This document shows positions 1 through 64,000 of a stretch of 64,000 nt of DNA, one piece after another. Positions within the stretch are counted from its first letter, which is position 1. Each line of letters starts with the position of its first letter. Origin of the DNA: a virus (lineage: Duplodnaviria; Caudoviricetes); the IMG/VR virus record IMGVR_UViG_3300002597_000001, positions 44,779-108,778 of that record, one strand, 5' to 3'. The translations under genes were made by a program, and so were the position numbers. The notes under the pieces are model-generated. The model made no database searches. It worked only from the letters and a program-made list of their open reading frames with translations, and was not told the DNA's origin.

Positions 1-2
1 AT

Positions 3-167
3 TGCAAGGTCGATGATGCTAATGGAGACTATTTGAGCCACCGATGGATGGAGGCCGGAGAGGAAGCGTTCGACGTGCTTGAGATAACGAACTTCTCTCC
101 GGCAGAGGATGTTTGGAAGCGAATCGAGGAGGCCGAAGCGGCGCTGGGAGGTGATACCAATGTATGA
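3..167 (+). CDS. hypothetical protein, 5'-truncated by window edge
   Basis: Open frame 3 from the window start to TGA 165-167, overlapping the next ATG at 160. Confidence 0.5.
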   Translation, partial: CKVDDANGDYLSHRWMEAGEEAFDVLEITNFSPAEDVWKRIEEAEAALGGDTNV

Positions 168-405
168 GCTGTTATTCAGATCCAGCGACGGTTCTGAGCG
201 TATGATAGCGCAAGTGGAAAATGAGGGCAAAGCAACAGAATATATCCACGCTTTCTGCGAGGAGCGAGACTTTAAAATCTACTACACAAGAATGTGGACG
301 GAAGAAGACGGGCGAAAGTGGTTCGACGTAGGGAGTCACACGGAGTTCTTCATCTTGAGTCCTATACAAGACGTTGTTGGAGGTGGCGAGGATGAACAAA
401 AGTAA
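160..405 (+). CDS. hypothetical phage protein
   Basis: ATG at 160 after GGAGGTG RBS; lies within ORF 109..405. Confidence 0.7.
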   Translation: MYELLFRSSDGSERMIAQVENEGKATEYIHAFCEERDFKIYYTRMWTEEDGRKWFDVGSHTEFFILSPIQDVVGGGEDEQK

Positions 406-574
406 TCTCTGGTTGGCAATTGCCGGATACATAGTCGCATTGATGTATATTGGGTTGGGAATCCTGCAGGTCGTAGCTGATGAATTCCAGTATGGTTTTA
501 TCTTTGCAGTCGCGTGGATTGTTATTGGCTCAGTTTGGATGCGGCTTTATAAAAAATACAAAACAGATGTTTGA
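392..574 (+). CDS. small membrane protein (2 TM)
   Basis: GGAGG RBS; two hydrophobic segments. Confidence 0.65.
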   Translation: MNKSNLWLAIAGYIVALMYIGLGILQVVADEFQYGFIFAVAWIVIGSVWMRLYKKYKTDV

Positions 575-589
575 TGGAGGCGTAGGAAG

Positions 590-778
590 ATGAACACATG
601 GAAAGTATTTTTAGCAAACGCATTGGAGAATGTCGCTATCGCCATCTGTATAACTTGTGCAGCTATTCATTTTGAAAAATGGAGACTGCTTTGGTTCTTG
701 ATAATCATACTGCTTAATTCCGTCACGACGACAAACTATAAGGTATCAAAAGTCAGAGGAGGTGATGAACATCAGTAA
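590..778 (+). CDS. small membrane protein
   Basis: GGAGG RBS; hydrophobic stretches. Confidence 0.6.
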   Translation: MNTWKVFLANALENVAIAICITCAAIHFEKWRLLWFLIIILLNSVTTTNYKVSKVRGGDEHQ

Positions 779-1592
779 ATGGGTTTGCGAATCTTGTATT
801 TATTACCCGCCGAGTTCAGCAAATGGGAAGCCATGCACCCAGTGCAACCCTGACGATCCGTTCTGGAGTTGTTATAGCGAAAAATCGAGCAATCTGAGCC
901 AGATGGATATTGTTTACTTCGTTAAAGAAGAACCAATCAACGAAGAACTGCGATACTCTCTAAGGTCTGTAGAAAAGAACTTCCCGCACCGGAGGGTATG
1001 GTTCTACGGCGGATGCCCCGATGATTTACAGCCAGACAGATGGGCCCATATCAAACAGAACGCCAGAAGCAAATGGGGAAACACATCTGGGCTCTTGAGA
1101 AACGCTTGTGCCAACGAAGGAATCTCTGAGAACTTTGTGCTGTTCAATGACGATTTCTTCGCGATGAGGCCAGTGAATTCTTTGTCATACTACTCTGACG
1201 GGCCGCTGGAGGACAGGATTAGAGAACTATGGTCTCATCATCCAACTGGTTCAGTCTATACAACCAGATTGCAACTCACAAAGAAGATGCTGATGCGGGA
1301 ACAGCTTCCTACTGAGAACTATGCCATGCATATTCCGATGATTATCAATCGCCGTGAGATGCAAGAGACGTTCAAGAAATTTCCCGACGGCGAGATGTGG
1401 CGGTCTTTGTATGGCAACCATCACAATAAGCCGGTGGAGTACATGAAGGACTGTAAAATCTATAGCCGAGACGAGATGCCGCCCACAGACACGCCGTTTC
1501 TCTCCACGACAGACGCAAGTTTCCTATATGGGAAAGTCGGCGAGTACATCAGAGAGAGATTCCCGAAGCCAAGCAGATTCGAGGAGGTGTGA
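762..1592 (+). CDS. Stealth-family-like (sugar-1-phosphotransferase-like) protein with N-terminal Cys-rich segment
   Basis: Motifs MDIVY, EELRYSLRSVEKN, ISENFVLFNDDFF and HIPM resemble Stealth CR1/CR2/CR3; CxxC...CxxC at the N-terminus. Confidence 0.7.
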   Translation: MMNISKWVCESCIYYPPSSANGKPCTQCNPDDPFWSCYSEKSSNLSQMDIVYFVKEEPINEELRYSLRSVEKNFPHRRVWFYGGCPDDLQPDRWAHIKQNARSKWGNTSGLLRNACANEGISENFVLFNDDFFAMRPVNSLSYYSDGPLEDRIRELWSHHPTGSVYTTRLQLTKKMLMREQLPTENYAMHIPMIINRREMQETFKKFPDGEMWRSLYGNHHNKPVEYMKDCKIYSRDEMPPTDTPFLSTTDASFLYGKVGEYIRERFPKPSRFEEV

Positions 1593-1918
1593 ACATAGAC
1601 ATCAAGACTAATATCTTTGATAAAGAAGAGCTACATACAAATTGCACAGTTCAGATACTTTCGAACTCGGCCACGGGGGAAGTTTCCGTTGGCTGGTGGG
1701 AGAATCCAGGGTGGGTTAGAGTGGAAGACCAGCTCCCCGAGATGGGCAAACATGTACTAGTGATGTTTGACGCAGGAGATATGGCCGTAGCGTTTGTATT
1801 TGAACGGGATGAGTACTGGTCATACTGGAGAGCAGTCACTGATGATGGTTGGACAGCAGATTGTGATTGCGAGCCAATCTGGTGGATGCCATTACCAGAA
1901 CCGCCAGAGGAGAGATAA
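1589..1918 (+). CDS. DUF551-like phage protein
   Basis: WVRVEDQLPE...WMPLPEPP signature. Confidence 0.75.
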   Translation: MNIDIKTNIFDKEELHTNCTVQILSNSATGEVSVGWWENPGWVRVEDQLPEMGKHVLVMFDAGDMAVAFVFERDEYWSYWRAVTDDGWTADCDCEPIWWMPLPEPPEER

Positions 1919-1941
1919 TGTCACAGTTTGTTTACATTTAT

Positions 1942-1985
1942 ATCTCATTTGACCTATTGACGAAACACGAAAGATGTGATATATT
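1942..1985 (+). promoter_or_regulatory. sigma-A-type promoter with conserved upstream motif
   Basis: TTGACG(1957)-17 bp-TATATT(1980) with TGn extension; upstream ATCTCATTTGACCTATTGAC is shared with the promoter at 20316. Confidence 0.75.
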
Positions 1986-2041
1986 ATACGCAGGAAACCT
2001 CATATAGCCTATACAGAATCAAAGATAAAGGAGGAATGCAA

Positions 2042-2464
2042 ATGGGTTTTCGTACAGGAGCTTATGCAACAGTTTGGGAGGTGACTCCTGAGAAGGAATT
2101 TAGCACGAAGTTGCAGATTTCGATCAGTCGGAAGAATAAGGACGGCGAATACGAACAGGACTTCTCTGGATTTGTGTATGCCAATGGAACCGGCGCGGCG
2201 AAGAAGGCAGCGCAGCTTCAGAAGCAGGATCGTATTCGGCTTGGTGATGTGGATGTGACCACAACCTACAATAAAGAAAAGAAGGTTACCTATACAAATT
2301 ATAAGGTATACAGCTTCGCCACATCGGATGACGAGAGGTTCAATCTCGGCGCAAAGGAGTTTGTCGCGGCGATCAATAACAACTCTCAGAGCACTGCTGC
2401 CAAGCCCGCAAGCAAGCCCGTGAATGTAGAACCGGAAGTTTCCACAGAAGATGTGCCATGGTGA
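2042..2464 (+). CDS. ssb: single-stranded DNA-binding protein
   Basis: OB-fold-like sequence with acidic C-terminal tail EDVPW; AAGGAGG RBS. Confidence 0.75.
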   Translation: MGFRTGAYATVWEVTPEKEFSTKLQISISRKNKDGEYEQDFSGFVYANGTGAAKKAAQLQKQDRIRLGDVDVTTTYNKEKKVTYTNYKVYSFATSDDERFNLGAKEFVAAINNNSQSTAAKPASKPVNVEPEVSTEDVPW

Positions 2465-3330
2465 GACACGGAGAATCAAAAACAAAGCTCCACAATGTAT
2501 GGAATTCAATGATCATGAGGTGTCATAACCCAAATTCCACTGCTTATGCGCACTACGGAGGAAGGGGTATATCCGTATGTGAGGAGTGGAGAGAATATTT
2601 GCCATTTGCTGAATGGGCTAAATCGAACGGATATCACGAAGGGTTAACAATAGATCGTATAGATGCAAATGGCGATTATTGCCCAGAAAACTGTAGGTGG
2701 GCCACGTTTAAAGAACAGGCAAATAACAAAACTAATAATCGATACATCACATATTTAGGTGAAACCAAGACGATGTCTCAGTGGAGCGAAATAGTAGGCG
2801 TAGATCCAGGAACTATAGCTTTTAGGCTAGATAATGGTTGGAGCGTTGAAAAAGCTTTGACAACCACACCTCAACACACAGATATAACGTATCGTGGCAA
2901 AACAATGTCTGCCGAAGCTTGGGGGAAAGAAATTGGAATCTCCCCAACAACATTGAGGGGTAGAATGTTACTGGGGTGGAGCGATGATGCTATCATCGAG
3001 ACTCCTCCAATGTTCAAACAAGAGGTTGAATACGGCGGGCAGGAAAAACAGGTGTCAGCATGGGCTAGAGCTGTGGGAATGAATCCACAGACACTTTGGA
3101 GCAGATTGCGCAAAGGGACCAGCCTTGAAATTGCGCTTACAACTCCTGTGCAACCCACAACGCACGTCCTCACTACGTCGGACGGAGAATCCCACACGGT
3201 TACTGAGTGGAGTAAGATCAGTAATGTAGACCGCCATACTATTCGAAACAGGCTCAAACGAGGGTGGACTATTGACGAAGCTGTAAGAACGCCTGGGAGA
3301 AAGTCAAAAGATGGTGAATCGGATGAATAA
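2458..3330 (+). CDS. free-standing HNH homing endonuclease with four C-terminal DNA-binding repeats
   Basis: YGGRGI..C..W, TIDRID.NGDYCPENCRWAT...QANN; four repeats of ITYxG.T.T...W....G....T...RL..GW. Confidence 0.85.
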   Translation: MVRHGESKTKLHNVWNSMIMRCHNPNSTAYAHYGGRGISVCEEWREYLPFAEWAKSNGYHEGLTIDRIDANGDYCPENCRWATFKEQANNKTNNRYITYLGETKTMSQWSEIVGVDPGTIAFRLDNGWSVEKALTTTPQHTDITYRGKTMSAEAWGKEIGISPTTLRGRMLLGWSDDAIIETPPMFKQEVEYGGQEKQVSAWARAVGMNPQTLWSRLRKGTSLEIALTTPVQPTTHVLTTSDGESHTVTEWSKISNVDRHTIRNRLKRGWTIDEAVRTPGRKSKDGESDE

Positions 3331-4081
3331 TACAAAAGAATGTTATTCGTTTAGTCGCCTTTCGTCTTTCGAAAATTGCCCATATGGATACTACGAAAGA
3401 TATATAGGACATAAACCAAGTCAGAACAACAGCTTCGCCGAATTTGGATCGTATTGTCATTCACTGTTTGAAGCCTATGCCAAAGGAGAATATGAGCTCG
3501 ACAGTTTAGCTGATATCTATGAGTTCGGATACTCGGATGCCATTACATGCAAATGGCCTAACAATCGTTTTGTTGACCTTGAATCTAGCTACTACAACGC
3601 CGGGAAGAAATTCTTTGAGGAGTGGGAGGGGTATGACGACTCCTACCACATCCTCGGAGTGGAAGAGGAGTTCACGATTCAGATAGCCGATTTCGATATG
3701 ACAGGATTCCTTGACCTTGTATACGAAAGAGACTCCAAACTGATCATCCGGGACTACAAATCCAAGGGCGAGATTAAGAAGACGGAGCAACAGCACTACG
3801 CTCGGCAACTCTACATATATTCTGCCTACGTCAAGGAGAAATACGGGAGGTTCCCAGACAAGATCGAGTTCTTCTGCTTCAGAAAAAACCACGTCTTGGA
3901 GATTCCGTTCTGTATGGAAGATTATTGCGAGGCTATCCAGTGGGCAATTGATATGGTGGCGAAGATACGGAATGAATGGGAGTTTAACAAGACGCCATCG
4001 CAATTTTTCTGCTTGAATTTATGCAATGTCCGTGGCGAATGTCCCTACGGAAAGTATTGGAGGTGGATGAAAAATAAATAG
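3323..4081 (+). CDS. PD-(D/E)XK (RecB/Cas4-like) exonuclease
   Basis: SFSRL...CP, GFLDL..IRDYKS, QLYIY and a C-terminal CxxxC...C cluster. Confidence 0.85.
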   Translation: MNNTKECYSFSRLSSFENCPYGYYERYIGHKPSQNNSFAEFGSYCHSLFEAYAKGEYELDSLADIYEFGYSDAITCKWPNNRFVDLESSYYNAGKKFFEEWEGYDDSYHILGVEEEFTIQIADFDMTGFLDLVYERDSKLIIRDYKSKGEIKKTEQQHYARQLYIYSAYVKEKYGRFPDKIEFFCFRKNHVLEIPFCMEDYCEAIQWAIDMVAKIRNEWEFNKTPSQFFCLNLCNVRGECPYGKYWRWMKNK

Positions 4082-4112
4082 AGAACAGAGACGTGCTATC
4101 GAGAGGAAAACC

Positions 4113-4433
4113 ATGAAAGAGCAGAACATTTCTCGTAGCACAGCCAAGAAACTAGTGTATCTTTCTGAGCTGCGAGATAAAGCCAATGCCCCAGAGATCC
4201 CAGATGGAACGGCGGTTAAGATTGACGCCGCCAGAATCCTAGCGAACCACGGAAATAAGCTGACCAACTACTTGACATATGTCAAGGAGCATCGGGGAGA
4301 GGTATTCCATGTGAGTCGGGATGACCCGAAAGCAAATAATGCCATGGTGGTACTTACCGAGGACAAGACTCCGGTGAAGTGGTTATGGCACACTAGCGAT
4401 TTGATTGTAGTAAAGGAGGGAAATGATGTATAG
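4113..4433 (+). CDS. hypothetical protein
   Basis: GAGG RBS; co-directional with the operon. Confidence 0.65.
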   Translation: MKEQNISRSTAKKLVYLSELRDKANAPEIPDGTAVKIDAARILANHGNKLTNYLTYVKEHRGEVFHVSRDDPKANNAMVVLTEDKTPVKWLWHTSDLIVVKEGNDV

Positions 4434-4531
4434 CGGAACTGCAACGCTCTTTTTCTTCATACTCGGGGTGATTTTTGGAATTATTGCGCACAAACTGTAT
4501 TCTGAAACGAATGATGATGGCGGTGATTGGA

Positions 4532-4888
4532 TTGAATGATATCAAAGTTACGCTCCCGCCAATCAATAGATGGAAAGAAAATATCATCTATGCCGTGGAT
4601 TTTGACGGGACGCTTTGTTCAAAGATGTGGCCTATCATCGGGAGCCCAAATCTGGCATTGATTTCCGATTTAATTCTAGCCAGAGAGCTTGGAGATAAGG
4701 TGATTCTCTGGACCATGCGGGAGGGTCAATTGCTGGAAGAAGCAGTTGAATGGTGCATGGAATACGGGCTGGAATTCGACGCCGTGAACGACAACCTCCA
4801 GGAACAGCAGGAACTATACGGTAACAACCCAAGAAAGATTTATGCGGATGTATACATAGATGATCATAACGCATGGATGGAGTGGTAA
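4532..4888 (+). CDS. HAD-superfamily hydrolase
   Basis: AVDFDGTL, LWTMR and RKIYADVYIDD motifs; probable TTG start. Confidence 0.8.
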   Translation: MNDIKVTLPPINRWKENIIYAVDFDGTLCSKMWPIIGSPNLALISDLILARELGDKVILWTMREGQLLEEAVEWCMEYGLEFDAVNDNLQEQQELYGNNPRKIYADVYIDDHNAWMEW

Positions 4889-4903
4889 GTATGAAAACGA
4901 TGT

Positions 4904-5308
4904 TTGGTGGGTGGTAATTTGAGGACGAATCTTCTCGAAGAAACAAAAGCAACGCTGGCCGAGTACAACCTTGATCTCAAGGATGTTAGCTGGGTTGGAA
5001 TTGGTTTGTACCGCATCCCGTGGGAGGTATTTCGTCGGGTTGCTGACCAGTTCTATGACAATGGTTATGGCGGTGCTGAGGTGAACGAAAACCTAATCGT
5101 GTGCGGCGATGATTGGTGGCTTGAACGCCATGAATATGACGGATCTGAATGGTGGGAGTATAAGACGATGCCAGTGAAACCCGAGTTAGAGCTGGAACGC
5201 CCAGAACTACATATATTCCCAAGCTTCCACCGTAGATTCTATTTTAATTACGATTCTCCGAATGCCGAGATGGAGTTCAAATCCATCTGCTCAGATGAAG
5301 ATGAATAA
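4904..5308 (+). CDS. hypothetical phage protein
   Basis: WWLERHEYDGSEWW motif; operon context. Confidence 0.65.
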   Translation: MVGGNLRTNLLEETKATLAEYNLDLKDVSWVGIGLYRIPWEVFRRVADQFYDNGYGGAEVNENLIVCGDDWWLERHEYDGSEWWEYKTMPVKPELELERPELHIFPSFHRRFYFNYDSPNAEMEFKSICSDEDE

Positions 5309-5336
5309 TAAAAGACTTATTTGATAAAGGAGATGA

Positions 5337-5543
5337 TTGCTATTGGCAGTGACGTTGTTTTCGACTGGGTGCCCTAAGTGTAATGTCCTAAAGCAGAAAC
5401 TTGATGAAAGTGGCGTCCAGTACGAGGTTTGCTCTGATACGGACAAGATGATGGAACTTGGCTTTTTGGCTGCACCGATCCTCGAAGTGGACGGCAATTA
5501 TATGGAGTTCTCCGAAGCGATTAAATGGGTTAATGCCCAGTAA
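5337..5543 (+). CDS. nrdH: glutaredoxin-like (NrdH-type) protein
   Basis: CPKC redox motif and P.LEVDG; directly upstream of nrdD. Confidence 0.75.
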   Translation: MLLAVTLFSTGCPKCNVLKQKLDESGVQYEVCSDTDKMMELGFLAAPILEVDGNYMEFSEAIKWVNAQ

Positions 5544-5554
5544 GGAGGAATGAG

Positions 5555-7409
5555 ATGGAAGTTAATATCCGGTTGAATAAGAATTTTACAACGCAGTACA
5601 ACAAACTACAGGCTGAGTTCGGTACAGAGATAGCGGCGATTAATGGGTTTGATGACGGGCAGCTTTCCTATACGGATTTCATAGATAATTTTGCGGCTAA
5701 GGATGTTGTTGCAGATGCGAGCATTGACGGGAATTCCAATGTATCACATAAGGACATCGTCACGCTGGAACGAGAAATGTCCAAGCCTCACGAAAAGCTG
5801 ATTGCGTTCAGTAAAATCTATCAGGAGATCCAGGACAAATACGGATTCAAAGCCGCTAATGAGTGGTTGCGACTGGAGTGGATCGGCGCTCTGTATCTGC
5901 ATGATGCCAGTACCAGCACCCTCAAGAGCTATTGTTTTGCCTATGATTTGAAGGATCTTGCTGAGAAGGGAATGTACTTCGAAGAAGGTCGGAACGCAAA
6001 ACCGGCACAGCACTTGATCACATTTGTGGATTTTGTGAAAGAATTTGTCAGCTTCACATCCAACCGTACAAGCGGAGCCGTGGGACTCCCGAATCTCATT
6101 CCCTATATGTTCTACTTCTGGAAGAAGGATATTACAGAAGGATATATGGGACTGACGGAAGAGATGGGGGAGCGGTACGCAAAAAGCAATATCCAGAGAT
6201 TCATCTATGCAGTCAATCAAAGCCACTGCCGCGATGGTTCGCAATCGGCCTTTACGAATACTTCGATTTTCGACCATCCTTATTTTGAAGCGCTGTTCGG
6301 CGGGGCAGTATTTCCAGACGGATCATTCATGATCGACTACGAGGAGGAGATCATTGAATTCCAAAAATGGTATCTGGAAGAAATGGCGGCAATCCATTCG
6401 GAAAACATGTTCACGTTCCCTGTTAATTCTATCAGTCTTCTCCGGCAGAACGGGAAATTTGTAGATGAGGAATTTGCCAAATATGCTGTGCGACACAATA
6501 TGGAATGGTCTGATTCAAATCTCTTTGTGGACAGTTCTGTTAACAGTTTGAGTAACTGCTGTAGACTCAAGTCCAATATCCAAGACCTCGGCTATTTCAA
6601 CAGTATTGGCGGAACGGCGCTCAAGGTCGGTTCTGTAAAGGTGAATACTGTGAATCTCGCAAGAATCGCGCTGGATTGCACAACTGAAGAGGAATATCTG
6701 GACGAGCTTTATCACAGGACGACTGTCTGCCTCCGCGCTCTGGATGTGGTCAGGAGCATCATCCGCAGTAATGTCAGGAAGGGGCTCCTCCCGAATTTCT
6801 CCAAGGGCCTCATTGATTTCGAGCACCTTTATAATACAGTGGGCTTCCTGGGTATCTATGAGACAATGAAGAAATTCGGATATACCAAGGTCGATCCGTT
6901 TGGAAATACATACTACACGCCGCTGGCGTCTACTTTCGGTCAGAAGATTTTCCAGACGATGCGGAAAGCAGCAGACGATTTTATCGCAGCAGATCCCACG
7001 GTGGATTACCAAATCAACACCGAACAGATCCCAGGCGAATCAGCGGCTGCGAAGCTGATGAAAAAGGACAAGTTCTTCTATCCTGACGCCAACATCTACG
7101 ATTTGCCGTTGTATGGAAACCAGTTCATTCCGCTGGGGATCCAGACCACGTTACAGGAACGTGTGCGGATCGCCGCCGAGTTCGACGGCTACTGCAACGG
7201 AGGCTCGATCCTCCATGCCAATATCGACGCGCCGTTTGACAGTTTTGAGAAGGCGTGGAAGATGGTAAACTACATCGCTGATGCCGGTGTAACGTATTTC
7301 GCATTCAATACCAAAATTCAGTCGTGCGAAGACAACCATGCGTTCTACGGAGATACTTGCCCAGTGTGCGGGAAACCTGTAGATGCGGAGTTCACGAGGA
7401 TCGTAGGGT
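5555..7409 (+). CDS. nrdD: anaerobic ribonucleotide reductase NrdD, exon 1 (spliced product 650 aa, no ATP cone)
   Basis: SNCCRL, NLARIA, EQIPGES, CxxH/CPVC Zn site; ends at TRIVG. Confidence 0.93.
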
Positions 7410-8534
7410 AAAGTGGTGTACTGCCCAATGCTTTGGCAACAAGGTAACGCGATCTAAAACAAGAAACCTCGAATATGCGGGGACCCCCTTAGAGACTTCA
7501 ATACTAACCCACAGGGAAACCGAGTGGCGGCGGAACTAATCACTCCGGGACAGTAATAAGTTGAAGTATTGGGAAATCCGCAGGCATAGCTGAAATGCGA
7601 TGGCCCCAACGACTACCAAGAGGCGTCCGATCACGGACGAAGGTATAGTCTATTCCGATTAGAAATAAGGAGAAATACATATGACTAATAGAGAAGATTT
7701 CACAGGACAGATATTTGGCAAAAGAAAAGTAATTCGTAATTATTGTGTTGAAGAAGATTGGATTAATATTGGAAAGCCGATACCGAATGATATCCGCAAG
7801 TACAGATTGTCAGAATGCCTGAACTGCGGCGCAAAAGTTCCAGTGCTTATGAAAAACCTCTTTGAGCGCCCTCCAAAAAGGTGTTGTTTTTGCTCCAATA
7901 TTCGGAATACCAGTACGACAATTCAGTCTTCCACAAATACTTGGACATTGTATGACGATTATGCGGCTGTCAATGTTACTTATAAAGATGGCGTCGTGAC
8001 CGGATACGTCAGTAAAGAAGATTATGAGGATGTTTCAAATCGTATGTGGCGGGTAAGCAAAAAGAAGAACAAATATTATTTGCTCAGTGGCTCCAAATAC
8101 AAAGACGATGTCATCTATCTGCACAGATTTATCCTACGAGATAAGGAAATCCTGTCTGGGCACGAAGTTGATCACATTGATGGGAATTCGCTGAATAACC
8201 GCCGAGAAAATCTTCGGGTTGTAACGAGGCTTGAGAACATACAAAATGTGTCTCAACGAATCGATAACCAGATTGGAATCAGAGGTATTGCGCCGGATGG
8301 GCGTGGTAAATACACGGTGGATTTTTCTCATAATAATAAACGGTATTACTTTAAGCCATGGGACACATTGGCCGAAGCCGTCTGCTGCCGAGGTGTTTTG
8401 GAAGATTACTTCGGTCTTGAAATGATTAGGCGAAATCCAAAAGCGCAGGCAGTTGACGTTCTGCCTCTATGTCAGGTAAGTGAAATCAAACAATATGTAT
8501 TATCCAAAATATCGTGAAAGCGACGGTATTAAAG
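7410..8534 (+). mobile_element. group I intron in nrdD carrying an HNH endonuclease
   Basis: Exon ends in U7409 with P1 GGGU/GCCC (U.G pair); core AATCCGCAG, CAACGACTA, AAGGTATAGTCT; omega-G 8534; splicing restores RIVG-F-YTRVSTW. Confidence 0.92.
7681..8517 (+). CDS. intron-encoded HNH homing endonuclease (AP2-like C-terminus)
   Basis: YLHRFI..EVDHIDGNSLNNRRENLR..T..EN; AAGGAG RBS; located 3' of the intron core. Confidence 0.88.
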   Translation: MTNREDFTGQIFGKRKVIRNYCVEEDWINIGKPIPNDIRKYRLSECLNCGAKVPVLMKNLFERPPKRCCFCSNIRNTSTTIQSSTNTWTLYDDYAAVNVTYKDGVVTGYVSKEDYEDVSNRMWRVSKKKNKYYLLSGSKYKDDVIYLHRFILRDKEILSGHEVDHIDGNSLNNRRENLRVVTRLENIQNVSQRIDNQIGIRGIAPDGRGKYTVDFSHNNKRYYFKPWDTLAEAVCCRGVLEDYFGLEMIRRNPKAQAVDVLPLCQVSEIKQYVLSKIS

Positions 8535-8632
8535 TTTACACCAGAGTTAGCACATGGTCCAGCGAGAGAGCTGACGAATACAAGCTCCGTCGCTGGGAGG
8601 AGATCAACGCGACTGCGGAGAAGATCGAATGA
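8535..8632 (+). CDS. nrdD: NrdD exon 2
   Basis: (F)YTRVSTWSSERADEYKLRRWEEINATAEKIE*; stop overlaps the nrdG start (ATGA). Confidence 0.9.
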
Positions 8633-9105
8633 AATTAAAGGGCATTATTTTTGAGGACTTCGTCAACTACAAAAAGCCATGCATGACCCTTGAGTTCCCA
8701 AACTGCTCATTCAAATGCGACAAGGAGGCAGGGGTGCCAGTTTGCCAGAACAGTGAACTGGCCTCCGCGCCAACGCGAGAGTTTGACGTTCACGATATTT
8801 GCGAGGCGTATCTCTCCAACGATATAACAAGTGCAATCTGTTTACAGGGGCTTGAGCCGCTTGACAGCATTGGAGATGTAATGTCTCTGGTCTGGGCAAT
8901 GCGCAAGCATTATAACTGCCATGATGATATTGTGATTTATACAGGATACAACGAGTATGAAATTAGCTCAGAGCTCCTCCTACTGTCTAAATATGACAAT
9001 ATCATCGTGAAGTTTGGGCGCTTTATTCCTAACAGACCACATATCTATGACGAAGTTCTCGGCGTTGAGCTTTCGTCAGATAATCAGTATGCGAGGAGGT
9101 TATAA
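8629..9105 (+). CDS. nrdG: anaerobic RNR activating radical-SAM protein
   Basis: CxxxC...CQN variant cluster, GLEP, IYTGY, KFGRF, SDNQ. Confidence 0.85.
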   Translation: MKLKGIIFEDFVNYKKPCMTLEFPNCSFKCDKEAGVPVCQNSELASAPTREFDVHDICEAYLSNDITSAICLQGLEPLDSIGDVMSLVWAMRKHYNCHDDIVIYTGYNEYEISSELLLLSKYDNIIVKFGRFIPNRPHIYDEVLGVELSSDNQYARRL

Positions 9106-9390
9106 ATGACCATTTGTTCGGGCAAATATGAGCGCCATCCGTCTTATACGGTAGCCGACATTCTCACCGGAACGCCCCCAATCGATCTCATAATGGTCCG
9201 CACTAACGACCATAATGGCGGTGACATGTTGTTTGGTTACTGCCAGTGGGACGGGGAGAGGTTGATCCCGCTTGACGGAGATGATTACCGCATGGATGAA
9301 TGCGTTATGAAACATGAGTATCCTTTTTGCGGACCAGTCGATCTGATTTACTGGATTCACTCTAACTGGACTGTGGAGGAAGAAACATGA
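9106..9390 (+). CDS. hypothetical protein
   Basis: AGGAGG RBS; abuts nrdG. Confidence 0.6.
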   Translation: MTICSGKYERHPSYTVADILTGTPPIDLIMVRTNDHNGGDMLFGYCQWDGERLIPLDGDDYRMDECVMKHEYPFCGPVDLIYWIHSNWTVEEET

Positions 9391-9683
9391 TTATTATTGA
9401 GACGTGCCCAAGGTGTGGTGGAGATTTACGAGACGAGGTAATTGCAACATACCCTCCGGTCCCGAGAAAGTCCTGCCCAAAATGCGGCTGGTTTTGGGAA
9501 GGTGTGAGGGAACGGGTGATGAGAGTACCATTCAGAGAACCAGGTGTTCCTTATATGGAGGCTCCTACAGCGATATCTAGCCTAAATGTATCAACGCCTC
9601 CGTGTGCGACCTGCGGATCAAATCCGAAGAATGGCGGCTCTGGGAACTGTCATTGTATTCTTGGGACACCGACTATTACATAA
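9387..9683 (+). CDS. Zn-ribbon hypothetical protein
   Basis: CPRC/CPKC/CATC motifs; ATGA overlap. Confidence 0.65.
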   Translation: MIIIETCPRCGGDLRDEVIATYPPVPRKSCPKCGWFWEGVRERVMRVPFREPGVPYMEAPTAISSLNVSTPPCATCGSNPKNGGSGNCHCILGTPTIT

Positions 9684-9696
9684 AAGGAGGTCAGAT

Positions 9697-10098
9697 ATGG
9701 CTATAATTTTGAAAGAAAAGAGTATGAATGAGTGTCTCTGCCAGAAATGCGGCAGCACGATTGGATATACGGATGACGATATATGTATGGCAAAAGACGA
9801 CTATGGAAAGACCGGGCAGGGACTAGAATGCCCGAAGTGTGGCAGTATTATCTTGGTCAAAGAAATGGCACAGGATGAGTGGCCGGAAGCCTTTTATCAC
9901 TTCGGAGACGGGGTTCATCTTACCGACCAGGAAATTCAGCGATATGTTGACGAATGCATACGCAAGTTGCGTAACGGCGAGACAGATTATACATATGTTG
10001 GATCCGGTGACACATTCGTTATGGCAAGTTGGGATGGTGGGGATATCGTCGTTCGTGTTTGCCGTGACTATTACGAGGCGTATGTATATGGGACTTGA
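9697..10098 (+). CDS. Zn-ribbon hypothetical protein
   Basis: AGGAGG RBS before ATG 9697; CQKC...CPKC. Confidence 0.65.
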   Translation: MAIILKEKSMNECLCQKCGSTIGYTDDDICMAKDDYGKTGQGLECPKCGSIILVKEMAQDEWPEAFYHFGDGVHLTDQEIQRYVDECIRKLRNGETDYTYVGSGDTFVMASWDGGDIVVRVCRDYYEAYVYGT

Positions 10099-10429
10099 GT
10101 GGAATGTTTGGGTGGGGAACTGGAATCGCAAGACCGTTGAACCGCATAACATTTTCGATCATGGCGGGTTTTCGGAAGACTGCCGCAAGATATATAACAA
10201 ATACGGCAAAGGAAGGAACCCCGACAAGGGGTCGTTCCTCGAAGAAATCCGCCAGAGCTTAATGTATTACTATTGGAGCAAGTCAGAGTGGGAGATCGTA
10301 TTACAGCATTGGCCTCCGTATTCAGACGGAGACGGGGAAAAGATCGATGTATATCAGCAAGTTAGGATGAACTGGAATCAGTTCTGCGAATACCTGTGGG
10401 ACCACCGGTCCAGTCTAAACTATTTTTAA
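10088..10429 (+). CDS. hypothetical phage protein
   Basis: ATG 10088; YYWSKSEWE..KIDVY.Q...NW. Confidence 0.65.
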   Translation: MGLEWNVWVGNWNRKTVEPHNIFDHGGFSEDCRKIYNKYGKGRNPDKGSFLEEIRQSLMYYYWSKSEWEIVLQHWPPYSDGDGEKIDVYQQVRMNWNQFCEYLWDHRSSLNYF

Positions 10430-10438
10430 GGAGAGATA

Positions 10439-10645
10439 ATGAGACTCTTTGAAATCGAAGCGGACTACCGCCCGAACAATCAGGACAAGCCGCGCTATTA
10501 TGTGCTGGCAAAATCCAAGAGTGATGCGAAGCGTAAGTTTAAGAACCGTATAACATGGCTTGACATTTATGGTTGCGAAGAAGTCACGGACGAAGCTCAG
10601 GCCACCTATATTTATGATCACCCAGAGAAATATATCCTGTGCTAG
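10439..10645 (+). CDS. hypothetical protein
   Basis: AAGGAG RBS. Confidence 0.6.
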   Translation: MRLFEIEADYRPNNQDKPRYYVLAKSKSDAKRKFKNRITWLDIYGCEEVTDEAQATYIYDHPEKYILC

Positions 10646-10650
10646 GAGGA

Positions 10651-11184
10651 ATGCAAGTGAATCGAGTTGGAAAGTTTAGCAAAGTTTCATACGATCAGTG
10701 GGCGGCGGCGATTAGATCGCAGACCGACGCCATTACCGAGGATGCAATTCTCGACCTGTATCACCAGATTAAGTTGCCTCAGCGAGCAACGGCAGGAAGC
10801 GCCGGTTATGATATATACTCTCCGATTTGGGTAAGTCTGGAGTGTGGAGAATCTATCAAAATCCCGACCGGCATTCGCTGTGAGATGGACGAAGGTTGGG
10901 TGCTGACGATCTATCCAAGAAGCGGACTTGGAACAAAGCATAGATTTGTGCCGGACAACCTTGTTGGAGTTGTGGATGAGGATTATTTTTATTCCGACAA
11001 CGAGGGGCATATCTGGTGCATGATGACCTATAACGGTCATGAAGATCGCGAGAATAGAACACTGGAGATCAATCGCGGCGACGCTATTGCTCAGGCAATC
11101 TTCCTGCCGTATGGAATCACGAAAGATGATAACGCCACCGGCGTTCGCAACGGCGGGTTCGGAAGTACTGGAGGTGCCCAGTGA
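10651..11184 (+). CDS. dut: trimeric dUTPase
   Basis: SAGYD, PRSG, GVVDEDY, IAQ and RNGGFGSTG motifs. Confidence 0.93.
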   Translation: MQVNRVGKFSKVSYDQWAAAIRSQTDAITEDAILDLYHQIKLPQRATAGSAGYDIYSPIWVSLECGESIKIPTGIRCEMDEGWVLTIYPRSGLGTKHRFVPDNLVGVVDEDYFYSDNEGHIWCMMTYNGHEDRENRTLEINRGDAIAQAIFLPYGITKDDNATGVRNGGFGSTGGAQ

Positions 11185-11864
11185 CAAGAGTTGAAATACA
11201 CAAGCAGTTCTGCGATGGGCTTTCTGATTTGTATGCCGCGAAGAATGCGGACTATGGTGACAGCTATGCCAAACTCCGGGCTAAATATCCTGAGAGCATC
11301 TGCATCAGACTTGAGGACAAGCTATCGCGGCTAGAGCAGTTGATGAAGCCGGGATATGAGGCACAGATAAAAGATGAGAGTATCTGCGACACTCTTCGAG
11401 ATCTTGCCAACTACAGCCTCATGGAACTCACTGAGCGGGAATATGAGAAGCAGAATTGCAATATTGCTCAGGATGATAATCAGGAAACAGATTGGGATGA
11501 ATTTGTTCCTGTCTGGTCGCTCGATCAGGATGGTGTCACTGAGAGATACAACATCAGCGGCGGGCTGAATGATATTGAGCTGACTTATGACAAAGACACT
11601 GATATGTATGAGTTGTGGGTGGAGACCCTCTACGACTTCGAGAATAAAAAGTCCATCATCCGCTGGCTGGACAACATGGAAGTTGCGCTGTGGAAATATG
11701 TAAATGCGGCGGAGCCTGACGTTACATATAAAATCACTCTGGAAGACGCCCTCAATATCTCAAACACATTTACGGGGAAGACCATGCATGAGTGTGCTGA
11801 AAAGTTTTCGTTCCGCGTGAGCTGCATTGTAGACTTCTTGGAGGGCAACGATAGTGATTTGTGA
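11181..11864 (+). CDS. DUF1599/nucleotide-modification-associated domain protein with C-terminal extension
   Basis: KNADYGDS...RLEDKLSR...ESICDTLRDLANY. Confidence 0.8.
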   Translation: MTRVEIHKQFCDGLSDLYAAKNADYGDSYAKLRAKYPESICIRLEDKLSRLEQLMKPGYEAQIKDESICDTLRDLANYSLMELTEREYEKQNCNIAQDDNQETDWDEFVPVWSLDQDGVTERYNISGGLNDIELTYDKDTDMYELWVETLYDFENKKSIIRWLDNMEVALWKYVNAAEPDVTYKITLEDALNISNTFTGKTMHECAEKFSFRVSCIVDFLEGNDSDL

Positions 11865-12063
11865 TAGATGCGATGGCGGTGTTTATCTTGACGGATTTGC
11901 AGTAACTAAATGCAAGGTCTGCGGTTACAAAATTGTGACCCCGCATACACCGGGTGGGAGGGTTTGCCCCTCCTGCTCGGTAACGCAGGGGCTGTGTGAA
12001 CAGTGCGGCGAGAAACTAGAGGAGGTGCCTGATGGCGAAAACAATTTATCTGCCAGACGGTGA
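11854..12063 (+). CDS. small Cys-rich protein
   Basis: Four CxxC pairs. Confidence 0.55.
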   Translation: MICDRCDGGVYLDGFAVTKCKVCGYKIVTPHTPGGRVCPSCSVTQGLCEQCGEKLEEVPDGENNLSARR

Positions 12064-12208
12064 GAGCTGGACGGTGTTTGGAGAAATCGATGCGGAGCGC
12101 AGCCTACGGCGAATCATCCAAGAATACTTGGGTGATGATTGCGTCGAACTGTTGGACGATGTGATTGCAGAGGCCTTCGAGCGTGGTGCTTGTTATGAGC
12201 CGGAATAA
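12032..12208 (+). CDS. hypothetical protein (58 aa, not in the ORF track)
   Basis: GGAGGTG RBS; MAKTIYLPDG...YEPE* fills the gap between neighbours. Confidence 0.55.
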   Translation: MAKTIYLPDGESWTVFGEIDAERSLRRIIQEYLGDDCVELLDDVIAEAFERGACYEPE

Positions 12209-12232
12209 AAGACCAGTTTGGTGAGGTGAACT

Positions 12233-12580
12233 ATGGCAAAACATAAGAATTGCCCGAACTGTGCGGCTCCATATGACCCGGCTCTGAGCAAGTGTCCATA
12301 CTGCGGGACGATCTACTTTGATATGTCTGTGATTGACTTCGATCATCATGAGCCATTCTGGCTGAAGATCCGTGTGGATGGGTGCGAGATCACCCAATTC
12401 GTTGTGCCAGAGATGGGGGAGATGACAATCAGTCATAGTCCTGTTTACTGTGATTGGTCCGGGCAGAGGAAGATGGTGTTTGGTGGTCCCCCAGATGTGA
12501 CCACGGACATTTCGTTCCATGCGGTTGCTGCACCAGACACAAATATAATGGCTACAGTAACCAGAATTGGAGGTACATAA
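12233..12580 (+). CDS. Zn-ribbon hypothetical protein
   Basis: CPNC...CPYC; GAGGTG RBS. Confidence 0.65.
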   Translation: MAKHKNCPNCAAPYDPALSKCPYCGTIYFDMSVIDFDHHEPFWLKIRVDGCEITQFVVPEMGEMTISHSPVYCDWSGQRKMVFGGPPDVTTDISFHAVAAPDTNIMATVTRIGGT

Positions 12581-12976
12581 ATGAGAAATATAATTCCTTT
12601 TGATCTGACTCAGAAAACCGAGGAGCTGCGGCAACTCATTCTCAACAACCCAGATCTGCCCATCGTGGTGCTGGCAGGTGAAGAGGCCAACTGCGGAGGA
12701 GATTACTATTGGATGTATTGCTCCAGCATTAGCTTTCGTATTACAGAAATCCTGGATTGCGAGACCCCATATAGTGACTGCGTATGTTCAGACAGAGATA
12801 GCTTCGAGGAGGACTTCGAGGAGTGGCTCTGGGATGAGATGGCCACAGAACTGAGAGATCGCGGCATCTCTGATGCAGAGCCAAGCGAGGATGAGTTTCA
12901 GGCGCGGCTAAAAGAAGAGAAGGAGAGGTACGGGCCGTATTGGAAGAAGGTGATTGCTATCTATGCAGACAACTAA
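12581..12976 (+). CDS. hypothetical acidic protein
   Basis: GGAGG RBS; operon context. Confidence 0.65.
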   Translation: MRNIIPFDLTQKTEELRQLILNNPDLPIVVLAGEEANCGGDYYWMYCSSISFRITEILDCETPYSDCVCSDRDSFEEDFEEWLWDEMATELRDRGISDAEPSEDEFQARLKEEKERYGPYWKKVIAIYADN

Positions 12977-13024
12977 GTGGATCAATGTTGACGATAGATT
13001 GCCAGATCCGCCGGAGGTGAAGTA

Positions 13025-13369
13025 ATGGCAGTAGCCTTTATCGCTGGGATATTAGTTGGAGGGGGTTTGTGCTCTGTTTTCTGGATTATCCAAAAACAAA
13101 AGCAAAGCACGACAGACATGCTGGAACGCACACATTTTGTTGAGATACAGGAAGCACCTGTGGTTACGCTTATGGCTGAATCGGCTTTTGCTATAGAGGA
13201 CATGGATCGGTATGGCGAGGATACAGTTAGTAGGTTTGCCCGAGAGAGCGTTATGAGAAAAATAACAGATGATCTGGAGAATTATGTGAGATTTGAAACC
13301 TACGAAGACCCGTGTGCGCATACTGTAACACTTCGCGGATCGATACGCGTTGCACAACCACAGATATAA
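13025..13369 (+). CDS. hypothetical protein with N-terminal membrane anchor
   Basis: GGAGGTG RBS; hydrophobic N-terminus. Confidence 0.6.
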   Translation: MAVAFIAGILVGGGLCSVFWIIQKQKQSTTDMLERTHFVEIQEAPVVTLMAESAFAIEDMDRYGEDTVSRFARESVMRKITDDLENYVRFETYEDPCAHTVTLRGSIRVAQPQI

Positions 13370-13378
13370 AACCCGAAT

Positions 13379-13657
13379 TTGATGGGAGGCAAAATGGACA
13401 AAGTTAAAGTTATCACCGTCACTAAGCAGGAACGAATGCACATGTTTTATTGTGACGAGTGCGGAGAATTTATACAACACCAGCTCGAATATGATGACGG
13501 ATGGACTCCTGAGCCTTCTGGTTTCGAAGCGAAGATATGCATCGGGAAGACGTGGTATGTATACAAGAAAAGGCACCTATGTGAAGAATGCAGAGAGCAT
13601 GCTTGGATTAATCTTGTAGAAAAGCTACAAGCAATAGGATTCGAGGTGGAAGATTAG
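13379..13657 (+). CDS. Zn-binding hypothetical protein
   Basis: CDEC...LCEEC. Confidence 0.6.
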   Translation: MMGGKMDKVKVITVTKQERMHMFYCDECGEFIQHQLEYDDGWTPEPSGFEAKICIGKTWYVYKKRHLCEECREHAWINLVEKLQAIGFEVED

Positions 13658-13993
13658 ATGGGTTTTGAGAATGCAACCCCGTTGTCTGTTGTGGCTTATG
13701 ACAGCGAGACGGGAGAACGAGTGATGGGATTTGATTTGGCGAGTTGTCCAGACATTACTTGCGAGACGCAGACAGTTCCAAGCGATTATATCTCAGGACT
13801 AAATGAATTGTCTGGTGGATTCACAATGACCATTACATATCCGAAATTTTCTCGCAAGCGATTTATAAAGAAGCTGATGGGAATTGGAGTTCCTAGAAAT
13901 GCGGCAAATAAATATGCGAGATACTGCGCTGAAACCAGAAGTCCATACGGGCGGCAATGGAACCGGATTTGTTGGATGGGTATATTTGGATAA
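13658..13993 (+). CDS. hypothetical protein
   Basis: GAGGTG RBS; operon context. Confidence 0.6.
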   Translation: MGFENATPLSVVAYDSETGERVMGFDLASCPDITCETQTVPSDYISGLNELSGGFTMTITYPKFSRKRFIKKLMGIGVPRNAANKYARYCAETRSPYGRQWNRICWMGIFG

Positions 13994-14005
13994 TTAAAGG
14001 GGGAA

Positions 14006-15949
14006 ATGCCTACGGATAAGGCGAAATTGAGAGAGTTGATCTTGAGGGCCAAGGAGAAGCTTGGAGACCAGAATGCTGAGATTATTGCCGAGTCCTACGG
14101 CGTCGCTCAGTGGAATCCAAATAAACTGAATGGGTTGTGCCCATTCCATAATGAATCACATCCCAGTTTTAGTTATAACAGGAAAGACTATTCCGCTCAT
14201 TGTTTCAGCTGTGGAGAGTCTACGGATGTTATTCGCGCCCTGATGGATGGTCAAAACCTGAGTTTCGTTGACGCGGCTAAAAAGCTATTTGAGATGGCTG
14301 AGATGGATGTGCTGTGGGACAAGGTTCATGTGGATAGGAAATATAGGTACCCACACGAGGAGCAGGAACCAGCAGAGGATGTCATTGATTATTTGGGTTG
14401 GCGAAAGATCTCCGAAGATACAATACGAAAATGTGGGATTCAGTCCGATGGCAAAGGCAATATCGCGTTTCCTTATCGTGATGAAAATAACCAACTTCTC
14501 ACCATGAAATACCGTCCTGCACGGAAGGTTAATAAGGATAACGGAGAACAAAAAAGCTGGGTGCAGAAAGACACAGACACAACTCCGATCCTATTCAATA
14601 TGAATAGGTGCAATCCAGATTATCCTCTCGTGATCTGCGAAGGGGAAATTGATTGCCTATCCGTGTATGAAGCAGGGTGGAAAAATGTTGTAAGTATCCC
14701 CTTTGGGGCGCAATCCATGACGTTTATAGACCGTTGTTATGATTGGCTGGATATGTACAAAGAGATTATTCTCGCCGGAGACATGGATGAAGCTGGTCAG
14801 AAATTCAACAAAGAAGCGACGACCAGACTTGGAGCATGGCGTTGTAAGACCATGGAAATCCCAGATAAGTATATGGGTCACATCGCGCAGCTCGACAGAG
14901 ATATCAAGGATATCAATGAGGTGCTTTTCTATTTTGGGAAAGATGCCGTCATGGATATGATCCATAATGCTCGTGAGACACCTATTGCGTCAGTTGTAGA
15001 CATCATGGATGTCAAACCAGTGGATTTGCAAGAGCTTGATGGAGTTACTACTGGCATCAAACCGTTAGATAAGATGCTTGGCAAACTTTATTATGGGACC
15101 GTCACTTTGGTCTCTGGAAAGGCCGCATCCGGTAAATCTAGTTTAGTCAGCACAATTCTCTGTAATGCTATGGACGCAGGAATAAACTCGTGGATTTATT
15201 CTGGAGAATTGAATGAACAAACAAACCGTAACTGGATTGATTACATATTTGCTGGCCCGAGAAATGTGAGTCAAAGCAACGCTCCTGACGGCTCTGATTA
15301 TTATCAGATTAACCCAGGTGTGTCAAATAAAATAAGCAAAGCCTATAGGGGTCGATGCTTTATCTATAAAGATGGTCAAACATCTGACATTGATTCGCTG
15401 CTCAAATCTGCGGAGGATGTGGTTCGGAGATATGATTGTAAGGTTCTTGTATTAGACAATCTTATGACAATCATGGATTCTAGCGATGAGGAACTGGAAT
15501 CTCAGAAAAACATCATGGTCAAAACCGTAGCTTTTGCTACAAAATATAACGTGGCGATTCTATTGGTGTGCCATCTCCGTAAAGTCGCAAAGGGACAACA
15601 GATTACGCTCGATGACATTAGCGGAACTGCGAAATTGGGCAATCTGTGCCACCGAAATATCACGTTGGCAAGGATCACGGATGAAGAAAAAAGCGGCGAA
15701 GCTGAATATTCTCATACACCCAAGGAGTTACTTAAATATGATGTTCAGATTTCGTGTTCAAAAGACCGCATGAGAGGTAAGGTGGGCTCTATAGGGGTCT
15801 GGTACGATACTTGGAGCCGGAGGTTCTATAGCAGCCCAGAAGAATATGATCGAGTATATTCGTGGGATAAGAAGAAATATGATGAACCACTGGATTGGCC
15901 ACACGCCGACACCAATGATGTGTTGGGGCCAGAGCAAGGGGGTGCTTGA
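14006..15949 (+). CDS. primase-helicase (CHC2 Zn finger + Toprim + SF4 helicase)
   Basis: CPFH...CFSC, ICEGEIDCLS, GDMDEAG, Walker A GKAASGKS, LDNL, HLRK. Confidence 0.92.
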   Translation: MPTDKAKLRELILRAKEKLGDQNAEIIAESYGVAQWNPNKLNGLCPFHNESHPSFSYNRKDYSAHCFSCGESTDVIRALMDGQNLSFVDAAKKLFEMAEMDVLWDKVHVDRKYRYPHEEQEPAEDVIDYLGWRKISEDTIRKCGIQSDGKGNIAFPYRDENNQLLTMKYRPARKVNKDNGEQKSWVQKDTDTTPILFNMNRCNPDYPLVICEGEIDCLSVYEAGWKNVVSIPFGAQSMTFIDRCYDWLDMYKEIILAGDMDEAGQKFNKEATTRLGAWRCKTMEIPDKYMGHIAQLDRDIKDINEVLFYFGKDAVMDMIHNARETPIASVVDIMDVKPVDLQELDGVTTGIKPLDKMLGKLYYGTVTLVSGKAASGKSSLVSTILCNAMDAGINSWIYSGELNEQTNRNWIDYIFAGPRNVSQSNAPDGSDYYQINPGVSNKISKAYRGRCFIYKDGQTSDIDSLLKSAEDVVRRYDCKVLVLDNLMTIMDSSDEELESQKNIMVKTVAFATKYNVAILLVCHLRKVAKGQQITLDDISGTAKLGNLCHRNITLARITDEEKSGEAEYSHTPKELLKYDVQISCSKDRMRGKVGSIGVWYDTWSRRFYSSPEEYDRVYSWDKKKYDEPLDWPHADTNDVLGPEQGGA

Positions 15950-18900
15950 TGCCTAATATCGTACAACTTCACAACCATACAGACATCAGTCTTCTCGACT
16001 CTGCTACTAAAACTTCCGACTACATAGCAAAGTGTCTCGAATATGGACAGACCGCTCTCGCCATCACTAATCATGGATACCTCAAGAACTGGGTCGAGAA
16101 CAAAATCCTCTGTGACAAAGCTGGAATCAAGTACATCCACGGTGTGGAAACGTACATCACGAAGACATTGCTTCAGCCTGTGGACGGCGAGATGAAGAAA
16201 GTCCGTGACAATATGCACTGTATTCTTCTTGCCAAGAACTATGACGGAGTATTGGAACTCAATCAGCTTATCAGCACAGCTTGCGATGATGATCACTTTT
16301 ATTTCGCGCCGAGAATCAGCGGGCAGGAATTCATCAATCTCTCTGATAACATAATCGCTTTGTCAGCCTGTCTGGCTGGCCCTCTCAACAAGCTGGACCC
16401 AGATGACGAAATGTTCCTGCCTATCCTAAAGCGCATGGACTATTTGGAGATCCAGCCTCACAACTGCCAGTCTCAGGCAGATTACAATATATGGCTTGCG
16501 AGTCTCGCTCAGAAGTATCACAAGCCCCTAGTTGCCACAACAGATTCCCACAGCTCTGATTACTATAAGAATGAGTGCCGGGACATTCTGATGCTATATA
16601 AAGGTCAGCACTATGAGTCCGAAGACGAGTTGGATCTCGTATTCAAAAGCTATGACCAGATGGTAGAAGCCTTCCGTGTGCAAGATGCACTCCCAGAGAA
16701 ACTGTGGATGGAGGCTATTGAGAACACCAATGATATTGCGGATTCAGTGGAGGACTTCGGACTGGACTTCTCTATGAAATACCCCATCTTATACGGGAGT
16801 CCGGAAGCAGATGAGGAGGCGTATCGCAAAAACGTCTGGTCCGGCCTTGATGATAAGCTGAGAAAGGGCATCATCCCCAAAGAAGAGGAAGCCCAGTATA
16901 GAGAGGACGCCGCTTACGAACTGGAGGTGTTCTCAAAAATAGGAATGGCAGGCTTCATGCAGGCCGAATCTGAAATCATCTCCTGGTGTAAGGAACAGGG
17001 AATGCCCATTGGTCCGTCCCGTGGATCTGTGGCCGGAAGCCGCTGTGCCTATCTGACAGACATCATCGATCTGGACCCCGTAAGGTGGAACACAAACTTC
17101 GCTCGTTTTGCGAATTCCGACCGTATCGTGGCTGGTGATATCGATGTGGATTGTCGTGAAAAAGACCGCCCTAAAATCTTTCAACACATCATTGAAAAAT
17201 TCGGGCGCGACAAAGTGGCGCGAGTCAGTTCATTTGGGACCCTTCAAGACAAGGGGACAATTAAGTTGATTGTCGGAGCGTTGGGAAAGCGTTGGAAAAT
17301 AGAACACGAGGCTGAAGATGAGGGCAAATATACGCTCAAGTATGCAGAGTCTATAATAAAAGAATACGAGGCAGACCCTGATAGTTGCCGCACAGCGCAC
17401 CCGGATATATTCTATTACTTCGACGGTTTAGTCGGTACATATATATCACAGTCATTCCACCCGGCAGGCGTTATCATCTCACCAATCACGTTACCAGATC
17501 ACTATGGGACATTCATCAAAGATGGAGAAGTGGTTCTGAATCTGGATATGCTCTGGAGCCACGAGATCGAATTGGTGAAATTCGACATGCTTGTGCTCCG
17601 AAACATCGATATCATCTTCGATACTTGTAAATTGGCGGGGATCCCATACCCAAAGAGCCATGAGGTCAACTGGGATGACGAAAAGGTCTGGGAGAACATG
17701 ATTCAAAGCCCGGTTGGGGTATTCCAGATGGAGGGAGATTACGCATTCCAGTGCCTGAAGAAGTATAAGCCACACTCCATCTATGATATGTCCCTTGTAA
17801 CCGCGAGTATCAGACCGTCAGGTGCGTCATACAGGGATCAGGTCATGGAGCACAAGATGAACAAGAACCCAACGCCGCTTATTGATGAGATTTTTAAGGA
17901 CAGCCTTGGATACTGCGTCTATCAGGAGCAGGTTATTGCGTTCCTTCAACAGGCTTGTGGGTTCCCAGGTTCCAAAGCCGACACAGTGCGTCGTGCAATT
18001 GCAGATAAAGATCCTGCTAAATTGGAGTCCATGATGCAGGATGTGATTGATGGATACTGTGAGCTGTCGGACAAACCTAGAGCAGAAGCTGAGGAAGAGG
18101 TCAAGGATTTCGTACAAGTCCTGCGTGATGCATCTGGATACTCATTTGGTTATAACCATAGCGTCGGCTATAGCATGATTGGCTATTTGTGTACGATGCT
18201 TCGGACATATTATCCATATGAATTCATCGTGGCATTGCTCAATAATGCAGCCAATGAATCAGATGTGGCAAATGCCAAATCGCTTGCCTCTCAGCTCCAT
18301 ATCAAAATCCTTCCACCGAAGTACGGCGTCTCCTCAGACACATATGTGTTCAACAAGGACACCAAAGAAATTGCAAAAGGGGCCGCAGACATCAAATATG
18401 TCGGCAAAAAGGTTGCGCTTGCCTTATATAAGATGGCCCACGATGGAAAGCAACGGGCATTCGTGGATGTGATTCTGGATTCCACAAATGGCATCCGCGA
18501 TATGAACAAACGTCGCATGGACGCTCTTATTTCAGTCGGCTATTTCTCAGACTTTGGTAATATTTCCGAGCTATCAAGAATCTACAGCATGGTGGAGGAA
18601 TTCAAATTTGGCGAGACCAAGTCCTACAAATGCGACAAAGTTGGCGAACGCCTAAAGTTCATCGAAAAGTACGCCAGCAACCTAAAAAAGGACGGCACCC
18701 CCGGAAGCTCATACAAGTTTGAGTCCAAAGATGCCGTCATAGCATTCCTGCGAGAGGCTGAGCAAGTGATTCTTTCGCTCGGAATCCCTGATGTTTCCTT
18801 CAAAGTGAAGGCCGAGAATCAGCAGGAGTATCTCGGATATATAGATCTGGTCACTGGCCGCGAGGAAGACCGCCGTAAACTCTACATCATGGACTACTAT

Positions 18901-19116
18901 GAGATTATGAACAAGTGGGGCGGCAAGGGCGTGTGGAAGGTGCGCATTAAAACCAGATCGATTGGCTCCGGCAAGGAAGCCTCACTAAGTTTGTCTCCAG
19001 TATTGGTCCAGAGAAATCCTATAGAGAAGGGGAGTGTCATTGAGGTCAAAGAAGAATGGCTCTCGCTCGACAAGGGTCAGTACTGGGTTCTATATAAATA
19101 CAAAGTTATAGAGTAG
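15946..19116 (+). CDS. dnaE: DNA polymerase III alpha subunit (family C)
   Basis: PHP motifs HNHT, TNHG, TTDSH; RGSVAGS, GDIDVD, HPAG, KFD.L, YQEQ, YSFGYNH. Confidence 0.95.
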   Translation: MMPNIVQLHNHTDISLLDSATKTSDYIAKCLEYGQTALAITNHGYLKNWVENKILCDKAGIKYIHGVETYITKTLLQPVDGEMKKVRDNMHCILLAKNYDGVLELNQLISTACDDDHFYFAPRISGQEFINLSDNIIALSACLAGPLNKLDPDDEMFLPILKRMDYLEIQPHNCQSQADYNIWLASLAQKYHKPLVATTDSHSSDYYKNECRDILMLYKGQHYESEDELDLVFKSYDQMVEAFRVQDALPEKLWMEAIENTNDIADSVEDFGLDFSMKYPILYGSPEADEEAYRKNVWSGLDDKLRKGIIPKEEEAQYREDAAYELEVFSKIGMAGFMQAESEIISWCKEQGMPIGPSRGSVAGSRCAYLTDIIDLDPVRWNTNFARFANSDRIVAGDIDVDCREKDRPKIFQHIIEKFGRDKVARVSSFGTLQDKGTIKLIVGALGKRWKIEHEAEDEGKYTLKYAESIIKEYEADPDSCRTAHPDIFYYFDGLVGTYISQSFHPAGVIISPITLPDHYGTFIKDGEVVLNLDMLWSHEIELVKFDMLVLRNIDIIFDTCKLAGIPYPKSHEVNWDDEKVWENMIQSPVGVFQMEGDYAFQCLKKYKPHSIYDMSLVTASIRPSGASYRDQVMEHKMNKNPTPLIDEIFKDSLGYCVYQEQVIAFLQQACGFPGSKADTVRRAIADKDPAKLESMMQDVIDGYCELSDKPRAEAEEEVKDFVQVLRDASGYSFGYNHSVGYSMIGYLCTMLRTYYPYEFIVALLNNAANESDVANAKSLASQLHIKILPPKYGVSSDTYVFNKDTKEIAKGAADIKYVGKKVALALYKMAHDGKQRAFVDVILDSTNGIRDMNKRRMDALISVGYFSDFGNISELSRIYSMVEEFKFGETKSYKCDKVGERLKFIEKYASNLKKDGTPGSSYKFESKDAVIAFLREAEQVILSLGIPDVSFKVKAENQQEYLGYIDLVTGREEDRRKLYIMDYYEIMNKWGGKGVWKVRIKTRSIGSGKEASLSLSPVLVQRNPIEKGSVIEVKEEWLSLDKGQYWVLYKYKVIE

Positions 19117-19121
19117 GAGGA

Positions 19122-19424
19122 ATGCTTACGAATAAGTTCGAACTAATTCAAACAGCTGCGGTCAGAGCCAACTTCACCCAGGCCGCGATGAAGAAGGCGC
19201 TCGAAGCAATCATGTCTACCATTGTGGACCATGTCTCTATTGGGGAGGATGTCAGGATTAATGACTTCGGCACCTTTTACCGTGATCACCGCAATGCACG
19301 TTTGGGCCGCAATCCAAGCACCAAAGAAGCGGTGCCAATCCCAGAACGCAATCTCCCGGCATTTAAGCCCGGGAAAGAGTTCATCCAAATCACCGCCGAG
19401 ATGTCTAAGCCGAGGGAACGATGA
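19122..19424 (+). CDS. hup: HU-family DNA-binding protein
   Basis: FGTF...R.GRNP.T...IP....PAFKPGK. Confidence 0.9.
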   Translation: MLTNKFELIQTAAVRANFTQAAMKKALEAIMSTIVDHVSIGEDVRINDFGTFYRDHRNARLGRNPSTKEAVPIPERNLPAFKPGKEFIQITAEMSKPRER

Positions 19425-19663
19425 TAGCATTTGAAGATTATTGTGTGGGGTGCCCACGAGAGATTGGGTGTTTAGGCCCATCCTGCCCGAACAAGAATGT
19501 CCCAGTTATTTACTGTGATAAATGTGGCTGTTATGCCGATTATAGATACGAGGGCAGTGACTACTGTGAAGACTGTTTGAATAATGTCTTACAGGAAGAG
19601 TTCAGTAATTTACTTATATCAGAGAAACTGGAAGCCATCGGCGGCGACTGGGATTACATATAG
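19421..19663 (+). CDS. Cys-rich hypothetical protein
   Basis: CVGC..C....C, CDKC, CEDC. Confidence 0.6.
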   Translation: MIAFEDYCVGCPREIGCLGPSCPNKNVPVIYCDKCGCYADYRYEGSDYCEDCLNNVLQEEFSNLLISEKLEAIGGDWDYI

Positions 19664-19673
19664 GAGGAATAAA

Positions 19674-20315
19674 ATGGCGAAGATTGAGAACGTAGAAGTA
19701 AACGGACTGGCGTCATCTATCTACAGAAGCGGATATCCTATGATGGATAGAGCGCCAACCAAAGACGAGTTTGATGAGGCCGTAGATCAGATTCAGCAGT
19801 GCATCGAGAGCGGCGATTGTGACAACCCACACATCAAAAGAGCCATTAAGCTGGCCACGGCGAAGGGCGGCGGACACGATCAGTTCTTGACAGGCATCAC
19901 GGTGAACTTTGACATGACCTTCAGTAATAAAGCTTGGGTTGAAGCAGAACGATACACATTTTTGAACTTCATTTCCAGCTTTAGCACAATGCATAGAATT
20001 GCAAAAATGAATATTGCTGACTGTTGTAATAGCTATGCATCGTATAATGCCATTGAGGAGGCAGAATACTGGCAGCACAAATACGAACAGATTGCGAATG
20101 AGCCATCAGCAACGCATGAATTAAAACTAGAAGCATACCGCATGCTCCTGTACAACTTGCCGGCGGCTTTCGAAGTTACTGCTGGCATGACAACGAATTA
20201 TCGTTGTTTGAAAAACATCTATGCACAGCGGCGCGACCACAGATTGCCCGACTGGCATGTGTTCTGCGACTGGGTAGAGACCCTCCCTTTGTCGCAGCTA
20301 ATTACGGGAAAATAA
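19674..20315 (+). CDS. ThyX/Thy1-like phage protein
   Basis: GHDQFL, W.EAERY, STMH, TNYRCLKNIY.QR..HRL.DW; the canonical ThyX RHR motif is degenerate. Confidence 0.55.
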   Translation: MAKIENVEVNGLASSIYRSGYPMMDRAPTKDEFDEAVDQIQQCIESGDCDNPHIKRAIKLATAKGGGHDQFLTGITVNFDMTFSNKAWVEAERYTFLNFISSFSTMHRIAKMNIADCCNSYASYNAIEEAEYWQHKYEQIANEPSATHELKLEAYRMLLYNLPAAFEVTAGMTTNYRCLKNIYAQRRDHRLPDWHVFCDWVETLPLSQLITGK

Positions 20316-20359
20316 ATCTCATTCAACCTATTGACAAATCTAGAATTATGTGCTATGAT
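20316..20359 (+). promoter_or_regulatory. sigma-A-type promoter of the tRNA/ncRNA operon
   Basis: TTGACA(20331)-17 bp-TATGAT(20354) with TGn; upstream motif is 18/20 identical to 1942-1961. Confidence 0.85.
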
Positions 20360-20368
20360 AATGGCGCA

Positions 20369-20453
20369 GGCGGTGAGTTGTTCTTTTTCGGTAGGAAATC
20401 TCATGTGCCCTAGATGAAGAATGGTGCGGGGCGGCGCACAATAATATCCGCCA
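20369..20453 (+). ncRNA. unidentified structured RNA A (three-way junction)
   Basis: GGCGG/CCGCC closing stem with UGAG/CUCA and UGUGC/GCACA arms; first element after the promoter. Confidence 0.45.
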
Positions 20454-20457
20454 ACAC

Positions 20458-20533
20458 GCTGGCATAGCTCAGTTAGTAGAGCAATTCCCCTGTAAGGAAT
20501 GGGTCGTCGGGGCAGAGCCGACTGCCAGCTCCA
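20458..20533 (+). tRNA. tRNA-Thr(UGU), non-canonical C33 and T-loop
   Basis: GCUGGCA/UGCCAGC acceptor, GCUC/GAGC D stem, AUUCC-CCUGUAA-GGAAU, GUCGG-GGCAGAG-CCGAC, encoded CCA. Confidence 0.8.
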
Positions 20534-20824
20534 ACTCCGATTCCAGCGGAGTGATCTGTAGCCAATTCTTACGAAAGGAGAATAAAGCGCCATCTTCACA
20601 TCAGGATTTTATTAACGGGCGTTAGCCCAAATTACACCGCCCACTACAGTCTGAGGACTGGTATGACACCGACAGATGCGTCTGTCAGGACTGGCACAGG
20701 TGCGCTAAACCAAGCACATAAATAAGTTGATGTTTCCCGTCTGCTTATGGCCAAGTTTACAGGAACCAGTGTCGTGAAAGCTCGCCCTTGGTGTCGGAGG
20801 GAATGAGAAAGGCAAAATCTACAT

Positions 20825-20901
20825 AGCGCAGTCGCCAAATTGGTTAAGGCATCGGATTTTGGTTCCGATTATTGTGGGTTCGAATCCTACCTGCGCTGCC
20901 A
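20825..20901 (+). tRNA. tRNA-Gln(UUG)
   Basis: AGCGCAG/CUGCGCU acceptor, UCGGA-UUUUGGU-UCCGA, UUCGAAU T loop, CCA. Confidence 0.92.
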
Positions 20902-20997
20902 GAGAGGTAGGGAATCTGCCGATATGCGCAGAAGCGCTATGCGATATTGGCGGAGAAAATGGTGATGCATGAATACCTATGAAGCCACCTCTCACCA
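20902..20997 (+). ncRNA. unidentified CCA-terminated RNA E
   Basis: Starts 1 nt after the tRNA-Gln CCA; 7-bp GAGAGGU/ACCUCUC + A + CCA; internal 11-bp helix. Confidence 0.6.
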
Positions 20998-21428
20998 TGG
21001 CCCAACACACCTATGCGTAGCACAGTAAGTGGCCCATGTTGGGTAATTTGAAAGCGGGGAAATCCATCCGTTTGTAAAAACCAGTCGCTGGAGATGGACA
21101 CCTTTAGACTGGGTTTAGTTCGAGGTTGTTGTGTTAGGGGTGTAGTGCGCGGACGGTTCTGTCCAAAACCAACTGCGCCGCCCCGAATTTTGGCCTTGTG
21201 GTCTGCCTCCGTCGTGTGTACGGCGAAAAGACCGCCCCGGATCGCTACCGGGAAATAGCGGCAGCGAGCTAGATAGAGGCTTGGTATCTCGCTGGGGTGT
21301 AAAGAAGCCAGAAGCCGGAGAGACGGGACGGTATGGTGAGGTGATATCCTATTCCTCACACAAAATCACCCTATTCTCAGCTAGGGGTGTGGCAGTCTGG
21401 CGTAGCTGTCGAGAGAAAGTACGCCCCA
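20998..21428 (+). ncRNA. densely structured, pseudoknotted non-coding region (one large or several RNAs)
   Basis: Successive hairpins and pseudoknots, no sense ORF, located between tRNAs. Confidence 0.5.
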
Positions 21429-21431
21429 TAT

Positions 21432-21519
21432 GCTGACGTATCCTAATTGGCAAGGAGCCGGTCTTGAAAATCGGTGATACCGAAAGGTACTGTGGGTTCG
21501 AGTCCTACCGTCAGCGCCA
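21432..21519 (+). tRNA. tRNA-Ser(UGA)
   Basis: GCUGACG/CGUCAGC, CCGGU-CUUGAAA-AUCGG, long variable arm UACC-GAAA-GGUA, G73, CCA. Confidence 0.9.
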
Positions 21520-21625
21520 CGTCCCTTTAGTTTATGGTTTCAATTCGGACGAGATTGAATCTGAACCATCAAAGTGCCGAAAGGGTGAGGGCACCTGCGG
21601 AGTGATGGCCCTAGTCTCCGCGCCA
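21520..21625 (+). ncRNA. unidentified CCA-terminated RNA K
   Basis: Three hairpins; the last is GCGGAG/CUCCGC + G + CCA. Confidence 0.5.
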
Positions 21626-21628
21626 TAT

Positions 21629-21704
21629 CCGGGCATAGCGCAGCTGGTAGCGCTCCTGATTTGGGTTCAGGAGGTCGGGCGTTCGAGTCGCCCTGCTCGG
21701 ACCA
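21629..21704 (+). tRNA. tRNA-Pro(UGG)
   Basis: CCGGGCA/UGCUCGG, CCUGA-UUUGGGU-UCAGG, UUCGAGU, ACCA. Confidence 0.92.
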
Positions 21705-21812
21705 GCGGAGCGGCTACTCCACACAGTCGTACTCAGCGGATAGCATACGATGCCGAGATCGCGATGGTAAATCGTATGGTTCTGATTGTGGGATATGGGC
21801 CGCTCCGCCCCA
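21705..21812 (+). ncRNA. unidentified CCA-terminated rod-like RNA L
   Basis: Starts 1 nt after the tRNA-Pro CCA; perfect 10-bp terminal stem + C + CCA; inner 8-bp helix. Confidence 0.62.
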
Positions 21813-21852
21813 TAAAAGATATGATTCATAAGGGGGTATCAATATAAGCCAA

Positions 21853-22047
21853 TTGCAACCAGAGATTCCGCTGTGGAAAAAGGTCACGCTCTCGTTCGAG
21901 GAGGCATCACTTTATACCGGGATAGGCCAGAATAAATTACGCGCCTTATGCAGTAACAATCCATCGTTAATGCTTCGGAATGGGGCACATTCTCGAATCA
22001 AACGAACTGCCTTAGAGCGATACATAGAAGAACATAATGAAATTTAG
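21853..22047 (+). CDS. xis: Tn916-type excisionase
   Basis: IPLWKK..LS.EEA..YTGIG.NKLR; upstream of int. Confidence 0.85.
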   Translation: MQPEIPLWKKVTLSFEEASLYTGIGQNKLRALCSNNPSLMLRNGAHSRIKRTALERYIEEHNEI

Positions 22048-22061
22048 GATATTGACTTCGG

Positions 22062-22090
22062 TTGAACACCTGTAGCATTTATGGTACAAT
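22062..22090 (+). promoter_or_regulatory. int promoter
   Basis: TTGAAC-17 bp-TACAAT with TGn; bracketed by inverted GACTTCGGTT/AACCGAAGTC. Confidence 0.65.
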
Positions 22091-22129
22091 TACATAAACC
22101 GAAGTCCTTTCCTTCAAGAAGGAGGTATT

Positions 22130-23347
22130 ATGTCGAAGCGAAAGGATTGTAAGGGTCGGAACCTAAGAACAGGGGAGGGCCAAAGAGCAAACGGTCTGTA
22201 TTACTATCAGGCCACAGACAAATATGGCAACCGGACAACGCTGACCAGTTGGAGGCTTGTCCCGACAGATCCATTACCAAAGGGTAAGCGAGACTGTATA
22301 CCGCTTAGAGAACAGGAAGAAGAATTGACCAAACAGATAAAGTCAAAGCTAGATCTTTCTGTCCGGTGTACTGTGATGGAGGCCGCTCTGAAGTATAAAG
22401 AATCCAGAATTGGCCTGAAACCACAGTCTATGATTGGTATCAATACGTTTAATAAGGTGCTTGGAAAGTATAAGCTTTCTCACATGCAGATAAACGACGT
22501 AGAGGTGAAAGACGTAAAGTGGTTTTGTCGAGCTCTATACAAAGACAATTACTCTGTTACGACAATCATGAATTACAAAGGGCGTCTGTCAAGCGTGTTT
22601 GTCTTCGCGGGTGAAGAACTGCATTTACTCACTAAGAATCCAACAGAGTTCAAGCTGAACAGCGTCATAAAAGAGACGCCAAATAAGAGGGGTTCGCTGT
22701 CCGAACAAGACAAGGAAGAGTTCATCCGTTTCATCAAGAGCGATAATGTATCGCGCAAACATTTTGATGAAATTAATCTGTTGCTTGGAACCGGGCTTCG
22801 GATCTCAGAGTTTGTAGGACTCACAGAAGACAATGTGGATTTCGAGAACCACTGCATTGTGATTGACCATCAGCTCCAAAATTTAACACCGAACCGAGAG
22901 TGGCTCACACCAAAGTCGGAAGCTGGAAACCGAGTGGTGTTTATCAGCGATGATGTTGAGGCGTCTGCGAGGCGACTGATTGAGGCAGCTGGCCCAAAAC
23001 GATCTGGGTTTACGTGTGGAAACACATCAAAGTTTTTCATCCTTGACAGAAATGGAAACCCAAGGAAAGATATTGGTGTTAGGGATATGCTAAGGTCAAT
23101 CGTCAATCGATACCATCGAAAAACAGGAAAAGAGCTTCCCCATATTATTCCACACATGCTCCGACACACATATTGCACAGATCAGGCCCAGTCTGGAATG
23201 GACATGATGGCATTGCAATATATGATGGGGCATACGGACATGTCTACGACAAGTCGTTACCTGCACACTCAACAAAATCACGCGGCGGCAGAGGCAGCAA
23301 GATTGTATCGAAAGCATGCCAACGCGGCCTCAAAAGACGCTGTCTGA
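22130..23347 (+). CDS. int: tyrosine integrase, Tn916-like N-terminal arm-binding domain
   Basis: RKD.KGR.L.TGE.QR; catalytic TGLRISE, K, HMLRHT, MGH, Y. Confidence 0.93.
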   Translation: MSKRKDCKGRNLRTGEGQRANGLYYYQATDKYGNRTTLTSWRLVPTDPLPKGKRDCIPLREQEEELTKQIKSKLDLSVRCTVMEAALKYKESRIGLKPQSMIGINTFNKVLGKYKLSHMQINDVEVKDVKWFCRALYKDNYSVTTIMNYKGRLSSVFVFAGEELHLLTKNPTEFKLNSVIKETPNKRGSLSEQDKEEFIRFIKSDNVSRKHFDEINLLLGTGLRISEFVGLTEDNVDFENHCIVIDHQLQNLTPNREWLTPKSEAGNRVVFISDDVEASARRLIEAAGPKRSGFTCGNTSKFFILDRNGNPRKDIGVRDMLRSIVNRYHRKTGKELPHIIPHMLRHTYCTDQAQSGMDMMALQYMMGHTDMSTTSRYLHTQQNHAAAEAARLYRKHANAASKDAV

Positions 23348-23690
23348 TTTTTCATCACTTTTTTCATCATTTGACATGAAGAATGCGTGAGAATATGTGA
23401 GAATACGTGAAATTTGCCAATGCTCTGGTGCTTGGAAAATGCGCAAAAAAGTTCGGGATTTGCTATAAAATTGCGGTAATACAGCTGTTTTAGAGCAAAA
23501 AAGTTGTGGGTACAGACTATAACCCTAAGTTATATAACTTAATAGAAGGATTTTGGTAATGGGAATAAATGGTAGCTAAAATTCCGTTGCGGCGCAACGC
23601 TTTTCGCGATTAGAGCAATTTCAAATAACTGATAAAAATGTATTTTTCATCACTTTTTCATCATTTGAAGAAAAGGACTTCGGTTTTCAA
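23348..23690. other. putative intact attP region
   Basis: AT-rich gap after int; direct repeats TTTTCATCACTTTTT(T)CATCATTTGA at ~23349-23374 and ~23644-23668; central palindrome 23526-23541; phage genes on both sides. Confidence 0.7.
23381..23410 (+). repeat. three tandem 10-bp repeats (candidate Xis sites)
   Basis: GAATGCGTGA GAATATGTGA GAATACGTGA. Confidence 0.7.
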
Positions 23691-23760
23691 ACAAATTAGG
23701 CGAGTGTTTGTTTGCCATTGGCCTAATTGGTTTGACATTTTTAATCTCAAAAACAGGCGC

Positions 23761-23816
23761 AAAAAAAATAGGGAACACTGAAAGGCAAGTTGCCAATCTT
23801 TGTTCCCTATTTTTTT
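23761..23816. terminator. bidirectional intrinsic terminator between the convergent arms
   Basis: A8-TAGGGAACA...TGTTCCCTA-T7. Confidence 0.8.
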
Positions 23817-23975
23817 GTTAACCACCCGGCCTAACCGAGCGATTCGATTTTGTGACCAGCGTCCATATATCTGTCGTAGTAAACGTAATCGGCTACTATG
23901 TTTGCAAACACCATTGCGTGTTGAAGACGCAAAATACTACGCCATAACAAATCTGAAACTTGGGTTTCATCTATG

Positions 23976-24449
23976 TTACAGGAATGTGTCATCCTTGAGG
24001 CACTTCGCATATGCCTCCTTGATTCTCTCTGTGGTTAACACTGTCTTATTGTTTCGAAATTCCTCGTGATCCGCACAGAATTTCTCATATATGTCAATAT
24101 CTTCGAGTACCTGGTCAAACATCTCTTTGGAGTGCTGCCTGTTCCGACGACACTCATCTCCAAATTGCAAGATTCTCCATCGGCAGGCAATAGCATTACG
24201 CTCGCCCATTAGATATGACATCGCGTCGAATTGATCGGACAGGTCCTGTACTTTATCTTCCAGTACATTGAATTGATCCACCACTTCTTTGGTCGTTCGC
24301 TTTCCAACCCACGACAGGATGCGAGAGATTGGGTTGACCTTGATTGGAGTAAACTCAATAAAGATCGAAACTAACGCAATAAGTCCGGCCAACCTACCAA
24401 TGAGTTGGCCAACAGTCATTTCCATCAGTCCTTCCAATGAAATCACCAT
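23976..24449 (-). CDS. holin-like membrane protein
   Basis: N-terminal TM (IALVSIFIEFTPIKVNP), coiled coil, R.RIL.F.DE; downstream of the lysin. Confidence 0.65.
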   Translation of the reverse strand: MVISLEGLMEMTVGQLIGRLAGLIALVSIFIEFTPIKVNPISRILSWVGKRTTKEVVDQFNVLEDKVQDLSDQFDAMSYLMGERNAIACRWRILQFGDECRRNRQHSKEMFDQVLEDIDIYEKFCADHEEFRNNKTVLTTERIKEAYAKCLKDDTFL

Positions 24450-24453
24450 GACC

Positions 24454-25524
24454 TTACTCGCCGAAGACTCCGGCGCGGTCAAGGAACACCAGCATACGGA
24501 CAGACTCCTCGGGGAGATTCAGAATTCTCTCTTCGCCTTCGCCTCCCTCGCCCTTCACGAAGCCCTTGGCGATGGCTTTCTCGACAGATTTCTTGTACAC
24601 ACTATAAGTGATATCCTTCAGCTTCGGATAGAAGTTTCCAGCTGGGACAATCTCACCGTTCTCATTGATCTTCAGCGTCTTGTTCGTCACGACAGTGCCG
24701 TCAGCGCCAAGATAATATGCCTTTCCGTCATAGACTTGCCATTGGTTGGTCACCGCATATCCCTCCTTATCAAAATAGTAATACTTCCCGCCGATTTTCT
24801 TCCATGTAGCAGCGGGCCACGTACCGTCTGAGTATTGATACCACCACTTGCCGTTGGATTGTTTCCAACCCTCCGTATAGGTCTTCTTGGAATAGCCGTT
24901 ATAGCCGCCATTCTTAATGATCGAGGGATAGTCCTTCAGCATATAGTTCTGATCTACGGTCTGCCCGTTGATCTTGTTGGATCTGATGTAATTGGTCTCG
25001 CCGCCGAACTGCCACATGCCAGCGCCGCTGTACTGGAGCTCGGTAGACCACTGCGCAACCCAGTGCTCGTAGTCCTTGAGCCAACTGTCATTCATGTAAG
25101 TGGAAAACATGGCCAGAGAGGAATAAATGCCGGGGAGATACCCGTATGCTTTAATCGCATCACACCATGTCTGGATCACCAGCGTCAGAAGGTTCTTTCC
25201 AATGCCGAGCTGAGTTTTGTTTTCCACATCCAGATAGACGGGAAGTTCGAATTGCTTCCCTTTGAGGCACTGCTCGTAGAAGTATTTTGCCTCGGCTTTT
25301 GCCATGTCGATGTTCAGCGCCTTGGAGAAAAAATAAGCGCCAACATACAGTCCCGCAGCCTTGGCGTTCTTGTAGTTGGTCTCAAATTTACTGTCCTTAT
25401 AATATCCGTCGTCAGCTCCGCCGCCTTTGAGGATGACAAATTTCACGCCCTCTTTAGCTGCTTTGGCAAAGTCGAAAGATCCCTGCCATGCGGAGACATC
25501 AATTCCAAATACTTTTGTCGCCAT
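24454..25524 (-). CDS. GH25 muramidase endolysin with cell-wall-binding repeats
   Basis: GIDVSAWQG, YLDVE, WVAQW, MWQF, VDQN; GW...GKWWY/YYF repeats. Confidence 0.92.
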   Translation of the reverse strand: MATKVFGIDVSAWQGSFDFAKAAKEGVKFVILKGGGADDGYYKDSKFETNYKNAKAAGLYVGAYFFSKALNIDMAKAEAKYFYEQCLKGKQFELPVYLDVENKTQLGIGKNLLTLVIQTWCDAIKAYGYLPGIYSSLAMFSTYMNDSWLKDYEHWVAQWSTELQYSGAGMWQFGGETNYIRSNKINGQTVDQNYMLKDYPSIIKNGGYNGYSKKTYTEGWKQSNGKWWYQYSDGTWPAATWKKIGGKYYYFDKEGYAVTNQWQVYDGKAYYLGADGTVVTNKTLKINENGEIVPAGNFYPKLKDITYSVYKKSVEKAIAKGFVKGEGGEGEERILNLPEESVRMLVFLDRAGVFGE

Positions 25525-25534
25525 GAGCGCCTCC

Positions 25535-26415
25535 TTATTTCACACCGCCGTCATACTCGGCAAAGCCGGTCTTGTAGGTCGATGTCGTGCCGTCCACCTT
25601 ATACTTCACAAGGTATCTGCCGTTCACAATCGCCAGACATTCACACTGCTCCCACGGGTTGAGAGATCCAGTCTTCAGTTTGAGTGTGGTATCGGCAAAA
25701 ATCGGCTCTTCGGTGGAACCGTTCTTGTAGGTTTTTGCCACGTTGAACTCCTCCTTTTCTTCAGTAGTTGCAGGAGTAGTCTCCTGTTCGGGCTTAGTCT
25801 CAGCCTGGGTCTCGGCCACCTCACCGGACGAACTGGTCACATGGCCATCAGAATCCGCCGTATAGGTTACGCCGTTATACGTCCAAGTTGTATCAGTGAC
25901 GACGTATCCCTCGGCGTCGAAGTAATACCAGTATCCACCGATTACCTTCCACTCGCTCTTGGGCCACGAGCCATCCGTGTATCTGTACCACCACTTACCA
26001 TTGGACTTCTGCCATCCCTCGGTATACGCCTGATCCAGATACGCCCAGTCGGGGTGCCCGTAACCGTGGATGCGGCTGTAGCTTCTAGAATATTTGCGCC
26101 GAAAAACACCGCCACCATTGCTGATAATGGTTTCCGAAGATGTTGAGCTCGTGTTGCCCTCAATGGTATAGACATAGGTGCTGTCATAGCCGATCACCAT
26201 GCCAGTATGACTCGGATCGCCATAGCTGTCGGAGAAGAAGATCTGGGCACCGATCTCCGGGTTCTTGTCATACTTCCCAGCCGCCTGATAATATCTCACG
26301 GCATAAATACATCCCGCCGCAAGAGACTTGGACGGGAGGTAGAGTGCCTTCTGTGTGCGTTCTGCGCCGAAGCACCGGACGAACACATCAAGGTAGTAGC
26401 TTGTACACCATTCAT
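25535..26415 (-). CDS. CHAP-domain endolysin, exon 2 (CW repeats, SH3-like C-terminus)
   Basis: (Y)EWC...HTG.V...TIEGNT; spliced product 352 aa. Confidence 0.85.
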
Positions 26416-26677
26416 CATTCTGTTGCTTGTTGACCGCCAATGCGGCGGCGGATAGGTCTCTCGGCCTATCTCTGCGGTTTCATGATTAGGTTATAGCCGC
26501 AGTTCAGATCATACCTTCACCCCTGTCCGGGGGCCAACATACGCCCATAGTTACCTATGTGGCTGTGATCGTTACGGGATCTCTTGCGAGTCTTACCCAC
26601 GGGGTTGTCCACCTCTGGAGTTTCCCCGTTTTGAGTTGGTTTCTTCCGCTTATCACTAAGCGGTGGGGCATAAATTC
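26416..26677 (-). ncRNA. ORF-less group I intron (262 nt) in the CHAP lysin gene
   Basis: P1 GGGU/GCCC; CTCAAAACGGGGAAAC, ACAACCCCGTGGG, P7 GATCA/TGATC; omega-G 26416; splicing gives NKNG-Y-EWC. Confidence 0.9.
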
Positions 26678-26855
26678 ACCCATTTTTGTTGCCGTTCAGC
26701 AGATTCGGGGCATTTTCGAACAGATGCTGTGCAAAGATGGTGTAGTTGTTTCTGCCTGCGTTGCCTGTAAAACTGTCGAGTTGTGAGTTGGTGGCTTTCT
26801 CGAGGTAGCCCTCCCACTTCTCGGCCTCTTCAACAGCTCTTTGTTGTGCTCCCAT
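26678..26855 (-). CDS. CHAP-domain endolysin, exon 1 (absent from the ORF track)
   Basis: AAGGAGG RBS; MGAQQRAVEEAEKWEGYLEK...NAGRNNYT.F...NGNKNG. Confidence 0.85.
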
Positions 26856-26889
26856 AGCATCGCCTCCTTGTTTTATCTCAAATGCTGTA

Positions 26890-27141
26890 TTATTCTTTCG
26901 GCAGCGACTTGAGCTCCGCCATCACTTCGTCGGCATGAAGCGCCGCCTGAGTGAAGGAGTTGTTCTTCCACCACGCCCATGTGGATGCCACAAGGGTGAA
27001 GATCGTGGAAACCAGTTCCGCCACGGTCTCGTTCTCGAAGGGGAGAGGGGAGTGCCCGGTCGCTACAAGGATCTGGTTGACCAGAGCCAGGGCAAGAATG
27101 ATAGTGCGGATAATAGTTTCGGGTTTTACTTTCATGTTCAT
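26890..27141 (-). CDS. SPP1-family holin
   Basis: TIIRT..LALALVNQ.L...G.SPLP...WAWWKNNSFT.AA. Confidence 0.9.
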   Translation of the reverse strand: MNMKVKPETIIRTIILALALVNQILVATGHSPLPFENETVAELVSTIFTLVASTWAWWKNNSFTQAALHADEVMAELKSLPKE

Positions 27142-27209
27142 ATAAATCACCTCATAAAAACAAAAAATCCACGGACAATCCGTGGTTTGTGTCAATTGTT
27201 TAATTGTCA

Positions 27210-29330
27210 TTATCCAAGCAACGGACTGTCAGATGAGCCACTTGTAATCTGTGTGACCGTGAGGAATGTGTTATTGGCCAGTGTGCTTTCGATAGCGCTA
27301 ATGCGACTTCCAAGTGCAGTATTTACACTGGAGATCTGGGCAGACAGGTCTTCTATGATATCAATTAGATAATCATTGTACGCAATAAACCGTTTCTTAA
27401 AGGAGTCTTGTGCAATGATGTTAGATCCGTCATATGACAGAATCTCTTCTTGTGCGATTGTCTGAATATACAGATCGATGTCACCAATATCATCCACAAG
27501 CTGATCAAGATTTGTTTTGTCCGTAGAACTCATAAACCCGTTTGCACTCGAGGTTGCCGCAGAGTGGGTGTGACTGCTAGACGCAGCGCCAACATCAGAA
27601 TATGTTAAACCATCTGCATAACTCTTTGCTGATGCCAAAGCATCACTTACTGCTTTAGGGGTAGCAGCAGTACCTCCGCTCGCCGCCGCTGTAGTCGCAG
27701 TTGTGGAATCAGACAATTTGACATGCCCATAATTAGATGATGTTCCTGTCCCATATGTGGTACCCGTAGACGCGTGAGATGTTGGTGCCCTGCTTGTGTC
27801 TGTAGGATGCACATGATCTGATCTCGCAACGGTTGCCGCAGATCCAGCCGAGCCAGTTCCGTTGGACGCAGGAGTAGTCGTTCCAAATGAAACAGAAATG
27901 GTGCCACTTGTGGTGATCGTCCCGCCAGTTAGTCCATTTCCCGTTGCAACGCTTGTCACCGTACCGGTATTTGCGGTCTTGCTGTTTGCAAGATCATATG
28001 CCGCCTTCACTGCCGCAGGTGTCGCCGCGATACCACCATTGGTAGATGAGGTTGATGATGTAGAGTCAGACAATTTGAGGTGTCCATAATTCGAGGATGT
28101 GCCAGTACCGTAGGTGGTCGCAGAGGAGGCATGGCTTGTCGGCGCACGAGAGGTGTCTGTCGGGTGAACGTGATCGCCACGGGCAAAGGCAAGCTCAGTA
28201 CCTGCGGTTGCAGTTCCATCCATCTTTGGAGATGTAGTGGAAGCGGAGGCACCCTCAGGAATATCGCTCGTTGTAATAAATCCTGAATCATTGGTGAGTT
28301 CACTTGTCTTTGTCGGAATATCGTCTGCATCAGCTTTGGCGTTCCAAGCCGTGCGCTCGGAAGCGGTGATGTGAATAGTGGTATTACCCGTATGAGAAGA
28401 CAAGTCGTTGGCAGCAGCCCTACTCGTATCCGTTGGATGCACATGGTCAGAACGACTTACCGTCGTAGCCGTTCCGACTGCCGCCGTCCCATCCATAACG
28501 GGCTTTGTCGTAGTGAATGTCACATGAGTACCATGACTAGAAGCGGCGGCCCCGACATCTGAATATGTTAGGCTCACCGCTCCTGTTTTTGAATTAACAC
28601 TGGTTACCGTATTGACTTGCGCCCCAGATTCAATTCCCTCCAATTTGCTTTTGAGCGTATCCGTAAAGTCATTTGCGCTGATACCATCCGCATAGCTTTT
28701 GGCAGATGTAAGAGCATCGGAAACCGCCTTTGGTGTCGCAGCAACTCCGCCGCTGGCAGCGGCACTCGTGCCATCGGTGGCATCTGATAGTTTTACGTGA
28801 CCATAATTGGACGACGTACCCTTGCCGTATGTAGTACCGGTCGAGGCGTGACTAGTTGGCGCTCTGCTGGTATCAGTTGGGTGGACATGGTCGCCCCTTG
28901 CAAACGCAAGCTCTATACCAGTCGCGGCAGTTCCATCCATAGCAGGAAGCGTGGTAGAAGCCGCCGCTCCTTCCGGGATATCTCCAGTGGTGATAAACCC
29001 AGAATCATTTGTTAATTGGCTAGTGGCCGTGGGGATTGCATTCCGAATATCGGAGTGGGCAGTCGCACTGGAGTTGTGTGCAGATACAGCAGCGCTTGCC
29101 GCCCCGGAAGCATCGGCAGACACACTCGATGTCGATCCGTCTGAGCCGGTCAGAGTAATTGTGTCTCCGCTTTGTGCGAGGGTGTACGTAACGGTTTCAT
29201 CACCAGCGACAAGATACAATTCATCTGCGTTGATTTGGCCTCCGCTCACCATGCTTGCGTATACTTCCGGAGAAGCAACCTTGTTGATTACAAGACTAGA
29301 TAAATCTTGTGAACTAGATTTTGTTGCCAT
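27210..29330 (-). CDS. tail fibre protein with internal repeats
   Basis: 4x R.DHVHPTDTSRA, 3x YGH.KLSD...AATP.AV, 2x S.LTNDSGFITT. Confidence 0.85.
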   Translation of the reverse strand: MATKSSSQDLSSLVINKVASPEVYASMVSGGQINADELYLVAGDETVTYTLAQSGDTITLTGSDGSTSSVSADASGAASAAVSAHNSSATAHSDIRNAIPTATSQLTNDSGFITTGDIPEGAAASTTLPAMDGTAATGIELAFARGDHVHPTDTSRAPTSHASTGTTYGKGTSSNYGHVKLSDATDGTSAAASGGVAATPKAVSDALTSAKSYADGISANDFTDTLKSKLEGIESGAQVNTVTSVNSKTGAVSLTYSDVGAAASSHGTHVTFTTTKPVMDGTAAVGTATTVSRSDHVHPTDTSRAAANDLSSHTGNTTIHITASERTAWNAKADADDIPTKTSELTNDSGFITTSDIPEGASASTTSPKMDGTATAGTELAFARGDHVHPTDTSRAPTSHASSATTYGTGTSSNYGHLKLSDSTSSTSSTNGGIAATPAAVKAAYDLANSKTANTGTVTSVATGNGLTGGTITTSGTISVSFGTTTPASNGTGSAGSAATVARSDHVHPTDTSRAPTSHASTGTTYGTGTSSNYGHVKLSDSTTATTAAASGGTAATPKAVSDALASAKSYADGLTYSDVGAASSSHTHSAATSSANGFMSSTDKTNLDQLVDDIGDIDLYIQTIAQEEILSYDGSNIIAQDSFKKRFIAYNDYLIDIIEDLSAQISSVNTALGSRISAIESTLANNTFLTVTQITSGSSDSPLLG

Positions 29331-29337
29331 TTATTAT

Positions 29338-30687
29338 TCACCCCCGAACATAATTGGTATTCTCATCAAAAACGGCTGTCAGGTCGCTTTGTAACACCCA
29401 ACTGCCACTTATCCTTTTGTATACAGCTGTCGCCGAAGTCCAGCCGCCGTTAGCCTTAAAATAGATCACATCCGACGACCCGCTACTGCCAATGGTGACA
29501 GCAATCGTGGCATCTCCGTCAACTGTATAGGTGTATGTGTAGTACTCCACACCACTGCTGGGAGTTGAGTAGGTCACATAAACCGTCGCACCGTTGATCG
29601 CACCGCCATAGTAGCCCAAACGGCACTGGAGTTTCATGCTCGCCAGCTGTGCCACAGTCGGTAACGTCTCGCACTCAAGCGTCTGGGTGCTGTTGCTCGT
29701 GCCGACGTCCTTGAAGTTCAGTTCCTCTGTCAGCTCCGCGCTTCCGCTGATCAGCATGGCGCACATATACTCTGACGAGTTGGATGTGGATTCAGCGTGT
29801 CCGCTGACCTCGCACCACACCCGCTCAATTGTGGCGTTAGACGGCACTGTGATGCCCATGTCATATGTGAAGACCGCTATCGTCCCAGACCCGCCAGAGT
29901 AGTAGTTCGATGTGGTCTGCGTTGCGTCACTGCCGTTCCCGACAAGGCCGCTGAAATAGGTTGCACCAGATCCGTTGAAACTGCCCGACACGAGCGTGTA
30001 TTCGCCCAGATCCGCATCAAGGGTACCACCGCCAGCATAATGCGCCACGAGGGAACTCGTGATATCCACGCCGTCCTTTGTCGCTGTGACGGTATCGCTC
30101 GTGTTCGTTGGCGTGATGGTCAGGGTGTACTCTGTGTCCTCATAGGTACTGTACGCACCGCTGGGGCTGATTGTACCGTTACCTGTGAGCGTCGATGTGA
30201 CTGTAGCTGCAACAGGCATCGTATAATCGACAAGGATCTCAGCACCGTAGATATAGACATGCGCCGTTGTGTTACGGCTGGACCGCCTACAGTTTATGCG
30301 GATACCGACGTCAGAACCGGCATTTACCACATCCTCCCACGAATAATTGCAAGTGAATGTATGTGTAGTGACTGTTGACGAGATGGAATCTGAACTACCC
30401 ATTGATGTACTCGTTCCATCATACAGATACATCGCCTGTGAATAACCGCCACTATAGTTACACTTGACCTTAACAGTAAACGAATTAATTGTTGCGCCAC
30501 TCGGAATATCATCGAAGTTGAACCCTCTGATGTACGCATAGTATGAAGTTGTCGATGTCCTTGAGTTGGTAATTGTCGCATACGTTGTGCTGTCGGTATT
30601 CGCATACATATTGGACGCGTTTGAAACGGACAGATATGAGCTATTTGACAGATAGTATGTACTCGGTATGAGTCTTATTGTTGCCAT
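29338..30687 (-). CDS. virion/tail-associated beta-rich protein with duplicated domain
   Basis: S/T/Y-rich; two copies of (I/V)PS.ATI....V.V...I.GA...V.Y. Confidence 0.7.
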   Translation of the reverse strand: MATIRLIPSTYYLSNSSYLSVSNASNMYANTDSTTYATITNSRTSTTSYYAYIRGFNFDDIPSGATINSFTVKVKCNYSGGYSQAMYLYDGTSTSMGSSDSISSTVTTHTFTCNYSWEDVVNAGSDVGIRINCRRSSRNTTAHVYIYGAEILVDYTMPVAATVTSTLTGNGTISPSGAYSTYEDTEYTLTITPTNTSDTVTATKDGVDITSSLVAHYAGGGTLDADLGEYTLVSGSFNGSGATYFSGLVGNGSDATQTTSNYYSGGSGTIAVFTYDMGITVPSNATIERVWCEVSGHAESTSNSSEYMCAMLISGSAELTEELNFKDVGTSNSTQTLECETLPTVAQLASMKLQCRLGYYGGAINGATVYVTYSTPSSGVEYYTYTYTVDGDATIAVTIGSSGSSDVIYFKANGGWTSATAVYKRISGSWVLQSDLTAVFDENTNYVRG

Positions 30688-32492
30688 CAGCTCACCACCC
30701 GTAGATAGATGTCACCATCAGATCCCAACGAAGATGACGGTGTAGAAGAGCCAGTATAGTAATGCTGGATCACGACAGTTCCCATTACGCTTGTGATGCG
30801 GTCGTCGTCCGCACTGTCGCCAATCTTAACAGTCGTACCGCTCAGAATCTTATCCGCGCTCAGGCCGGATACAGTAACGCCCTTGATGGTCTGCGCCCCG
30901 GTCAGATACTGCGATGCGCTGATCGTTTGGTCCGAAGTAGACGGATAGTAAGTAGCCGCTGCCTTAGTGGTAACACTAGCAGTCAAAGAAACCGATGAGT
31001 TTCCCGCCGTGCCCGAACTAATATATCCAGCGGTGGATACGTTTGGTGTGACGCTCACCGTCTTACTAAGAGTTAGCGTGTTTGTTCCCGTGTTTACGGT
31101 GGCGCTACTCCCAGAGATAGTAGATGGCGCAGTGGCAGTGCCAGCAGGGATGGACGCCGAAGCGTAATTGGTAACATCCTGTGTCCCAGAGCCTGTCACG
31201 TTCAGCGTACCGCTTACCAGCTCTGATGCAGATACACTCACGGCTGTTCCCGTTTGTGTGTTACCAGCGATCCAGCCCGTTGTGTTCGTCACACTCGGGG
31301 TTATTGAGATGCTGTGGTTACTCACGGCCCCCTTTGTTGCCGTTGGCGTTCCCTCGATACCACGCCCGACAGACGCATAACAACTTTCTTCATAATATCC
31401 AGCCGCCACCAGCACGATTTCATCGTCCACGGACAGGTCTGTTCCATCACGCCTGGTAATACCAGAGCCAACATATGTCGAGCTGATTGGAGATACCGTC
31501 ACAGAGCTAAGACCGTCGTATCCACTGTCTGGTGTTACAACAACCTCAGACTCAGTTGGGCTTGCGCTTTTTGCTTGTGTGCTGAATGTATCGCCTTCAA
31601 CATTGACCGTAACGCTGGAAAAATAATTGCCAGAAGTTGGCGTATATGTCCCATTAGCAGTGATACTTTTAGTCTCCGTTGGAACGGCAGACACCGTAAC
31701 CGCACCGGTTGTATACTTTCCCTGTGCAACCGCGACCTGCGAAGAAGACGATGGGGTTATGGTCGCCGCAGCTTGTCTTGAAACACCAGATCCAACGTAG
31801 GTCGAACTGATTGCCCCGACTTCTACGGAGCTAAGGCCGTCAAATCCAGAATCGGCAACGATGGTCTGGGAGGATTCTGTCGGAGTTGCAGATTTGCTTT
31901 GTAGAGAAACAGACCCACCACCGGTCGGGACATTTACAACGACAGAGTTAAAATAAGAACCGGTTTCTGGTGTATATGTACCATTTGCAGTAATCGTGGT
32001 TTCGTCTGCGTTAACAGCCGCCACTGTCACATTCCCAGTAGTGAACAACCCGGCCTGTACGGCAGTTTGCGCACTATCTCCTGGCGTCACCGTCTTGGCT
32101 GCCTGCGTACCCAATTGGCGTGTGTTGCTAGACTGAGATGTTGCCACATACCCCGCCGTTTGCGACACAGATGCGGTAATCAGGCCACTTGCGTTTACAT
32201 TGATCGTTGGATCTGCCAAAGATACCGTTGGAATCGATTTGGACGCCGCGTCCGCATAATACCCGGCAGCCGCAGTTACCGTATTGCCAGAGACGGTCAT
32301 ATTTGAATCTGTCCTCGTTGGAATGGTACCTGTATATTTCGTACCTTTAGAGTATGATGTATATGGGGACAGCATTTGCGCACCGGATGTCAGGGTAGCA
32401 TCATCTGTATTGATCCCACCACCAGATTCTTGTGTACCCACAATTACTTTCCCAATTTTGTTATTACCAATATATAAACTCATCCCGATCAC
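30687..32492 (-). CDS. tail fibre/adhesin-like repeat protein
   Basis: T/S-rich repeats (ITANGTYTP, DSG.DGLSSV.V..ISSTYVGSG); C-terminal G.DGDIY. Confidence 0.75.
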   Translation of the reverse strand: MIGMSLYIGNNKIGKVIVGTQESGGGINTDDATLTSGAQMLSPYTSYSKGTKYTGTIPTRTDSNMTVSGNTVTAAAGYYADAASKSIPTVSLADPTINVNASGLITASVSQTAGYVATSQSSNTRQLGTQAAKTVTPGDSAQTAVQAGLFTTGNVTVAAVNADETTITANGTYTPETGSYFNSVVVNVPTGGGSVSLQSKSATPTESSQTIVADSGFDGLSSVEVGAISSTYVGSGVSRQAAATITPSSSSQVAVAQGKYTTGAVTVSAVPTETKSITANGTYTPTSGNYFSSVTVNVEGDTFSTQAKSASPTESEVVVTPDSGYDGLSSVTVSPISSTYVGSGITRRDGTDLSVDDEIVLVAAGYYEESCYASVGRGIEGTPTATKGAVSNHSISITPSVTNTTGWIAGNTQTGTAVSVSASELVSGTLNVTGSGTQDVTNYASASIPAGTATAPSTISGSSATVNTGTNTLTLSKTVSVTPNVSTAGYISSGTAGNSSVSLTASVTTKAAATYYPSTSDQTISASQYLTGAQTIKGVTVSGLSADKILSGTTVKIGDSADDDRITSVMGTVVIQHYYTGSSTPSSSLGSDGDIYLRVVS

Positions 32493-32493
32493 C

Positions 32494-32751
32494 TCATGAT
32501 GCTATCCAGGTGTTAAGCGTCACAGTGGTGCCGGGGTCAGGCAGATTCGAGATTAAATTTCGCAAAGGCTCGTCGGTGAATGGCAACTGCGTGTAAGTTT
32601 TTACACCGTCGCCCACCTTGAACCGGAGCGTTCCATCTGCGGTATCTACCAGAATGATCTCGCCATCCAGCAATACAGGGTTGTTTGTCGTCCAGTTAGA
32701 ACTTGAGTCCCGCTTATGCCGAACGCGAGTATTGAATGTCTTTGTCGCCAT
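32494..32751 (-). CDS. small tail protein (hyaluronidase/Mtd N-terminal-like domain)
   Basis: NW..NNPVL..GE...KVGDG..TY..LPF. Confidence 0.75.
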   Translation of the reverse strand: MATKTFNTRVRHKRDSSSNWTTNNPVLLDGEIILVDTADGTLRFKVGDGVKTYTQLPFTDEPLRNLISNLPDPGTTVTLNTWIAS

Positions 32752-32844
32752 TCATCCAACCTCCCTTGAGATACAACAATACCCGTCCGAAGACGGATAT
32801 AAGATCAGGATATAGTGGGGGGGGGTACCCCTCCCCCCACAACA

Positions 32845-34227
32845 TTACACCAGTGCGCTCGAAGAGCCGCAGTAAAATACCATTACGTCGCCACTAGTCT
32901 GCACAAGATCGTTGACGTTGCCAGTCTTCGCAATGGCCGCGAGCTGCACCTCAGTCTTTGCGGTCAGTATACCGTCAGTCTGAGTGACCCCGGTGAGCAC
33001 AGAATACTGATTGCCGGAAGCCGCCGTAGCGGTAACAGAGCTGTCCAAGGCAGCAACGGCAGAAGATGCCGCTCCCGCCGCTTCGAAGTCCGTCGTGTCC
33101 GCATACGCCGCAGAACCCAGACCATACACGGACACTGGGGTGCCGTCCACCTTGATGGTGCCGTTGGTGGTGCCCGTGGTCACAGACTGCACAGCCGTAT
33201 CGGCCTTGCCAATGGAAGTCTGCACAGAAGAGGCCAGCTTACCAAGAGCAATGCTACCAGTCTTAATGGTGGCGCTGATCTGATGGGAAGCGGACTCGGT
33301 CAAGTCGATTTCGTCTGTGTCCGCCACGGAGTTATACTCAATCAGATCAGCTACGTTGATGTAAATGGGATTGCCATTGTCAATGGTCAGCTCAATGAAC
33401 GTACCGGGATTGCCAGAGCCGTCCTGATTCACAATTTGGCCGGACACAGCCACAAGATCCTTCGGGATATCAATTGTGCCAATGTTCGAGCCGTTCTGAC
33501 TCAGCGTGTACCGCTTGAGCAGGGAAGTGTCTGACGGGCTGGAATCTGTAGTCATGGTCACAGCGCCAGCAGAATCGAGAGCGGTGGCAATCTCGGCCAG
33601 AGCACCCTCTACCGTAGTCGCAGTAAATTTATTGCCTGTGTCAGCAATGGACACGTCAGAAGCCGCACCGGATGTAGCCACATCAGACAGTCCAATATTT
33701 GTAATCGCATTAGAGATCTGTGTTGCGACAGACGTGCTCCCAACCAATGTCTCCAAAGCAGATACGCGGCCAGCCAGAGCGGTGTCATCATAGCTGTCGT
33801 CTGGTGTCGTGATGGTGGCATCCGTTGTCCACCCGGAGTCACCGACATTTCTGTGCTGAACATAGAGGATATGTCCGTCTGTGCCATCCTGCACGATCTG
33901 ATAGGTTGTATTGGTGTCCTGAATCTCGCCGGAGATATAATCATCAAGCCCGGTGATCTCAGTGGCGGCATATGTAGGCTTTGTTTCAGCCTTCGCCCAC
34001 GAGTACACATCTGCGGCCTTGCCGGACGCAAATGGGAGTTCTGTGTAAGTATGTGTACCATCGCCGACCTTGATGACTACGGTCGGAGCAGACTGCACAC
34101 CGGTGGTGTTGGCCTGGATCGTAGCCAGAGCCATTTCGCCCGCTTTTAAAACGGGGTTGTTTGTATTCCAGTTCGCATATGTATCATATTTGAGCTGGAT
34201 TCTCGTATTAAAAGTTTTCTCAGCCAT
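32845..34227 (-). CDS. tail fibre protein with hyaluronidase/Mtd N-terminal-like domain
   Basis: Same NW..NNPVL..GE..KVGDG motif; paralogous to 32494..32751. Confidence 0.78.
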   Translation of the reverse strand: MAEKTFNTRIQLKYDTYANWNTNNPVLKAGEMALATIQANTTGVQSAPTVVIKVGDGTHTYTELPFASGKAADVYSWAKAETKPTYAATEITGLDDYISGEIQDTNTTYQIVQDGTDGHILYVQHRNVGDSGWTTDATITTPDDSYDDTALAGRVSALETLVGSTSVATQISNAITNIGLSDVATSGAASDVSIADTGNKFTATTVEGALAEIATALDSAGAVTMTTDSSPSDTSLLKRYTLSQNGSNIGTIDIPKDLVAVSGQIVNQDGSGNPGTFIELTIDNGNPIYINVADLIEYNSVADTDEIDLTESASHQISATIKTGSIALGKLASSVQTSIGKADTAVQSVTTGTTNGTIKVDGTPVSVYGLGSAAYADTTDFEAAGAASSAVAALDSSVTATAASGNQYSVLTGVTQTDGILTAKTEVQLAAIAKTGNVNDLVQTSGDVMVFYCGSSSALV

Positions 34228-34243
34228 ACTCAATTCACCTCAC

Positions 34244-34777
34244 TTAATATTCGCTGTCGCCGCCGCACATCACGATATCTGTGTCGGCGTCTTGGTATAA
34301 TTTGCTGATATTCAAACTGTTAACGGTCATTGCTCCATTTGCGCCAACCAAAATCCCATCATCCGCAAGTGACGACAACACAAGCCCCGGGTTTGATAGT
34401 GTGGCAACGCCGATCCCGGCGATGCTTTCATCAATAAGAGCCTGTATGCCATCAACTTTGGCTACCGGTACTCTATTGAGCTCGAGGATTTGTTCTCCAG
34501 AGATAACAAACTCATCGGAGACTCCCGTAATCAGAGCGCCACCAATCGCTTCTGCAATGGCCTTAGCAACAGCGTCCGATGATACAGGCCCGCCGTTGCC
34601 GTCTTCAACCACGTTAGTTGGCACAACTGAAATTGTGTTGTTTACAATACTAATGTAATCACCCGCAATATAGCTGCCTTCTTTGATTACACCTTCTGCA
34701 ATATTAACATCAAGGGACTGACCGTTTTCTATGTCTACATCCACCTCTTGTGGAGAGAGCAATTCGATCTCAATCAT
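34244..34777 (-). CDS. tail-associated protein
   Basis: Late operon position; GGAG RBS. Confidence 0.6.
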   Translation of the reverse strand: MIEIELLSPQEVDVDIENGQSLDVNIAEGVIKEGSYIAGDYISIVNNTISVVPTNVVEDGNGGPVSSDAVAKAIAEAIGGALITGVSDEFVISGEQILELNRVPVAKVDGIQALIDESIAGIGVATLSNPGLVLSSLADDGILVGANGAMTVNSLNISKLYQDADTDIVMCGGDSEY

Positions 34778-35123
34778 CAGTCTCTCCCTCCTCAAACAGG
34801 GTGCGTCCTATCTGGAATGAAACGATAGGTGTCTTAGGATTAACCCACGAATCAATGAGATGGACCTTCGTATCCATGAGAACATCGTGATTCTTGTGGA
34901 ATTTCCAAGTGTCAGCCTCAGTCCACACTACATCAACAATATTGTCTGAGTCTGCTCTGCGGGAGGCGGAATCTGACGGGTACGTGAATTTCCAAGTAAT
35001 GCCGTTCTGTTGCATCTTGAAGTCAATTGTGGACACATCATCCAGATTGAGACCGTTGAATCTAACGGGCATTAGGTAATTGGTGCCCTGCTTGATGAAT
35101 GTGGCGCAGTTACAATTTGCCAT
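34770..35123 (-). CDS. baseplate upper (BppU-like) protein
   Basis: QGT..L...F beta-rich pattern, W.EADT..F; tail-fibre context. Confidence 0.55.
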   Translation of the reverse strand: MANCNCATFIKQGTNYLMPVRFNGLNLDDVSTIDFKMQQNGITWKFTYPSDSASRRADSDNIVDVVWTEADTWKFHKNHDVLMDTKVHLIDSWVNPKTPIVSFQIGRTLFEEGETDD

Positions 35124-35189
35124 TGCCTCACCCCATTTCCTTGTAGAATATTATTAATGTTAAAAAACACAGTAGAAAGGATTGTAAAA

Positions 35190-36170
35190 ATGGATATTGT
35201 TAATCGTATAATTTTAGCTATGCAAGATGACCTGACCACAGAACAGCTTCAGAAGCTATCTATGGTGATTAGAATACAACTTGCAAAAGAAGAACCGGAG
35301 ACAGAGAGCCTTGTACCATGTCAGGATGGGTGGGCTTCTGCTCTAAAATTGTTTCTCGCCACCAAGAAACTGTCCAACTGCGCTGACTCAACCATACAGC
35401 AGTATGAAAGAGCGCTGCGTATGATGTTTGTAGAACTAAACAAACCACTTCAAAGCATCACAACCAATGATTTGAGGTATTACATGGCTCTGTATCAGGA
35501 ACGCCGGAAGGTGTCCATGGGTTATATGAACACCATCAGGCTGTATTTCAGTTCCTTCTTTGGCTGGTGTAATGCCGAGGGGCTGATCCAGACGAATCCC
35601 GCCGCCAGACTAGACAAAATCAAAACGCCCCAGGTAATCAAGCACCCGTTCTCATCTGAAGAATTGGCAAAGATTCGAGACGCATGCAACACGTTCCGTG
35701 ACCGCGCCCTAGTGGAAGTCCTGTATGCAACGGGATGCCGCGTTGGTGAACTCTGCTCCATCAATCTGAATGATGTAGATTTCCGCAGTCGCGAAATCAT
35801 TGTATGGGGACAGAAAGGCAAAGCAGAACGCCGAGTGTATCTCACAGACGTTGCGATATACCATCTGAGGAAGTACATCTTGTCACGAGACGATGAAGAA
35901 GAACCTCTGTTTGTATCGCTGAGGGCTCCTCATCGCCGCATGACAAAGGAATCAGTAGAGGCCGTGCTCAAAAAGATTGGAGCAGCCACAAACATTCACT
36001 GTCACCCGCATAAGTTTAGACGTACTATTTTGACAGATGCCGCCAAGAGGGGAATGCCGATTCAGGAAATCCAGCGGATGGCTGGACATAAGAAAATCGA
36101 CACCACAATGATGTACGTCTCTGTGTCTGACGCATCTGTGAAGTCGAGTTATGACCGTTATATCGCTTAA
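35190..36170 (+). CDS. Xer-like tyrosine recombinase (candidate invertase), antisense to the late operon
   Basis: SAM-like N-domain; TGCRVGE, GQKG, HPHKFRRT, AGH, TT..Y. Confidence 0.9.
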   Translation: MDIVNRIILAMQDDLTTEQLQKLSMVIRIQLAKEEPETESLVPCQDGWASALKLFLATKKLSNCADSTIQQYERALRMMFVELNKPLQSITTNDLRYYMALYQERRKVSMGYMNTIRLYFSSFFGWCNAEGLIQTNPAARLDKIKTPQVIKHPFSSEELAKIRDACNTFRDRALVEVLYATGCRVGELCSINLNDVDFRSREIIVWGQKGKAERRVYLTDVAIYHLRKYILSRDDEEEPLFVSLRAPHRRMTKESVEAVLKKIGAATNIHCHPHKFRRTILTDAAKRGMPIQEIQRMAGHKKIDTTMMYVSVSDASVKSSYDRYIA

Positions 36171-36358
36171 ACTTTATATTTTTTTGAGCTTTTCAATTCA
36201 GCTAAATGGTCATTTACGTCATCAATCTGAGTGACAATTTCGAGCGCAACGAGCAAGGCAGATTTCCATCCTCTAATGTATTCCGCATCTTCGGACGTAG
36301 CCTTATCAGCACCTCGCAAATACGCTTCGATTTCTTCTATTGCTTCTTGCTTAACCAT
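36167..36358 (-). CDS. hypothetical protein
   Basis: 63-aa ORF directly after the RBP-like gene; weak RBS. Confidence 0.45.
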   Translation of the reverse strand: MVKQEAIEEIEAYLRGADKATSEDAEYIRGWKSALLVALEIVTQIDDVNDHLAELKSSKKYKV

Positions 36359-36369
36359 TGGTAGATCAG

Positions 36370-37170
36370 TTAATCAACCATAGGGATACACAACTCGTAA
36401 TAACACCCGGCAGATCCGTATGTCAGGAAAACGCCTTGGTCCCCAAACGACACACCGATAGCATCTTTTGATGCGTTACCCGAACCCCATGCAGGGACGA
36501 AGACCTGACCGCTTACAACGCTCGGCATTCCACTGCTGACGATGCCAATATTGCTACTTGTTGACGGTGAGATGCACTTGATTTCGCCCATCAAGACATA
36601 AATACTGCCACGTCTGACGAGGCGGACGTCATTTAGCGTGTACTTGCTCGTATCTGATGAGGCGAAAACGGTGTTCACAGCATTACTATTGTCTTCATAT
36701 GTCATCCAACTTCCCCATGTTCCGGCTGTGCGATATCGAATGTACAGCGTTCCCTCTGTTCTGCTCGTTGAATTTGAGCGAATCATCTGCATAGCAAAGT
36801 TGGCAGACGTGCCTTTCACACAGATGAGCGTTCCATATGAGTCAGATATCGGGAACGTGCCAGTGTGGCTGTATGGAGATTCACGACCGTACAGCCAGAA
36901 ACCACTGGTAGTCCAGTTATCAATGTTTGTATCAGCAGGGAGATACGATGAAAACTTACCATTTAGTTCAGTAAGGTCTGCCTCATGTTCCGCAATCGCC
37001 CCGGTGATTGTGGTGGCCGTGGTTCCCATAGAAGTGGACCCAATAATATCCGCAGACGACACGAGATTGTTGATTGTAGTTTTTCCGGTAGAACCACTGT
37101 CTTCAATAACGGTATACATGCTCCCAGATGGAGTTTTATTTGCAAGATCACTAATAGTGGTTGTAGACAT
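36370..37170 (-). CDS. receptor-binding/tail fibre protein with pyocin-knob-like domain
   Basis: GTTATTITGAI.E...LTELNG linker, then IDNW..SG.W...P...YG.L...Q...YIR....WGSW. Confidence 0.72.
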   Translation of the reverse strand: MSTTTISDLANKTPSGSMYTVIEDSGSTGKTTINNLVSSADIIGSTSMGTTATTITGAIAEHEADLTELNGKFSSYLPADTNIDNWTTSGFWLYGRESPYSHTGTFPISDSYGTLICVKGTSANFAMQMIRSNSTSRTEGTLYIRYRTAGTWGSWMTYEDNSNAVNTVFASSDTSKYTLNDVRLVRRGSIYVLMGEIKCISPSTSSNIGIVSSGMPSVVSGQVFVPAWGSGNASKDAIGVSFGDQGVFLTYGSAGCYYELCIPMVD

Positions 37171-37382
37171 TATTTATCATCTCCGTTCTGATTCATTTGT
37201 GCCGCCCATTGTTTTCGGTCCTCCTCGAGCTGTTGCTGTTGCAACATGCTGACTTTCCGGTGCAGATCTGCAATCACGGACTCGACGAGAATAAGCGGAA
37301 CGCCGGAGGTGTTGACCACCTCTGTCAGTTTGTTCCTAAAATCTTCAACCCGTAGACTGATGGGCATTGTTGTAGTATCCAT
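37170..37382 (-). CDS. small phage tail-region protein
   Basis: AAGGAG RBS; helical. Confidence 0.6.
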   Translation of the reverse strand: MDTTTMPISLRVEDFRNKLTEVVNTSGVPLILVESVIADLHRKVSMLQQQQLEEDRKQWAAQMNQNGDDK

Positions 37383-37393
37383 TTCATTCTCCT

Positions 37394-37813
37394 TTAAAAT
37401 AAAATGTAGTGAGGATATGGCTCCCCCCAAAGGGTATAGCGCAAGCAATCATCAAGGAATATTGCGACGCCTGACAGCACAATCCACACAAGCGTGAACT
37501 GCGGGCATATTTGTCCGAGTACATTGCCCCATATATGCGAATAGTCCCAGATACCAAGTCCCAACCAAATGTTGAGAATGATACCCGAGACTAATTCAGC
37601 ACCGGTAACAATTGCGGAGCCAAGGAGACACTGTAGCACCAACGACATATCCCATGTGAAATAATTGTTAATTCCGCCGATCAGGACAAATAGCACACCG
37701 CCAAGTACAAGCATAGTCCAGTGTGTATATCCACGCCACAACAGCTCGATAAAACCGTATGCTATGCCTCCGCAGAAGAATAAAAATAGAGTTTTATCAA
37801 AGCGCTTTCTCAT
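37394..37813 (-). CDS. integral membrane protein ('putative ABC permease'/CmpB-like family)
   Basis: GG..Y..IE.LWRG.THW.M...GG, E..SG...N...G..IWDYS...N..GQIC..F. Confidence 0.75.
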   Translation of the reverse strand: MRKRFDKTLFLFFCGGIAYGFIELLWRGYTHWTMLVLGGVLFVLIGGINNYFTWDMSLVLQCLLGSAIVTGAELVSGIILNIWLGLGIWDYSHIWGNVLGQICPQFTLVWIVLSGVAIFLDDCLRYTLWGEPYPHYILF

Positions 37814-38400
37814 GATTCCTCCATCTGTGCCAGCAATTGCTTGAGCACATCCGTCTGATACTCTTCCGGTATGGAGATTCCATATTGTACAGCTTCTACT
37901 TCCCGTATAGTTGTCATCGCCTGAATGTAAATTCGGAGACTATTAAAATAACTCTCATGGTAAATCTTCCAATGTGTGGCAACCCGGGAGATCGACAAAA
38001 ACTCTTCGGCGGAATAGAATCTGCAATCCTCTCCATCTGCATGGTACGGAACGTATGGTTCTCCGGCGATTACAGATGCCTGAAGCGACATCATGTTAAT
38101 CTGGTCTTCAATGTTTAGGCTGTAGTGGTAATCGCCAATCTGAATACCAGACGTAATTACTTCATTACACGCCGCAGACATCTGTGCAATCTTTTCTGCT
38201 TTGACATCCGCGACCGGCGTATCATCCTTATAGAACGGGCGATACACTTTAACCTCTTCGTAGTCGTCATCTGCCCATGCAAACTTCTCAATGTTGTCTG
38301 GCGGCACAGCGTCTTCTTTAATGACAATTGCCTGGGTCAGTTCACCAAGCGATAAATCATATTCTGTGATGGTAATGCCATCTTCGTTAATTACTCTCAT
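37810..38400 (-). CDS. DUF4376-like tail fibre assembly protein
   Basis: K..KI..M...C...I..G...YSL..EDQ.N...YHADG..C..Y. Confidence 0.65.
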   Translation of the reverse strand: MRVINEDGITITEYDLSLGELTQAIVIKEDAVPPDNIEKFAWADDDYEEVKVYRPFYKDDTPVADVKAEKIAQMSAACNEVITSGIQIGDYHYSLNIEDQINMMSLQASVIAGEPYVPYHADGEDCRFYSAEEFLSISRVATHWKIYHESYFNSLRIYIQAMTTIREVEAVQYGISIPEEYQTDVLKQLLAQMEES

Positions 38401-38414
38401 TACGATTACTCCCA

Positions 38415-41400
38415 TTAAATTGTGCCGAAGCACGTAAGCATGACACTGACAGCTTCAGACGTACCACGGTTTGTGGTTGACACAAGACGGAACGTCACTT
38501 TGCTGTTGCTGAATCCGGCATTTGCGACATATGCCAGCCAGTTTGCAGTGCTTCCGGCAACCACAAAATTACTATTGGTCGAGTATATCCACGGCGCAGC
38601 AATCTCAAACACATTGGAATAGTACAGGCTCCCGTTCGCGGTCCATGATGTAGGGGTAACCGAATGGACACCATAGAATCTAACATGCCCCTTCGCCGTT
38701 TTCTCGTATATCCAGTTGCCAGATGTGCCGCTCAAGGTGATGATGTCATGAAGCTCACCTGTAAATCCATCCGCAGCATCGACACTCACATTGACATAGG
38801 CGCCGTCAATATCGACACGCTGTCCAGTAATATTGATATAAAAGGGGCTCTCAAGGGTTAAATTGTTAAAGGAATATATTTTCACGTTGCTGTTCGCGTC
38901 GGCTGTGATTTGATAATAACCGTTGTCAAACCAGATATTGCCAGTGGCCGTAATATTGTTTGCGAACAGGTCGTTGACATCTATTAGCGAAGAACTCAGG
39001 GTCCCGGTGGTAATATTACTTGCGTCCATGTTACTGACTGTCACAATTGACGCGTCAATTGTACCGGCCTTGATATATGTTCCATTAACGTAGAGATTGC
39101 CATTATCCATATAGATACCCTGGAGCCGTCCATTATCTGTCAGGCGGTTAAAAACCCCTTGTACATCAAGGCTGTTATCCAGATCCGTGACTGCCTGATT
39201 GGCGCTGTTGATCGCCGCAGCCAATATCGGATCAGTATACTCAACACTAATACTGCCGCCGTCCTGATATGTAATCTTGCTCCGGGTCCACAGATAGTGT
39301 CCATCCTCCCATTCGGGCTGATTGGTTGACCACCCGCCATTGCGGCACTGCGTGGAAGACGTTGACAAATAGTATTCATCCTCCACGGTTTTTGTCTCTC
39401 TGCCGCGTATGCGAGACCACGTATAATCGTTTGGATCGGAACTGTCGTTGATGTTAGTATCCGTATATACACCAATCCACATAGCGCCATCAAATTCCGA
39501 CGTGCTGAATCGGTACACCGTAGACAGGACGTCTCCAGACTTTGTCACAAGAGAGTCGCCTGCGATTGTAACCAACTCGGCGGGATAGTTATCAGAATAG
39601 GCAAAGTGAACGTAGTACGTGTCACCATCCTCGCCAGCTTGCCCCGGGATGCCCTGTGCGCCATCCTCACCAGCGAATCTGCTCCATGTGTATGATGCGG
39701 CAGTAGCAGGGGCCGTTGCATCAGTGCCGGAATAGATACCAATATAGGCGTCGCCGGTCTGCCACACGGCATGCATATTGGACCCATCCGCAGATGCGGA
39801 ATACCTGATATAAACGAAATAGCCGTCGCCCTGGACGCCGCGATCACCCTGGTCGCCATAAGCGCCAATGATGCAAGGCGTGGATGTGTAGGCGTTGCCG
39901 TCCGTATAGGTAACTACTTCGTAATTCCACAGATATTTATTGGAGTTGGAGATGGTCTGTACAGTGGTTGTCCAGTTATATGTGGTGTGATCCGTGGTAA
40001 CTCCCGTTGACAAATTCGTTGCCAGATAGTATTCCACAATACTGCTGATACCAACACCGGCGTCGCCCCACACACCGATCACGCACTTGGAGCCAGTGTC
40101 TGTAGAGCTATCTGTGTAGGTCACCACTTCGTAGTTCCACAGGTAACGGTTGGTTGCATCTAACGTCGGAACCGTCGTGCTGAAATCGATATCAGCCGGG
40201 GCACTCGTCTTGGACGTGCTCACAGCGTAATACTCCGTCACACTCTGGATTCCAACGCCGGTGTCGCCCTTTGCGCCGGTATCCCCATATACGCCAATGA
40301 TGCACGGGGTTGAAGTATAAGACGTGTTGTTGGTGTACCCAACCACCTCATAATTCCAAAGGTACTTATCCGTCTTTGTCACCGTCTGTACAGTGGTAGT
40401 CCACCCGGTCGATCCCGTGGTGATTCCGCTGACGTTTGGTGAGGCCAGATAGTAATTCGTAATAGAATTGATCCCAACGCCATCGTCACCATCGTCGCCG
40501 TCTTCTCCGAACACGCCGATCACATGCTTGGTGGTTCTTTCGGTGGAGCCATCAGAATATAGCGTTACCTCATAATTCCACAAATATTTATTCGTGGCGT
40601 CCATGAGTGGTACGTCTGTGCCAAACGATGCATCAGCCGGGGCCGTACTCGAAGACGAACTTACGGCGTAGTATTCTGTGACGCCAGTCACGCTGACGCC
40701 AGCTGCACCCTGAATACAAACAGGGGAGGAGTAGGTGATCGTTCCCTCGCCATCTGTCAGCTTTGTGCGTTGCCAAACATATTGGCCGCTTGTCCACGTC
40801 GGGGTGCTCGTGCTCCAGCCCGTCGTGGGGGCTGTGCTCGATGTGCCGCCAACGGCATATTCGACATCCACATCTGTGATTGTGCTTTCTTTGGTGGCAT
40901 ACGCGGACAGATGGAAGTCGCCTGTCTCCATATCCCAATAGTTGAGTCCGGCTGCATCCTGTAACCTCCCGGTGATGGTCACCGTGTCGGCGTTCAAGAT
41001 TGCATACTGACCAAATTCACCATAAATATTTTCGGCAATCACTCCATATTTTTCTTCACCATTTACAACGATTTTTCCAATGGCTGTTTTAACGGTTGCC
41101 CAAGAATCATCTGTAAAAGCCAATGTGGAGTTAATGAGCCGGACCTGTTCTGGGGAATAAGATCCGATGGAATCATCCCAACGCTTACCAAGCAAACCAA
41201 AGTCTCCAAAGCTCATGTCTTGGTTATTTGCATTGGACATGATCAGCGTCTTTGTCGCGTCAATTCCATTCTTGTACCACTCCGACATACTCTTATTTGC
41301 GTCCTCACCCTTGGATGCCTGTCTTGTGACAGCGCCATAAGACGTTGCCATTGACCGGGCCGCAGATAGAACGGAGGCAATGTCAGACACGCCAGTCTGG

Positions 41401-43613
41401 ATCGCCAACACATCCGAGAACTCCACATCGATGCTTTGAATATCTCCGAAGTCTATCTCAAAGGAGACCATACGAAGCTTATATCCGCGTCCGTCTACGA
41501 TAACATAGATCCAGTTACCAACATCGAATGCATTCGTCAGATTCTCGAACTCTTTCATCGCAAGCAGATTGGCAAGACTCGCAGAAATAGAATGTTGCAA
41601 GGTGCTTGACTTATAAAGTTCTGTATTTGCTGCTTCGTAAAATCTCTTCGCGTTCTCAATGATTTCTGCGTTGTTCAATCCGTCAGATACGTAATTGTTA
41701 TTGGAATACTCATCTTCGCGCCTGTAGGCGACAAATTCCTTCCAAAGTGTTTCACCTATATAAGCTTCAAAATCCAACGTATCGTGAACATCGTTGATCA
41801 TTGAAACGATGGTTTGAAGAATGCCTCTGTGATTGTCGAGAGTTCCGACGGTCTCCAGTTCCTGCGTTCTGAGTATTATTTCAGACTCAATCGCCTGAAG
41901 CTTGTTGTAGTACCCAGTATAGATACTATGTGTCTCGGCACCGGATGCACCAGCACCTTGGTCGATCAGCACAGCCAAACACGCCTGACAACATTCATCA
42001 AACGATTCCAGACAGTCTAGGCTATAGTGCGTCAGTGCCTGTGCAAAATCTGCAATTGACATGCCGAACAGACCTGTGATGTCATACTGATTCGCGCCGT
42101 ACTCTGCGATTTTCTTCTGTACCAGCTCTTCGGCATAAGACGAAGACGAACCGGTTGCTGTGACCGTCATAGCGCTAGTTGTCGCTGTATCCGACTCATC
42201 ACTCCAGTTGGTCAGCGTAATGGTTCCACGCCAAGTTGGCTTGCTATACGATGTCGTGTTCACATCAACATTGTAGACCTCGGTATGAACATATAACTTT
42301 GCCAGCGACTTAATGGCCAGAGCAACTGTGGCAGCGGAGGCGGTGTTCAAGTTCGTGACGGCCACGCTCGTGATGTTAGACACAATTGTGGCGCATTGAG
42401 CCGCCGCGCTGGGGACCACGTACTGATAGGTCGGCATCATAGATGTCTGCAAATAGCCACTAAAATCAAGTGCCGCGTACTCAGCCTCTACAAGAGACGC
42501 AGATCCAGTGAGCTCAATGTCATTTCCCGAAACGGTGGTACCGCCAGAATAAATGTGTTGGAGACTGCTGTTGTCTCCCTTGTACTTATCGACCAGTGTA
42601 TTGTAATCGCTGGAATCGATATCAAAAATTCGGTCATCGGCGTAAGTCTGATAGAGCTGGTCATAGGCGTCAATCCGATCCACAAGAGCGTCGGACATGT
42701 CGGCTTTCATTTCGTCTGTGATTCGCCAAATATAAGATGAGCCGTTTGGATTGCAAGAGCGGATCGCCGCCGTCATAACCTCGTCCCCGGCCTCAAGCCG
42801 GAAGCAGTTCTTCACAGAATCTACGTTAGTAGAATAATTGATATTGTCAGCCAGATTCTCCTTTGCGATCACAATTCCGGTGCTCTTGCCGTATCCTGGC
42901 GTGTAGGATGTACTCCCACACTTCGGACAAACCTCGCCCTCGAACCTCCTGCCACAAGAGGAGCATTGGTTCATCAGGTCGTATGCACTAATTGTGCGCA
43001 CAATCTGGTTATCATCGTCCAGCCCGGAACCGTACACGAACAGACACCCGACTTCCTCTCCGACAGCAACAAACGCATCTATGACTGCTGTGTTGTCAAA
43101 TGAGAATGTCCTTTGAATAGATTTCAGTGAACTGTCTACATGATCAATCTCGTAGTGCGGAGCCTTATACAGTAACCTATCCAGTAACGAGATGGATGCG
43201 TCTGCATTATAAAACACAGTCGGCTTCTTATAGTCCGCCCTCGCGATATCGCTTTCTGTGTTGATCTCAACCCCGTACAGTTCAAGCTGCGACAACTCCG
43301 ATTCAGACAACGCCTTACCAATTACGTTCTTTACGGTCTCATCAGACTCGTCAACCTCGGCACTGATCTCAAATGTCTTATTGATATCCTTATACCAAAC
43401 TACCTTAAAATCAACGACAGAACCCCATAATGGATTTGTTTCCCCATCAACTGTTTTATGGACACGAAATGAGATCTCGTCTGCGCTATTCAGGCTGCGA
43501 ACATAGTGTGTTCTGTCAAAGCCATATAGTCTTCCAAGCTTGGTGCCGCTCTTGGTCATCAGAATAAGCTCGGGATCCGCAACAACATGATCCCGGTCAA
43601 ATTGCAAAACCAT
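38415..43613 (-). CDS. large tail tip/host-specificity protein (Tal-like) with collagen-like linkers and repeats
   Basis: Follows Dit; G-X-Y runs; 4x YLWNYE repeats. Confidence 0.82.
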   Translation of the reverse strand: MVLQFDRDHVVADPELILMTKSGTKLGRLYGFDRTHYVRSLNSADEISFRVHKTVDGETNPLWGSVVDFKVVWYKDINKTFEISAEVDESDETVKNVIGKALSESELSQLELYGVEINTESDIARADYKKPTVFYNADASISLLDRLLYKAPHYEIDHVDSSLKSIQRTFSFDNTAVIDAFVAVGEEVGCLFVYGSGLDDDNQIVRTISAYDLMNQCSSCGRRFEGEVCPKCGSTSYTPGYGKSTGIVIAKENLADNINYSTNVDSVKNCFRLEAGDEVMTAAIRSCNPNGSSYIWRITDEMKADMSDALVDRIDAYDQLYQTYADDRIFDIDSSDYNTLVDKYKGDNSSLQHIYSGGTTVSGNDIELTGSASLVEAEYAALDFSGYLQTSMMPTYQYVVPSAAAQCATIVSNITSVAVTNLNTASAATVALAIKSLAKLYVHTEVYNVDVNTTSYSKPTWRGTITLTNWSDESDTATTSAMTVTATGSSSSYAEELVQKKIAEYGANQYDITGLFGMSIADFAQALTHYSLDCLESFDECCQACLAVLIDQGAGASGAETHSIYTGYYNKLQAIESEIILRTQELETVGTLDNHRGILQTIVSMINDVHDTLDFEAYIGETLWKEFVAYRREDEYSNNNYVSDGLNNAEIIENAKRFYEAANTELYKSSTLQHSISASLANLLAMKEFENLTNAFDVGNWIYVIVDGRGYKLRMVSFEIDFGDIQSIDVEFSDVLAIQTGVSDIASVLSAARSMATSYGAVTRQASKGEDANKSMSEWYKNGIDATKTLIMSNANNQDMSFGDFGLLGKRWDDSIGSYSPEQVRLINSTLAFTDDSWATVKTAIGKIVVNGEEKYGVIAENIYGEFGQYAILNADTVTITGRLQDAAGLNYWDMETGDFHLSAYATKESTITDVDVEYAVGGTSSTAPTTGWSTSTPTWTSGQYVWQRTKLTDGEGTITYSSPVCIQGAAGVSVTGVTEYYAVSSSSSTAPADASFGTDVPLMDATNKYLWNYEVTLYSDGSTERTTKHVIGVFGEDGDDGDDGVGINSITNYYLASPNVSGITTGSTGWTTTVQTVTKTDKYLWNYEVVGYTNNTSYTSTPCIIGVYGDTGAKGDTGVGIQSVTEYYAVSTSKTSAPADIDFSTTVPTLDATNRYLWNYEVVTYTDSSTDTGSKCVIGVWGDAGVGISSIVEYYLATNLSTGVTTDHTTYNWTTTVQTISNSNKYLWNYEVVTYTDGNAYTSTPCIIGAYGDQGDRGVQGDGYFVYIRYSASADGSNMHAVWQTGDAYIGIYSGTDATAPATAASYTWSRFAGEDGAQGIPGQAGEDGDTYYVHFAYSDNYPAELVTIAGDSLVTKSGDVLSTVYRFSTSEFDGAMWIGVYTDTNINDSSDPNDYTWSRIRGRETKTVEDEYYLSTSSTQCRNGGWSTNQPEWEDGHYLWTRSKITYQDGGSISVEYTDPILAAAINSANQAVTDLDNSLDVQGVFNRLTDNGRLQGIYMDNGNLYVNGTYIKAGTIDASIVTVSNMDASNITTGTLSSSLIDVNDLFANNITATGNIWFDNGYYQITADANSNVKIYSFNNLTLESPFYINITGQRVDIDGAYVNVSVDAADGFTGELHDIITLSGTSGNWIYEKTAKGHVRFYGVHSVTPTSWTANGSLYYSNVFEIAAPWIYSTNSNFVVAGSTANWLAYVANAGFSNSKVTFRLVSTTNRGTSEAVSVMLTCFGTI

Positions 43614-44500
43614 CAGAACACCACCTTCCGCCAGGGTGTATATTTAACCGCAATCGTACAGGGGAGGGTGGAGGTATATATATTTGCGATTCCACGAGTA
43701 ATCAGAAGGGTACCATCGCCTTGTGTGGTAATGGCCTGTGACTGCAAAGTCTCAATAGATGTCTCTTCTGTCATCCCCGCAAGCTCATCAATGTTAGCAG
43801 TAGATACAAGCTTTGGGTATACAAAATTGAAGTGGTCATAAATCGCACGACCACTAGATGATGTAATGGTCATGGTCTTGCCATCGATGGTGATGATCTC
43901 GCCGTTCTGACAATCTGTGAATGTCGTCACGCGGTTGTCATAGTGGTTTTCCAAAGACAGTGTTCCAGCTGCGTTACATGTAATCACAAAAGAATCAAAC
44001 GGGATGTCGCCAAACTCATCGGAGTTGTCATCTATGATGTGGGATGAGTTGGCGGTGAGAGAGAAAGAGTCTTGAATTTGGTTGCCATATCCAAACGGGG
44101 CGTTACTGGTAAATTCCAGATTGAAGCCCACGATGCGCCCGAGATGCTCGACCTTCTCGATGTTGAAAGTTCCATAAAAACAGATCCCGACTAATTCATC
44201 TGCCAGAATCCGAAGCTTTTTATATTGTTTTTGGTTCAACCAATGCATGATATATCTGTATTCGCCGGTTGTCACCGTAGCGCCATCTGGTTTACAGATA
44301 CTAATGTTAGCGGTGAACACCTCGTCGTAGTGTGTGGCAACCAGAGGGAAAGCTCTCCCACTGCGAGTAGAAATCGTGTCGAACGACAGGGCAGACCCTG
44401 CGGTTGTCGCTTCCAATCCAGAACCAGAATCAAACTGGACAATCTCCATGCCTATATCCGAAAGAAGCCTGCCATCATATTCAAAGTCTTCCGCTCGCAT
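43613..44500 (-). CDS. distal tail protein (Dit)
   Basis: DFEYDG..LSD.G, WL....Y..L, F.SNAPFGY; position after the tape measure gene. Confidence 0.75.
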   Translation of the reverse strand: MRAEDFEYDGRLLSDIGMEIVQFDSGSGLEATTAGSALSFDTISTRSGRAFPLVATHYDEVFTANISICKPDGATVTTGEYRYIMHWLNQKQYKKLRILADELVGICFYGTFNIEKVEHLGRIVGFNLEFTSNAPFGYGNQIQDSFSLTANSSHIIDDNSDEFGDIPFDSFVITCNAAGTLSLENHYDNRVTTFTDCQNGEIITIDGKTMTITSSSGRAIYDHFNFVYPKLVSTANIDELAGMTEETSIETLQSQAITTQGDGTLLITRGIANIYTSTLPCTIAVKYTPWRKVVF

Positions 44501-44518
44501 ATGTTCACCTCCTTAGTG

Positions 44519-44851
44519 TTATTGCATTCTTTTAATTGATTTCAAAAATTTGTTCATCTTATCGCGATACGCATCCCGTTCTTGCTTCATATTTGCCAGT
44601 GCCTGCTTATACTGAGCGCATAACTTTTCGGCCTCAGACAGTGCATCTGCGTAGGCGATCTTGGCCTTTTCTACCTCGGCCTTCGCCGCCTCCAGTTCCG
44701 CTTCGCGCTGTTTCAACGCATTGCGCTCACTGGCAATATCTCTTTCAAGACTGGCCATCTCAGAATTCAATGATTTAATAGTTTCCGCTTGGCGCTGAAT
44801 CGTTTGCTTCTGGCGCTCAAGCCGTCTGTCTCGTATCATAATTACCCCCAA
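44519..44851 (-). CDS. coiled-coil hypothetical protein
   Basis: Heptad-rich ORF between TMP and Dit. Confidence 0.6.
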   Translation of the reverse strand: MGVIMIRDRRLERQKQTIQRQAETIKSLNSEMASLERDIASERNALKQREAELEAAKAEVEKAKIAYADALSEAEKLCAQYKQALANMKQERDAYRDKMNKFLKSIKRMQ

Positions 44852-44861
44852 ACGTGATTAA

Positions 44862-44881
44862 GGAGGCGGTTTCCCGCCTCC
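44862..44881 (-). terminator. hairpin after the tape measure gene
   Basis: GGAGGCGG/CCGCCTCC. Confidence 0.5.
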
Positions 44882-44887
44882 CGTCAC

Positions 44888-45988
44888 TTACATATACGTA
44901 TACTTTGATAATGAACTTCCGCCATTCATGCGGTCAATTGTAATTGACTGAATGAACTTCTCGAACTCGCGGCTCTGCATCTGTTTCCGCAACTGAGCAA
45001 CGAAGTCATTGTAGTTCTCGACATGTTCAATTGGGATATTAAGCTGCCCAATGGACACATCCCCGCCTTGTATTGGCGTGTAAGCAGACTTGCCCATCGC
45101 CGCCGACAGCGCGGAGGGAATCGAGACCTGAGAGCGGTTGCTGATTGCACGAAGCGAGTCGCGAAGATCGATAAAGTTTTTGGTGTCGGCTGCGCTCAGA
45201 ATAGACTCGGGGCTAGAGGAAGAGCCGTCAACCCATGCAGGACCCGTAAAATCAATCAGACCGCCGTTCTTGTACTTCGGCGAGTTAAAGGTCGGATACG
45301 CAGACAGCGCTGGCTTACCGCGCTTAACCCACGCCGCGTACAGTTCGTTATAATGTGCGTTGATATAATCCTGCACCTTCTCGCCCGTGCCAGCCGGATA
45401 CTTGGAGTTAATACGCCCGACCCGAACGGGGGCAGTTCCCCATCCGGTAGCGCTACTGCCGTAGATCCAGATTGCCTCTGCAATCTTGGCGATTGTATCG
45501 CTCGTCACCTGATCATTCTTTGTGACAGCCGCCGCTGGTTTTGTGGTTGTGGTTTTCGTGGTCGTAGTCTTTGCCGGTGCCTTCGCCGCCGTTGTCGTGG
45601 TCGTACTCGACACCTTGGCCTTTGCAGTGGCGTCGCTCTGAGCCTTAATTGCTCCCATCTTTTCGGCAATTTTTCTCAATACCTCATTGATGGTCGTAAA
45701 GCTAGTAGTAAAGCCATCTCCATACGCCTTCATCACAGCTATCGGTCCGTTTTCACCAGCAATCTTAGTCCAAATATCAGACATGCCTTGTGTTAACTTA
45801 TAGCCAACACTATCTGCTGTGGTGAACAGTGTATTCCGAATGCTGCTTGTATCACCACCGACAAGATCTGCGGCAAGGTTCTCACCAAGCGCCGCCATGG
45901 CCTCATTAACAGATACAAAGCCGCCGCCATTGTCTATTGCAAACGCATTGATGACAGCGATCACATCGTTCAGAAGCGTGTCTACGTT
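44888..45988 (-). CDS. tape measure protein, exon 3
   Basis: In frame after IStron removal (ERFD|NVDTLLNDV); Y..GG..DFTG.AW.DG....PE..L C-terminal motif. Confidence 0.88.
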   Translation of the reverse strand, partial: NVDTLLNDVIAVINAFAIDNGGGFVSVNEAMAALGENLAADLVGGDTSSIRNTLFTTADSVGYKLTQGMSDIWTKIAGENGPIAVMKAYGDGFTTSFTTINEVLRKIAEKMGAIKAQSDATAKAKVSSTTTTTAAKAPAKTTTTKTTTTKPAAAVTKNDQVTSDTIAKIAEAIWIYGSSATGWGTAPVRVGRINSKYPAGTGEKVQDYINAHYNELYAAWVKRGKPALSAYPTFNSPKYKNGGLIDFTGPAWVDGSSSSPESILSAADTKNFIDLRDSLRAISNRSQVSIPSALSAAMGKSAYTPIQGGDVSIGQLNIPIEHVENYNDFVAQLRKQMQSREFEKFIQSITIDRMNGGSSLSKYTYM

Positions 45989-46130
45989 CTGAACCTCCCA
46001 CGACTAAAGTCGCGGGTTCCCGGTCAAGGCTCCCAACGAAGCCAGATTCCCCGGGCTATCCCCGTAGTTCCTACGGTTCTACATATGTTATTAGGACGCA
46101 AGTCCTTGAACTAAAATATTGTTAGCAGCA
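45989..46130 (-). ncRNA. TnpB omegaRNA scaffold (5' limit approximate)
   Basis: Structured right end downstream of and overlapping the tnpB 3' end, as established for IS605 elements. Confidence 0.65.
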
Positions 46131-47182
46131 TTTACATCTCTATCGTGGTGTGTTCCACAACAAGGGCAAGTCCATTCTCTGACAGACAAATCCTTTGCCT
46201 CCTTGTTGATGTAACCACACACGCTACACGTCTGACTGCTTGCATACCACTTATCTACTCTTTTGATTTCTCGTCCATACCAGTTAGCCTTATATTCTAA
46301 CTGTCTGGTGAATTCGCTCCATGAGACATCTGCGATATTACGAGCAAGACTATGATTTTGGATCATATTCTTTACCTGCAAATCTTCAACGCAAATAATG
46401 TCATGCCCACGAATTAGCTCTGTAGATAATTTCTGCAAGTAGTCATTTCTCTGATTGGCGATATGCTCCTGAAGCCTAGCAACTTTGATTCTCGCCTTAT
46501 TCCAATTCTTCCCACCTCTTGTTTTTCGAGACAGGCTTCTTTGCAATTTAGCAAGTTTATCTAATGACTGCTGTAGATACTTCGGGTTTGCATATTTTTT
46601 GCCGTCAGATGTAATAGCGAACTCTTTGATTCCAAGATCAATCCCGACCACAGAGCCAGTCAACGGCAGTTGCTCCATCTCTACATCTGCACAGCAAAGG
46701 GAAATATAATACTTCCCTGAAGGCATTTGCGAGATCGTTGCATTGAGTATCCTACCATTTGGAATCTGTTTGTCTCTGATTTTTACAAAACCAAGCTTCG
46801 GAAGCTTAATATGATCTCCAAAGAATTCGATATTATTATTTGTAAAAGATGTCCTATATGAGTGTTTATGAATTTTCTTTGACTTAAACTTCGGGTAACC
46901 AGAATGCTCAATAAAAAATTTCTTATAAGCATTGTCTAAATCTCTTAAAGAGTTCTGCAATGCGAACTTATCAACCTCTTTTAGCCATTCTAATTCACGC
47001 TTTAGTTGTGTCAAATCCGCACAACACTTATTGTAAGTCAAAGTTTCTTTGCTGTCTTCATATAGCTTAATGCGTTTGGAAAGGTAGTAATTATATACAA
47101 AGCGAGAACATCCAAATGTTTTAGCAATAAGCATTCGCTGTTCCTTATTTGGATATGCTCGAAACTTGTATGCCTTTTCCAT
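46091..47182 (-). CDS. tnpB: RNA-guided endonuclease TnpB
   Basis: KAYKFR.YP, RuvC GIDLG / VEDL / DRDVNAA all intact, CSVC..CPCC Zn finger. Confidence 0.95.
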
Positions 47183-47190
47183 ATGCTCAC

Positions 47191-47592
47191 CTACTTTTCT
47201 TTTTGACTACGTACGTATTCGATGATTTGCGATTCTGTTTTCTCAGATACTGTGGCAACGAAATAGCTTGGATTCCATAGGTGACCATTCCACAATTGCC
47301 TCCGCAACGTATCTCCATACATCTTGAATAAATATCTCGCCGAAACACCCTTCATGGCTTTGATCATATTCGGGATGTAGTGCTGCGGGGAGCAATCGAT
47401 TAATAAATGGATATGGTCTAAATCGCCATTACACTCAAGTATCCTAAACCCATTGTCTTGTGCAATGTTGTTGAGAATGTCAAACAACGAACACTCAACA
47501 GATGGGGTCAAAACCTTACGCCTATATTTCACGCACCAGACAATGTGGTACTGGATCGAATATACATAGCCGCGCCCATGTGTTACATCCAC
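47191..47592 (-). CDS. tnpA: IS200-type Y1 transposase TnpA
   Basis: YHIVW..KYRR, DHIH, KG.S, LW..SYF, Y..SQ; GTG start with GAGGTG RBS and TTGTCA-17-TATTAT promoter. Confidence 0.95.
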
Positions 47593-48156
47593 TGAAATCA
47601 CCTCAGTGTAATAATAACATATGTATAAAGAAATGACAAGTGATCTCAACAATAATTTACATTTTATTAATAACATATGTAGAGCCATAGGACCCACTTT
47701 AATCGTATTAGAGGTTGTCGTTCACATAGGGTCGCTAGTCCTATGCAGTTCTCTTATGAACTTCTTACACTTTCATGTAAGCACAGACTATATCTTATCC
47801 CTCGGCATTATCCGTTAGGGCCTATCCACTTCGGACACCAATAGCTTGTGCCCTACTTCCCTCAAGAGGAATAGTCGTTGAACCTTGCCTTTCAGCCTTG
47901 GCTGCTGATTGCCCATTATATAGCGTTTAGGATTTAACCATGCGCCATCTATTCAATTTTTTCTGCTTTCGCAACATTCACGAACACACCATTTGAGGCG
48001 TCACGTTGTAGTTTGAATAGCTTTAGGGGTTTCCAGCAATTCAAATAGTATTGGGCAGGTGTAACCAAACCTGCCGCTACATACACGTTTCCGTATATGC
48101 TGACTTGCTGATTGCCTTACTCATGACTAAAGTCACGAGTGTGCGGCAATCGGTCA

Positions 48157-51100
48157 ATCAAACCGCTCATTGAGTGCAAGCTCATAGTCTGTATAGAGGT
48201 CGTCGAGCAACTGCTTCTGATCGCTGATATAGCGGTCATACTGAGTTTCCTCAAGGTCAGACCGTGCATCATCTAGGCTAGACCGAAGTTTTTGGACATT
48301 GAGCCGCCCCTCTTCTGATGTGTCACCGCTATAGGCAGACAACTGTTTCTCAAGAGACGCGATATTCTTGGACTGCTCTTCAATCTTGGCTTGATAATCG
48401 TGGAGCGACTTAGCGCTACTGAGGCTGTCGTTGTATTGATCTATCAGCGTTTTGAGAGCATCAAGCTGTTTGTCAATGCCATTATGAACAAGGTCGATGA
48501 TGGCATCGCGCTCATCCTCTGCGGCTGAGATAGACTCCTGCTGAAGCTTGAGCAGTTCTTCGCGCCGCTTTAGAATCTCGGTGTTATACGGATCATCCGC
48601 CAGTTGCTTATTGACTTTGAGCATCTCGTCGCGGTACTGATCCGCCTGTGCCATGAGGATGTTATAATTCTGGCCGCGCAGACCCAAGGTAGCCATACCT
48701 GCATCTGTGAGTTTTCCGCCGTCATCAAAGAGCTCGTCGCGGTCGAGGAGGTCAATCAGGAAGTTGGACTCCTGCGTGAGCTGGGAGATTCTGTCCTGTA
48801 CAAAGTCAAAATAGCCCCACTCAACCTCACGCATGGTCTTGGCATATTCGAGAAGGCTTGTGTTGGCTTCATCAATAGCTTCTTTGACACCATTTATCTC
48901 GGCCTGCATTGAATACCACGCCGAACTATACATCTCTATCTCGCCGCTATTCATAGCCTCAGACATGGCGTCTACCATATCGTCAAGCTGTTTATTCAAG
49001 ATAGAGATGTTTTGCTTTTCGACATTAGATAGCGCGGTATAATACTCCGTGCTGATGAGATACCCCTTCTGCTCAAGCTGCTCGATTCCGTTCTGATATG
49101 TGTTTGTGAGGTGTTCATACAGTTTGAGCTGGTTGTTGTACTCCTCTTGTACATTGTCAAAGTTGTCCTGATATAGTTGCGCCATTGACTCGTGGAGCTC
49201 ATCTACAGCATCGCTGGCATCAAGGGCTTTGTCATAAAGGTCCTTGTATTGCTTTATCTTTTCGTTAAGCTCTTTGTCAGTAATGGTTTCAAGGTTGATC
49301 TTCCCCTCGCGTACCAGTGCTTTATAGGACTCATCTAGGCTGATGGTCTCGGCGGCATGCATATACTCATCATACGCCTGCTGTTGATAATCTATCTTAT
49401 CCGCAACTGTGGCAATTTCTTCGCCAAGAGCACTTGTGCGGGTTGTGAGAGACTTAAACGTAGACCCAGCAATACGAGCAAGGCTTTTGATTCTGCGCTC
49501 GATACGATCAAGCAGGACTTCAATCCAATCGAGATCTTCTGCGAAATCATCGGCAGAAGAAGACGCCTTAGATGAGGCTGTTTTGTTACCGTTGTAGGAA
49601 GAGGAAGATTTGTAGGAGTTAGAAGAGCTCGAAGAAGACGAGCTAGACCCTAGGGAAGTAGTTGATGATGTCTTCCTGCGTCTCTTACCGCCAGACCCAG
49701 AATCAAATGCGGTTCCGGTCGCCAACGCATTTCCGCGATTCTTACCATACTTAATTCGTCCGTATTTAAATATCTGCTCAGTTTGTTCGGCATTGAAAAT
49801 AATGTCGCCCTTCTTGTAATTAAAGAAGCCAGCACCATTTTCACCGATGGTATAATAATGGCCATCACGTACAAGGAGCTCAGTTCCTAATTCTCCGCCA
49901 AGAGCAACACCACTGTTTTTGGTTCCCCAGTAGCCATGAGCCATTGCAGTGCCTCTGGCGTGTGCGGTTCCAGAGAATCGTGCAGTACCATATGCACCAC
50001 CACGCCCAGTATCACCACGAGCAACATAATTCACATAGCGTGTGATGCTAGAAAAATATGTTGGGAGATTACTAGTATTCGGCGTATATGTTACAGTACG
50101 TGTTCCGCCATACGTTACAGCATTAACAGCGTCGATAAGCCCCGTTTCTGGAGTATACGTTGTTGTCCTGTTACCACCATCTGATTTTGCATCTTCCGCG
50201 TCTGTGTCTTCGGTATCAGCAAAGTAAGTAACGAACACAGACGGATCCATACTTTGCAAGCTTGCCAGCAGAGAATCAGCAGACGTTGTATCCAAATTAA
50301 GGTCGGCAGGAATAACCGCTTCCATGCTTTGGATTTGCGCAAGAAGCGCATCCGCATCCGCCTGTGCCTGCCCATCATCAATGCCAAGCTTTGCCGTTGC
50401 ATCTGCCGCCGCAAAGCTTTGCAACAAGCCAAGGAGCATATTCAGATCTCCCTCGGCAGTTGAGGAATTCACATCAACAGACATCAGCGTCGGGTACTCA
50501 AGACTCAGCTTCTCGGCCTCAAGCGCACCAAGAACTTGGACGGCCTCTTCAGCCCCAGCAAGTTCCATGTTGATAGTACCATCACTATTTCGCATACCAT
50601 CAAGGATGGATTGCACCTCTGTTATTTGGCTGTTAATACTGTCAAGGTCTGTCGAGTCAATATCAAATGATATATCTGTGAGACCGAGGCGTGTGAGCTG
50701 GTCGGCAGATTCTTGAGCTGTTTCCTTGAAACTCTGGAGTGCCGAAAGTGGAGTGTCAATATTGACATTCATCCCAGCATCTTTCATGGCTTGCTCAAGG
50801 AGTTGGATGGATTCAACAGACATGCCGGTTAGTTCGGATACACGTTGTAAATCGGACGCAGTCCAATCAAATGCATACGACCCATCGTCACCCACTTGCA
50901 CCAGACTGTCATCCAATGTGTCTACAGCGTCGAGGAAATTGTAAAGACCATCCGAGGAAAGCTTTTCGCTGTCTTCATCATATTGGAAGAAATCCATAAT
51001 GCTGAAATCAGTACCGGCAATCTTTTGTGTCAGCCTATCGAAGTCTGCATAGACATCACTGGTACGAGCGCTGGCCGCAAGCATTAGGTCAAGATACTCC

Positions 51101-53698
51101 GTTACTTCAGAATCAGACACCCATCCAAGATCAATAAGCTCTTTAACATTTTCGTAGCTATCGCCGATATTGGCGTATGCATCTCTGTTGTCGCCGCTGG
51201 ACTGAGCCTGTACAAACTTGTTGTAAGCAGAGGTTAATCCTTCGTACTGTGCCTGTAGCTCCAGCGCACTTTCGATTTGCGCTTCAAGCCCATTTACATT
51301 AGCCAGTGCGTTATTATACTCTTCTGTTCCAGCGGTATAATTTGACAGAGCTTCTGTGGCCGTGTTATACTCATTAATAAGGGCCTCGAGCTCATTCTGC
51401 ATTTCTGTTTTTGTATGCCTCTCGTACTCATCATTGAGTTCTTGCAATGCCTGAGTATTGAGTCGCACACCGGTCGTTGTTTTCTCAAAAAGATCAAAGG
51501 CGTTATAACCATCTAGATCTGAGAACATATCCTTGATAGCCTGGATGGAATCAGTTGACAGCCCGGTATCCGAAGCAGACTCCGACAGCGCAGTATAGAA
51601 CTTAGAAGCGGCTTCTGAGGCTTCCTCAAACCCGGTCTGCATCTCCTCGAGCGTAGCCGATACCGCCTCAGATGTTTCGGCAGACGTTGTTTTCGCCGCA
51701 TCCAACGCAGACATCCAGTCATCCATAGTCCATGCGCTGGTGTCATTCGACTGCTTAATACTGTAGAGAAGCTCGATCTCTTCACCAGACAGAGAATCAA
51801 TCCAATTACTCCATCCATCTTTTAACCACTTCTGACTGTCAGAAGAGAAGTCACTTACATCAAGCGCACCCTTGAGCTGGTTGCGGACCTCGTCAAAATC
51901 AAGCAACCCCATCTCAGCTTTAATAGAATTGATGACATCAATAATATTAACACCGGCGGCTTGAGCCGCAGCAGTTAATTCGGGGAACTGCGCCATGATG
52001 GCGTATAACGACAAATCGTGCTTGTTGGAAAGCGCTTCGCGTAGCGCATCAAAAGACCCCGACAGCGTGGGCCTGGACAGGAAACTCTGCACCTTTTCGA
52101 GTGCCTCGGCCCGTTTGCCGAGTTCTGTCAAAACCCATTGACCATCGTCTCCGCGTTCTTCATAGCCCGCCCTAAGCTTTTCAAGATGATTGATCTGCTC
52201 TATGATTTCTTTAAATCCACTGGCTTCTGCCAAACCAGCATCGACAATGGATTGTCTATACTGGTCAATAAGACTCCAATTGTCTGAAATCTGTGTCGCA
52301 AACTCTGAAATCTGATCCTGATTATTCTTGTATTCTTCGGAGTTGTGGTCAACTATTTCACCCTGACGCTCTTGTAAATCATTGAGTGTTTCCTGCTTGC
52401 GAATAGTTGCCTCGATTATATTAACGCTTTCACTTTGATTTTCCTTAACAAGTTCTGCGGTTTTACCGCCATCAAATGCGGCCATTTTCCCGGATGTGGA
52501 CATTGCCATCGATTGTCCAACAGAATATAAGATGTCATTCCAGAACCCGTGCTTTACAGTCTGTCCACCGCCAAACGCCATGAAGCCCTCGTTCTCCAAC
52601 GCAGAACGAGCCGCGTTTGCTGCGGCCTCAGCTTCAACTTGGGCTATTTGTTGTTTGTACGCTAACTGGCGCTCAAGGCTGGATTCTGTCTCATACAGTT
52701 TGTCCAGTTCATTCTGCTCGACGAGCGTTAAACCACCCTTTGCATTCAACTCGTCAATACGAGATCCTGTTGATTGCAGTTCGTTTTGGATAGACTGAAT
52801 TTCACTTTGTGTTTGCTCGTAATTTTGCCTTGCCTCATCTGCGGACTTGGCAGCTTCGTCAAAGGTGGTTGTTAAGGCGTCATAAGCAATGGCGGCAGCA
52901 CCAACTACAAGCGCAACGCCACCAATAACGCCAAGGAATGTCGCTAATGCGGTTGTCGAGACACCGATAGATGCTGCCATTGCTTCGAATTTTAAACTGG
53001 TCGCAGCCGCAACATCACCGAGACTTGTGATTCCTGTCGCCGCGCCAGTTGTCATTGTCAATGCAGATAATATTTCAGACGATTTTAATACTTTAATTAT
53101 TTTGCCAAGATTTTTAATTAGGTCAAGCCCTGTCAGTGCGCCAATTGCTACCGGGAGGGCTCCGAATTTGTTCACAAGATTATCAATGACTTCGATGGCT
53201 TTTGTGCCGAAGTCTACGATACCTTTAGTGAGGTCAGAAGAAAGGACATCACGAGCCAAGACTTGAGCACTTGTTTTGAGCTGCTCAATCTTCTTCTCGG
53301 TAGTGTCCATGACTACTTCGTTAGCTTTGGCGGCGGTTCCGGCGGCATTTGTCGCATCAGCAAGCGCCTTTTCTGCGTCGCCAAAGTTCTGCATAATACT
53401 TGAGATAACCGTTAAACCACGAGTGCCACCAAGTATCTCCGAGATACGAGCTTGCTGAGTTTGAGACAACTGATCCCAGACTTGGCTGAGTTCTTTGAAG
53501 ATATCATACACGTCCTTATATGTGTTATCATTTATCATGATATCCACACCGGACATGGCTTTGATTTCTTCACGATACTTACTCATACCATCGGCCAGAT
53601 CACTATAATCCTCGCCAAGCTCTTCGAGGTCAGACGTGGATTTTGTAATACGTGCAGAGATTGTTTTTAAGGCAGTTCCCACTACCTGTGCATTTTGC
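48157..53698 (-). CDS. tape measure protein, exon 2
   Basis: Long helical Ala/Glu-rich ORF; GTALKTISARI; in frame with exons 1 and 3. Confidence 0.9.
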
Positions 53699-55145
53699 CG
53701 GTCTGTTACTTTCGGCTATGGCTGCCTACTGACCATCAAATGATGGCGGAGAAGTCTTTCGGCTTCTCTCTGCGATTTTATTATTCCAGATATAGTCGCA
53801 GTTCTGACCATCCGTTCACCCATTTACATGGGGCTGGCATACGCCCCGTAGTTACCTACGGGGCTGTGGTCGATACAGGGATTGTGATATTAGATATAAA
53901 TGACGACAAAAGATCCGGTATACGATTGATTTCGTAATACCAGATCTCTAAAAGCGGGATATTATATTGTGATGCATATTCTCGTTTTAATCTATCATGT
54001 TCTTGCTGAATTTCAAATTGCGATTGCCCACCAAATTTATCAACAGGATGGTCGTGCTGTTCTCCTTGAAATTCAACTAAAGCATCATATTCTTTAAGAT
54101 AAAAATCATATGATAAGTTGCCGCCCCTAGGGCCAAACAACCCATCATATCTTTTCCCAAATGTATATAAGATATTATTTGCATCTAAATAATTTCTAAT
54201 CATTCGCTCACCATGTGGCATATTGCAATATGGGCAACCCTCTCCCTTATATAAATTGAATGGAATTCCATTATATATCTTATGACATTCGCCACATTCA
54301 ATCTCAACCGGAGTTTTTGAGTTTATATATTTCCCGACTGGGATTGCGGTCGGGATTGCCTCTTTAAGACGACGTTCAAAATATGCTTGTGTTGCTCTGC
54401 TACTGTCACCAACGCGCTTGTTCGCGCAATTCGGGCACCCAAAACCAGTATGTAAATTATAACCTCTTGCTTTCCATTTGTGATGGCACACTAAGCATTC
54501 GCAATCAATATAATCTTTAGCTGTCTTGTATTCAGAAAGAAGCATAATATTTGGGCTTTTCCCTTTGATACGATCAACAAATGAATCGTTAGACAACCTT
54601 TGAGAAATCCCGCGCCTCTCCACTGCACATATAGGGCAACATGAGTTATGCAAAATACTATCCGCATAAGTATCCCACTCGTGTGCGCAATCAGTGTTCT
54701 TAAAATGCATTATAGATTTTTGATTGTAATACTCTCCAGATACTTCCACATTTGGATGTAACACATTTACTTTTATAAGGTATAATTGTTCTCTAAATTT
54801 TCTGAGCTCTGGTTTTGTTAGGTGATCGCATTTGGGACATCCGCTACTCCCATATAATAGTGTTTGTGCTTTGCAACTATGTTCGTGCCCGCACTTCTTG
54901 CAACGAACAGTAACATATTCTTTTGGCCCATTTGGATATGTCAACAACTCAAGCGTTGGGTATCCTTTACTTATAATGTCATATATCTGCTCATTAGTAT
55001 AATAACCTTGTTTATTCAAAAAATCCTCCCTATAATACACGGTCTAATATCACAATCTTACCCACGGGATTGTCCCTCTGGTAGGAGTTTCCCCGTTTTG
55101 AGCCAGTTCCTCTCCACTTATTACTAAGCGGCTCGGCACAATTCT
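53699..55145 (-). mobile_element. group I intron in the tape measure gene carrying an endonuclease ORF
   Basis: P1 UCGGU/GCCGA; CTCAAAACGGGGAAAC, ACAATCCCGTGGG, P7 GACCA/TGGTC; omega-G 53699; splicing gives ANAS-V-QNAQVVGTAL. Confidence 0.92.
53856..55040 (-). CDS. intron-encoded endonuclease: Zn-ribbon repeats + Vsr/PD-(D/E)XK-like C-terminal domain
   Basis: Four C..C...CP.C-type repeats; HGE..I, YDFY, VEFQGEQH, D..K; probable start is TTG 55019. Confidence 0.82.
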   Translation of the reverse strand: MYYREDFLNKQGYYTNEQIYDIISKGYPTLELLTYPNGPKEYVTVRCKKCGHEHSCKAQTLLYGSSGCPKCDHLTKPELRKFREQLYLIKVNVLHPNVEVSGEYYNQKSIMHFKNTDCAHEWDTYADSILHNSCCPICAVERRGISQRLSNDSFVDRIKGKSPNIMLLSEYKTAKDYIDCECLVCHHKWKARGYNLHTGFGCPNCANKRVGDSSRATQAYFERRLKEAIPTAIPVGKYINSKTPVEIECGECHKIYNGIPFNLYKGEGCPYCNMPHGERMIRNYLDANNILYTFGKRYDGLFGPRGGNLSYDFYLKEYDALVEFQGEQHDHPVDKFGGQSQFEIQQEHDRLKREYASQYNIPLLEIWYYEINRIPDLLSSFISNITIPVSTTAP

Positions 55146-56242
55146 ACCGACGCGTTTGCGGCTGCAAACAGAGCCATGGATTTCTCCATGCTCGTACCAG
55201 CAGCCATAAGTGCCGCACCAGATCTCTCTGATGCAGTAACGATCTCTTCGCTGCTAATAGCGTAGTTCTTGCCAATAATCGAGATTACGTCAGCGATGTG
55301 TTCCGCCTCAGATACATCTTTGCCCCATCCCTTCAGGATTGATGTGATGCCCGTCGTAGCGGAAGACACATCCATATCTGCTATATTACCAAGCACGGTC
55401 GCCCACTTAGACAGGTCAAGAGACTCATTAAGGCTGTATCCAAGACGACTAAACGTCTCAACGGACCCTAACATATCCTTGACTTCAACACCAAGCTGTT
55501 TTGCGCTCTCTGCGCTTCGCTCAAAAAACGTATCTAACTGACTGCCGCTGGCCCCGGTAACAACCTGAAGCTGTGCCAGAGCACTCTCGATTTCAATTGC
55601 ACTCTCTACCATCTCTCTTGCGGCTTTTCGCAATTCTCTGGCCGCGAGAGCAACGCCAGCTTTAGCCAGTCCGCCAAGTACAGTACCTCCAAGGGCCTGT
55701 TTTAACGCTTTGCCCATGTCGGAAACAGTCGTGCTTGTTAGTTTGGCCTCAGATTGCAACTCTCTAAACTCAGCACCTATTTGTTTAATTGCGGCGGAAT
55801 CTCCAGCCTTTATTGCCTCCGAGAGTCTCCTTTGCAGGTCATTGAGTGCCGCCCCGTATTTTTCTGTATACTGAGTATTCTCTTTAAGCCAATTGGCCAT
55901 ATTATTTGAGAGTGTTTTGCCATTTGTGGCTGAAAGGGTTTGTTTTTGTGCATCACTCAAAGCCCTTGCCTGTTCTTTAGCGAGTTGCTGGATTTGTTTG
56001 GCCTGCTGTTTGGCCCAATCGTCGGATGCCTTTTGTTGTGCAGTAGCCATGCTTTTTGCACTGCTCTCTGCGGCTTTCTTACTTGCATTTTCTTGGGCTC
56101 TTTGTAAACTGGCCTCAAGCTGTTTTGCAAATTCCCCTTCAGGGGTAAGCTTTACTTTAAATTCTTTCCCGCTGAACCAACCTTGGACATTTGATTCAGT
56201 AGCGGGATCAACACCAAGTATGACTCTTACGTCTTCTGCCAT
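55146..56242 (-). CDS. tape measure protein, exon 1 (spliced total ~2579 aa)
   Basis: TP901-type TMP core: ESALAQL..VT...F..LGYS. Confidence 0.9.
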
Positions 56243-56296
56243 CTTCTCACCACCTCAATTATAAGAATTGGAGCCGCGAGAAGCGGCTCCTTACGT

Positions 56297-56752
56297 TTAT
56301 GTGTACAGCGGATTAATGGTCACGCTTTGTACGTCTATGCCGCCCCCAAGGGAATCCTTCCATGCGTTCACACCGGACTCCACAAATGCCTGTCCGACAT
56401 AGCTTGCTCTGGCTCTTACCCGTTGTCCATGCCAAACTCCGAACGGTGCTCTCGCAGAATCATAACTCCATCCCTGTGAGAACAATCCATAAATATCATG
56501 CACAGCTCCAGTAAAAGAACTTCTTGTCTTGTTCTGAAATTCCAGAGATATGCTTGCAGTTCCATCATTATTCTTCTGTACGGACGCGGAGGCCGAAAAC
56601 CCGGGAGCTAAAGCCGGTGGTACGACCGCTTGGATGCACGAAACAAGACTACTAGTCAGCCCATTTAAGTCCACCTTTTTGATCGCGGCCTCAGAGACCT
56701 TTGCTTTACCGGGTCCTTTAGCCCAAGCGTTCAGTTTATCGTCTAAACTCAC
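56297..56752 (-). CDS. hypothetical tail-region protein
   Basis: Operon context. Confidence 0.6.
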   Translation of the reverse strand: MSLDDKLNAWAKGPGKAKVSEAAIKKVDLNGLTSSLVSCIQAVVPPALAPGFSASASVQKNNDGTASISLEFQNKTRSSFTGAVHDIYGLFSQGWSYDSARAPFGVWHGQRVRARASYVGQAFVESGVNAWKDSLGGGIDVQSVTINPLYT

Positions 56753-57366
56753 TCAGCATCATCTCCGCCCAGCAGATGTAAAATCTCGGTGTTGTTAAGA
56801 CCCAGCCGGTCGGCCTGCTCCAACACATCCAGAAACTCCTCAACTGCTTTTCTTGGGATCACAGCCTCAATGCGGTCAAATATGTTCAGAACACGTCGCG
56901 CAAGCTCTTCGCGACCCCCTTGTTTTTCTTCGAGTTTCCTCTCAATATCAGCCCGAAGCCCATATAAATCATCGTGGATACAATCGGTGATCTGACGATA
57001 AAAACTATCATCCCCAGCCAGCTCCCAGATCGCTTCGAGTCCGGCACTCTTCGAGGAGAAATCCAAATTGGTGTAGTATTCTAGAATGGTAGCACGAAGC
57101 ACAGGTTCCATGTACTCAATGGCAACCCTACGATGTGCGTCTACGGTCGCCGCTGTCGTTGTCTCCTCGTCATACTCATACCACTCAGGAAGTGGGCAAC
57201 AAGCCTGAGTCACCGTATTCACAATCGAGAGAAGCTCCGACAGCGGCAAGCGGCGTTTTACCTCTACCGTAACTATCTCGTCTCCGGCTTGAAATTCGAC
57301 GATAGCCGGAGCCTCGGCTTTTGCTTTGACAACCTTCTGCCAATCAGTAAATTTAACCTTACTCAT
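56749..57366 (-). CDS. putative tail assembly chaperone
   Basis: Between the major tail and TMP genes; ILEYYTN; AAGGAG RBS. Confidence 0.5.
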   Translation of the reverse strand: MSKVKFTDWQKVVKAKAEAPAIVEFQAGDEIVTVEVKRRLPLSELLSIVNTVTQACCPLPEWYEYDEETTTAATVDAHRRVAIEYMEPVLRATILEYYTNLDFSSKSAGLEAIWELAGDDSFYRQITDCIHDDLYGLRADIERKLEEKQGGREELARRVLNIFDRIEAVIPRKAVEEFLDVLEQADRLGLNNTEILHLLGGDDAE

Positions 57367-57904
57367 ATAAAATCTCCTTTTCCTTATAATTGTCCCGGGA
57401 CGCCAGAAGAAATTTCTCCATATCATATCTGTACCGGGTTCTCAACTTATGTTGATCTATAATCGTGTACCGCAAACCACGAGAATCCAAGTCTTTTAGA
57501 TTAAAGCTTTTCTTGTCAATAGAAGTTGACAGCTCGGTAAACGTATCTATGTCTAAAAAAATAGTTTTTTCTAACCCGCGAAATTCAATAATAAACCCGG
57601 AAATTACTCTGTCGTATTTGCCCCACTGCTGGAGCCCGCATATCTGATGCACATGAATTTCCCCGTGCTCCTCCTTCGTCCTCTCAAATGATATAGACTT
57701 TCCAGATACGGTCTTTAATTCGAGAGCATACAAAAGTCCGCACACAGGGTCAAAAATCATCGCGTCAAATGGGTTCTTTTGACTAAACCGCAGACTGCTA
57801 TTATTCCCGAATGCACCAGCTGGGTCTTTTAGCCGATAATACAGATACTCATCTGGTGTATTTTCTTTTATAGCCTGTTCAAATTGCTTTCCTATAGTAG
57901 CCAT
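57359..57904 (-). CDS. RecU-like Holliday junction resolvase
   Basis: GKQFE, YRLKD, NPFD, ALELK, HQI..L. Confidence 0.78.
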   Translation of the reverse strand: MATIGKQFEQAIKENTPDEYLYYRLKDPAGAFGNNSSLRFSQKNPFDAMIFDPVCGLLYALELKTVSGKSISFERTKEEHGEIHVHQICGLQQWGKYDRVISGFIIEFRGLEKTIFLDIDTFTELSTSIDKKSFNLKDLDSRGLRYTIIDQHKLRTRYRYDMEKFLLASRDNYKEKEILYE

Positions 57905-57921
57905 TCTGTATCTCCATAAAA

Positions 57922-57947
57922 ATGGGAGGCAGTTTCCTGCCTCCCAC
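57922..57947 (-). terminator. intrinsic terminator after the major tail gene
   Basis: TGGGAGGC/GCCTCCCA hairpin followed by TTTT on the - strand. Confidence 0.65.
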
Positions 57948-57957
57948 ATACTTGTAA

Positions 57958-58500
57958 TTAGGACTCGCTGCTCTGAGTAGCGATGGTGCTGGAGTAGACG
58001 TTACCGTCATCGTCCTCGGCCAGGTTGAAGGTGATATCCACAGAGTTGGGATCGCCGGTGCCGGTATAAGTGATGTTGAATGCCTTCTCGGGAGAAGCCT
58101 TGAACAGCTTGACAGACTCGGTGTACAGAGTGGAATCCTCATCCTTCCAAACAGTCTCGCCCTCAACAACATAGAACTTATTAGCGTCGTTGTTATTAAA
58201 GACAACCTCGTTGCCAGAGAAGGAACTCATGTCCTTGCCAGCAACAAGAGCCATAAGCTCGGAGGTCATCAGCTGAGTGCTGATGGTGAAGGTGCCCTCC
58301 ATAGGATCATTGAAGGGAACGCGGTTTGCGTGAGAACGGCCACCGGTGGCCCATACGGTACCGGAGCTCAGTTCCAGAGAGCACTCGTTGATATAGTCAA
58401 CAGTCATCAGGGGCTCGGCATTTTCCGTCTTGGGGAAAGCATAGATTTTAAAGTCAAGGCCCCAACGGTTGGCATACTTGGTATTCTTATTCAGTGCCAT
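57958..58500 (-). CDS. major tail tube protein
   Basis: Position; ATGG motif; G.GDP...ITF; strongly biased codon use; own terminator. Confidence 0.7.
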   Translation of the reverse strand: MALNKNTKYANRWGLDFKIYAFPKTENAEPLMTVDYINECSLELSSGTVWATGGRSHANRVPFNDPMEGTFTISTQLMTSELMALVAGKDMSSFSGNEVVFNNNDANKFYVVEGETVWKDEDSTLYTESVKLFKASPEKAFNITYTGTGDPNSVDITFNLAEDDDGNVYSSTIATQSSES

Positions 58501-58516
58501 GTTGAATCAATCCTTT

Positions 58517-59272
58517 CTATTGTTGTACTGGGTTCATCCAGTCATTAAAGTTAAAGCTATCGCTTCCGTGGTTCGAGACAATTGCCTCAGAGAAAGCGAT
58601 AGACTTTAGATACGCACTCTGGAAGAATGCGTCATAAAACTGAAATATAGTAAGCTCTTGAATATTGAGCATATTGTAAGTGGGATGTATTGCGCATAAT
58701 TTGGACATATAATTGCCGATGGTATTAGTTGTGTCGTCGTCTTCGCTCCGCGCTGTTTTTCGCTGGTACTCCTGTATTTTTTTCCATGCCGCTTCTGCCG
58801 CAGCAGATGAGAATTTTGTGTTTACATCTGCCCGCTTGAGCGAGATGTAATTCATGCGCAGGATGACCTCGCGAACATCATCAAAATTATCCTCGTCAAT
58901 TGATCCGACAATAGATAGTGACGTCTCTCCATCTTCATTTGGTGTTGCAGAAACCACAATAAAACAGCCGTGGTCTTCTGAGAACACGACTGTTTCGAGC
59001 ATAAAAAACCCGAGAGCCATACGATACAACTCTCGAATTGATTCGTTATTCACGACAATATGGAACAAGGTTTGGTTCTCTTCTGCAATACCAAAAAACT
59101 CTGCAATATCACTCGCAGACGCTTTTAACAAATATATGTAGAGATTATATGTCTGCCATCCAATTCCACATGTCGGCATCATTTCTTTCAGTTGCGGAGA
59201 CCTGAAGTGCCCCACACCAGTCATTGGAACGTAATCGCCAGACAACATGTCGGCATAAGACAATTCCGTCAT
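58517..59272 (-). CDS. conserved structural-module protein
   Basis: LTIFQFYD.F motif; operon context. Confidence 0.6.
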   Translation of the reverse strand: MTELSYADMLSGDYVPMTGVGHFRSPQLKEMMPTCGIGWQTYNLYIYLLKASASDIAEFFGIAEENQTLFHIVVNNESIRELYRMALGFFMLETVVFSEDHGCFIVVSATPNEDGETSLSIVGSIDEDNFDDVREVILRMNYISLKRADVNTKFSSAAAEAAWKKIQEYQRKTARSEDDDTTNTIGNYMSKLCAIHPTYNMLNIQELTIFQFYDAFFQSAYLKSIAFSEAIVSNHGSDSFNFNDWMNPVQQ

Positions 59273-59757
59273 ACGATTGTTGGCACCTTATATGTGAGAA
59301 TCCTAGATGTATATCCAGTGGGTACAGTCCCAATAGTCGCAGAGATGAGATTTAGGCCACCAATGCCAAATTCGTTGTTATCTTCGAGCATTTCGTGAAT
59401 CCTCATGGCTATATTATCCCTACGATTGCCCTTATACCCTTTAAACAACTTTGGATTCAGATCCATAAATTGTTTAGATAAAACCACATTGACATACAAA
59501 TACATTGTTGCCATGGTTGGAGAGTCGAGCGACACAAGCTCTGTCTCGATAATAATGTAGGCATTGGCTGTTAATGACGTCTCATCGACGTAGTCATGCC
59601 CCTTTACGCGAGACTCATAAATCTCTGCATCATCACTATCTGGGTCATATCCCGGATTGTCAGCAAGCAATCCCATAGCCTTCTGATCCTGCAAAATCAT
59701 AGACCTAACAGTATATGGATAGTCAACGATCTCTCGTAGACCAGTCATTTTTGGCAA
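59269..59757 (-). CDS. putative tail terminator/neck protein
   Basis: Position before the tail tube gene; R.D.IA..I. Confidence 0.5.
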   Translation of the reverse strand: MPKMTGLREIVDYPYTVRSMILQDQKAMGLLADNPGYDPDSDDAEIYESRVKGHDYVDETSLTANAYIIIETELVSLDSPTMATMYLYVNVVLSKQFMDLNPKLFKGYKGNRRDNIAMRIHEMLEDNNEFGIGGLNLISATIGTVPTGYTSRILTYKVPTIV

Positions 59758-60768
59758 TTAAAACACCTCCACAACCATCATGGTATTCTTATAATCAACA
59801 TTCCCATCGCCCAAACGCAACACAAGTTCTGCACCAGATAGTTCATCGCTGTCTGGGACAGTAACGATACATTGAGCACCGTCGATTTGGACAGAAACAC
59901 CTTCCGGTGCTTCATATGTCCATACCGGGTTCTCGACAACACACACATCGTGGTTTGCATCATAGAACACACCGCTATATGTGCGCGTTGAGCCAAGCAT
60001 AATAGTGCTTCGCCCGCTGATTTCACATTCTAAGACGGCATCAGTATCATCGGCTGGTGCCAGTTCATCAGGCTCGATATAATCGCAGATCATCAGTTGC
60101 ACGTTATCCTTGCTGTGTACCTCCTCAGATGATTTGGCATTAAGCTCAAGCAGATGGGCACCTTCGCCATATCCGCCCTTTCCGAATTTCGTGCGACCAG
60201 TAATCACATACGCCTCCAAAATTTCGTTTCCGTGCTGGTCATACATAGTTCCAACCGCAAGCCGCTTGTCGATAAAGATCTTGTCTGTATCTTCATCGCT
60301 TGGGAGGTAGATTTTGAACTGCCTCTTCAAATACGTAATCGTGCCATCTGTGCCTGTGGTGGTAGAATATACACCAGAGTCCAAAACGCCATATCGCTCG
60401 ATAATGGTTGGACTCCAATTTTGGAAGCGGAATGTGACGTTACACATCCACGCAAGGCCAAGAATATATACCGGAGATTCCGATCTGGTTTGGACAACGA
60501 TAAAGTGCTCTCCGTTGGCCTCTATAATATCTCCGGGGTACAACTCGTCCCCTGGCATGGTGGTAATGTTGTATTTATATTTAACTTCACTGCCGGAAAT
60601 GATCATTGGCTGCACGACGCCATTCCTTTTAGCATCCACGACATAGTTAATTGAGCTTGTAAACTCTTCAGCAAGCATTTCCTGTGCATTCACAGCTTTA
60701 TACGTCGGCTCGTCGTGGATATCTAAGGTGTTTTGCACTGTACGAAAATAGCAAAGATCAAGATTCAT
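59758..60768 (-). CDS. putative head closure/neck protein with C-terminal Ig-like domain
   Basis: ATG 60768; L.PGD.I, CN....W; beta-rich C-terminus. Confidence 0.55.
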   Translation of the reverse strand: MNLDLCYFRTVQNTLDIHDEPTYKAVNAQEMLAEEFTSSINYVVDAKRNGVVQPMIISGSEVKYKYNITTMPGDELYPGDIIEANGEHFIVVQTRSESPVYILGLAWMCNVTFRFQNWSPTIIERYGVLDSGVYSTTTGTDGTITYLKRQFKIYLPSDEDTDKIFIDKRLAVGTMYDQHGNEILEAYVITGRTKFGKGGYGEGAHLLELNAKSSEEVHSKDNVQLMICDYIEPDELAPADDTDAVLECEISGRSTIMLGSTRTYSGVFYDANHDVCVVENPVWTYEAPEGVSVQIDGAQCIVTVPDSDELSGAELVLRLGDGNVDYKNTMMVVEVF

Positions 60769-61300
60769 AGAACTCACCAAGATCCCAATCCATAGAGGCA
60801 AAGTTAATCTGAGAATATCTGCCGGTAAGTCGGTCGGAATTTTTGTATACATCCAGCAAATAATCATTTCGCGCCTTGACGGATTCATACATTGATAGAA
60901 ATGTCTTTCGAGCATTCGAAGGATCAAATACACGAAGCTCTGTACCGGTAAAGTTCACGTTCAGAGTCTTCAAATGAGCAAAATCTCTTGCCATATATTG
61001 CTCGCACATAAGCGATGCCAACAGATATACTTCCCCAGCGGTCATATCAAAATCCCACACAAGATCCGTGGTTTCATCGCCATCTTCGGAAATTACCGTA
61101 ACTTGCTTTGGGGTAAAGTTTACGGATGGCATCCCCTCAAGCATCATGCGCCCGCATGCCTCAAGCAAGAAGCTTTTGGCACGGAACTTGGCAACTTCCA
61201 AACCCTCGTCCTCATCCACGCATCTGTAGTGGAAGAATTTCCTGTCCAGCTCTACACGCAACAGGAACGCATTAATTACATCAGAACTTGAAGTTGCCAT
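60758..61300 (-). CDS. putative head-tail adaptor
   Basis: Position after the capsid gene; AAGGAGG RBS. Confidence 0.55.
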   Translation of the reverse strand: MATSSSDVINAFLLRVELDRKFFHYRCVDEDEGLEVAKFRAKSFLLEACGRMMLEGMPSVNFTPKQVTVISEDGDETTDLVWDFDMTAGEVYLLASLMCEQYMARDFAHLKTLNVNFTGTELRVFDPSNARKTFLSMYESVKARNDYLLDVYKNSDRLTGRYSQINFASMDWDLGEFYES

Positions 61301-61311
61301 TTAGCGCCTCC

Positions 61312-62034
61312 TTATTCTTTTGGTGCGGGTGACTTAGTGGAACTCGTAGTTTTCTTCCGCTGGGTACTCGTTGATTTTGTTTGCCTTGTCTGAGTCGTCT
61401 TTGGTTTGACGGTATTGAGGTCTTCTCCAACAGCAGAGCCTTGCGTGGCGGTGGCTTGCGCCGCCGTAAGCTTGGCAATCATTGCCTTCATCTCTTCCAG
61501 TTGGGACTGGAGGTCCGCAACCCGTGCGTCATCAGCGGACTGCTTCTCCGCCTCAATCGGACGGACTTTGATCTCGGTCTTGCGCTTGTGTGCGACAAAC
61601 TCCTTATAACGAGCCTTCAATACATTCTCAACATTGCCAGACACACTAGCCCCGGCATTTGACAAACCGATATATGCGCCATAAATGCGGTCAAAATACA
61701 TTGGCTCCGTAATCTCCAAAATCCGCTCCAGATTTTCAACCGTCGGATTTAGGATAATTTCGTAAATATCACTATTGCGCAGAATATTCTTCCAATCCTT
61801 AATGTGGAGTTCATCATAGATGTCCTTCTCGTATTCTGGCTCGAAGAACAGCTTGCCAATCTTAAAGACCTTGGAAGTGCTATTGATATAAATGATCTCA
61901 TCAATGGTCAGCGGCAACATAGCGGGTTCATCATCGTTCCCAGCGGGTATCAGTTCGTTATGATTGCGAGTGGTAATTGCAATGGGGCTGGTATCATAAT
62001 TCAGCACCATATACGTTTTTGTTTTGTCAAGCAT
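61312..62034 (-). CDS. hypothetical head-module protein
   Basis: Coiled coil with K/T-rich tail. Confidence 0.65.
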   Translation of the reverse strand: MLDKTKTYMVLNYDTSPIAITTRNHNELIPAGNDDEPAMLPLTIDEIIYINSTSKVFKIGKLFFEPEYEKDIYDELHIKDWKNILRNSDIYEIILNPTVENLERILEITEPMYFDRIYGAYIGLSNAGASVSGNVENVLKARYKEFVAHKRKTEIKVRPIEAEKQSADDARVADLQSQLEEMKAMIAKLTAAQATATQGSAVGEDLNTVKPKTTQTRQTKSTSTQRKKTTSSTKSPAPKE

Positions 62035-62035
62035 C

Positions 62036-62233
62036 TTAAAATAAATCCCTCACTTTCGGGTATGTATTATTCTTAAAATCATTCAGCTCCGGTGTCGATT
62101 CAAACAGGTAAAAACGTGAATCGGATTTTGTGTTGACACCAACACAAATATATCGGAAGCCATTTGCTCTCAGCGCCCGCATCAGACGAGCTGAATAACA
62201 GTAAAAGTATTTGTGTTCCATAATCATCACCAA
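62036..62233 (-). CDS. DUF5659-like small protein
   Basis: FYCYS..L...L...GF.Y......F.LF....EL. Confidence 0.6.
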   Translation of the reverse strand: MVMIMEHKYFYCYSARLMRALRANGFRYICVGVNTKSDSRFYLFESTPELNDFKNNTYPKVRDLF

Positions 62234-62262
62234 TACCCTCCCCGCCGAAGCGGGGAGGAGGG
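62233..62262 (-). terminator. hairpin after the major capsid gene
   Basis: CTCCCCGC-TTCG-GCGGGGAG on the - strand. Confidence 0.6.
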
Positions 62263-62271
62263 TAGCCTTAA

Positions 62272-62863
62272 TTAGGCAATAACCATCTTGCAGACCTTCT
62301 CCAGAGTATCGTTGTTATAGGAGAAGCCATAGGTGAAGTCCTTAATCATGATGTGGATCTTCTCTTTGTTGTTATCCTCATCCTGATAGACATGCACGTC
62401 GCCCTTCATATCCAGCGTACCAATCTTACCGGCCACGCCAAACAGACGATTGTCAGGCACCAGAAGCTGAGAACCAACCTTCTTGGTGGAGTTGATGGGG
62501 AACAGATCGCAACCGTCATAAGAACCAAGCAGGCCAGTGCGATGCACTTCGTTCTTCATGTCCTCAGACACAAAGCCAGTCAGCTTGGAAGCAGCCTGGA
62601 TGTACTTGGTCAGGCCAACGATGGTCTTGTCGCCATCAGAGTTCTCCATCAGGTACAGAGCCATAGCATCCATAGAAGCCTGAGTAGGCAGGTTGCTGGA
62701 CTCACTGATATAGTTTGGAGCGCCAGAAGCAATAGCGGCATCAATGGCACCAAAGATGTCAAAGAAAAGGCTGTTCTTCAGAGCCGCCATACCATACTCA
62801 GTAAGCAGAGCAACAGTCTTCCAGCCATTGCGGCGCAGCTCCGCATAAGTGATATCAGTTTCT
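62272..62863 (-). CDS. major capsid protein, 3' exon
   Basis: ETDITYAELRRNGWK...G..G.YDG..L; biased codon use; frame opens at the intron omega-G. Confidence 0.75.
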
Positions 62864-64000
62864 CTGTTGTATTTAAGCTAATAGTTCGTCAATTATTGTT
62901 TCAATATTGTCATAATCCGTGTAGGGGATTCTAATCAGCATAATGCCGTTATTGCGACAATATTCATTTTTGATACTATCTCTCTTCTTTATCAGCTCGA
63001 ATTGTTTTTGAACCTTTTCGGCATCACCACAACCAAAATCGACAGGGAAGAAGTGTTGTTGCCCGTCGAATTCAATAACCATATTCATTTTGCTAATATA
63101 AAAATCAAATGGGAGCTTTCGTTTGTAGACACAATCATCGAATTTCTTCTGCCTCGTATACTCCAACCCATATTTCCTAAGCACTCGCCCAATCTCACGT
63201 TCTCCATGAGATTCGTTACAACCCGGACAGCCCCTTTGCCGCAATAGGGCATTAACAGATGAAGTCCATTTGCATCCGCATTTTCTGCAAGTACAGTTTA
63301 TTGGAGATTTGTTGTTTATGTATTCTCCATCAATGTCGATGTCTGGATTCACTTGCCAGACTTCCTTTTGCGCTTTCTCAAGAGTTTTTCTTGTCACTCC
63401 AGCACACTCAGGGCAACCCACACCATGTAATAGATGATGCGGTCTCGGATTCCACACATACCCACACTTTTTACACCCACACAAAACAGGTGTGTCGGTA
63501 TTAATATACTCTCCAAGTACCTCGATGAAAGGCTGTGTCTCACTCATCAACACTCTAAATGTTTTCGTTGTAAGACGCTCTTTTCCAGAACACCGAGGGC
63601 ACTTTTTCAATTTTGCAATAGAGTGGGCTTCTGGACTCCAGACATAGTGGCAATCCAAGCACTCAGTCAGTATTGGCTGATGCATGCCTTGATATTCAGA
63701 CAAGAACCTCAAGTGCGGATGAGTTATTCTCTTCGCGGCAACAAATTCTTCGTGTGTTATTTGCCTCGACATTAAACCTCTTTTCTGTTGTGAGTCCCTA
63801 CACTGACCCACATTTTGACGAACTAAACAGGCGCTACCCTGTGCTTGTTGCACATAGCAACCTCATGGTTTCCCATGAGCATAGACCATATCTTCACCCT
63901 GTCTGAATACAGGGGCGCACCACTTCGGGTATCAATCGCTTATACCCTACTTCCCTTAACGGGAATGGCCGTTGAACCTTCTCCTGTTCGGAGCTTGGCT
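62864..64000 (-). mobile_element. group I intron in the major capsid gene (5' part outside the window)
   Basis: GGTTCAACGGCCA...AAGATATGGTCT core at ~63890-63980; probable omega-G 62864. Confidence 0.85.
62873..63772 (-). CDS. intron-encoded endonuclease: Zn-ribbon repeats + Vsr/PD-(D/E)XK-like domain
   Basis: Three C..C..W...CP.C repeats; SHGE, FDFY, IEFDGQQH, RD..K...LIRIPY; ATG 63772. Confidence 0.85.
   Translation of the reverse strand: MSRQITHEEFVAAKRITHPHLRFLSEYQGMHQPILTECLDCHYVWSPEAHSIAKLKKCPRCSGKERLTTKTFRVLMSETQPFIEVLGEYINTDTPVLCGCKKCGYVWNPRPHHLLHGVGCPECAGVTRKTLEKAQKEVWQVNPDIDIDGEYINNKSPINCTCRKCGCKWTSSVNALLRQRGCPGCNESHGEREIGRVLRKYGLEYTRQKKFDDCVYKRKLPFDFYISKMNMVIEFDGQQHFFPVDFGCGDAEKVQKQFELIKKRDSIKNEYCRNNGIMLIRIPYTDYDNIETIIDELLA

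Follow-up and report, generated by a model that had tools for sequence, protein, structure and literature searches.

A probably promoter-driven, tRNA-punctuated stretch of a temperate rumen phage genome with candidate non-tRNA RNAs that carry acceptor-like ends

Results

We consider it fairly likely that a stretch of a 109-kb temperate rumen phage forms one promoter-driven RNA operon, punctuated by tRNAs, from which RNase P would cut and free several non-tRNA RNAs. The operon lies in a window of 64,000 nt, the whole stretch of DNA that was analysed, and it is composed of the following features.

20331-20359, + strand: promoter of the RNA operon, TTGACA, 17 nt, TATGAT, with TG before the second hexamer; 11 of 12 matches
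20424-20452, + strand: leader hairpin GUGCG/CGCAC, kept in 5 operon copies
20458-20533, + strand: aberrant tRNA-Thr(UGU)-like gene, encoded CCA; 48.9 bits with the Rfam tRNA model at 20458-20530
20534-20824, + strand: variable spacer; MFE z -0.57
20825-20901, + strand: tRNA-Gln(UUG), encoded CCA; ARAGORN and Rfam
20902-20997, + strand: RNA1, 96-nt three-way-junction RNA read from sequence, 7-bp closing stem, A and CCA; MFE z -3.55
20998-21359, + strand: conserved core of a large RNA, about 365 nt, ending in the hairpin GUGAGG-UGAUAUCCUAUU-CCUCAC; 69% and 73% identical to contigs L001 and L088, respectively
21360-21428, + strand: lineage-specific extension of the large RNA, read from sequence
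21432-21519, + strand: tRNA-Ser(UGA), encoded CCA; ARAGORN and Rfam
21520-21625, + strand: RNA2, read from sequence, 5' hairpin domain and 3' hairpin GCGGAG-UGAUGGCCCUAGU-CUCCGC, then G and CCA; MFE z 0.05
21629-21704, + strand: tRNA-Pro(UGG), encoded CCA; ARAGORN and Rfam
21705-21812, + strand: RNA3, 108-nt rod-shaped RNA, 10-11-bp closing stem, C and CCA; MFE z -4.56

Organization of the operon

The initial annotation had described a near-consensus promoter followed by about 1.45 kb without a credible sense ORF, and the promoter matches listed above agree with this. The alignments of the operon to its relatives contain 1- and 2-nt indels that shift the frame and the open frames are not conserved, on which grounds protein coding was rejected. 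The promoter layout is also present in L089 and L175. On the + strand, no terminator-like site was found inside the operon or before xis at 21853, and the features would be transcribed as a single unit.

The three tRNAs for Gln, Ser and Pro were called by ARAGORN, while the Rfam tRNA model added the fourth gene (20458-20530), which ARAGORN did not detect. These four, all with an encoded CCA, amount to about 317 nt, close to the 320 nt estimated beforehand. The tRNA-Thr-like gene presents a C at position 33, the anticodon loop CCUGUAA and a non-canonical T loop, GGCAGAG. In L089 all its stems differ yet remain paired, the CCUGUAA loop is kept, and the T loop is a different odd one.

The loop GGCGG of the leader hairpin could possibly pair with a downstream CCGCC, giving a pseudoknot, and the leader stem covaries in L088 (GUCCG/CGGAC); the hairpin has no Rfam match. 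A complementarity of 12 nt between the leader (20427-20438) and the large RNA (21174-21185), with an E of about 0.3-1.3, was regarded as chance. In the spacer 20534-20824, a hairpin CUCCG-AUUCCAG-CGGAG (20535-20551) stands immediately 3' of the Thr-like tRNA and is retained in L089 as CUUCG..CGAAG; in the same spacer L088 shares a 58-nt block at 78% identity, and 125 nt are skipped in one strain.

Acceptor-like ends of RNA1 and RNA3

Three spacers had been proposed to start 1 nt after the CCA of a tRNA and to end in a helix, one base and CCA. This holds for RNA1, RNA2 and RNA3, each of which begins at the base right after the upstream tRNA's CCA, but the term acceptor-like fits RNA1 and RNA3 and not RNA2, since the 5' end of RNA2 lies outside its 3' helix. 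The closing stem of RNA1 pairs GAGAGGU (20902-20908) with ACCUCUC (20987-20993), followed by A and CCA (20995-20997), which is the 7-bp acceptor stem, single discriminator base and CCA of a tRNA. In RNA3, GCGGAGCGGC (21705-21714) pairs with GCCGCUCCGC (21799-21808), followed by C and CCA (21810-21812), so that the helix of 10-11 bp is longer than that of a tRNA. The 3' hairpin of RNA2 pairs GCGGAG (21597-21602) with CUCCGC (21616-21621), followed by G and CCA (21623-21625), and does not have the tRNA form. A helix with 3' RCCA beside the predicted cleavage site, a feature of non-tRNA substrates of RNase P as defined in PMC11143913, was counted as present in RNA1 and RNA3.

When the operon was shuffled 20,000 times, the expectation per operon for a perfect closing stem with NCCA behind any one of the 4 tRNA ends was 0.001 for a stem of 7 nt and 5e-5 for one of 10 nt. 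The closing stems of RNA1 and RNA3 with their NCCA are about 1000-fold or more beyond chance. By energy, the earlier statement that the rest of the operon folds extensively is only partly true: it applies to RNA1 and RNA3, whereas RNA2 (z 0.05), the large RNA (z -1.25) and the spacer 20534-20824 (z -0.57) fold no better than shuffles.

These spacers had been said to lack D, anticodon and TTC arms, and neither ARAGORN nor the Rfam tRNA model (E up to 10) matched RNA1, RNA2 or RNA3. It is highly unlikely that they are decayed tRNA genes, or spacers folding by accident. The aberrant tRNA-Thr-like gene tells that odd tRNAs do occur in this operon, and RNA1 is lineage-specific, but this reading has against it the missing tRNA-model match, the terminal stems far beyond chance and the conservation of RNA3 with compensatory changes. 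A remnant of a host tRNA at an attP site was rejected as well, RNA3 being without a T arm and present also in L088, which has no adjoining integrase.

The geometry of these ends brings in another possibility, that RNA1 and RNA3 are acceptor-end decoys, occupying host enzymes, or toxins of a defence, by which the acceptor stem and CCA are recognized or modified, or are themselves aminoacylated. Both RNAs have acceptor geometry and NCCA with no anticodon arm, and the operon holds the tRNA-Thr-like gene, with its conserved anticodon loop and degenerate T loop. Against this, no gene for a toxin, a synthetase, a CCA-adding enzyme or Ro60 was found in the phage, the CCA is not conserved in L001, and there is no evident synthetase identity element. 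In tRNA-His a C at the discriminator position goes with a G at position -1, and G3:U70 is a synthetase identity element; RNA3 shares the discriminator C but lacks the G at -1, and RNA1 has no G3:U70 pair. We hold the decoy or aminoacylation role to be improbable. Only slightly less doubtful is a wider proposal, in which RNA1 and RNA3 would be dedicated acceptor-end mimics, released by tRNA processing and diverting readers of the stem and NCCA (CCA-modifying or acceptor-stem-targeting toxins, CCA-adding enzyme, synthetase), and the large RNA would be a new class of ornate phage RNA of the ROOL/GOLLD type.

The third possibility, antisense regulators freed by RNase P in the manner of the phage P1 C4 and P4 CI RNAs, rests on precedent, as phages are known to make antisense RNAs that RNase P processes (PMC11143913), and on RNA2. 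Positions 21548-21566 of RNA2 match the + strand at 30377-30395 in 18 of 19 nt (E 0.005), and RNA2 would thus be the complement of mRNA from the minus-strand gene 29338-30687. The match, however, lies about 300 nt within this gene, away from its start, and is marginal given all the segments tested, while the window contains no complement of more than 12 nt to RNA1, RNA3 or the large RNA. No antisense target was identified, and we regard an antisense role as very unlikely.

The large RNA and a fourth hairpin with CCA

A fourth case, absent from the initial annotation, was found in the segment 20998-21428, which ends in the hairpin 21399-21404/21420-21425 and (C)CCA, the CCA being at 21426-21428. 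It is followed by UAU and then by tRNA-Ser; the same succession of hairpin, CCA and UAU stands before both tRNA-Ser and tRNA-Pro. The large RNA has no Rfam match, and its extension, 21360-21428, has no counterpart in L001 or L088.

Conservation and exchange of modules

Two related phage contigs, L001 and L088, carry copies of RNA3 and of the large RNA with compensatory changes. The gene order is Gln, large RNA, Pro, RNA3 in L001 and Gln, Ser, large RNA, Pro, RNA3 in L088, and in each the large RNA begins 1-3 nt after a tRNA. RNA3 is 97% identical to its copy in L088 and 78% to that in L001, while the 60 nt 3' of RNA3 are only about 52% identical.

In RNA3, 31 pairs are 100% paired over all cells of the alignment, with 3 pairs changed on both sides and none in slid controls. 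In the large RNA, 106 predicted pairs are paired in 91.5% of cells, and both partners have changed in 11 of the pairs, where slid controls give 0-3. On the covariation proposed as a check on the operon, RNA3 and the large RNA give compensatory changes, by tests that are weak since the set is small, namely three diverged copies with near-identical strain variants, and the structures were derived from those same sequences. The covariance model built on RNA3 (R1) detects these three copies only. Furthermore, the 3' hairpin of RNA2 aligns with the terminal hairpin of the large RNA in L001, and the stems covary.

Conservation of the CCA had also been expected, and this holds only in part: L001 has UCA at two sites (UUCA on RNA3, AUCA on the hairpin before tRNA-Pro), and the hairpin of the large RNA in L088 has no CCA in register.

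RNA1 is absent from L001 and L088 and is known solely from the lineage of this phage. A strain that is 97% identical has the 3' end of another tRNA at the position of RNA1, and other strains have a different tRNA in its place as far as the shared CCA. One further strain departs from the sequence immediately after the CCA of tRNA-Pro, and RNA3 is missing there; maturation of tRNA-Pro therefore does not need RNA3. As read from these alignments, modules are exchanged exactly at CCA junctions.

These comparisons bear on a simpler explanation, in which the acceptor-like elements are processing helpers only, giving a clean RNase P cut for the upstream CCA-encoding tRNA or insulation from the xis-int message, the fragments being degraded with no role in trans. 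The elements abut the CCA exactly, and unrelated sequences occupy the same position across phages (a tRNA at the place of RNA1, another sequence at that of RNA3). With no terminator before xis, a cut there would separate the tRNAs from the mRNA, and RNA2 and the spacer 20534-20824 have no special stability. This explanation does not, however, account for the interior of RNA3, which including the unpaired CUCAGCGGAUAGC is conserved at 78-97%, above the adjacent tRNA-Pro (73-84%), nor for the long invariant blocks and compensatory pairs of the large RNA, and the terminal helix alone would suffice for a plain processing signal. We consider it unlikely, though worth weighing. Selection acts on both the sequence and the structure of RNA3 and the large RNA, and these two therefore probably act in trans, beyond the processing itself.

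Searches for further copies

Pattern scans of IMG/VR with RNA3, three blocks of the large RNA and the leader found only contig 3300011005_000139. Among 80 IMG/VR loci encoding relatives of the upstream 243-aa protein, the RNAs were found only in 3300011005_000139 (nhmmer and model R1), and ARAGORN found no tRNAs in L091-L111, the 21 closest of the remaining loci. No further operon copies were found in the contigs reached via the flanking proteins P0003, P0011, P0013, P0123, P0125 and P0128 or via the small membrane ORF of L001. Of the 75 loci that a 19-mer of the large RNA matched in a metagenome scan, 70 represent a single gut mobile-element gene with a 21-mer in common by chance, and the remaining 5 are unrelated chance matches. 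The five matches of a 23-mer of RNA3 in a scan of genome contigs are all chance, within coding regions.

Proposed processing of the transcript

In the reading that we favour, of an operon cut by RNase P, the host enzyme would cleave at the 5' end of every tRNA. In RNA1 and RNA3, the terminal helix with its 3' N-CCA begins right after the CCA of the upstream tRNA and resembles that of a tRNA, so that RNase P would cut their 5' ends too. A single cut would then give a finished CCA end to the upstream tRNA and release the downstream RNA, the acceptor-like ends serving as signals for cleavage and for the 3' end. The four 3' ends made of helix and CCA probably also serve as tRNA-like termini, resistant to 3' trimming or open to repair by the CCA-adding enzyme. 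This would free four products, which we infer to be stable, of 96 nt for RNA1, about 365-430 nt for the large RNA, about 106 nt for RNA2 and 108 nt for RNA3. The proposal of the initial annotation that tRNA processing releases distinct RNAs is in this way consistent with the layout, i.e. abutment with CCA, stem with NCCA, no tRNA or Rfam match, and conservation.

Comparison with known systems

Bacterial RNase P also processes 4.5S RNA, tmRNA and the phage C4 RNA; its types A and B cleave hairpin model substrates and read the 3' RCCA, and hairpin copies of the acceptor and T stem are cut at the canonical site (PMC11143913). The 11-bp helix of RNA3 with C and CCA has the form of such hairpin substrates, as judged here from sequence. 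None of the other known RNAs considered fits: for tmRNA there is neither an ARAGORN call nor an Rfam match, for SRP/4.5S RNA there is no model match, nor any match in sequence to 4.5S RNA or tmRNA, and for Y RNA (YrlA with Ro60) there is no Rfam match, and a search of the phage genome (108,778 bp) gave no TROVE domain.

ROOL and GOLLD are large structured RNAs often found beside tRNAs in prophages, ROOL having been discovered in cow rumen data (PMC5737381). The large RNA likewise stands between tRNAs in a rumen phage, but it has about 365 nt where ROOL averages 581 nt, and neither ROOL nor GOLLD gave an Rfam model match in the window (E up to 10) or in L001, L002 or L003. In L002, from a phage whose neighbouring protein is 50% identical, tRNA-Gln is followed after 3 nt by an int-alpA RNA (Rfam RF02996), a small three-way junction with an 8-bp closing stem. 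RNA1 has the same topology and position; it does not match this model, however, and the copy in L002 is without a CCA end.

The operon had been put forward as an undescribed system, a claim that does not stand, as T4 has the same arrangement of tRNA-Arg, a species 2 RNA ending in ACCA and a species 1 RNA with a T arm (PMC3014915). In the T4 record X03016, the CCA of tRNA-Arg is followed after 1 nt by the species 2 RNA, which ends in GCGC-A-CCA, and 6 nt further on by the species 1 RNA, with its T arm and paired ends. These RNAs (RNAC and RNAD) are stable non-tRNA RNAs, long known, with a role still unknown (PMC3014915, PMC9697503). Like the RNAs described here, which are known as candidates from their genes, they lie within a phage tRNA cluster, right after a tRNA, and have a tRNA-like end. 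No homology to the species 1 and 2 RNAs was found: nhmmer gave nothing, and BLAST only a 16/18 hairpin match and the shared T-arm consensus.

The present phage differs from T4 in being temperate, with a Firmicute-type rumen host. Its operon also holds more such modules, among them the RNA of 365 nt, and the closing stems, 7 and 10-11 bp long, come without any T arm. The operon is an independent, Firmicute-type example, beyond T4, of non-tRNA RNAs in a phage tRNA cluster, and it argues for annotating the spacers of phage tRNA arrays as genes. Should RNA1 and RNA3 indeed act as mimics of the acceptor end, this would suggest a function for RNAC and RNAD of T4. The operon combines the clean acceptor-end mimicry of the two closing stems with NCCA, the conservation of the 365-nt RNA and the exchange of modules at CCA junctions.

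Genomic context of the operon

The virus record holding the window is complete (108,778 bp, with direct terminal repeats) and its operon lies between replication genes and an excisionase-integrase pair.

Features of the operon and its surroundings
Upstream of the operon, + strand: NrdD and primase-helicase genes (replication)
15946-19116, + strand: DNA polymerase III alpha (replication)
19122-19424, + strand: HU
19584-20315, + strand: 243-aa protein without family match (no Pfam family), directly upstream of the operon
20331-20359, + strand: promoter TTGACA-17-TATGAT, with TG upstream of the second hexamer
20424-20452: conserved leader, just upstream of the first tRNA
20458-20530 (20458-20533 with its 3' end): fourth tRNA gene, Thr-like (Rfam tRNA model, 48.9 bits)
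20825-20901: tRNA-Gln (ARAGORN)
20902-20997, + strand: RNA1
20998-21359: large RNA, conserved core of about 365 nt
21432-21519: tRNA-Ser (ARAGORN)
21520-21625, + strand: RNA2
21629-21704: tRNA-Pro (ARAGORN)
21705-21812, + strand: RNA3
21853-22047: Tn916-type excisionase (xis), downstream of the operon
22130-23347: integrase (int), downstream of xis
Beyond the integrase, opposite strand: lysin and tail-fibre genes

The xis and integrase genes indicate a temperate phage, and a host of Firmicute type is suggested by the Tn916-type xis/int together with the choline-binding lysin. The 243-aa protein has more than 2000 metagenome relatives, which have the invariant motifs GGHDQF, EAERY and SSxSxMH in common and whose genes adjoin nucleotide-metabolism genes (dNMP kinase, NT5C, NrdD). 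The 243-aa protein is thus likely to be an enzyme of nucleotide metabolism that is still uncharacterised. Elsewhere in the window, a group I intron (Rfam, 77 bits; 47764-48144, minus strand) adjoins an 1842-aa gene (48154-53682).

Promoter, leader and tRNAs

The initial annotation had proposed a near-consensus promoter followed by non-coding spacers, and both points were confirmed. The promoter is present, with no + strand terminator-like site seen between it and xis. No reading frame through the large RNA is conserved, and its alignments contain 1- and 2-nt indels; therefore, this region is non-coding.

CCA is encoded in all four tRNA genes. The Thr-like tRNA, with copies in the window (20458-20533) and in the related contigs L089 (4823-4898) and L175 (5135-5165), carries a UGU anticodon within the conserved loop CCUGUAA (C33), and its non-canonical T loops (GGCAGAG in the window, AUCGGGA in L089) both lack the usual UUC. 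Its acceptor, anticodon and T stems are all altered in L089, yet remain paired, and the molecule is therefore under selection. It may not be a normal decoding tRNA.

The leader was also found in L001 (7146-7178), L088 (6553-6587), L089 (4785-4817) and L175 (5102-5134). In this 5-bp hairpin the loop, GGCGG, is able to base-pair with a CCGCC 8 nt further downstream in a predicted H-type pseudoknot, and the stem covaries in L088. The leader, which had no Rfam match, is a candidate for a riboswitch-like or an antitermination element.

RNAs with acceptor-like ends

The first base of each of RNA1, RNA2 and RNA3 directly abuts a tRNA's CCA. RNA1 is closed by a 7-bp stem, GAGAGGU/ACCUCUC, followed by A and CCA, and RNA3 by GCGGAGCGGC/GCCGCUCCGC, then C and CCA. 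When the operon was shuffled 20,000 times and scored for a perfect closing stem plus NCCA downstream of each tRNA end (four in all), a 7-nt stem was expected 0.001 times and a 10-nt stem 5e-5 times. The proposal that the spacers start after a CCA and end in a helix, one nucleotide and CCA thus holds for RNA1 and RNA3; it is weaker for RNA2, which ends in a 6-bp hairpin, G and CCA, its 5' end being outside that helix. Extensive folding was likewise borne out for RNA1 (z −3.55) and RNA3 (z −4.56), whereas RNA2 (z 0.05), the large RNA (z −1.25) and the spacer 20534-20824 (z −0.57) folded no better than shuffles. None of the spacers matched in an Rfam search up to E 10, and ARAGORN detected no tmRNA. 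Neither Ro60 nor a CCA-adding enzyme is encoded by the phage.

The earlier observation is extended by a fourth helix and CCA end and by the conserved 365-nt RNA. The segment 20998-21428, whose last part (21360-21428) is lineage-specific, closes with a hairpin (21399-21404/21420-21425), CCA (21426-21428) and UAU before tRNA-Ser; the CCAUAU leader is common to tRNA-Ser and tRNA-Pro.

The RNA2 apical region (21548-21566) is identical at 18/19 bases to + strand 30377-30395, inside a minus-strand gene (29338-30687; 449 aa, without Pfam family), and would therefore be complementary to the mRNA of that gene, about 300 nt past its beginning; this is a marginal match (E 0.005, one segment).

Conservation and exchange of modules

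Operon carriers form a narrow clade only.

Related contigs with operon parts
L001 (IMG/VR 3300011005_000139; upstream protein 90% identical): leader, small ORF, tRNA-Gln, large RNA, tRNA-Pro, RNA3
L088 (ERZ919290; upstream protein 75% identical): leader, tRNA-Gln, spacer, tRNA-Ser, large RNA, tRNA-Pro, RNA3
L089, L175: promoter, leader, Thr-like tRNA, then contig end

Pairwise identities (window-L001; window-L088; L001-L088)
Large RNA: 69%; 73%; 92%
tRNA-Pro: 75%; 73%; 84%
RNA3: 78%; 97%; 78%
60 nt 3' of RNA3: about 52% for each pair

These identities show that the modules are conserved but mosaic. Each copy of the large RNA has its first base 1-3 nt downstream of a tRNA's CCA. DNA contigs of other samples bear out the mosaic pattern: one strain, at about 97% identity, lacks RNA1, the 3' end of another tRNA reaching as far as the CCA with which RNA1 closes in the window; in one contig, which lacks RNA3, divergence sets in right at the end of the tRNA-Pro CCA. 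Since the replacements fall exactly at CCA, the modules are exchanged at CCA junctions. In L001 the leader is flanked by an HNH-type ORF (6572-7114) and a 69-aa membrane ORF (7207-7416), both within the region of the RNA operon; in L175 a small membrane ORF of similar kind and a zinc-ribbon ORF lie between promoter and leader.

The RNA3 3' end is CCCA in the window, L088 and one strain variant, and UUCA in L001; the hairpin preceding tRNA-Pro is followed by GCCA (window), AUCA (L001) or ACCCAACA (L088). From these sequences, the encoded CCA is therefore favoured and not required. Many bacterial tRNA genes lack an encoded CCA, which is added post-transcriptionally.

Covariation

RNA3 was modelled as a rod of three helices (31 pairs), a register that departs from that of RNAalifold, in which two pairs are broken in L001. 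In the three sequences all cells pair, and 3 pairs changed on both sides versus none in six slid controls. For the large RNA (RNAalifold structure, 106 pairs), 91.5% of cells were paired and 11 pairs changed on both sides, versus 0-3 in slid controls and 0/500 shuffles, with helix 83-92/113-122 alone contributing four. Coming from three diverged sequences, with structures derived from the same three, this covariation is supportive of the predicted RNA3 and large RNA folds but not decisive. The large RNA 3' hairpin (loop UGAU.NCCUA.U) covaries and recurs as the RNA2 3' hairpin, which suggests a local duplication at the tRNA-Ser insertion.

Proposed processing

Both types of bacterial RNase P recognise a helix that carries a 3' RCCA, cut hairpin substrates copying acceptor and T stems, and process 4.5S RNA, tmRNA and phage C4 RNA (PMC11143913). 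This substrate form is seen in RNA3 (11-bp helix, C, CCA) and in RNA1 (7-bp helix, A, CCA), each of which begins exactly at the end of the upstream tRNA. We infer that RNase P would cut at the 5' ends of RNA1 and RNA3; one cut at such a junction would complete the CCA end of the upstream tRNA and free the downstream RNA. A processing cassette is the best supported reading of the operon. Conservation inside RNA3 and the large RNA goes beyond what a signal for processing would require and so favours an additional role of both.

Comparison with known systems

ROOL and GOLLD also adjoin tRNAs in prophages, ROOL being of rumen origin (PMC5737381), but their models give no match to the window RNAs. 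In L002 (2324-2466), a more distant relative whose homologue of the 243-aa protein shows 50% identity, an int-alpA RNA (Rfam, 49.6 bits) lies 3 nt downstream of a tRNA-Gln that has no encoded CCA. This RNA, a small three-way junction with an 8-bp closing stem, has the position and topology of RNA1.

The closest precedent for the operon layout is the T4 tRNA region (X03016). There, the tRNA-Arg CCA is followed after 1 nt by species 2 RNA, which ends in GCGC-A-CCA, and species 1 RNA, with paired ends and a GGGUUCGAAUCCC T arm, starts six nt after species 2. According to reviews and a transcriptome study of 2022, the roles of these two RNAs (RNAC, RNAD) are unknown (PMC3014915, PMC9697503). A large RNA hairpin (21237-21254, CCGG-AUCGCUA-CCGG), its loop kept as NUCGCWA in relatives, matches the T4 species 2 5' hairpin (CCGG-GUCGCUA-CCGG; 4623-4640 of the T4 record, L186) at 16/18 bases, which may be chance. 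Because T4 has the same design, the initial claim of an undescribed system is not supported. T4 RNAC and RNAD have no sequence in common with the window RNAs, which are new, unrelated members of the T4-type design, that of non-tRNA RNAs in a tRNA region.

Follow-up and report, generated by a model that had tools for sequence, protein, structure and literature searches.

A candidate structured non-coding RNA framed by tRNA genes in a temperate ruminant gut phage

The tRNA cluster of phage T4 gives rise to two RNAs that are not tRNAs, the species 1 and species 2 RNAs, which are about 120-140 nt long, have tRNA-like acceptor ends, and are co-transcribed with the tRNAs and excised by tRNA-processing enzymes. 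Large structured RNAs such as ROOL and GOLLD also lie near phage tRNA genes and rank with the most poorly understood RNAs of bacteria and phages; cage-like structures are known for them, but their function is not. ROOL (RF03087), whose function is unknown, is a large RNA with many helices and with pseudoknots; it was first found in cow rumen data and occurs in phages and prophages, often near tRNAs with which it is possibly co-transcribed (PMC5737381; bioRxiv 10.1101/2024.12.08.627333). GOLLD (RF01998) is a phage and prophage RNA, likewise of unknown function, that is located near tRNA islands and sometimes has tRNAs embedded within it (10.1101/2024.12.08.627333). The candidate RNA described here resembles ROOL in its ruminant habitat, its phage host and its position in a tRNA island, and it shares the phage tRNA-island setting with GOLLD. 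The original prediction had recognized this ROOL- or GOLLD-like context, and the setting is indeed the tRNA island of a phage, in this case one of the ruminant gut.

The window, that is, the whole 64,000-nt stretch of DNA that was analysed, is taken from an IMG/VR virus record of 108,778 bp that has direct terminal repeats, and it corresponds to bases 44779-108778 of that record. Sampled words of the RNA stretch occur in gut metagenome runs of sheep and cattle that belong to 9 studies, and these occurrences together with the genome setting identify the source as a temperate phage of the ruminant gut. The phage encodes a GH25 lysin with choline-binding repeats, which points to a Gram-positive host, and a protein atlas look-up with the integrase gave Bacillota or Actinomycetota as a loose indication only. 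A gene for an HU protein lies near the candidate RNA, alongside the gene for the DnaE-type polymerase. The surrounding features are as follows.

15946-19116: gene for a DnaE-type polymerase
19584-20315, plus strand: PHROG 6721 gene
20331-20359, plus strand: predicted sigma-70-type promoter upstream of the tRNA operon (TTGACA, 17 nt, TG-TATGAT; 11/12)
20458-20530, plus strand: tRNA-Thr (Rfam, 48.9 bits; missed by ARAGORN)
20825-20901, plus strand: tRNA-Gln(UUG), upstream neighbour of the RNA (ARAGORN and Rfam)
20902-20997, plus strand: insert of 96 nt ending in CCA, with a discriminator A and a terminal stem of 7 bp but no cloverleaf
20998-21365, plus strand: conserved core of the candidate RNA (368 nt; GC 53.8% versus 46.9% for the window)
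21366-21431, plus strand: lineage-specific 3' extension of 66 nt with a hairpin at 21384-21427, absent from the homologue
21432-21519, plus strand: tRNA-Ser(UGA), downstream neighbour of the RNA (ARAGORN and Rfam)
21629-21704, plus strand: tRNA-Pro (ARAGORN and Rfam)
22130-23347, plus strand: Tn916-type tyrosine integrase

The tRNA operon, whose genes all lie on the plus strand, has the order Thr-Gln-[gap]-Ser-Pro; from tRNA-Gln to tRNA-Ser the gap measures 530 nt (20902-21431). The nearest phage matches of the tRNA at 20458-20530 are annotated as tRNA-Thr. The interval from the promoter at 20331-59 to position 22111 showed no terminator-like site on the plus strand. Position 34 is U in each of the four window tRNAs. 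The protein encoded by the PHROG 6721 gene has more than 2,000 homologues with invariant H, D and R motifs (GHDQFLTG, RxHRLPDW); it belongs to no Pfam family and is fused to PF21448 in some homologues. A group I intron (RF00028) occurs elsewhere in the window at 47764-48144 on the minus strand, with 77 bits versus a gathering score of 50. Distant DnaE relatives (loci L003-L047, in phages of 140-150 kb) carry just one tRNA-Gln(UUG), some 8 kb upstream of dnaE, and no such RNA was found beside this lone, differently located tRNA-Gln.

One divergent homologue of the RNA was found, in phage contig L048 (IMGVR_UViG_3300011005_000139), which was reached through the upstream protein. The core at 20998-21365 aligns to L048 positions 7506-7876, with 240 of 367 columns identical (65%). 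The homologous stretch in L048 is 371 nt long, starts 1 nt past the CCA of tRNA-Gln, and directly meets the first base of tRNA-Pro at its 3' end, so that element and tRNAs abut there on both sides. Logan contigs from runs X2 and X4, which belong to two further studies, have a tRNA 3' end that abuts position 20995. From these junctions and those of L048, the conserved unit was set at 20998-21365. The 96-nt insert is present in run X1 and absent from L048 and from the X2 and X4 contigs, and by this comparison it is a separate unit outside the conserved core. Judged in the same way, the 3' extension, which as the window's own 3' arrangement is carried by contigs from X1, X4 and X6, is lineage-specific, as are the insert and tRNA-Ser with its spacer.

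The search for further relatives covered several collections. In IMG/VR, exact and gapped patterns of five conserved blocks matched the L048 contig alone, and an invariant-block 19-mer gave only chance matches in JGI metagenomes (5) and in GTDB species genomes (2). Searches of GenBank phages with blastn returned tRNAs or no match, nhmmer and blastn detected no homologue in the loci of DnaE relatives (46) or of upstream-gene relatives (80), and a covariance model of the 3' domain recovered just the two known copies from 47 related phage records.

The two phages can also be compared outside the RNA. An element of about 108 nt that lies 3' of tRNA-Pro (window 21705-21812; L048 7953-8055) is conserved between both, and tRNA-Pro together with this element has 79% identity. 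The sequence CGCCCCATA occurs at 21422-30 and again at 21806-14 (repeat family D14). In L048 the PHROG 6721 gene and the tRNA module are separated by a gene for an HNH/NUMOD4 homing-type endonuclease (6572-7114, plus strand), which is absent from the window. The integration module that adjoins the common tRNA/RNA module has been swapped (window 22130-23347, plus strand; L048 8285-9913, minus strand), the recombinase being a Tn916-type tyrosine integrase in the window and a large serine recombinase in L048.

A protein-coding reading of the stretch is ruled out. The 140-aa minus-strand open reading frame of the window is split in L048, all six frames have stops in both sequences, the indels in the alignment measure 3, 1, 1, 2 and 1 nt, the mismatches between the core and L048 have no codon (three-base) periodicity, and neither Pfam nor PHROG gave a match. 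A mini-ORF behind a GGAG in the invariant block was also rejected, as its AUG is not kept in L048. The two phages have diverged widely, and the average conservation of the RNA region, as estimated from them, is close to the neutral level, with 65% identity versus 62% at the third codon positions of the flanking gene. This identity is distributed as a mosaic, in which perfect runs of 22 nt (21312-33), 13 nt (21195-207), 11 nt (21230-40) and 11 nt (21016-26) are separated by segments that can barely be aligned. An identical run of 22 columns has P = 0.004 by permutation. The conserved blocks have no further copies within the window, and the GC content of the core is 54-55% versus 45-47% in the two genomes.

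A curated structure model was made from the two sequences, with one-column misalignments corrected by hand, and eleven nested helices and one pseudoknot were defined. The helices and blocks of the predicted RNA, together with the pairings listed by the original prediction, are given below; changes are those between the window and L048.

21001-43, plus strand: hairpin P1, CCCAACA (21001-07) with UGUUGGG (21037-43), with an 11-nt invariant apical block at 21016-26
21052-73, plus strand: hairpin P2, with one compensatory and one single change
21078-21116, plus strand: hairpin P3 of 9 bp, whose loop contains UGGACA (21095-100)
21137-84, plus strand: P4, GGGGUG (21137-42) with CGCCCC (21179-84), stacked on P5 (GCGCGG/CUGCGC), with UGUCCA at 21160-65 in the apical loop and with GCGC/GCGC and GGAC/GUCC nested in the domain
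21192-21207, plus strand: mini-hairpin P6 with a UUGU loop, overlapping the 13-nt invariant block at 21195-207
21209-21223, plus strand: variable hairpin P7, with a hairpin of unrelated sequence at the same place in L048
21230-40, plus strand: 11-nt invariant block, serving either as stem 1 of the H-type pseudoknot or as the 5' strand of P8, a long-range helix
21236-61: H-type pseudoknot of the original prediction (CCCGG-AUCGCUA-CCGGG-AAA-UAGCGG)
21242-61, plus strand: hairpin P9 (UCGCUA/UAGCGG), with one compensatory and one single change
21262-68 and 21288-94, plus strand: hairpin P10 (CAGCGAG/CUCGCUG), with two compensatory changes
21278-82 to 21305-09, plus strand: candidate pseudoknot from the P10 loop, with two compensatory changes
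21312-33, plus strand: 22-nt purine-rich invariant block, containing the P8 3' strand (21324-32)
21336-59, plus strand: hairpin P11 (GUGAGG/CCUCAC) with a conserved 12-nt loop and one compensatory change
21294-301 and 21420-27: GGGGUGUA with UACGCCCC, closing the 135-nt 3' domain of the original prediction
21307-12 and 21396-401: GCCAGA with UCUGGC, within that domain
21378-83 and 21403-08: CAGCUA with UAGCUG, crossing GCCAGA/UCUGGC
21137, 21294 and 21384: GGGGUGU, of which two of the three copies belong to repeat family D13

When the sequence was read directly, all of the pairings that had been proposed earlier were found, and those upstream of the 135-nt domain, namely P1, the GGGGUG/CGCCCC domain, the H-type pseudoknot and P10, are kept in the L048 homologue with compensatory changes. 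For P1, six of seven pairs are unchanged in L048 and one is broken. P3 has four of its nine pairs changed on both sides, and P4 and P5 have two compensatory changes each. A candidate loop-loop pairing of 21095-100 with 21160-65 carries two compensatory changes and one single change; the local alternative to it, GGAC/GUCC, is kept too. P11 was predicted independently in both single-sequence folds, and P8 is a predicted long-range helix that closes the 3' domain and is an alternative to the H-type pseudoknot. That pseudoknot can form in both sequences, but its stem 1 is invariant and competes with P8. In run X6, both partners of the terminal G-U pair of P2 are deleted. The best-supported parts of the model are P3, P4, P5, P10, the P10-loop pseudoknot and the possible loop-loop contact between 21095-100 and 21160-65.

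The 135-nt domain fared differently. The 3' extension at 21366-21431 provides its 3' partners, and since these are absent from L048, in which the RNA ends at tRNA-Pro, the domain lies outside the conserved RNA; moreover, the substitution T21382C in close variants breaks the CAGCUA/UAGCUG helix. The triple occurrence of GGGGUGU, which had been taken to allow alternative pairings, is not conserved in L048, the sole divergent homologue. The broader claim of a folded, non-coding RNA with at least one candidate pseudoknot agrees with the present analysis. A perfect 12-nt inverted repeat (20427-20438 versus 21174-21185) links the 3' strands of P4 and P5 to a conserved hairpin that lies upstream of tRNA-Thr; it is kept in L048 only in part. 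Self-kissing through palindromic loops was considered and rejected, as the GAUAUC of the P11 loop is lost in L048 and in the variants.

Support for the fold differs between tests that use one sequence and tests that use both. Single-sequence folding gave z-scores of -2.2 for 20902-21431, -1.5 for the core and -1.3 for the L048 homologue. RNAalifold, applied to the two sequences, predicted 68 pairs, 11 of them changed on both sides, and scored z = -3.3 against column shuffles that keep the conservation pattern, with none of 200 shuffles as good. Helices of at least 6 bp that form in both sequences and have at least one compensatory change numbered 7, compared with 2.1 +/- 1.5 in shuffled alignments (0/150); the count of helices with at least two compensatory changes had P = 0.15 and is not significant alone. 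Each of the 31 pairs named for the 3' domain forms in both sequences, and six are changed on both sides; this pair count was reached by 3 of 500 shuffles, and slid controls were 34-48% paired. Among the 69 pairs of the curated model, 46 are unchanged, 15 are changed on both sides, six still pair despite a change on one side, and two are broken. When the minimum free energy fold of one sequence was moved onto the other, the signal was weak (P = 0.18 for double changes; P = 0.16 and 0.006 for broken pairs), as expected for fold prediction at 370 nt. Taken together, conserved helices that carry compensatory changes are in excess when the two sequences are compared, but folding of the single sequences is weak. 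Since these are the only two divergent sequences, no single helix of the predicted fold is statistically secure.

Close variants in four metagenome runs contribute 15 core substitutions, of which ten fall at positions called unpaired. A21079G retains a G-U pair in P3, C21194U gives a U-G pair in P6 and is found in L048 and in all four metagenome variants, and C21233U retains a U-G pair with G21330. The pair-breaking variants are U21246G, which leaves a mismatch in P9, and G21142A in P4, which occurs in one run only. These variants are compatible with the structure model and add little power to it.

No described family was matched by the RNA. With Rfam 15 at E<=10, the 1.8-kb surroundings contain tRNAs only, and the 446-nt stretch searched alone with permissive filters has no match; the L048 homologue has two chance-level matches to unrelated families. 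ARAGORN found neither a tRNA nor a tmRNA in 20902-21431, and the Rfam models for tRNA, tmRNA and RNase P RNA were not matched. Conserved-region motifs of RNase P were not recognized on visual inspection. Inspection by eye also led to rejection of an RNase P-like P4 and of a T-box-like motif, because the topology was wrong or conserved residues were absent. The original prediction had suggested ROOL, GOLLD or small ribozymes without assigning the RNA to any of them; none of these memberships is borne out by the Rfam 15 search of the window stretch at E<=10, and we likewise find no family.

The comparison with the individual systems leads in the same direction. The ROOL covariance model is unmatched at E<=10 in both the window and L048, and the candidate RNA is about 365 nt long, whereas ROOL averages 581 nt. 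Its size and fold are also unlike those of ROOL, with a 368-nt core that is predicted to contain about 11 helices, one clear three-way junction and one to three candidate pseudoknots. The candidate RNA is known from two divergent sequences. The GOLLD model, including its conserved 3' domain, is not matched by the candidate RNA either, and GOLLD is more than twice as long. Because the ROOL and GOLLD models fail and the RNA is much smaller, it is a candidate for a new family that would share the niche of ROOL, GOLLD and the T4 RNAs and not for membership in ROOL or GOLLD. As to the species 1 and 2 RNAs of T4, the position of the candidate between tRNAs would fit co-transcription and release by RNase P and 3' trimming, but its core lacks a CCA end and is three times longer.

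One rival reading, which we consider unlikely, takes the stretch for a cis-acting spacer within the tRNA operon, whose folded segments would serve only to prevent neighbouring pre-tRNAs from misfolding or to time the action of RNase P and RNase E; the excised piece would be degraded and have no function in trans. Such a role would suit the tRNAs that abut the element on both sides in both phages, the modest stability of the fold, and the presence of hairpins and CCA-like ends in other spacers of the operon. However, the Thr-Gln spacer of the same operon is wholly unconserved between the two phages, and a largely unpaired 22-nt invariant block accompanied by three others is more constraint than a passive spacer would call for. 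The long invariant unpaired blocks probably make specific tertiary or protein contacts, and they argue against a passive spacer. It is less likely still that the stretch consists of decayed tRNA genes or is a recombination scar in the tRNA array, alignable because the phages are close and with hairpins that are the old arms. Its identity is no higher than that at third codon positions, the apical block of P1 is loosely similar to a tRNA D-loop and GUUCGAG to a T-loop (repeat families D1 and D5), and there is a loose alignment between 21366-21410 and the 5' half of tRNA-Pro. The surroundings are fluid as well, with the 96-nt insert and the tRNA-Ser block in one lineage only. Against decay, no tRNA model matches the core of either sequence at E<=10, 15 double compensatory changes stand against two broken pairs, and invariant blocks of this length go far beyond what neutral drift permits.

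The functional molecule might also be a minus-strand RNA or a DNA element, such as an arm site for the recombinase or an origin, and we hold this to be very unlikely. In the column-shuffle test the minus strand scored z = -4.8, as good as or better than the plus strand, and P1 pairs better on it, reaching 9 bp through G-U pairs; the stretch also lies between the DnaE and HU genes and the integrase. Nevertheless, the functional strand is likely the plus strand, given the five G-U pairs per sequence inside the curated helices, the variants tolerated on that strand only (A21079G, C21194U and C21233U), and the plus-strand tRNAs that touch both ends. On the minus strand the ten helix G-U pairs would become A-C mismatches, and with the L048 tRNAs 0-1 nt away, there is no space for the promoter and terminator of a separate unit. 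As for a DNA element, the window has no second copy of the conserved blocks, and the position beside the integration module is kept even though the recombinases of the two phages are unrelated (tyrosine versus serine type), which makes a shared att arm unlikely. The theta ribozymes, which are HDV-like and adjoin the tRNAs of gut phages, offer a precedent for yet another role, in which one or more small self-cleaving ribozymes would aid tRNA release. The start of the stretch directly after a CCA end and its many candidate pseudoknots are in keeping with this idea, which we nonetheless regard as highly improbable. No Rfam ribozyme family (hammerhead, twister, twister-sister, pistol, hatchet, HDV-like or hairpin) was matched at E<=10 in the window or L048, and an HDV-like fold at the 5' end failed a hand check, as the P1 analogue would have 3-4 bp if cleavage occurred right after the CCA and no conserved C is present at the position of the catalytic cytosine.

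The reading that we favour, with a probability of roughly 60%, is that the stretch specifies a stable, structured, plus-strand non-coding RNA that shares a transcript with the tRNAs and is freed when these are processed. The element itself is real, conserved and non-coding, and it is probably structured. It is possible to outline how such an RNA might be made. The core at 20998-21365, together with the lineage-specific 3' hairpin up to 21431, would encode a plus-strand RNA of about 365-430 nt, which would arise within the tRNA operon transcript that starts from the 20331-59 promoter and be excised by the host enzymes that mature the flanking tRNAs. Its 3' end would be formed by the RNase P cut at the 5' end of the next tRNA, which is tRNA-Ser in the window, and its 5' end by trimming of the preceding tRNA or tRNA-like CCA end. 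This is the most likely mechanism of release, as read from the geometry only. The released RNA may fold into about eleven helices, with a three-way junction closed by the long-range helix, at least one candidate pseudoknot and the candidate loop-loop contact. For this RNA we infer transcription, processing, stability and any function in trans.

A further suggestion, which is tentative and draws on the analogy with ROOL and GOLLD, is that the RNA belongs to a third, smaller family of ornate RNAs from phage tRNA islands, one that has its own fold and that binds tRNAs or assembles into a higher-order particle as ROOL and GOLLD do. The invariant unpaired blocks and the loop-loop contact might then enable tRNA binding or assembly during infection or lysogeny. 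If that suggestion is true, rumen phages would carry a whole repertoire of such RNAs. A much smaller and unrelated RNA framed by tRNAs would, if true, also be an easier system in which to address the questions that ROOL and GOLLD pose. Such an RNA would raise the questions of why RNAs reside in phage tRNA operons, whether tRNA processing is a general means of releasing them, and whether their targets are tRNAs, ribosomes or host defences.

Follow-up and report, generated by a model that had tools for sequence, protein, structure and literature searches.

A complete IStron in the tail tape measure gene of a temperate phage, probably of gut Clostridia

How can a phage make its tail tape measure protein (TMP) if the gene for this protein is interrupted by a mobile element, and does the element do more in the phage than occupy a gene? 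The window considered here, i.e., the whole stretch of 64,000 nucleotides that was analysed, corresponds to bases 44779-108778 of the 108,778-bp IMG/VR virus record IMGVR_UViG_3300002597_000001, which has a completeness rating of 100% and whose ends share a 30-base overlap, so that the assembly is taken to be circular. The phage encodes a tyrosine integrase whose DNA-binding domain is of the Tn916 type, and for this reason it is considered temperate. The listed TMP relatives (about 52-58% identity) originate from gut and rumen metagenomes, one of them being annotated as tape measure protein of a Ruminococcus MAG, and the nearest TnpB relatives are found in MAGs of Oscillospiraceae, Lachnospiraceae, Tyzzerella, and Faecalimonas, with at most 74% identity. 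On the basis of these origins, the host is probably a member of the gut Clostridia. The TMP gene is encoded on the minus strand in three parts, separated by two intervening sequences:

55146-56242, minus strand: TMP exon 1, matching positions 441-762 of phrog_4211; PF10145
53699-55145, minus strand: first intervening sequence, 1,447 nt, with an HNH/CapR/treble-clef endonuclease ORF at 53856-55019
48157-53698, minus strand: TMP exon 2, matching positions 771-2352 of phrog_4211
45989-48156, minus strand: whole IStron, 2,168 nt, its bounds taken from TMP colinearity and right-end alignment
44888-45988, minus strand: TMP exon 3, the C-terminal 366 aa and the stop codon

PHROG 4211 matches two separate ORFs, 55124-56242 and 48154-53682, between which the HNH-type endonuclease ORF is located. 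With the exon 2 protein as query, 1,595 homologs were obtained at E <= 0.001 (8,000 candidates scored), the best 120 being 52-58% identical, and exon 3 matches the C-terminal 330 or so residues of proteins of 2,000-3,900 aa (1,858 matches, 41 of them at E <= 1e-30). Joining all three exons yields a 7,740-nt open ORF for 2,579 aa, free of frameshifts and stops, and this length agrees with a group of homologs of 2,577-2,602 aa. Downstream of the gene lies a tail-fibre-like ORF of 1,732 aa. By homology over its exons and by its position in the tail module, the gene is identified as that of the tail tape measure protein. Its full-length product would be obtainable only from a spliced mRNA and, as two intervening sequences reside in the same gene, splicing would be required twice before a tail could be assembled. 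The first-pass annotation had made tail assembly dependent on splicing of the IStron, which holds insofar as the full-length TMP would require spliced mRNA, but it had missed the other intervening sequence.

Joining 55146 to 53698 restores ...AAANASV followed directly by QNAQVVGTALK..., the core motif of PF10145, and the joined sequence is gapless in comparison with 26 homologs. A U precedes the 5' site and a G precedes the 3' site of this first intervening sequence. No group I match was obtained with Rfam for the whole intervening sequence, for its 3' part alone, or for an ORF-less paralog of 262 nt which is present in another gene (window 26416-26677). However, between the first intervening sequence and the paralog there are compensated changes in several helices, and both are predicted to form a P1 that includes a U.G pair, despite their different 5' exons. 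As Rfam gave no match, it is these P1 folds and the covariation with the paralog on which the class assignment rests, and they make it quite likely that the first intervening sequence is a group I-type intron of a subclass that the Rfam model misses. An intein was considered and rejected, as three in-frame stops follow exon 1 and as the endonuclease ORF has a ribosome-binding site and a frame of its own. Group I introns, some of them with homing endonuclease genes, are known from up to three sites in prophage TMP genes (PMC2504315), and the first intervening sequence fits the pattern of TMP-IVS1 to IVS3 from prophages of the Bacillus cereus group described there. Unlike the IStron, those introns have no transposon module.

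The second interruption could be delimited to the base, and the following elements mark its ends:

48157-48161, minus strand: TTGAT, transposon target, predicted TnpB TAM and last five bases of the 5' exon
48119-48140, minus strand: left-end subterminal hairpin, 9-bp stem in the fold, presumed TnpA recognition element
45997-46016, minus strand: right-end subterminal hairpin seen in the fold, inside the predicted omega RNA and right-end region

The IStron is preceded by TTGAT and closes with ...GGTTCAG at 45989, after which the 3' exon continues with AACGTAGACACGCTTC. The upstream frame ends in GAG CGG TTT GAT and the first three bases of the IStron are an in-frame TGA, while removal of the IStron fuses ...ERFD in frame with NVDTLL.... 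These ends and this joint had been proposed in the first-pass annotation and are confirmed to the base. A core of ten bases is common to the left and right hairpins, and the core of the left hairpin is also present in related elements. In an alignment of the right ends of seven related elements, scaffold and right hairpin are retained, with compensatory changes, and similarity vanishes exactly past ...GGTTCAG; what nine related IStron introns have in common at their left ends is the hairpin, AGUCAG as guide sequence, and the core of the ribozyme. The GC content of the IStron (0.41), like that of the two TMP insertions taken together (0.40-0.41), is lower than that of the flanking exons (0.47-0.51). 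It is the comparison with TMP homologs and with related elements from which the boundaries are deduced.

Across the 119 homologous TMPs, the residue that closes the upstream frame and the one that opens the downstream frame fall on neighbouring positions in every case, with a gap of 0, and a peptide spanning the junction aligns gaplessly with all of them. The joint lies inside the most conserved C-terminal motif of the TMP, in which Y, E, N, R, and D show little or no variation. The residue before the joint is Phe here versus Leu in 118 of the 119 homologs, which indicates that the insertion site is a lineage-specific variant. Removal of the IStron thus restores a gapless conserved motif, and we infer that the element would ligate the flanking TMP exons by self-splicing.

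The 5' part of the IStron consists of a group I ribozyme, which is followed by the point of attachment of the insertion sequence and by an inverted repeat (IR) that encloses the two transposon genes:

47764-48144, minus strand: group I ribozyme core, Rfam Intron_gpI RF00028, model positions 1-253
47718-47723, minus strand: GAACGA motif, in all IStrons the mark of IS attachment after P9.2 (PMC4227781), invariant in the alignment of related IStron introns
47668-47697, minus strand: 5' arm of the IR stem enclosing tnpA and tnpB, with a partial second copy at 47612-47628
46064-46093, minus strand: 3' arm of the IR stem, overlapping the first predicted stem-loop of the guide-RNA scaffold

The ribozyme matches the whole RF00028 model with 77.2 bits (gathering score 50) and an E value of 7e-18, and it aligns with IStron introns from gut Firmicutes and from viral contigs; from the alignment with other IStron introns, we infer subgroup IA2. 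In the predicted P1, on which minimum-energy and centroid folds agree, UGAUU pairs with AGUCA (48101-48105) and the exon U(-1) is placed opposite a G. The sequence AGUCAG is kept in 9 related IStron introns. The two arms of the IR are 30 nt long each and 87% complementary, and, because the 3' arm overlaps the first predicted scaffold stem-loop, the IR stem and the scaffold folds would be mutually exclusive. A promoter-like site with an extended -10 (47639-47611, 10 of 12 matches) is situated ahead of tnpA. Such sites are no commoner here than in shuffled sequence and it is therefore given little weight.

The transposon module and the RNA and target predicted for its nuclease are arranged as follows:

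47191-47592, minus strand: tnpA, Y1 HUH transposase of 133 aa with a GTG start after GAGGTG; PF01797, E 1.9e-38
46091-47182, minus strand: tnpB, predicted RNA-guided nuclease of 363 aa; PF12323 (HTH), PF01385 (OrfB_IS605), PF07282 (TNB)
45989-46135, minus strand: predicted omega RNA scaffold and right end, including the right hairpin and the terminal G (3' splice site)
45973-45988, minus strand: predicted guide/target, the first 16 bases of the 3' exon (AACGTAGACACGCTTC), placed by the position rule of PMC10690162

The best solved relative of TnpA is the ISDra2 TnpA (2xm3, E 4.6e-41), with the H-I-H (HUH) and the NPSY/catalytic Tyr motifs aligned. A longer ORF of 168 aa for TnpA (start at 47697) was rejected, since homology to the ISDra2 TnpA sets in at residue 2 of the 133-aa form, and it is also disfavoured because its N-terminal extension overlaps the IR stem. 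For TnpB, the best solved relatives are ISDra2 TnpB structures (8bf8/8exa, E 7.5e-106). It carries the three acidic RuvC motifs GIDLGIK, CVEDL, and HDRDVNAA as well as the CxxC pairs CSVCG and CPCCG; the motif alignment was made against the TnpB-type chain 9yyg, an AI-designed RNA-guided nuclease. The positions of the RuvC motifs are those which we take to correspond to the catalytic residues D191, E278, and D361 of ISDra2. Each of the two genes, tnpA and tnpB, has a separate ribosome-binding site. By analogy, TnpB is predicted to cleave DNA in a TAM- and guide-dependent manner, and the TTGAT is present at the left flank. In the first-pass annotation, TTGAT had been named as TAM and the right flank as source of the guide, which accords with what has been published on the TnpB of ISDra2-type elements and on IStrons (PMC10690162, PMC13521648). 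The predicted scaffold forms three stem-loops in the fold (z about -2.2), which are kept with compensatory changes in 7 related elements, whereas the sequences diverge beyond the boundary; no Rfam family matches it. In the phage genome, there is no second TTGAT-flanked match of at least 10 of the 16 bases to the guide.

Group A IStrons have been defined by a TTGAT, ATTAT, or TTTAT target, a TCAG terminus, and IS200/IS605 palindromes at both ends; the splice-site U.G lies within a continuous P1, the IS follows a GAACGA-type motif situated past P9.2, the ORFs are surrounded by an IR stem reported as 6-10 bp, and insertion is often in frame, the element opening with a stop codon (Tourasse et al. 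2014, PMC4227781). The element in the phage has a 5' ribozyme and a 3' IS200/IS605 module on the same strand, the TTGAT target, the TCAG end, palindromes at both ends, the GAACGA attachment after P9.2, an IR stem, and the predicted U.G in P1. It is very probably an autonomous group A (CdISt1/ISDra2-type, IS200/IS605) IStron that has transposed into a TTGAT of the TMP gene. The first-pass annotation is thus borne out in its central claim of a complete IStron on the minus strand of a phage TMP gene, with ribozyme, TnpA, TnpB, and both hairpins where it had placed them. The IStron is intact and precisely delimited, yet an ordinary member of its known class of selfish elements, and the sole distinction of this copy is its completeness, i.e., the presence of tnpA, tnpB, and both hairpins.

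When the published IStron model (PMC10690162, PMC13521648) is mapped onto the phage sequence, TTGAT would serve in three roles, as target of TnpA, as TAM of TnpB, and as the 5'-exon strand of P1. In the late transcript, it would pair with the intron guide sequence AGUCA and form the P1 with the U.G pair, while the 30-bp IR stem would loop out tnpA and tnpB and bring the right end near the ribozyme core. Splicing past the terminal G would then restore the TMP frame, and the in-frame TGA at the first intron codon would bar ribosomes from the intron. For tail assembly, the endonuclease-bearing intervening sequence would have to be removed as well. Alternatively, the last 150 nt or so may fold as omega RNA to be bound by TnpB, with the first 16 or so bases of exon 3 as guide. 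Because the 3' splice site divides scaffold from guide and because the IR stem overlaps the first scaffold hairpin, splicing and guide formation would exclude each other. Such a conflict had been proposed in the first-pass annotation and it matches the published model, but it is not a new inference, as the conflict between splicing and guide RNA in IStrons is a published finding (PMC10690162, PMC13521648), that between TnpB/omega RNA and splicing having been worked out on C. botulinum IStrons (PMC10690162). The guide would direct cutting of any TTGAT-flanked copy that lacks the IStron, and the likeliest targets would be donor joints left by TnpA excision in replicating phage genomes or in the prophage. 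If TnpB cuts such joints, recombinational repair would return the IStron.

Could the interrupted gene be an artefact, or belong to a phage that no longer works? That the assembler joined the IStron into the TMP gene might be suspected because the record is a metagenome assembly, IS605-type ends are repeated, and the genome contains another TnpB element whose right end is similar, but such a chimera is scarcely credible, as both junctions are at the canonical TTGAT and ...TTCAG, the frame is restored with a gap of 0 within a conserved motif, the similarity of the other TnpB element amounts to only about 72% over 91 nt, and an identical TMP exon-2 protein is recorded on two contigs, the longest of 108,797 bp. 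A decaying or cryptic prophage, whose TMP is inactivated by one or both insertions for lack of splicing or because too little of it takes place, is improbable too, if less so. It would accord with the unusual Phe at the junction and with the reported ease with which splicing is lost and its subordination to the formation of guide RNA (PMC13521648). However, none of the three exons contains a frameshift or stop, the match of the ribozyme extends over the full model, P1, IR stem, and terminal G are intact, and the genome is a complete circle with the 100% rating.

A further question is whether the IStron spreads between phages. In T-even phages, homing endonucleases copy their element into relatives or exclude markers of the relatives. 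The first-pass annotation had proposed RNA-guided homing against co-infecting relatives, in which TnpB would cut their IStron-free TMP gene; in a drive of this kind, the element would be copied into the relatives or their markers would be excluded. The mechanism is possible in view of an intact TnpB, a scaffold, and a TAM-flanked guide, TnpB-driven retention by cut-and-copy has been published together with the guide position rule (PMC10690162), and other phages, too, have IStrons in essential late genes. In contrast, the sequences give no support to it. Among 79 related viral TMP loci, retrieved with a profile of 16 TMPs, the site of the IStron is unoccupied and continuous in all 79 and, since no relative has the element at the same site, there is no trace of spread by homing. 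When the guide is compared with 76 related TMP genes, 11 of its 16 bases match at best, unbroken runs from the TAM extend over 8 bases at most, and TTGAT is found at the homologous position in 16 of the 76 loci only. The empty-site alleles that had been expected in related phages were not encountered, as neither the exact 20-mer across the predicted exon-exon joint nor any IStron-free allele or excision junction is present in the viral and metagenome collections. Exon 3 alone as query retrieved no related loci from the viral contig collection, and blastn of exon 2 against deposited phages gave no relatives. Homing between phages therefore appears doubtful. The simplest history is one in which TnpA moved the IStron just once, and fairly recently, into a TTGAT peculiar to this lineage; thereafter, TnpB would act mainly to retain the IStron upon excision, and cutting of co-infecting phages would be possible only against near-identical IStron-free siblings. 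That TnpB acts as an RNA-guided gene drive or in marker exclusion among closely related phages, in the replicating phage pool or in mixed infections, the balance between splicing and guide production being set by an essential late transcript, can be put forward only tentatively and seems rather unlikely. In three loci (L095, L096, and L131), an apparent break near the site was rejected, as the DNA is an uninterrupted, divergent version of the motif.

Copies in the host chromosome, which had also been envisaged, did not turn up, as TnpB has no relative closer than 74% identity in the representative genomes, and a second copy of the IStron is absent from the phage genome. Another TnpB element is located elsewhere in the phage genome; its right end is similar.

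CdISt1 of Clostridioides difficile was reportedly described by Braun in 2000. The same overall anatomy as in the phage IStron is found in group A IStrons, that is, in CdISt1, in relatives from Enterococcus, Megamonas, Megasphaera, and Fusobacterium, and in the CdiIStrons (PMC10690162). CdISt1-type elements and the phage IStron are alike in the TTGAT, the TCAG, the hairpins, the U.G in P1, the GAACGA, the IR stem, the in-frame stop at the start, and the in-frame insertion into a protein-coding gene. They differ in that the CdISt1-type elements reside in bacterial chromosomal genes whereas the phage IStron interrupts a structural gene of a phage, that tnpA is intact here but lost or truncated in most C. 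difficile copies, and that the IR stem of 30 nt is unusually long in comparison with the 6-10 bp of group A. ISDra2 (IS8301) from Deinococcus radiodurans shares TTGAT as target, has similar hairpin ends, uses TTGAT as TAM and takes its guide from the right flank, as is predicted here as well, and it provides the closest solved TnpA and TnpB, but it has no intron and its TnpB consists of 408 aa versus 363 aa here. Related bacterial IStrons are common in gut Firmicutes.

According to the first-pass annotation, IStrons are known mainly from bacterial chromosomes, which is too narrow a view, as CbISt3 and CbISt4 are IStrons in the C. botulinum phages c-st and D-1873 (PMC4227781). Like the element described here, they are located on temperate phage genomes; in contrast, they belong to group B (IS607 type): their TnpA is a serine recombinase, their targets end in GG, their terminus is CGG, and their IR stem is long and AU-rich. 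As phage-borne IStrons and group I introns in TMP genes have already been published (PMC4227781, PMC2504315), no new kind of system is revealed by the phage IStron, although a literature search found no paper naming both an IStron and a tape measure gene. What it adds is one more IStron of the IS605 type, fully intact and probably autonomous, in a late gene essential to a temperate phage, and thereby a case in which the published trade-off of splicing against guide RNA could be followed in a gene that the phage cannot dispense with. With their many replicating copies and free recombination, phages are also a natural setting in which to test whether super-Mendelian inheritance is promoted by TnpB.

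Further phages carry IStrons of this kind. The IMG/VR contig L006 has a same-family IStron of 2,179 nt at another site in a TMP gene of the same PHROG, the IMG/VR contig L010 has a tnpA-less one of 1,768 nt in the gene for the terminase large subunit, and Clostridioides phage ES-S-0173-01 (GenBank, where the element is unannotated) carries a group A IStron of 1,902 nt in a terminase gene. Together with the copy described here, they show that IStrons are carried regularly by phages of gut and rumen and that large essential late genes are favoured as their sites.

The IStron shares the tape measure protein (TMP) gene with another intervening sequence, and related or analogous insertions are found at two further places in the genome of this phage:

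Window 53699-55145, minus strand: second intervening sequence of the TMP gene, 1,447 nt
Window 26416-26677, minus strand: ORF-less paralog of that intervening sequence, 262 nt
Window 62873-64000, continuing into genome 1-226 (covered by L002 and L003, stretches of the same genome): further group I intron with endonuclease ORF, Rfam partial matches

The second TMP intervening sequence encloses an ORF for a 387-aa HNH/CapR/treble-clef endonuclease and interrupts the conserved PF10145 motif of the TMP. Although Rfam gives no group I match to it, the exact restoration of this motif and a predicted P1 with a U.G pair point to an intron. Its ORF-less paralog, 76-82% identical and with compensated helices, splits a gene of about 374 aa, and its excision joins the two frames via a split Tyr codon. 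Since the downstream part of this gene contains a choline-binding repeat, it may code for a cell-wall-binding or lysis protein. The group I intron spanning the ends of the circular record (partial matches of 30 and 27 bits) splits a gene of about 330 aa (phrog_16565/4088) in the head-gene region, and the 326-aa endonuclease encoded 3' of it is homologous to the endonuclease of the TMP intervening sequence.

At the IStron insertion site, the codon preceding the Asp (48160-48162, minus strand) is TTT for Phe, and the TTGAT target arises from TTT GAT (Phe-Asp). Leu occupies this position in 118 of 119 homologous TMPs; CTT is the only Leu codon giving TTGAT there, and TTGAT is present at the homologous position in 16 of 76 loci.

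Within the IStron, the 5' arm of the long-range stem enclosing tnpA and tnpB is partly duplicated:

Window 47668-47697 and 47612-47628: 5' arm and its partial second copy

The 3' arm at 46064-46093 could therefore form either of two alternative long-range helices, one with each copy. Between both arm copies lies a promoter-like site upstream of tnpA.

Other mobile elements of this kind, and RNA elements adjoining them, are encountered in the same phage and elsewhere:

Genome 30984-32272 (L004 305-1593, outside the window), plus strand: second IS605-type element, TnpB only
L006 (viral contig) 3021-5199: same-family IStron in the TMP gene of another phage
L010 (viral contig) 3440-5207: same-family IStron lacking tnpA, in the terminase large subunit gene of another phage
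L143 (CP067352.1, deposited Clostridioides phage ES-S-0173-01) 3488-5389: same-family IStron with a tnpA remnant only, in the terminase gene
L013 (viral contig) 8587-8797: HEARO (IscB-associated) RNA adjoining a TnpB element
L017 (Tyzzerella MAG contig) 5486-5777: group II intron adjoining an IStron

The TnpB of the second IS605-type element is 46% identical to that of the IStron and retains intact RuvC motifs, with ATA at the expected position of the start codon. A stop codon immediately precedes the element, which possesses left and right hairpins similar to those of the IStron, neither intron nor tnpA, and might be mobilised by the IStron TnpA. The three same-family IStrons in other phages all reside in essential late genes, and a TnpB-only, intron-less sister of the L006 element is encountered in L007.
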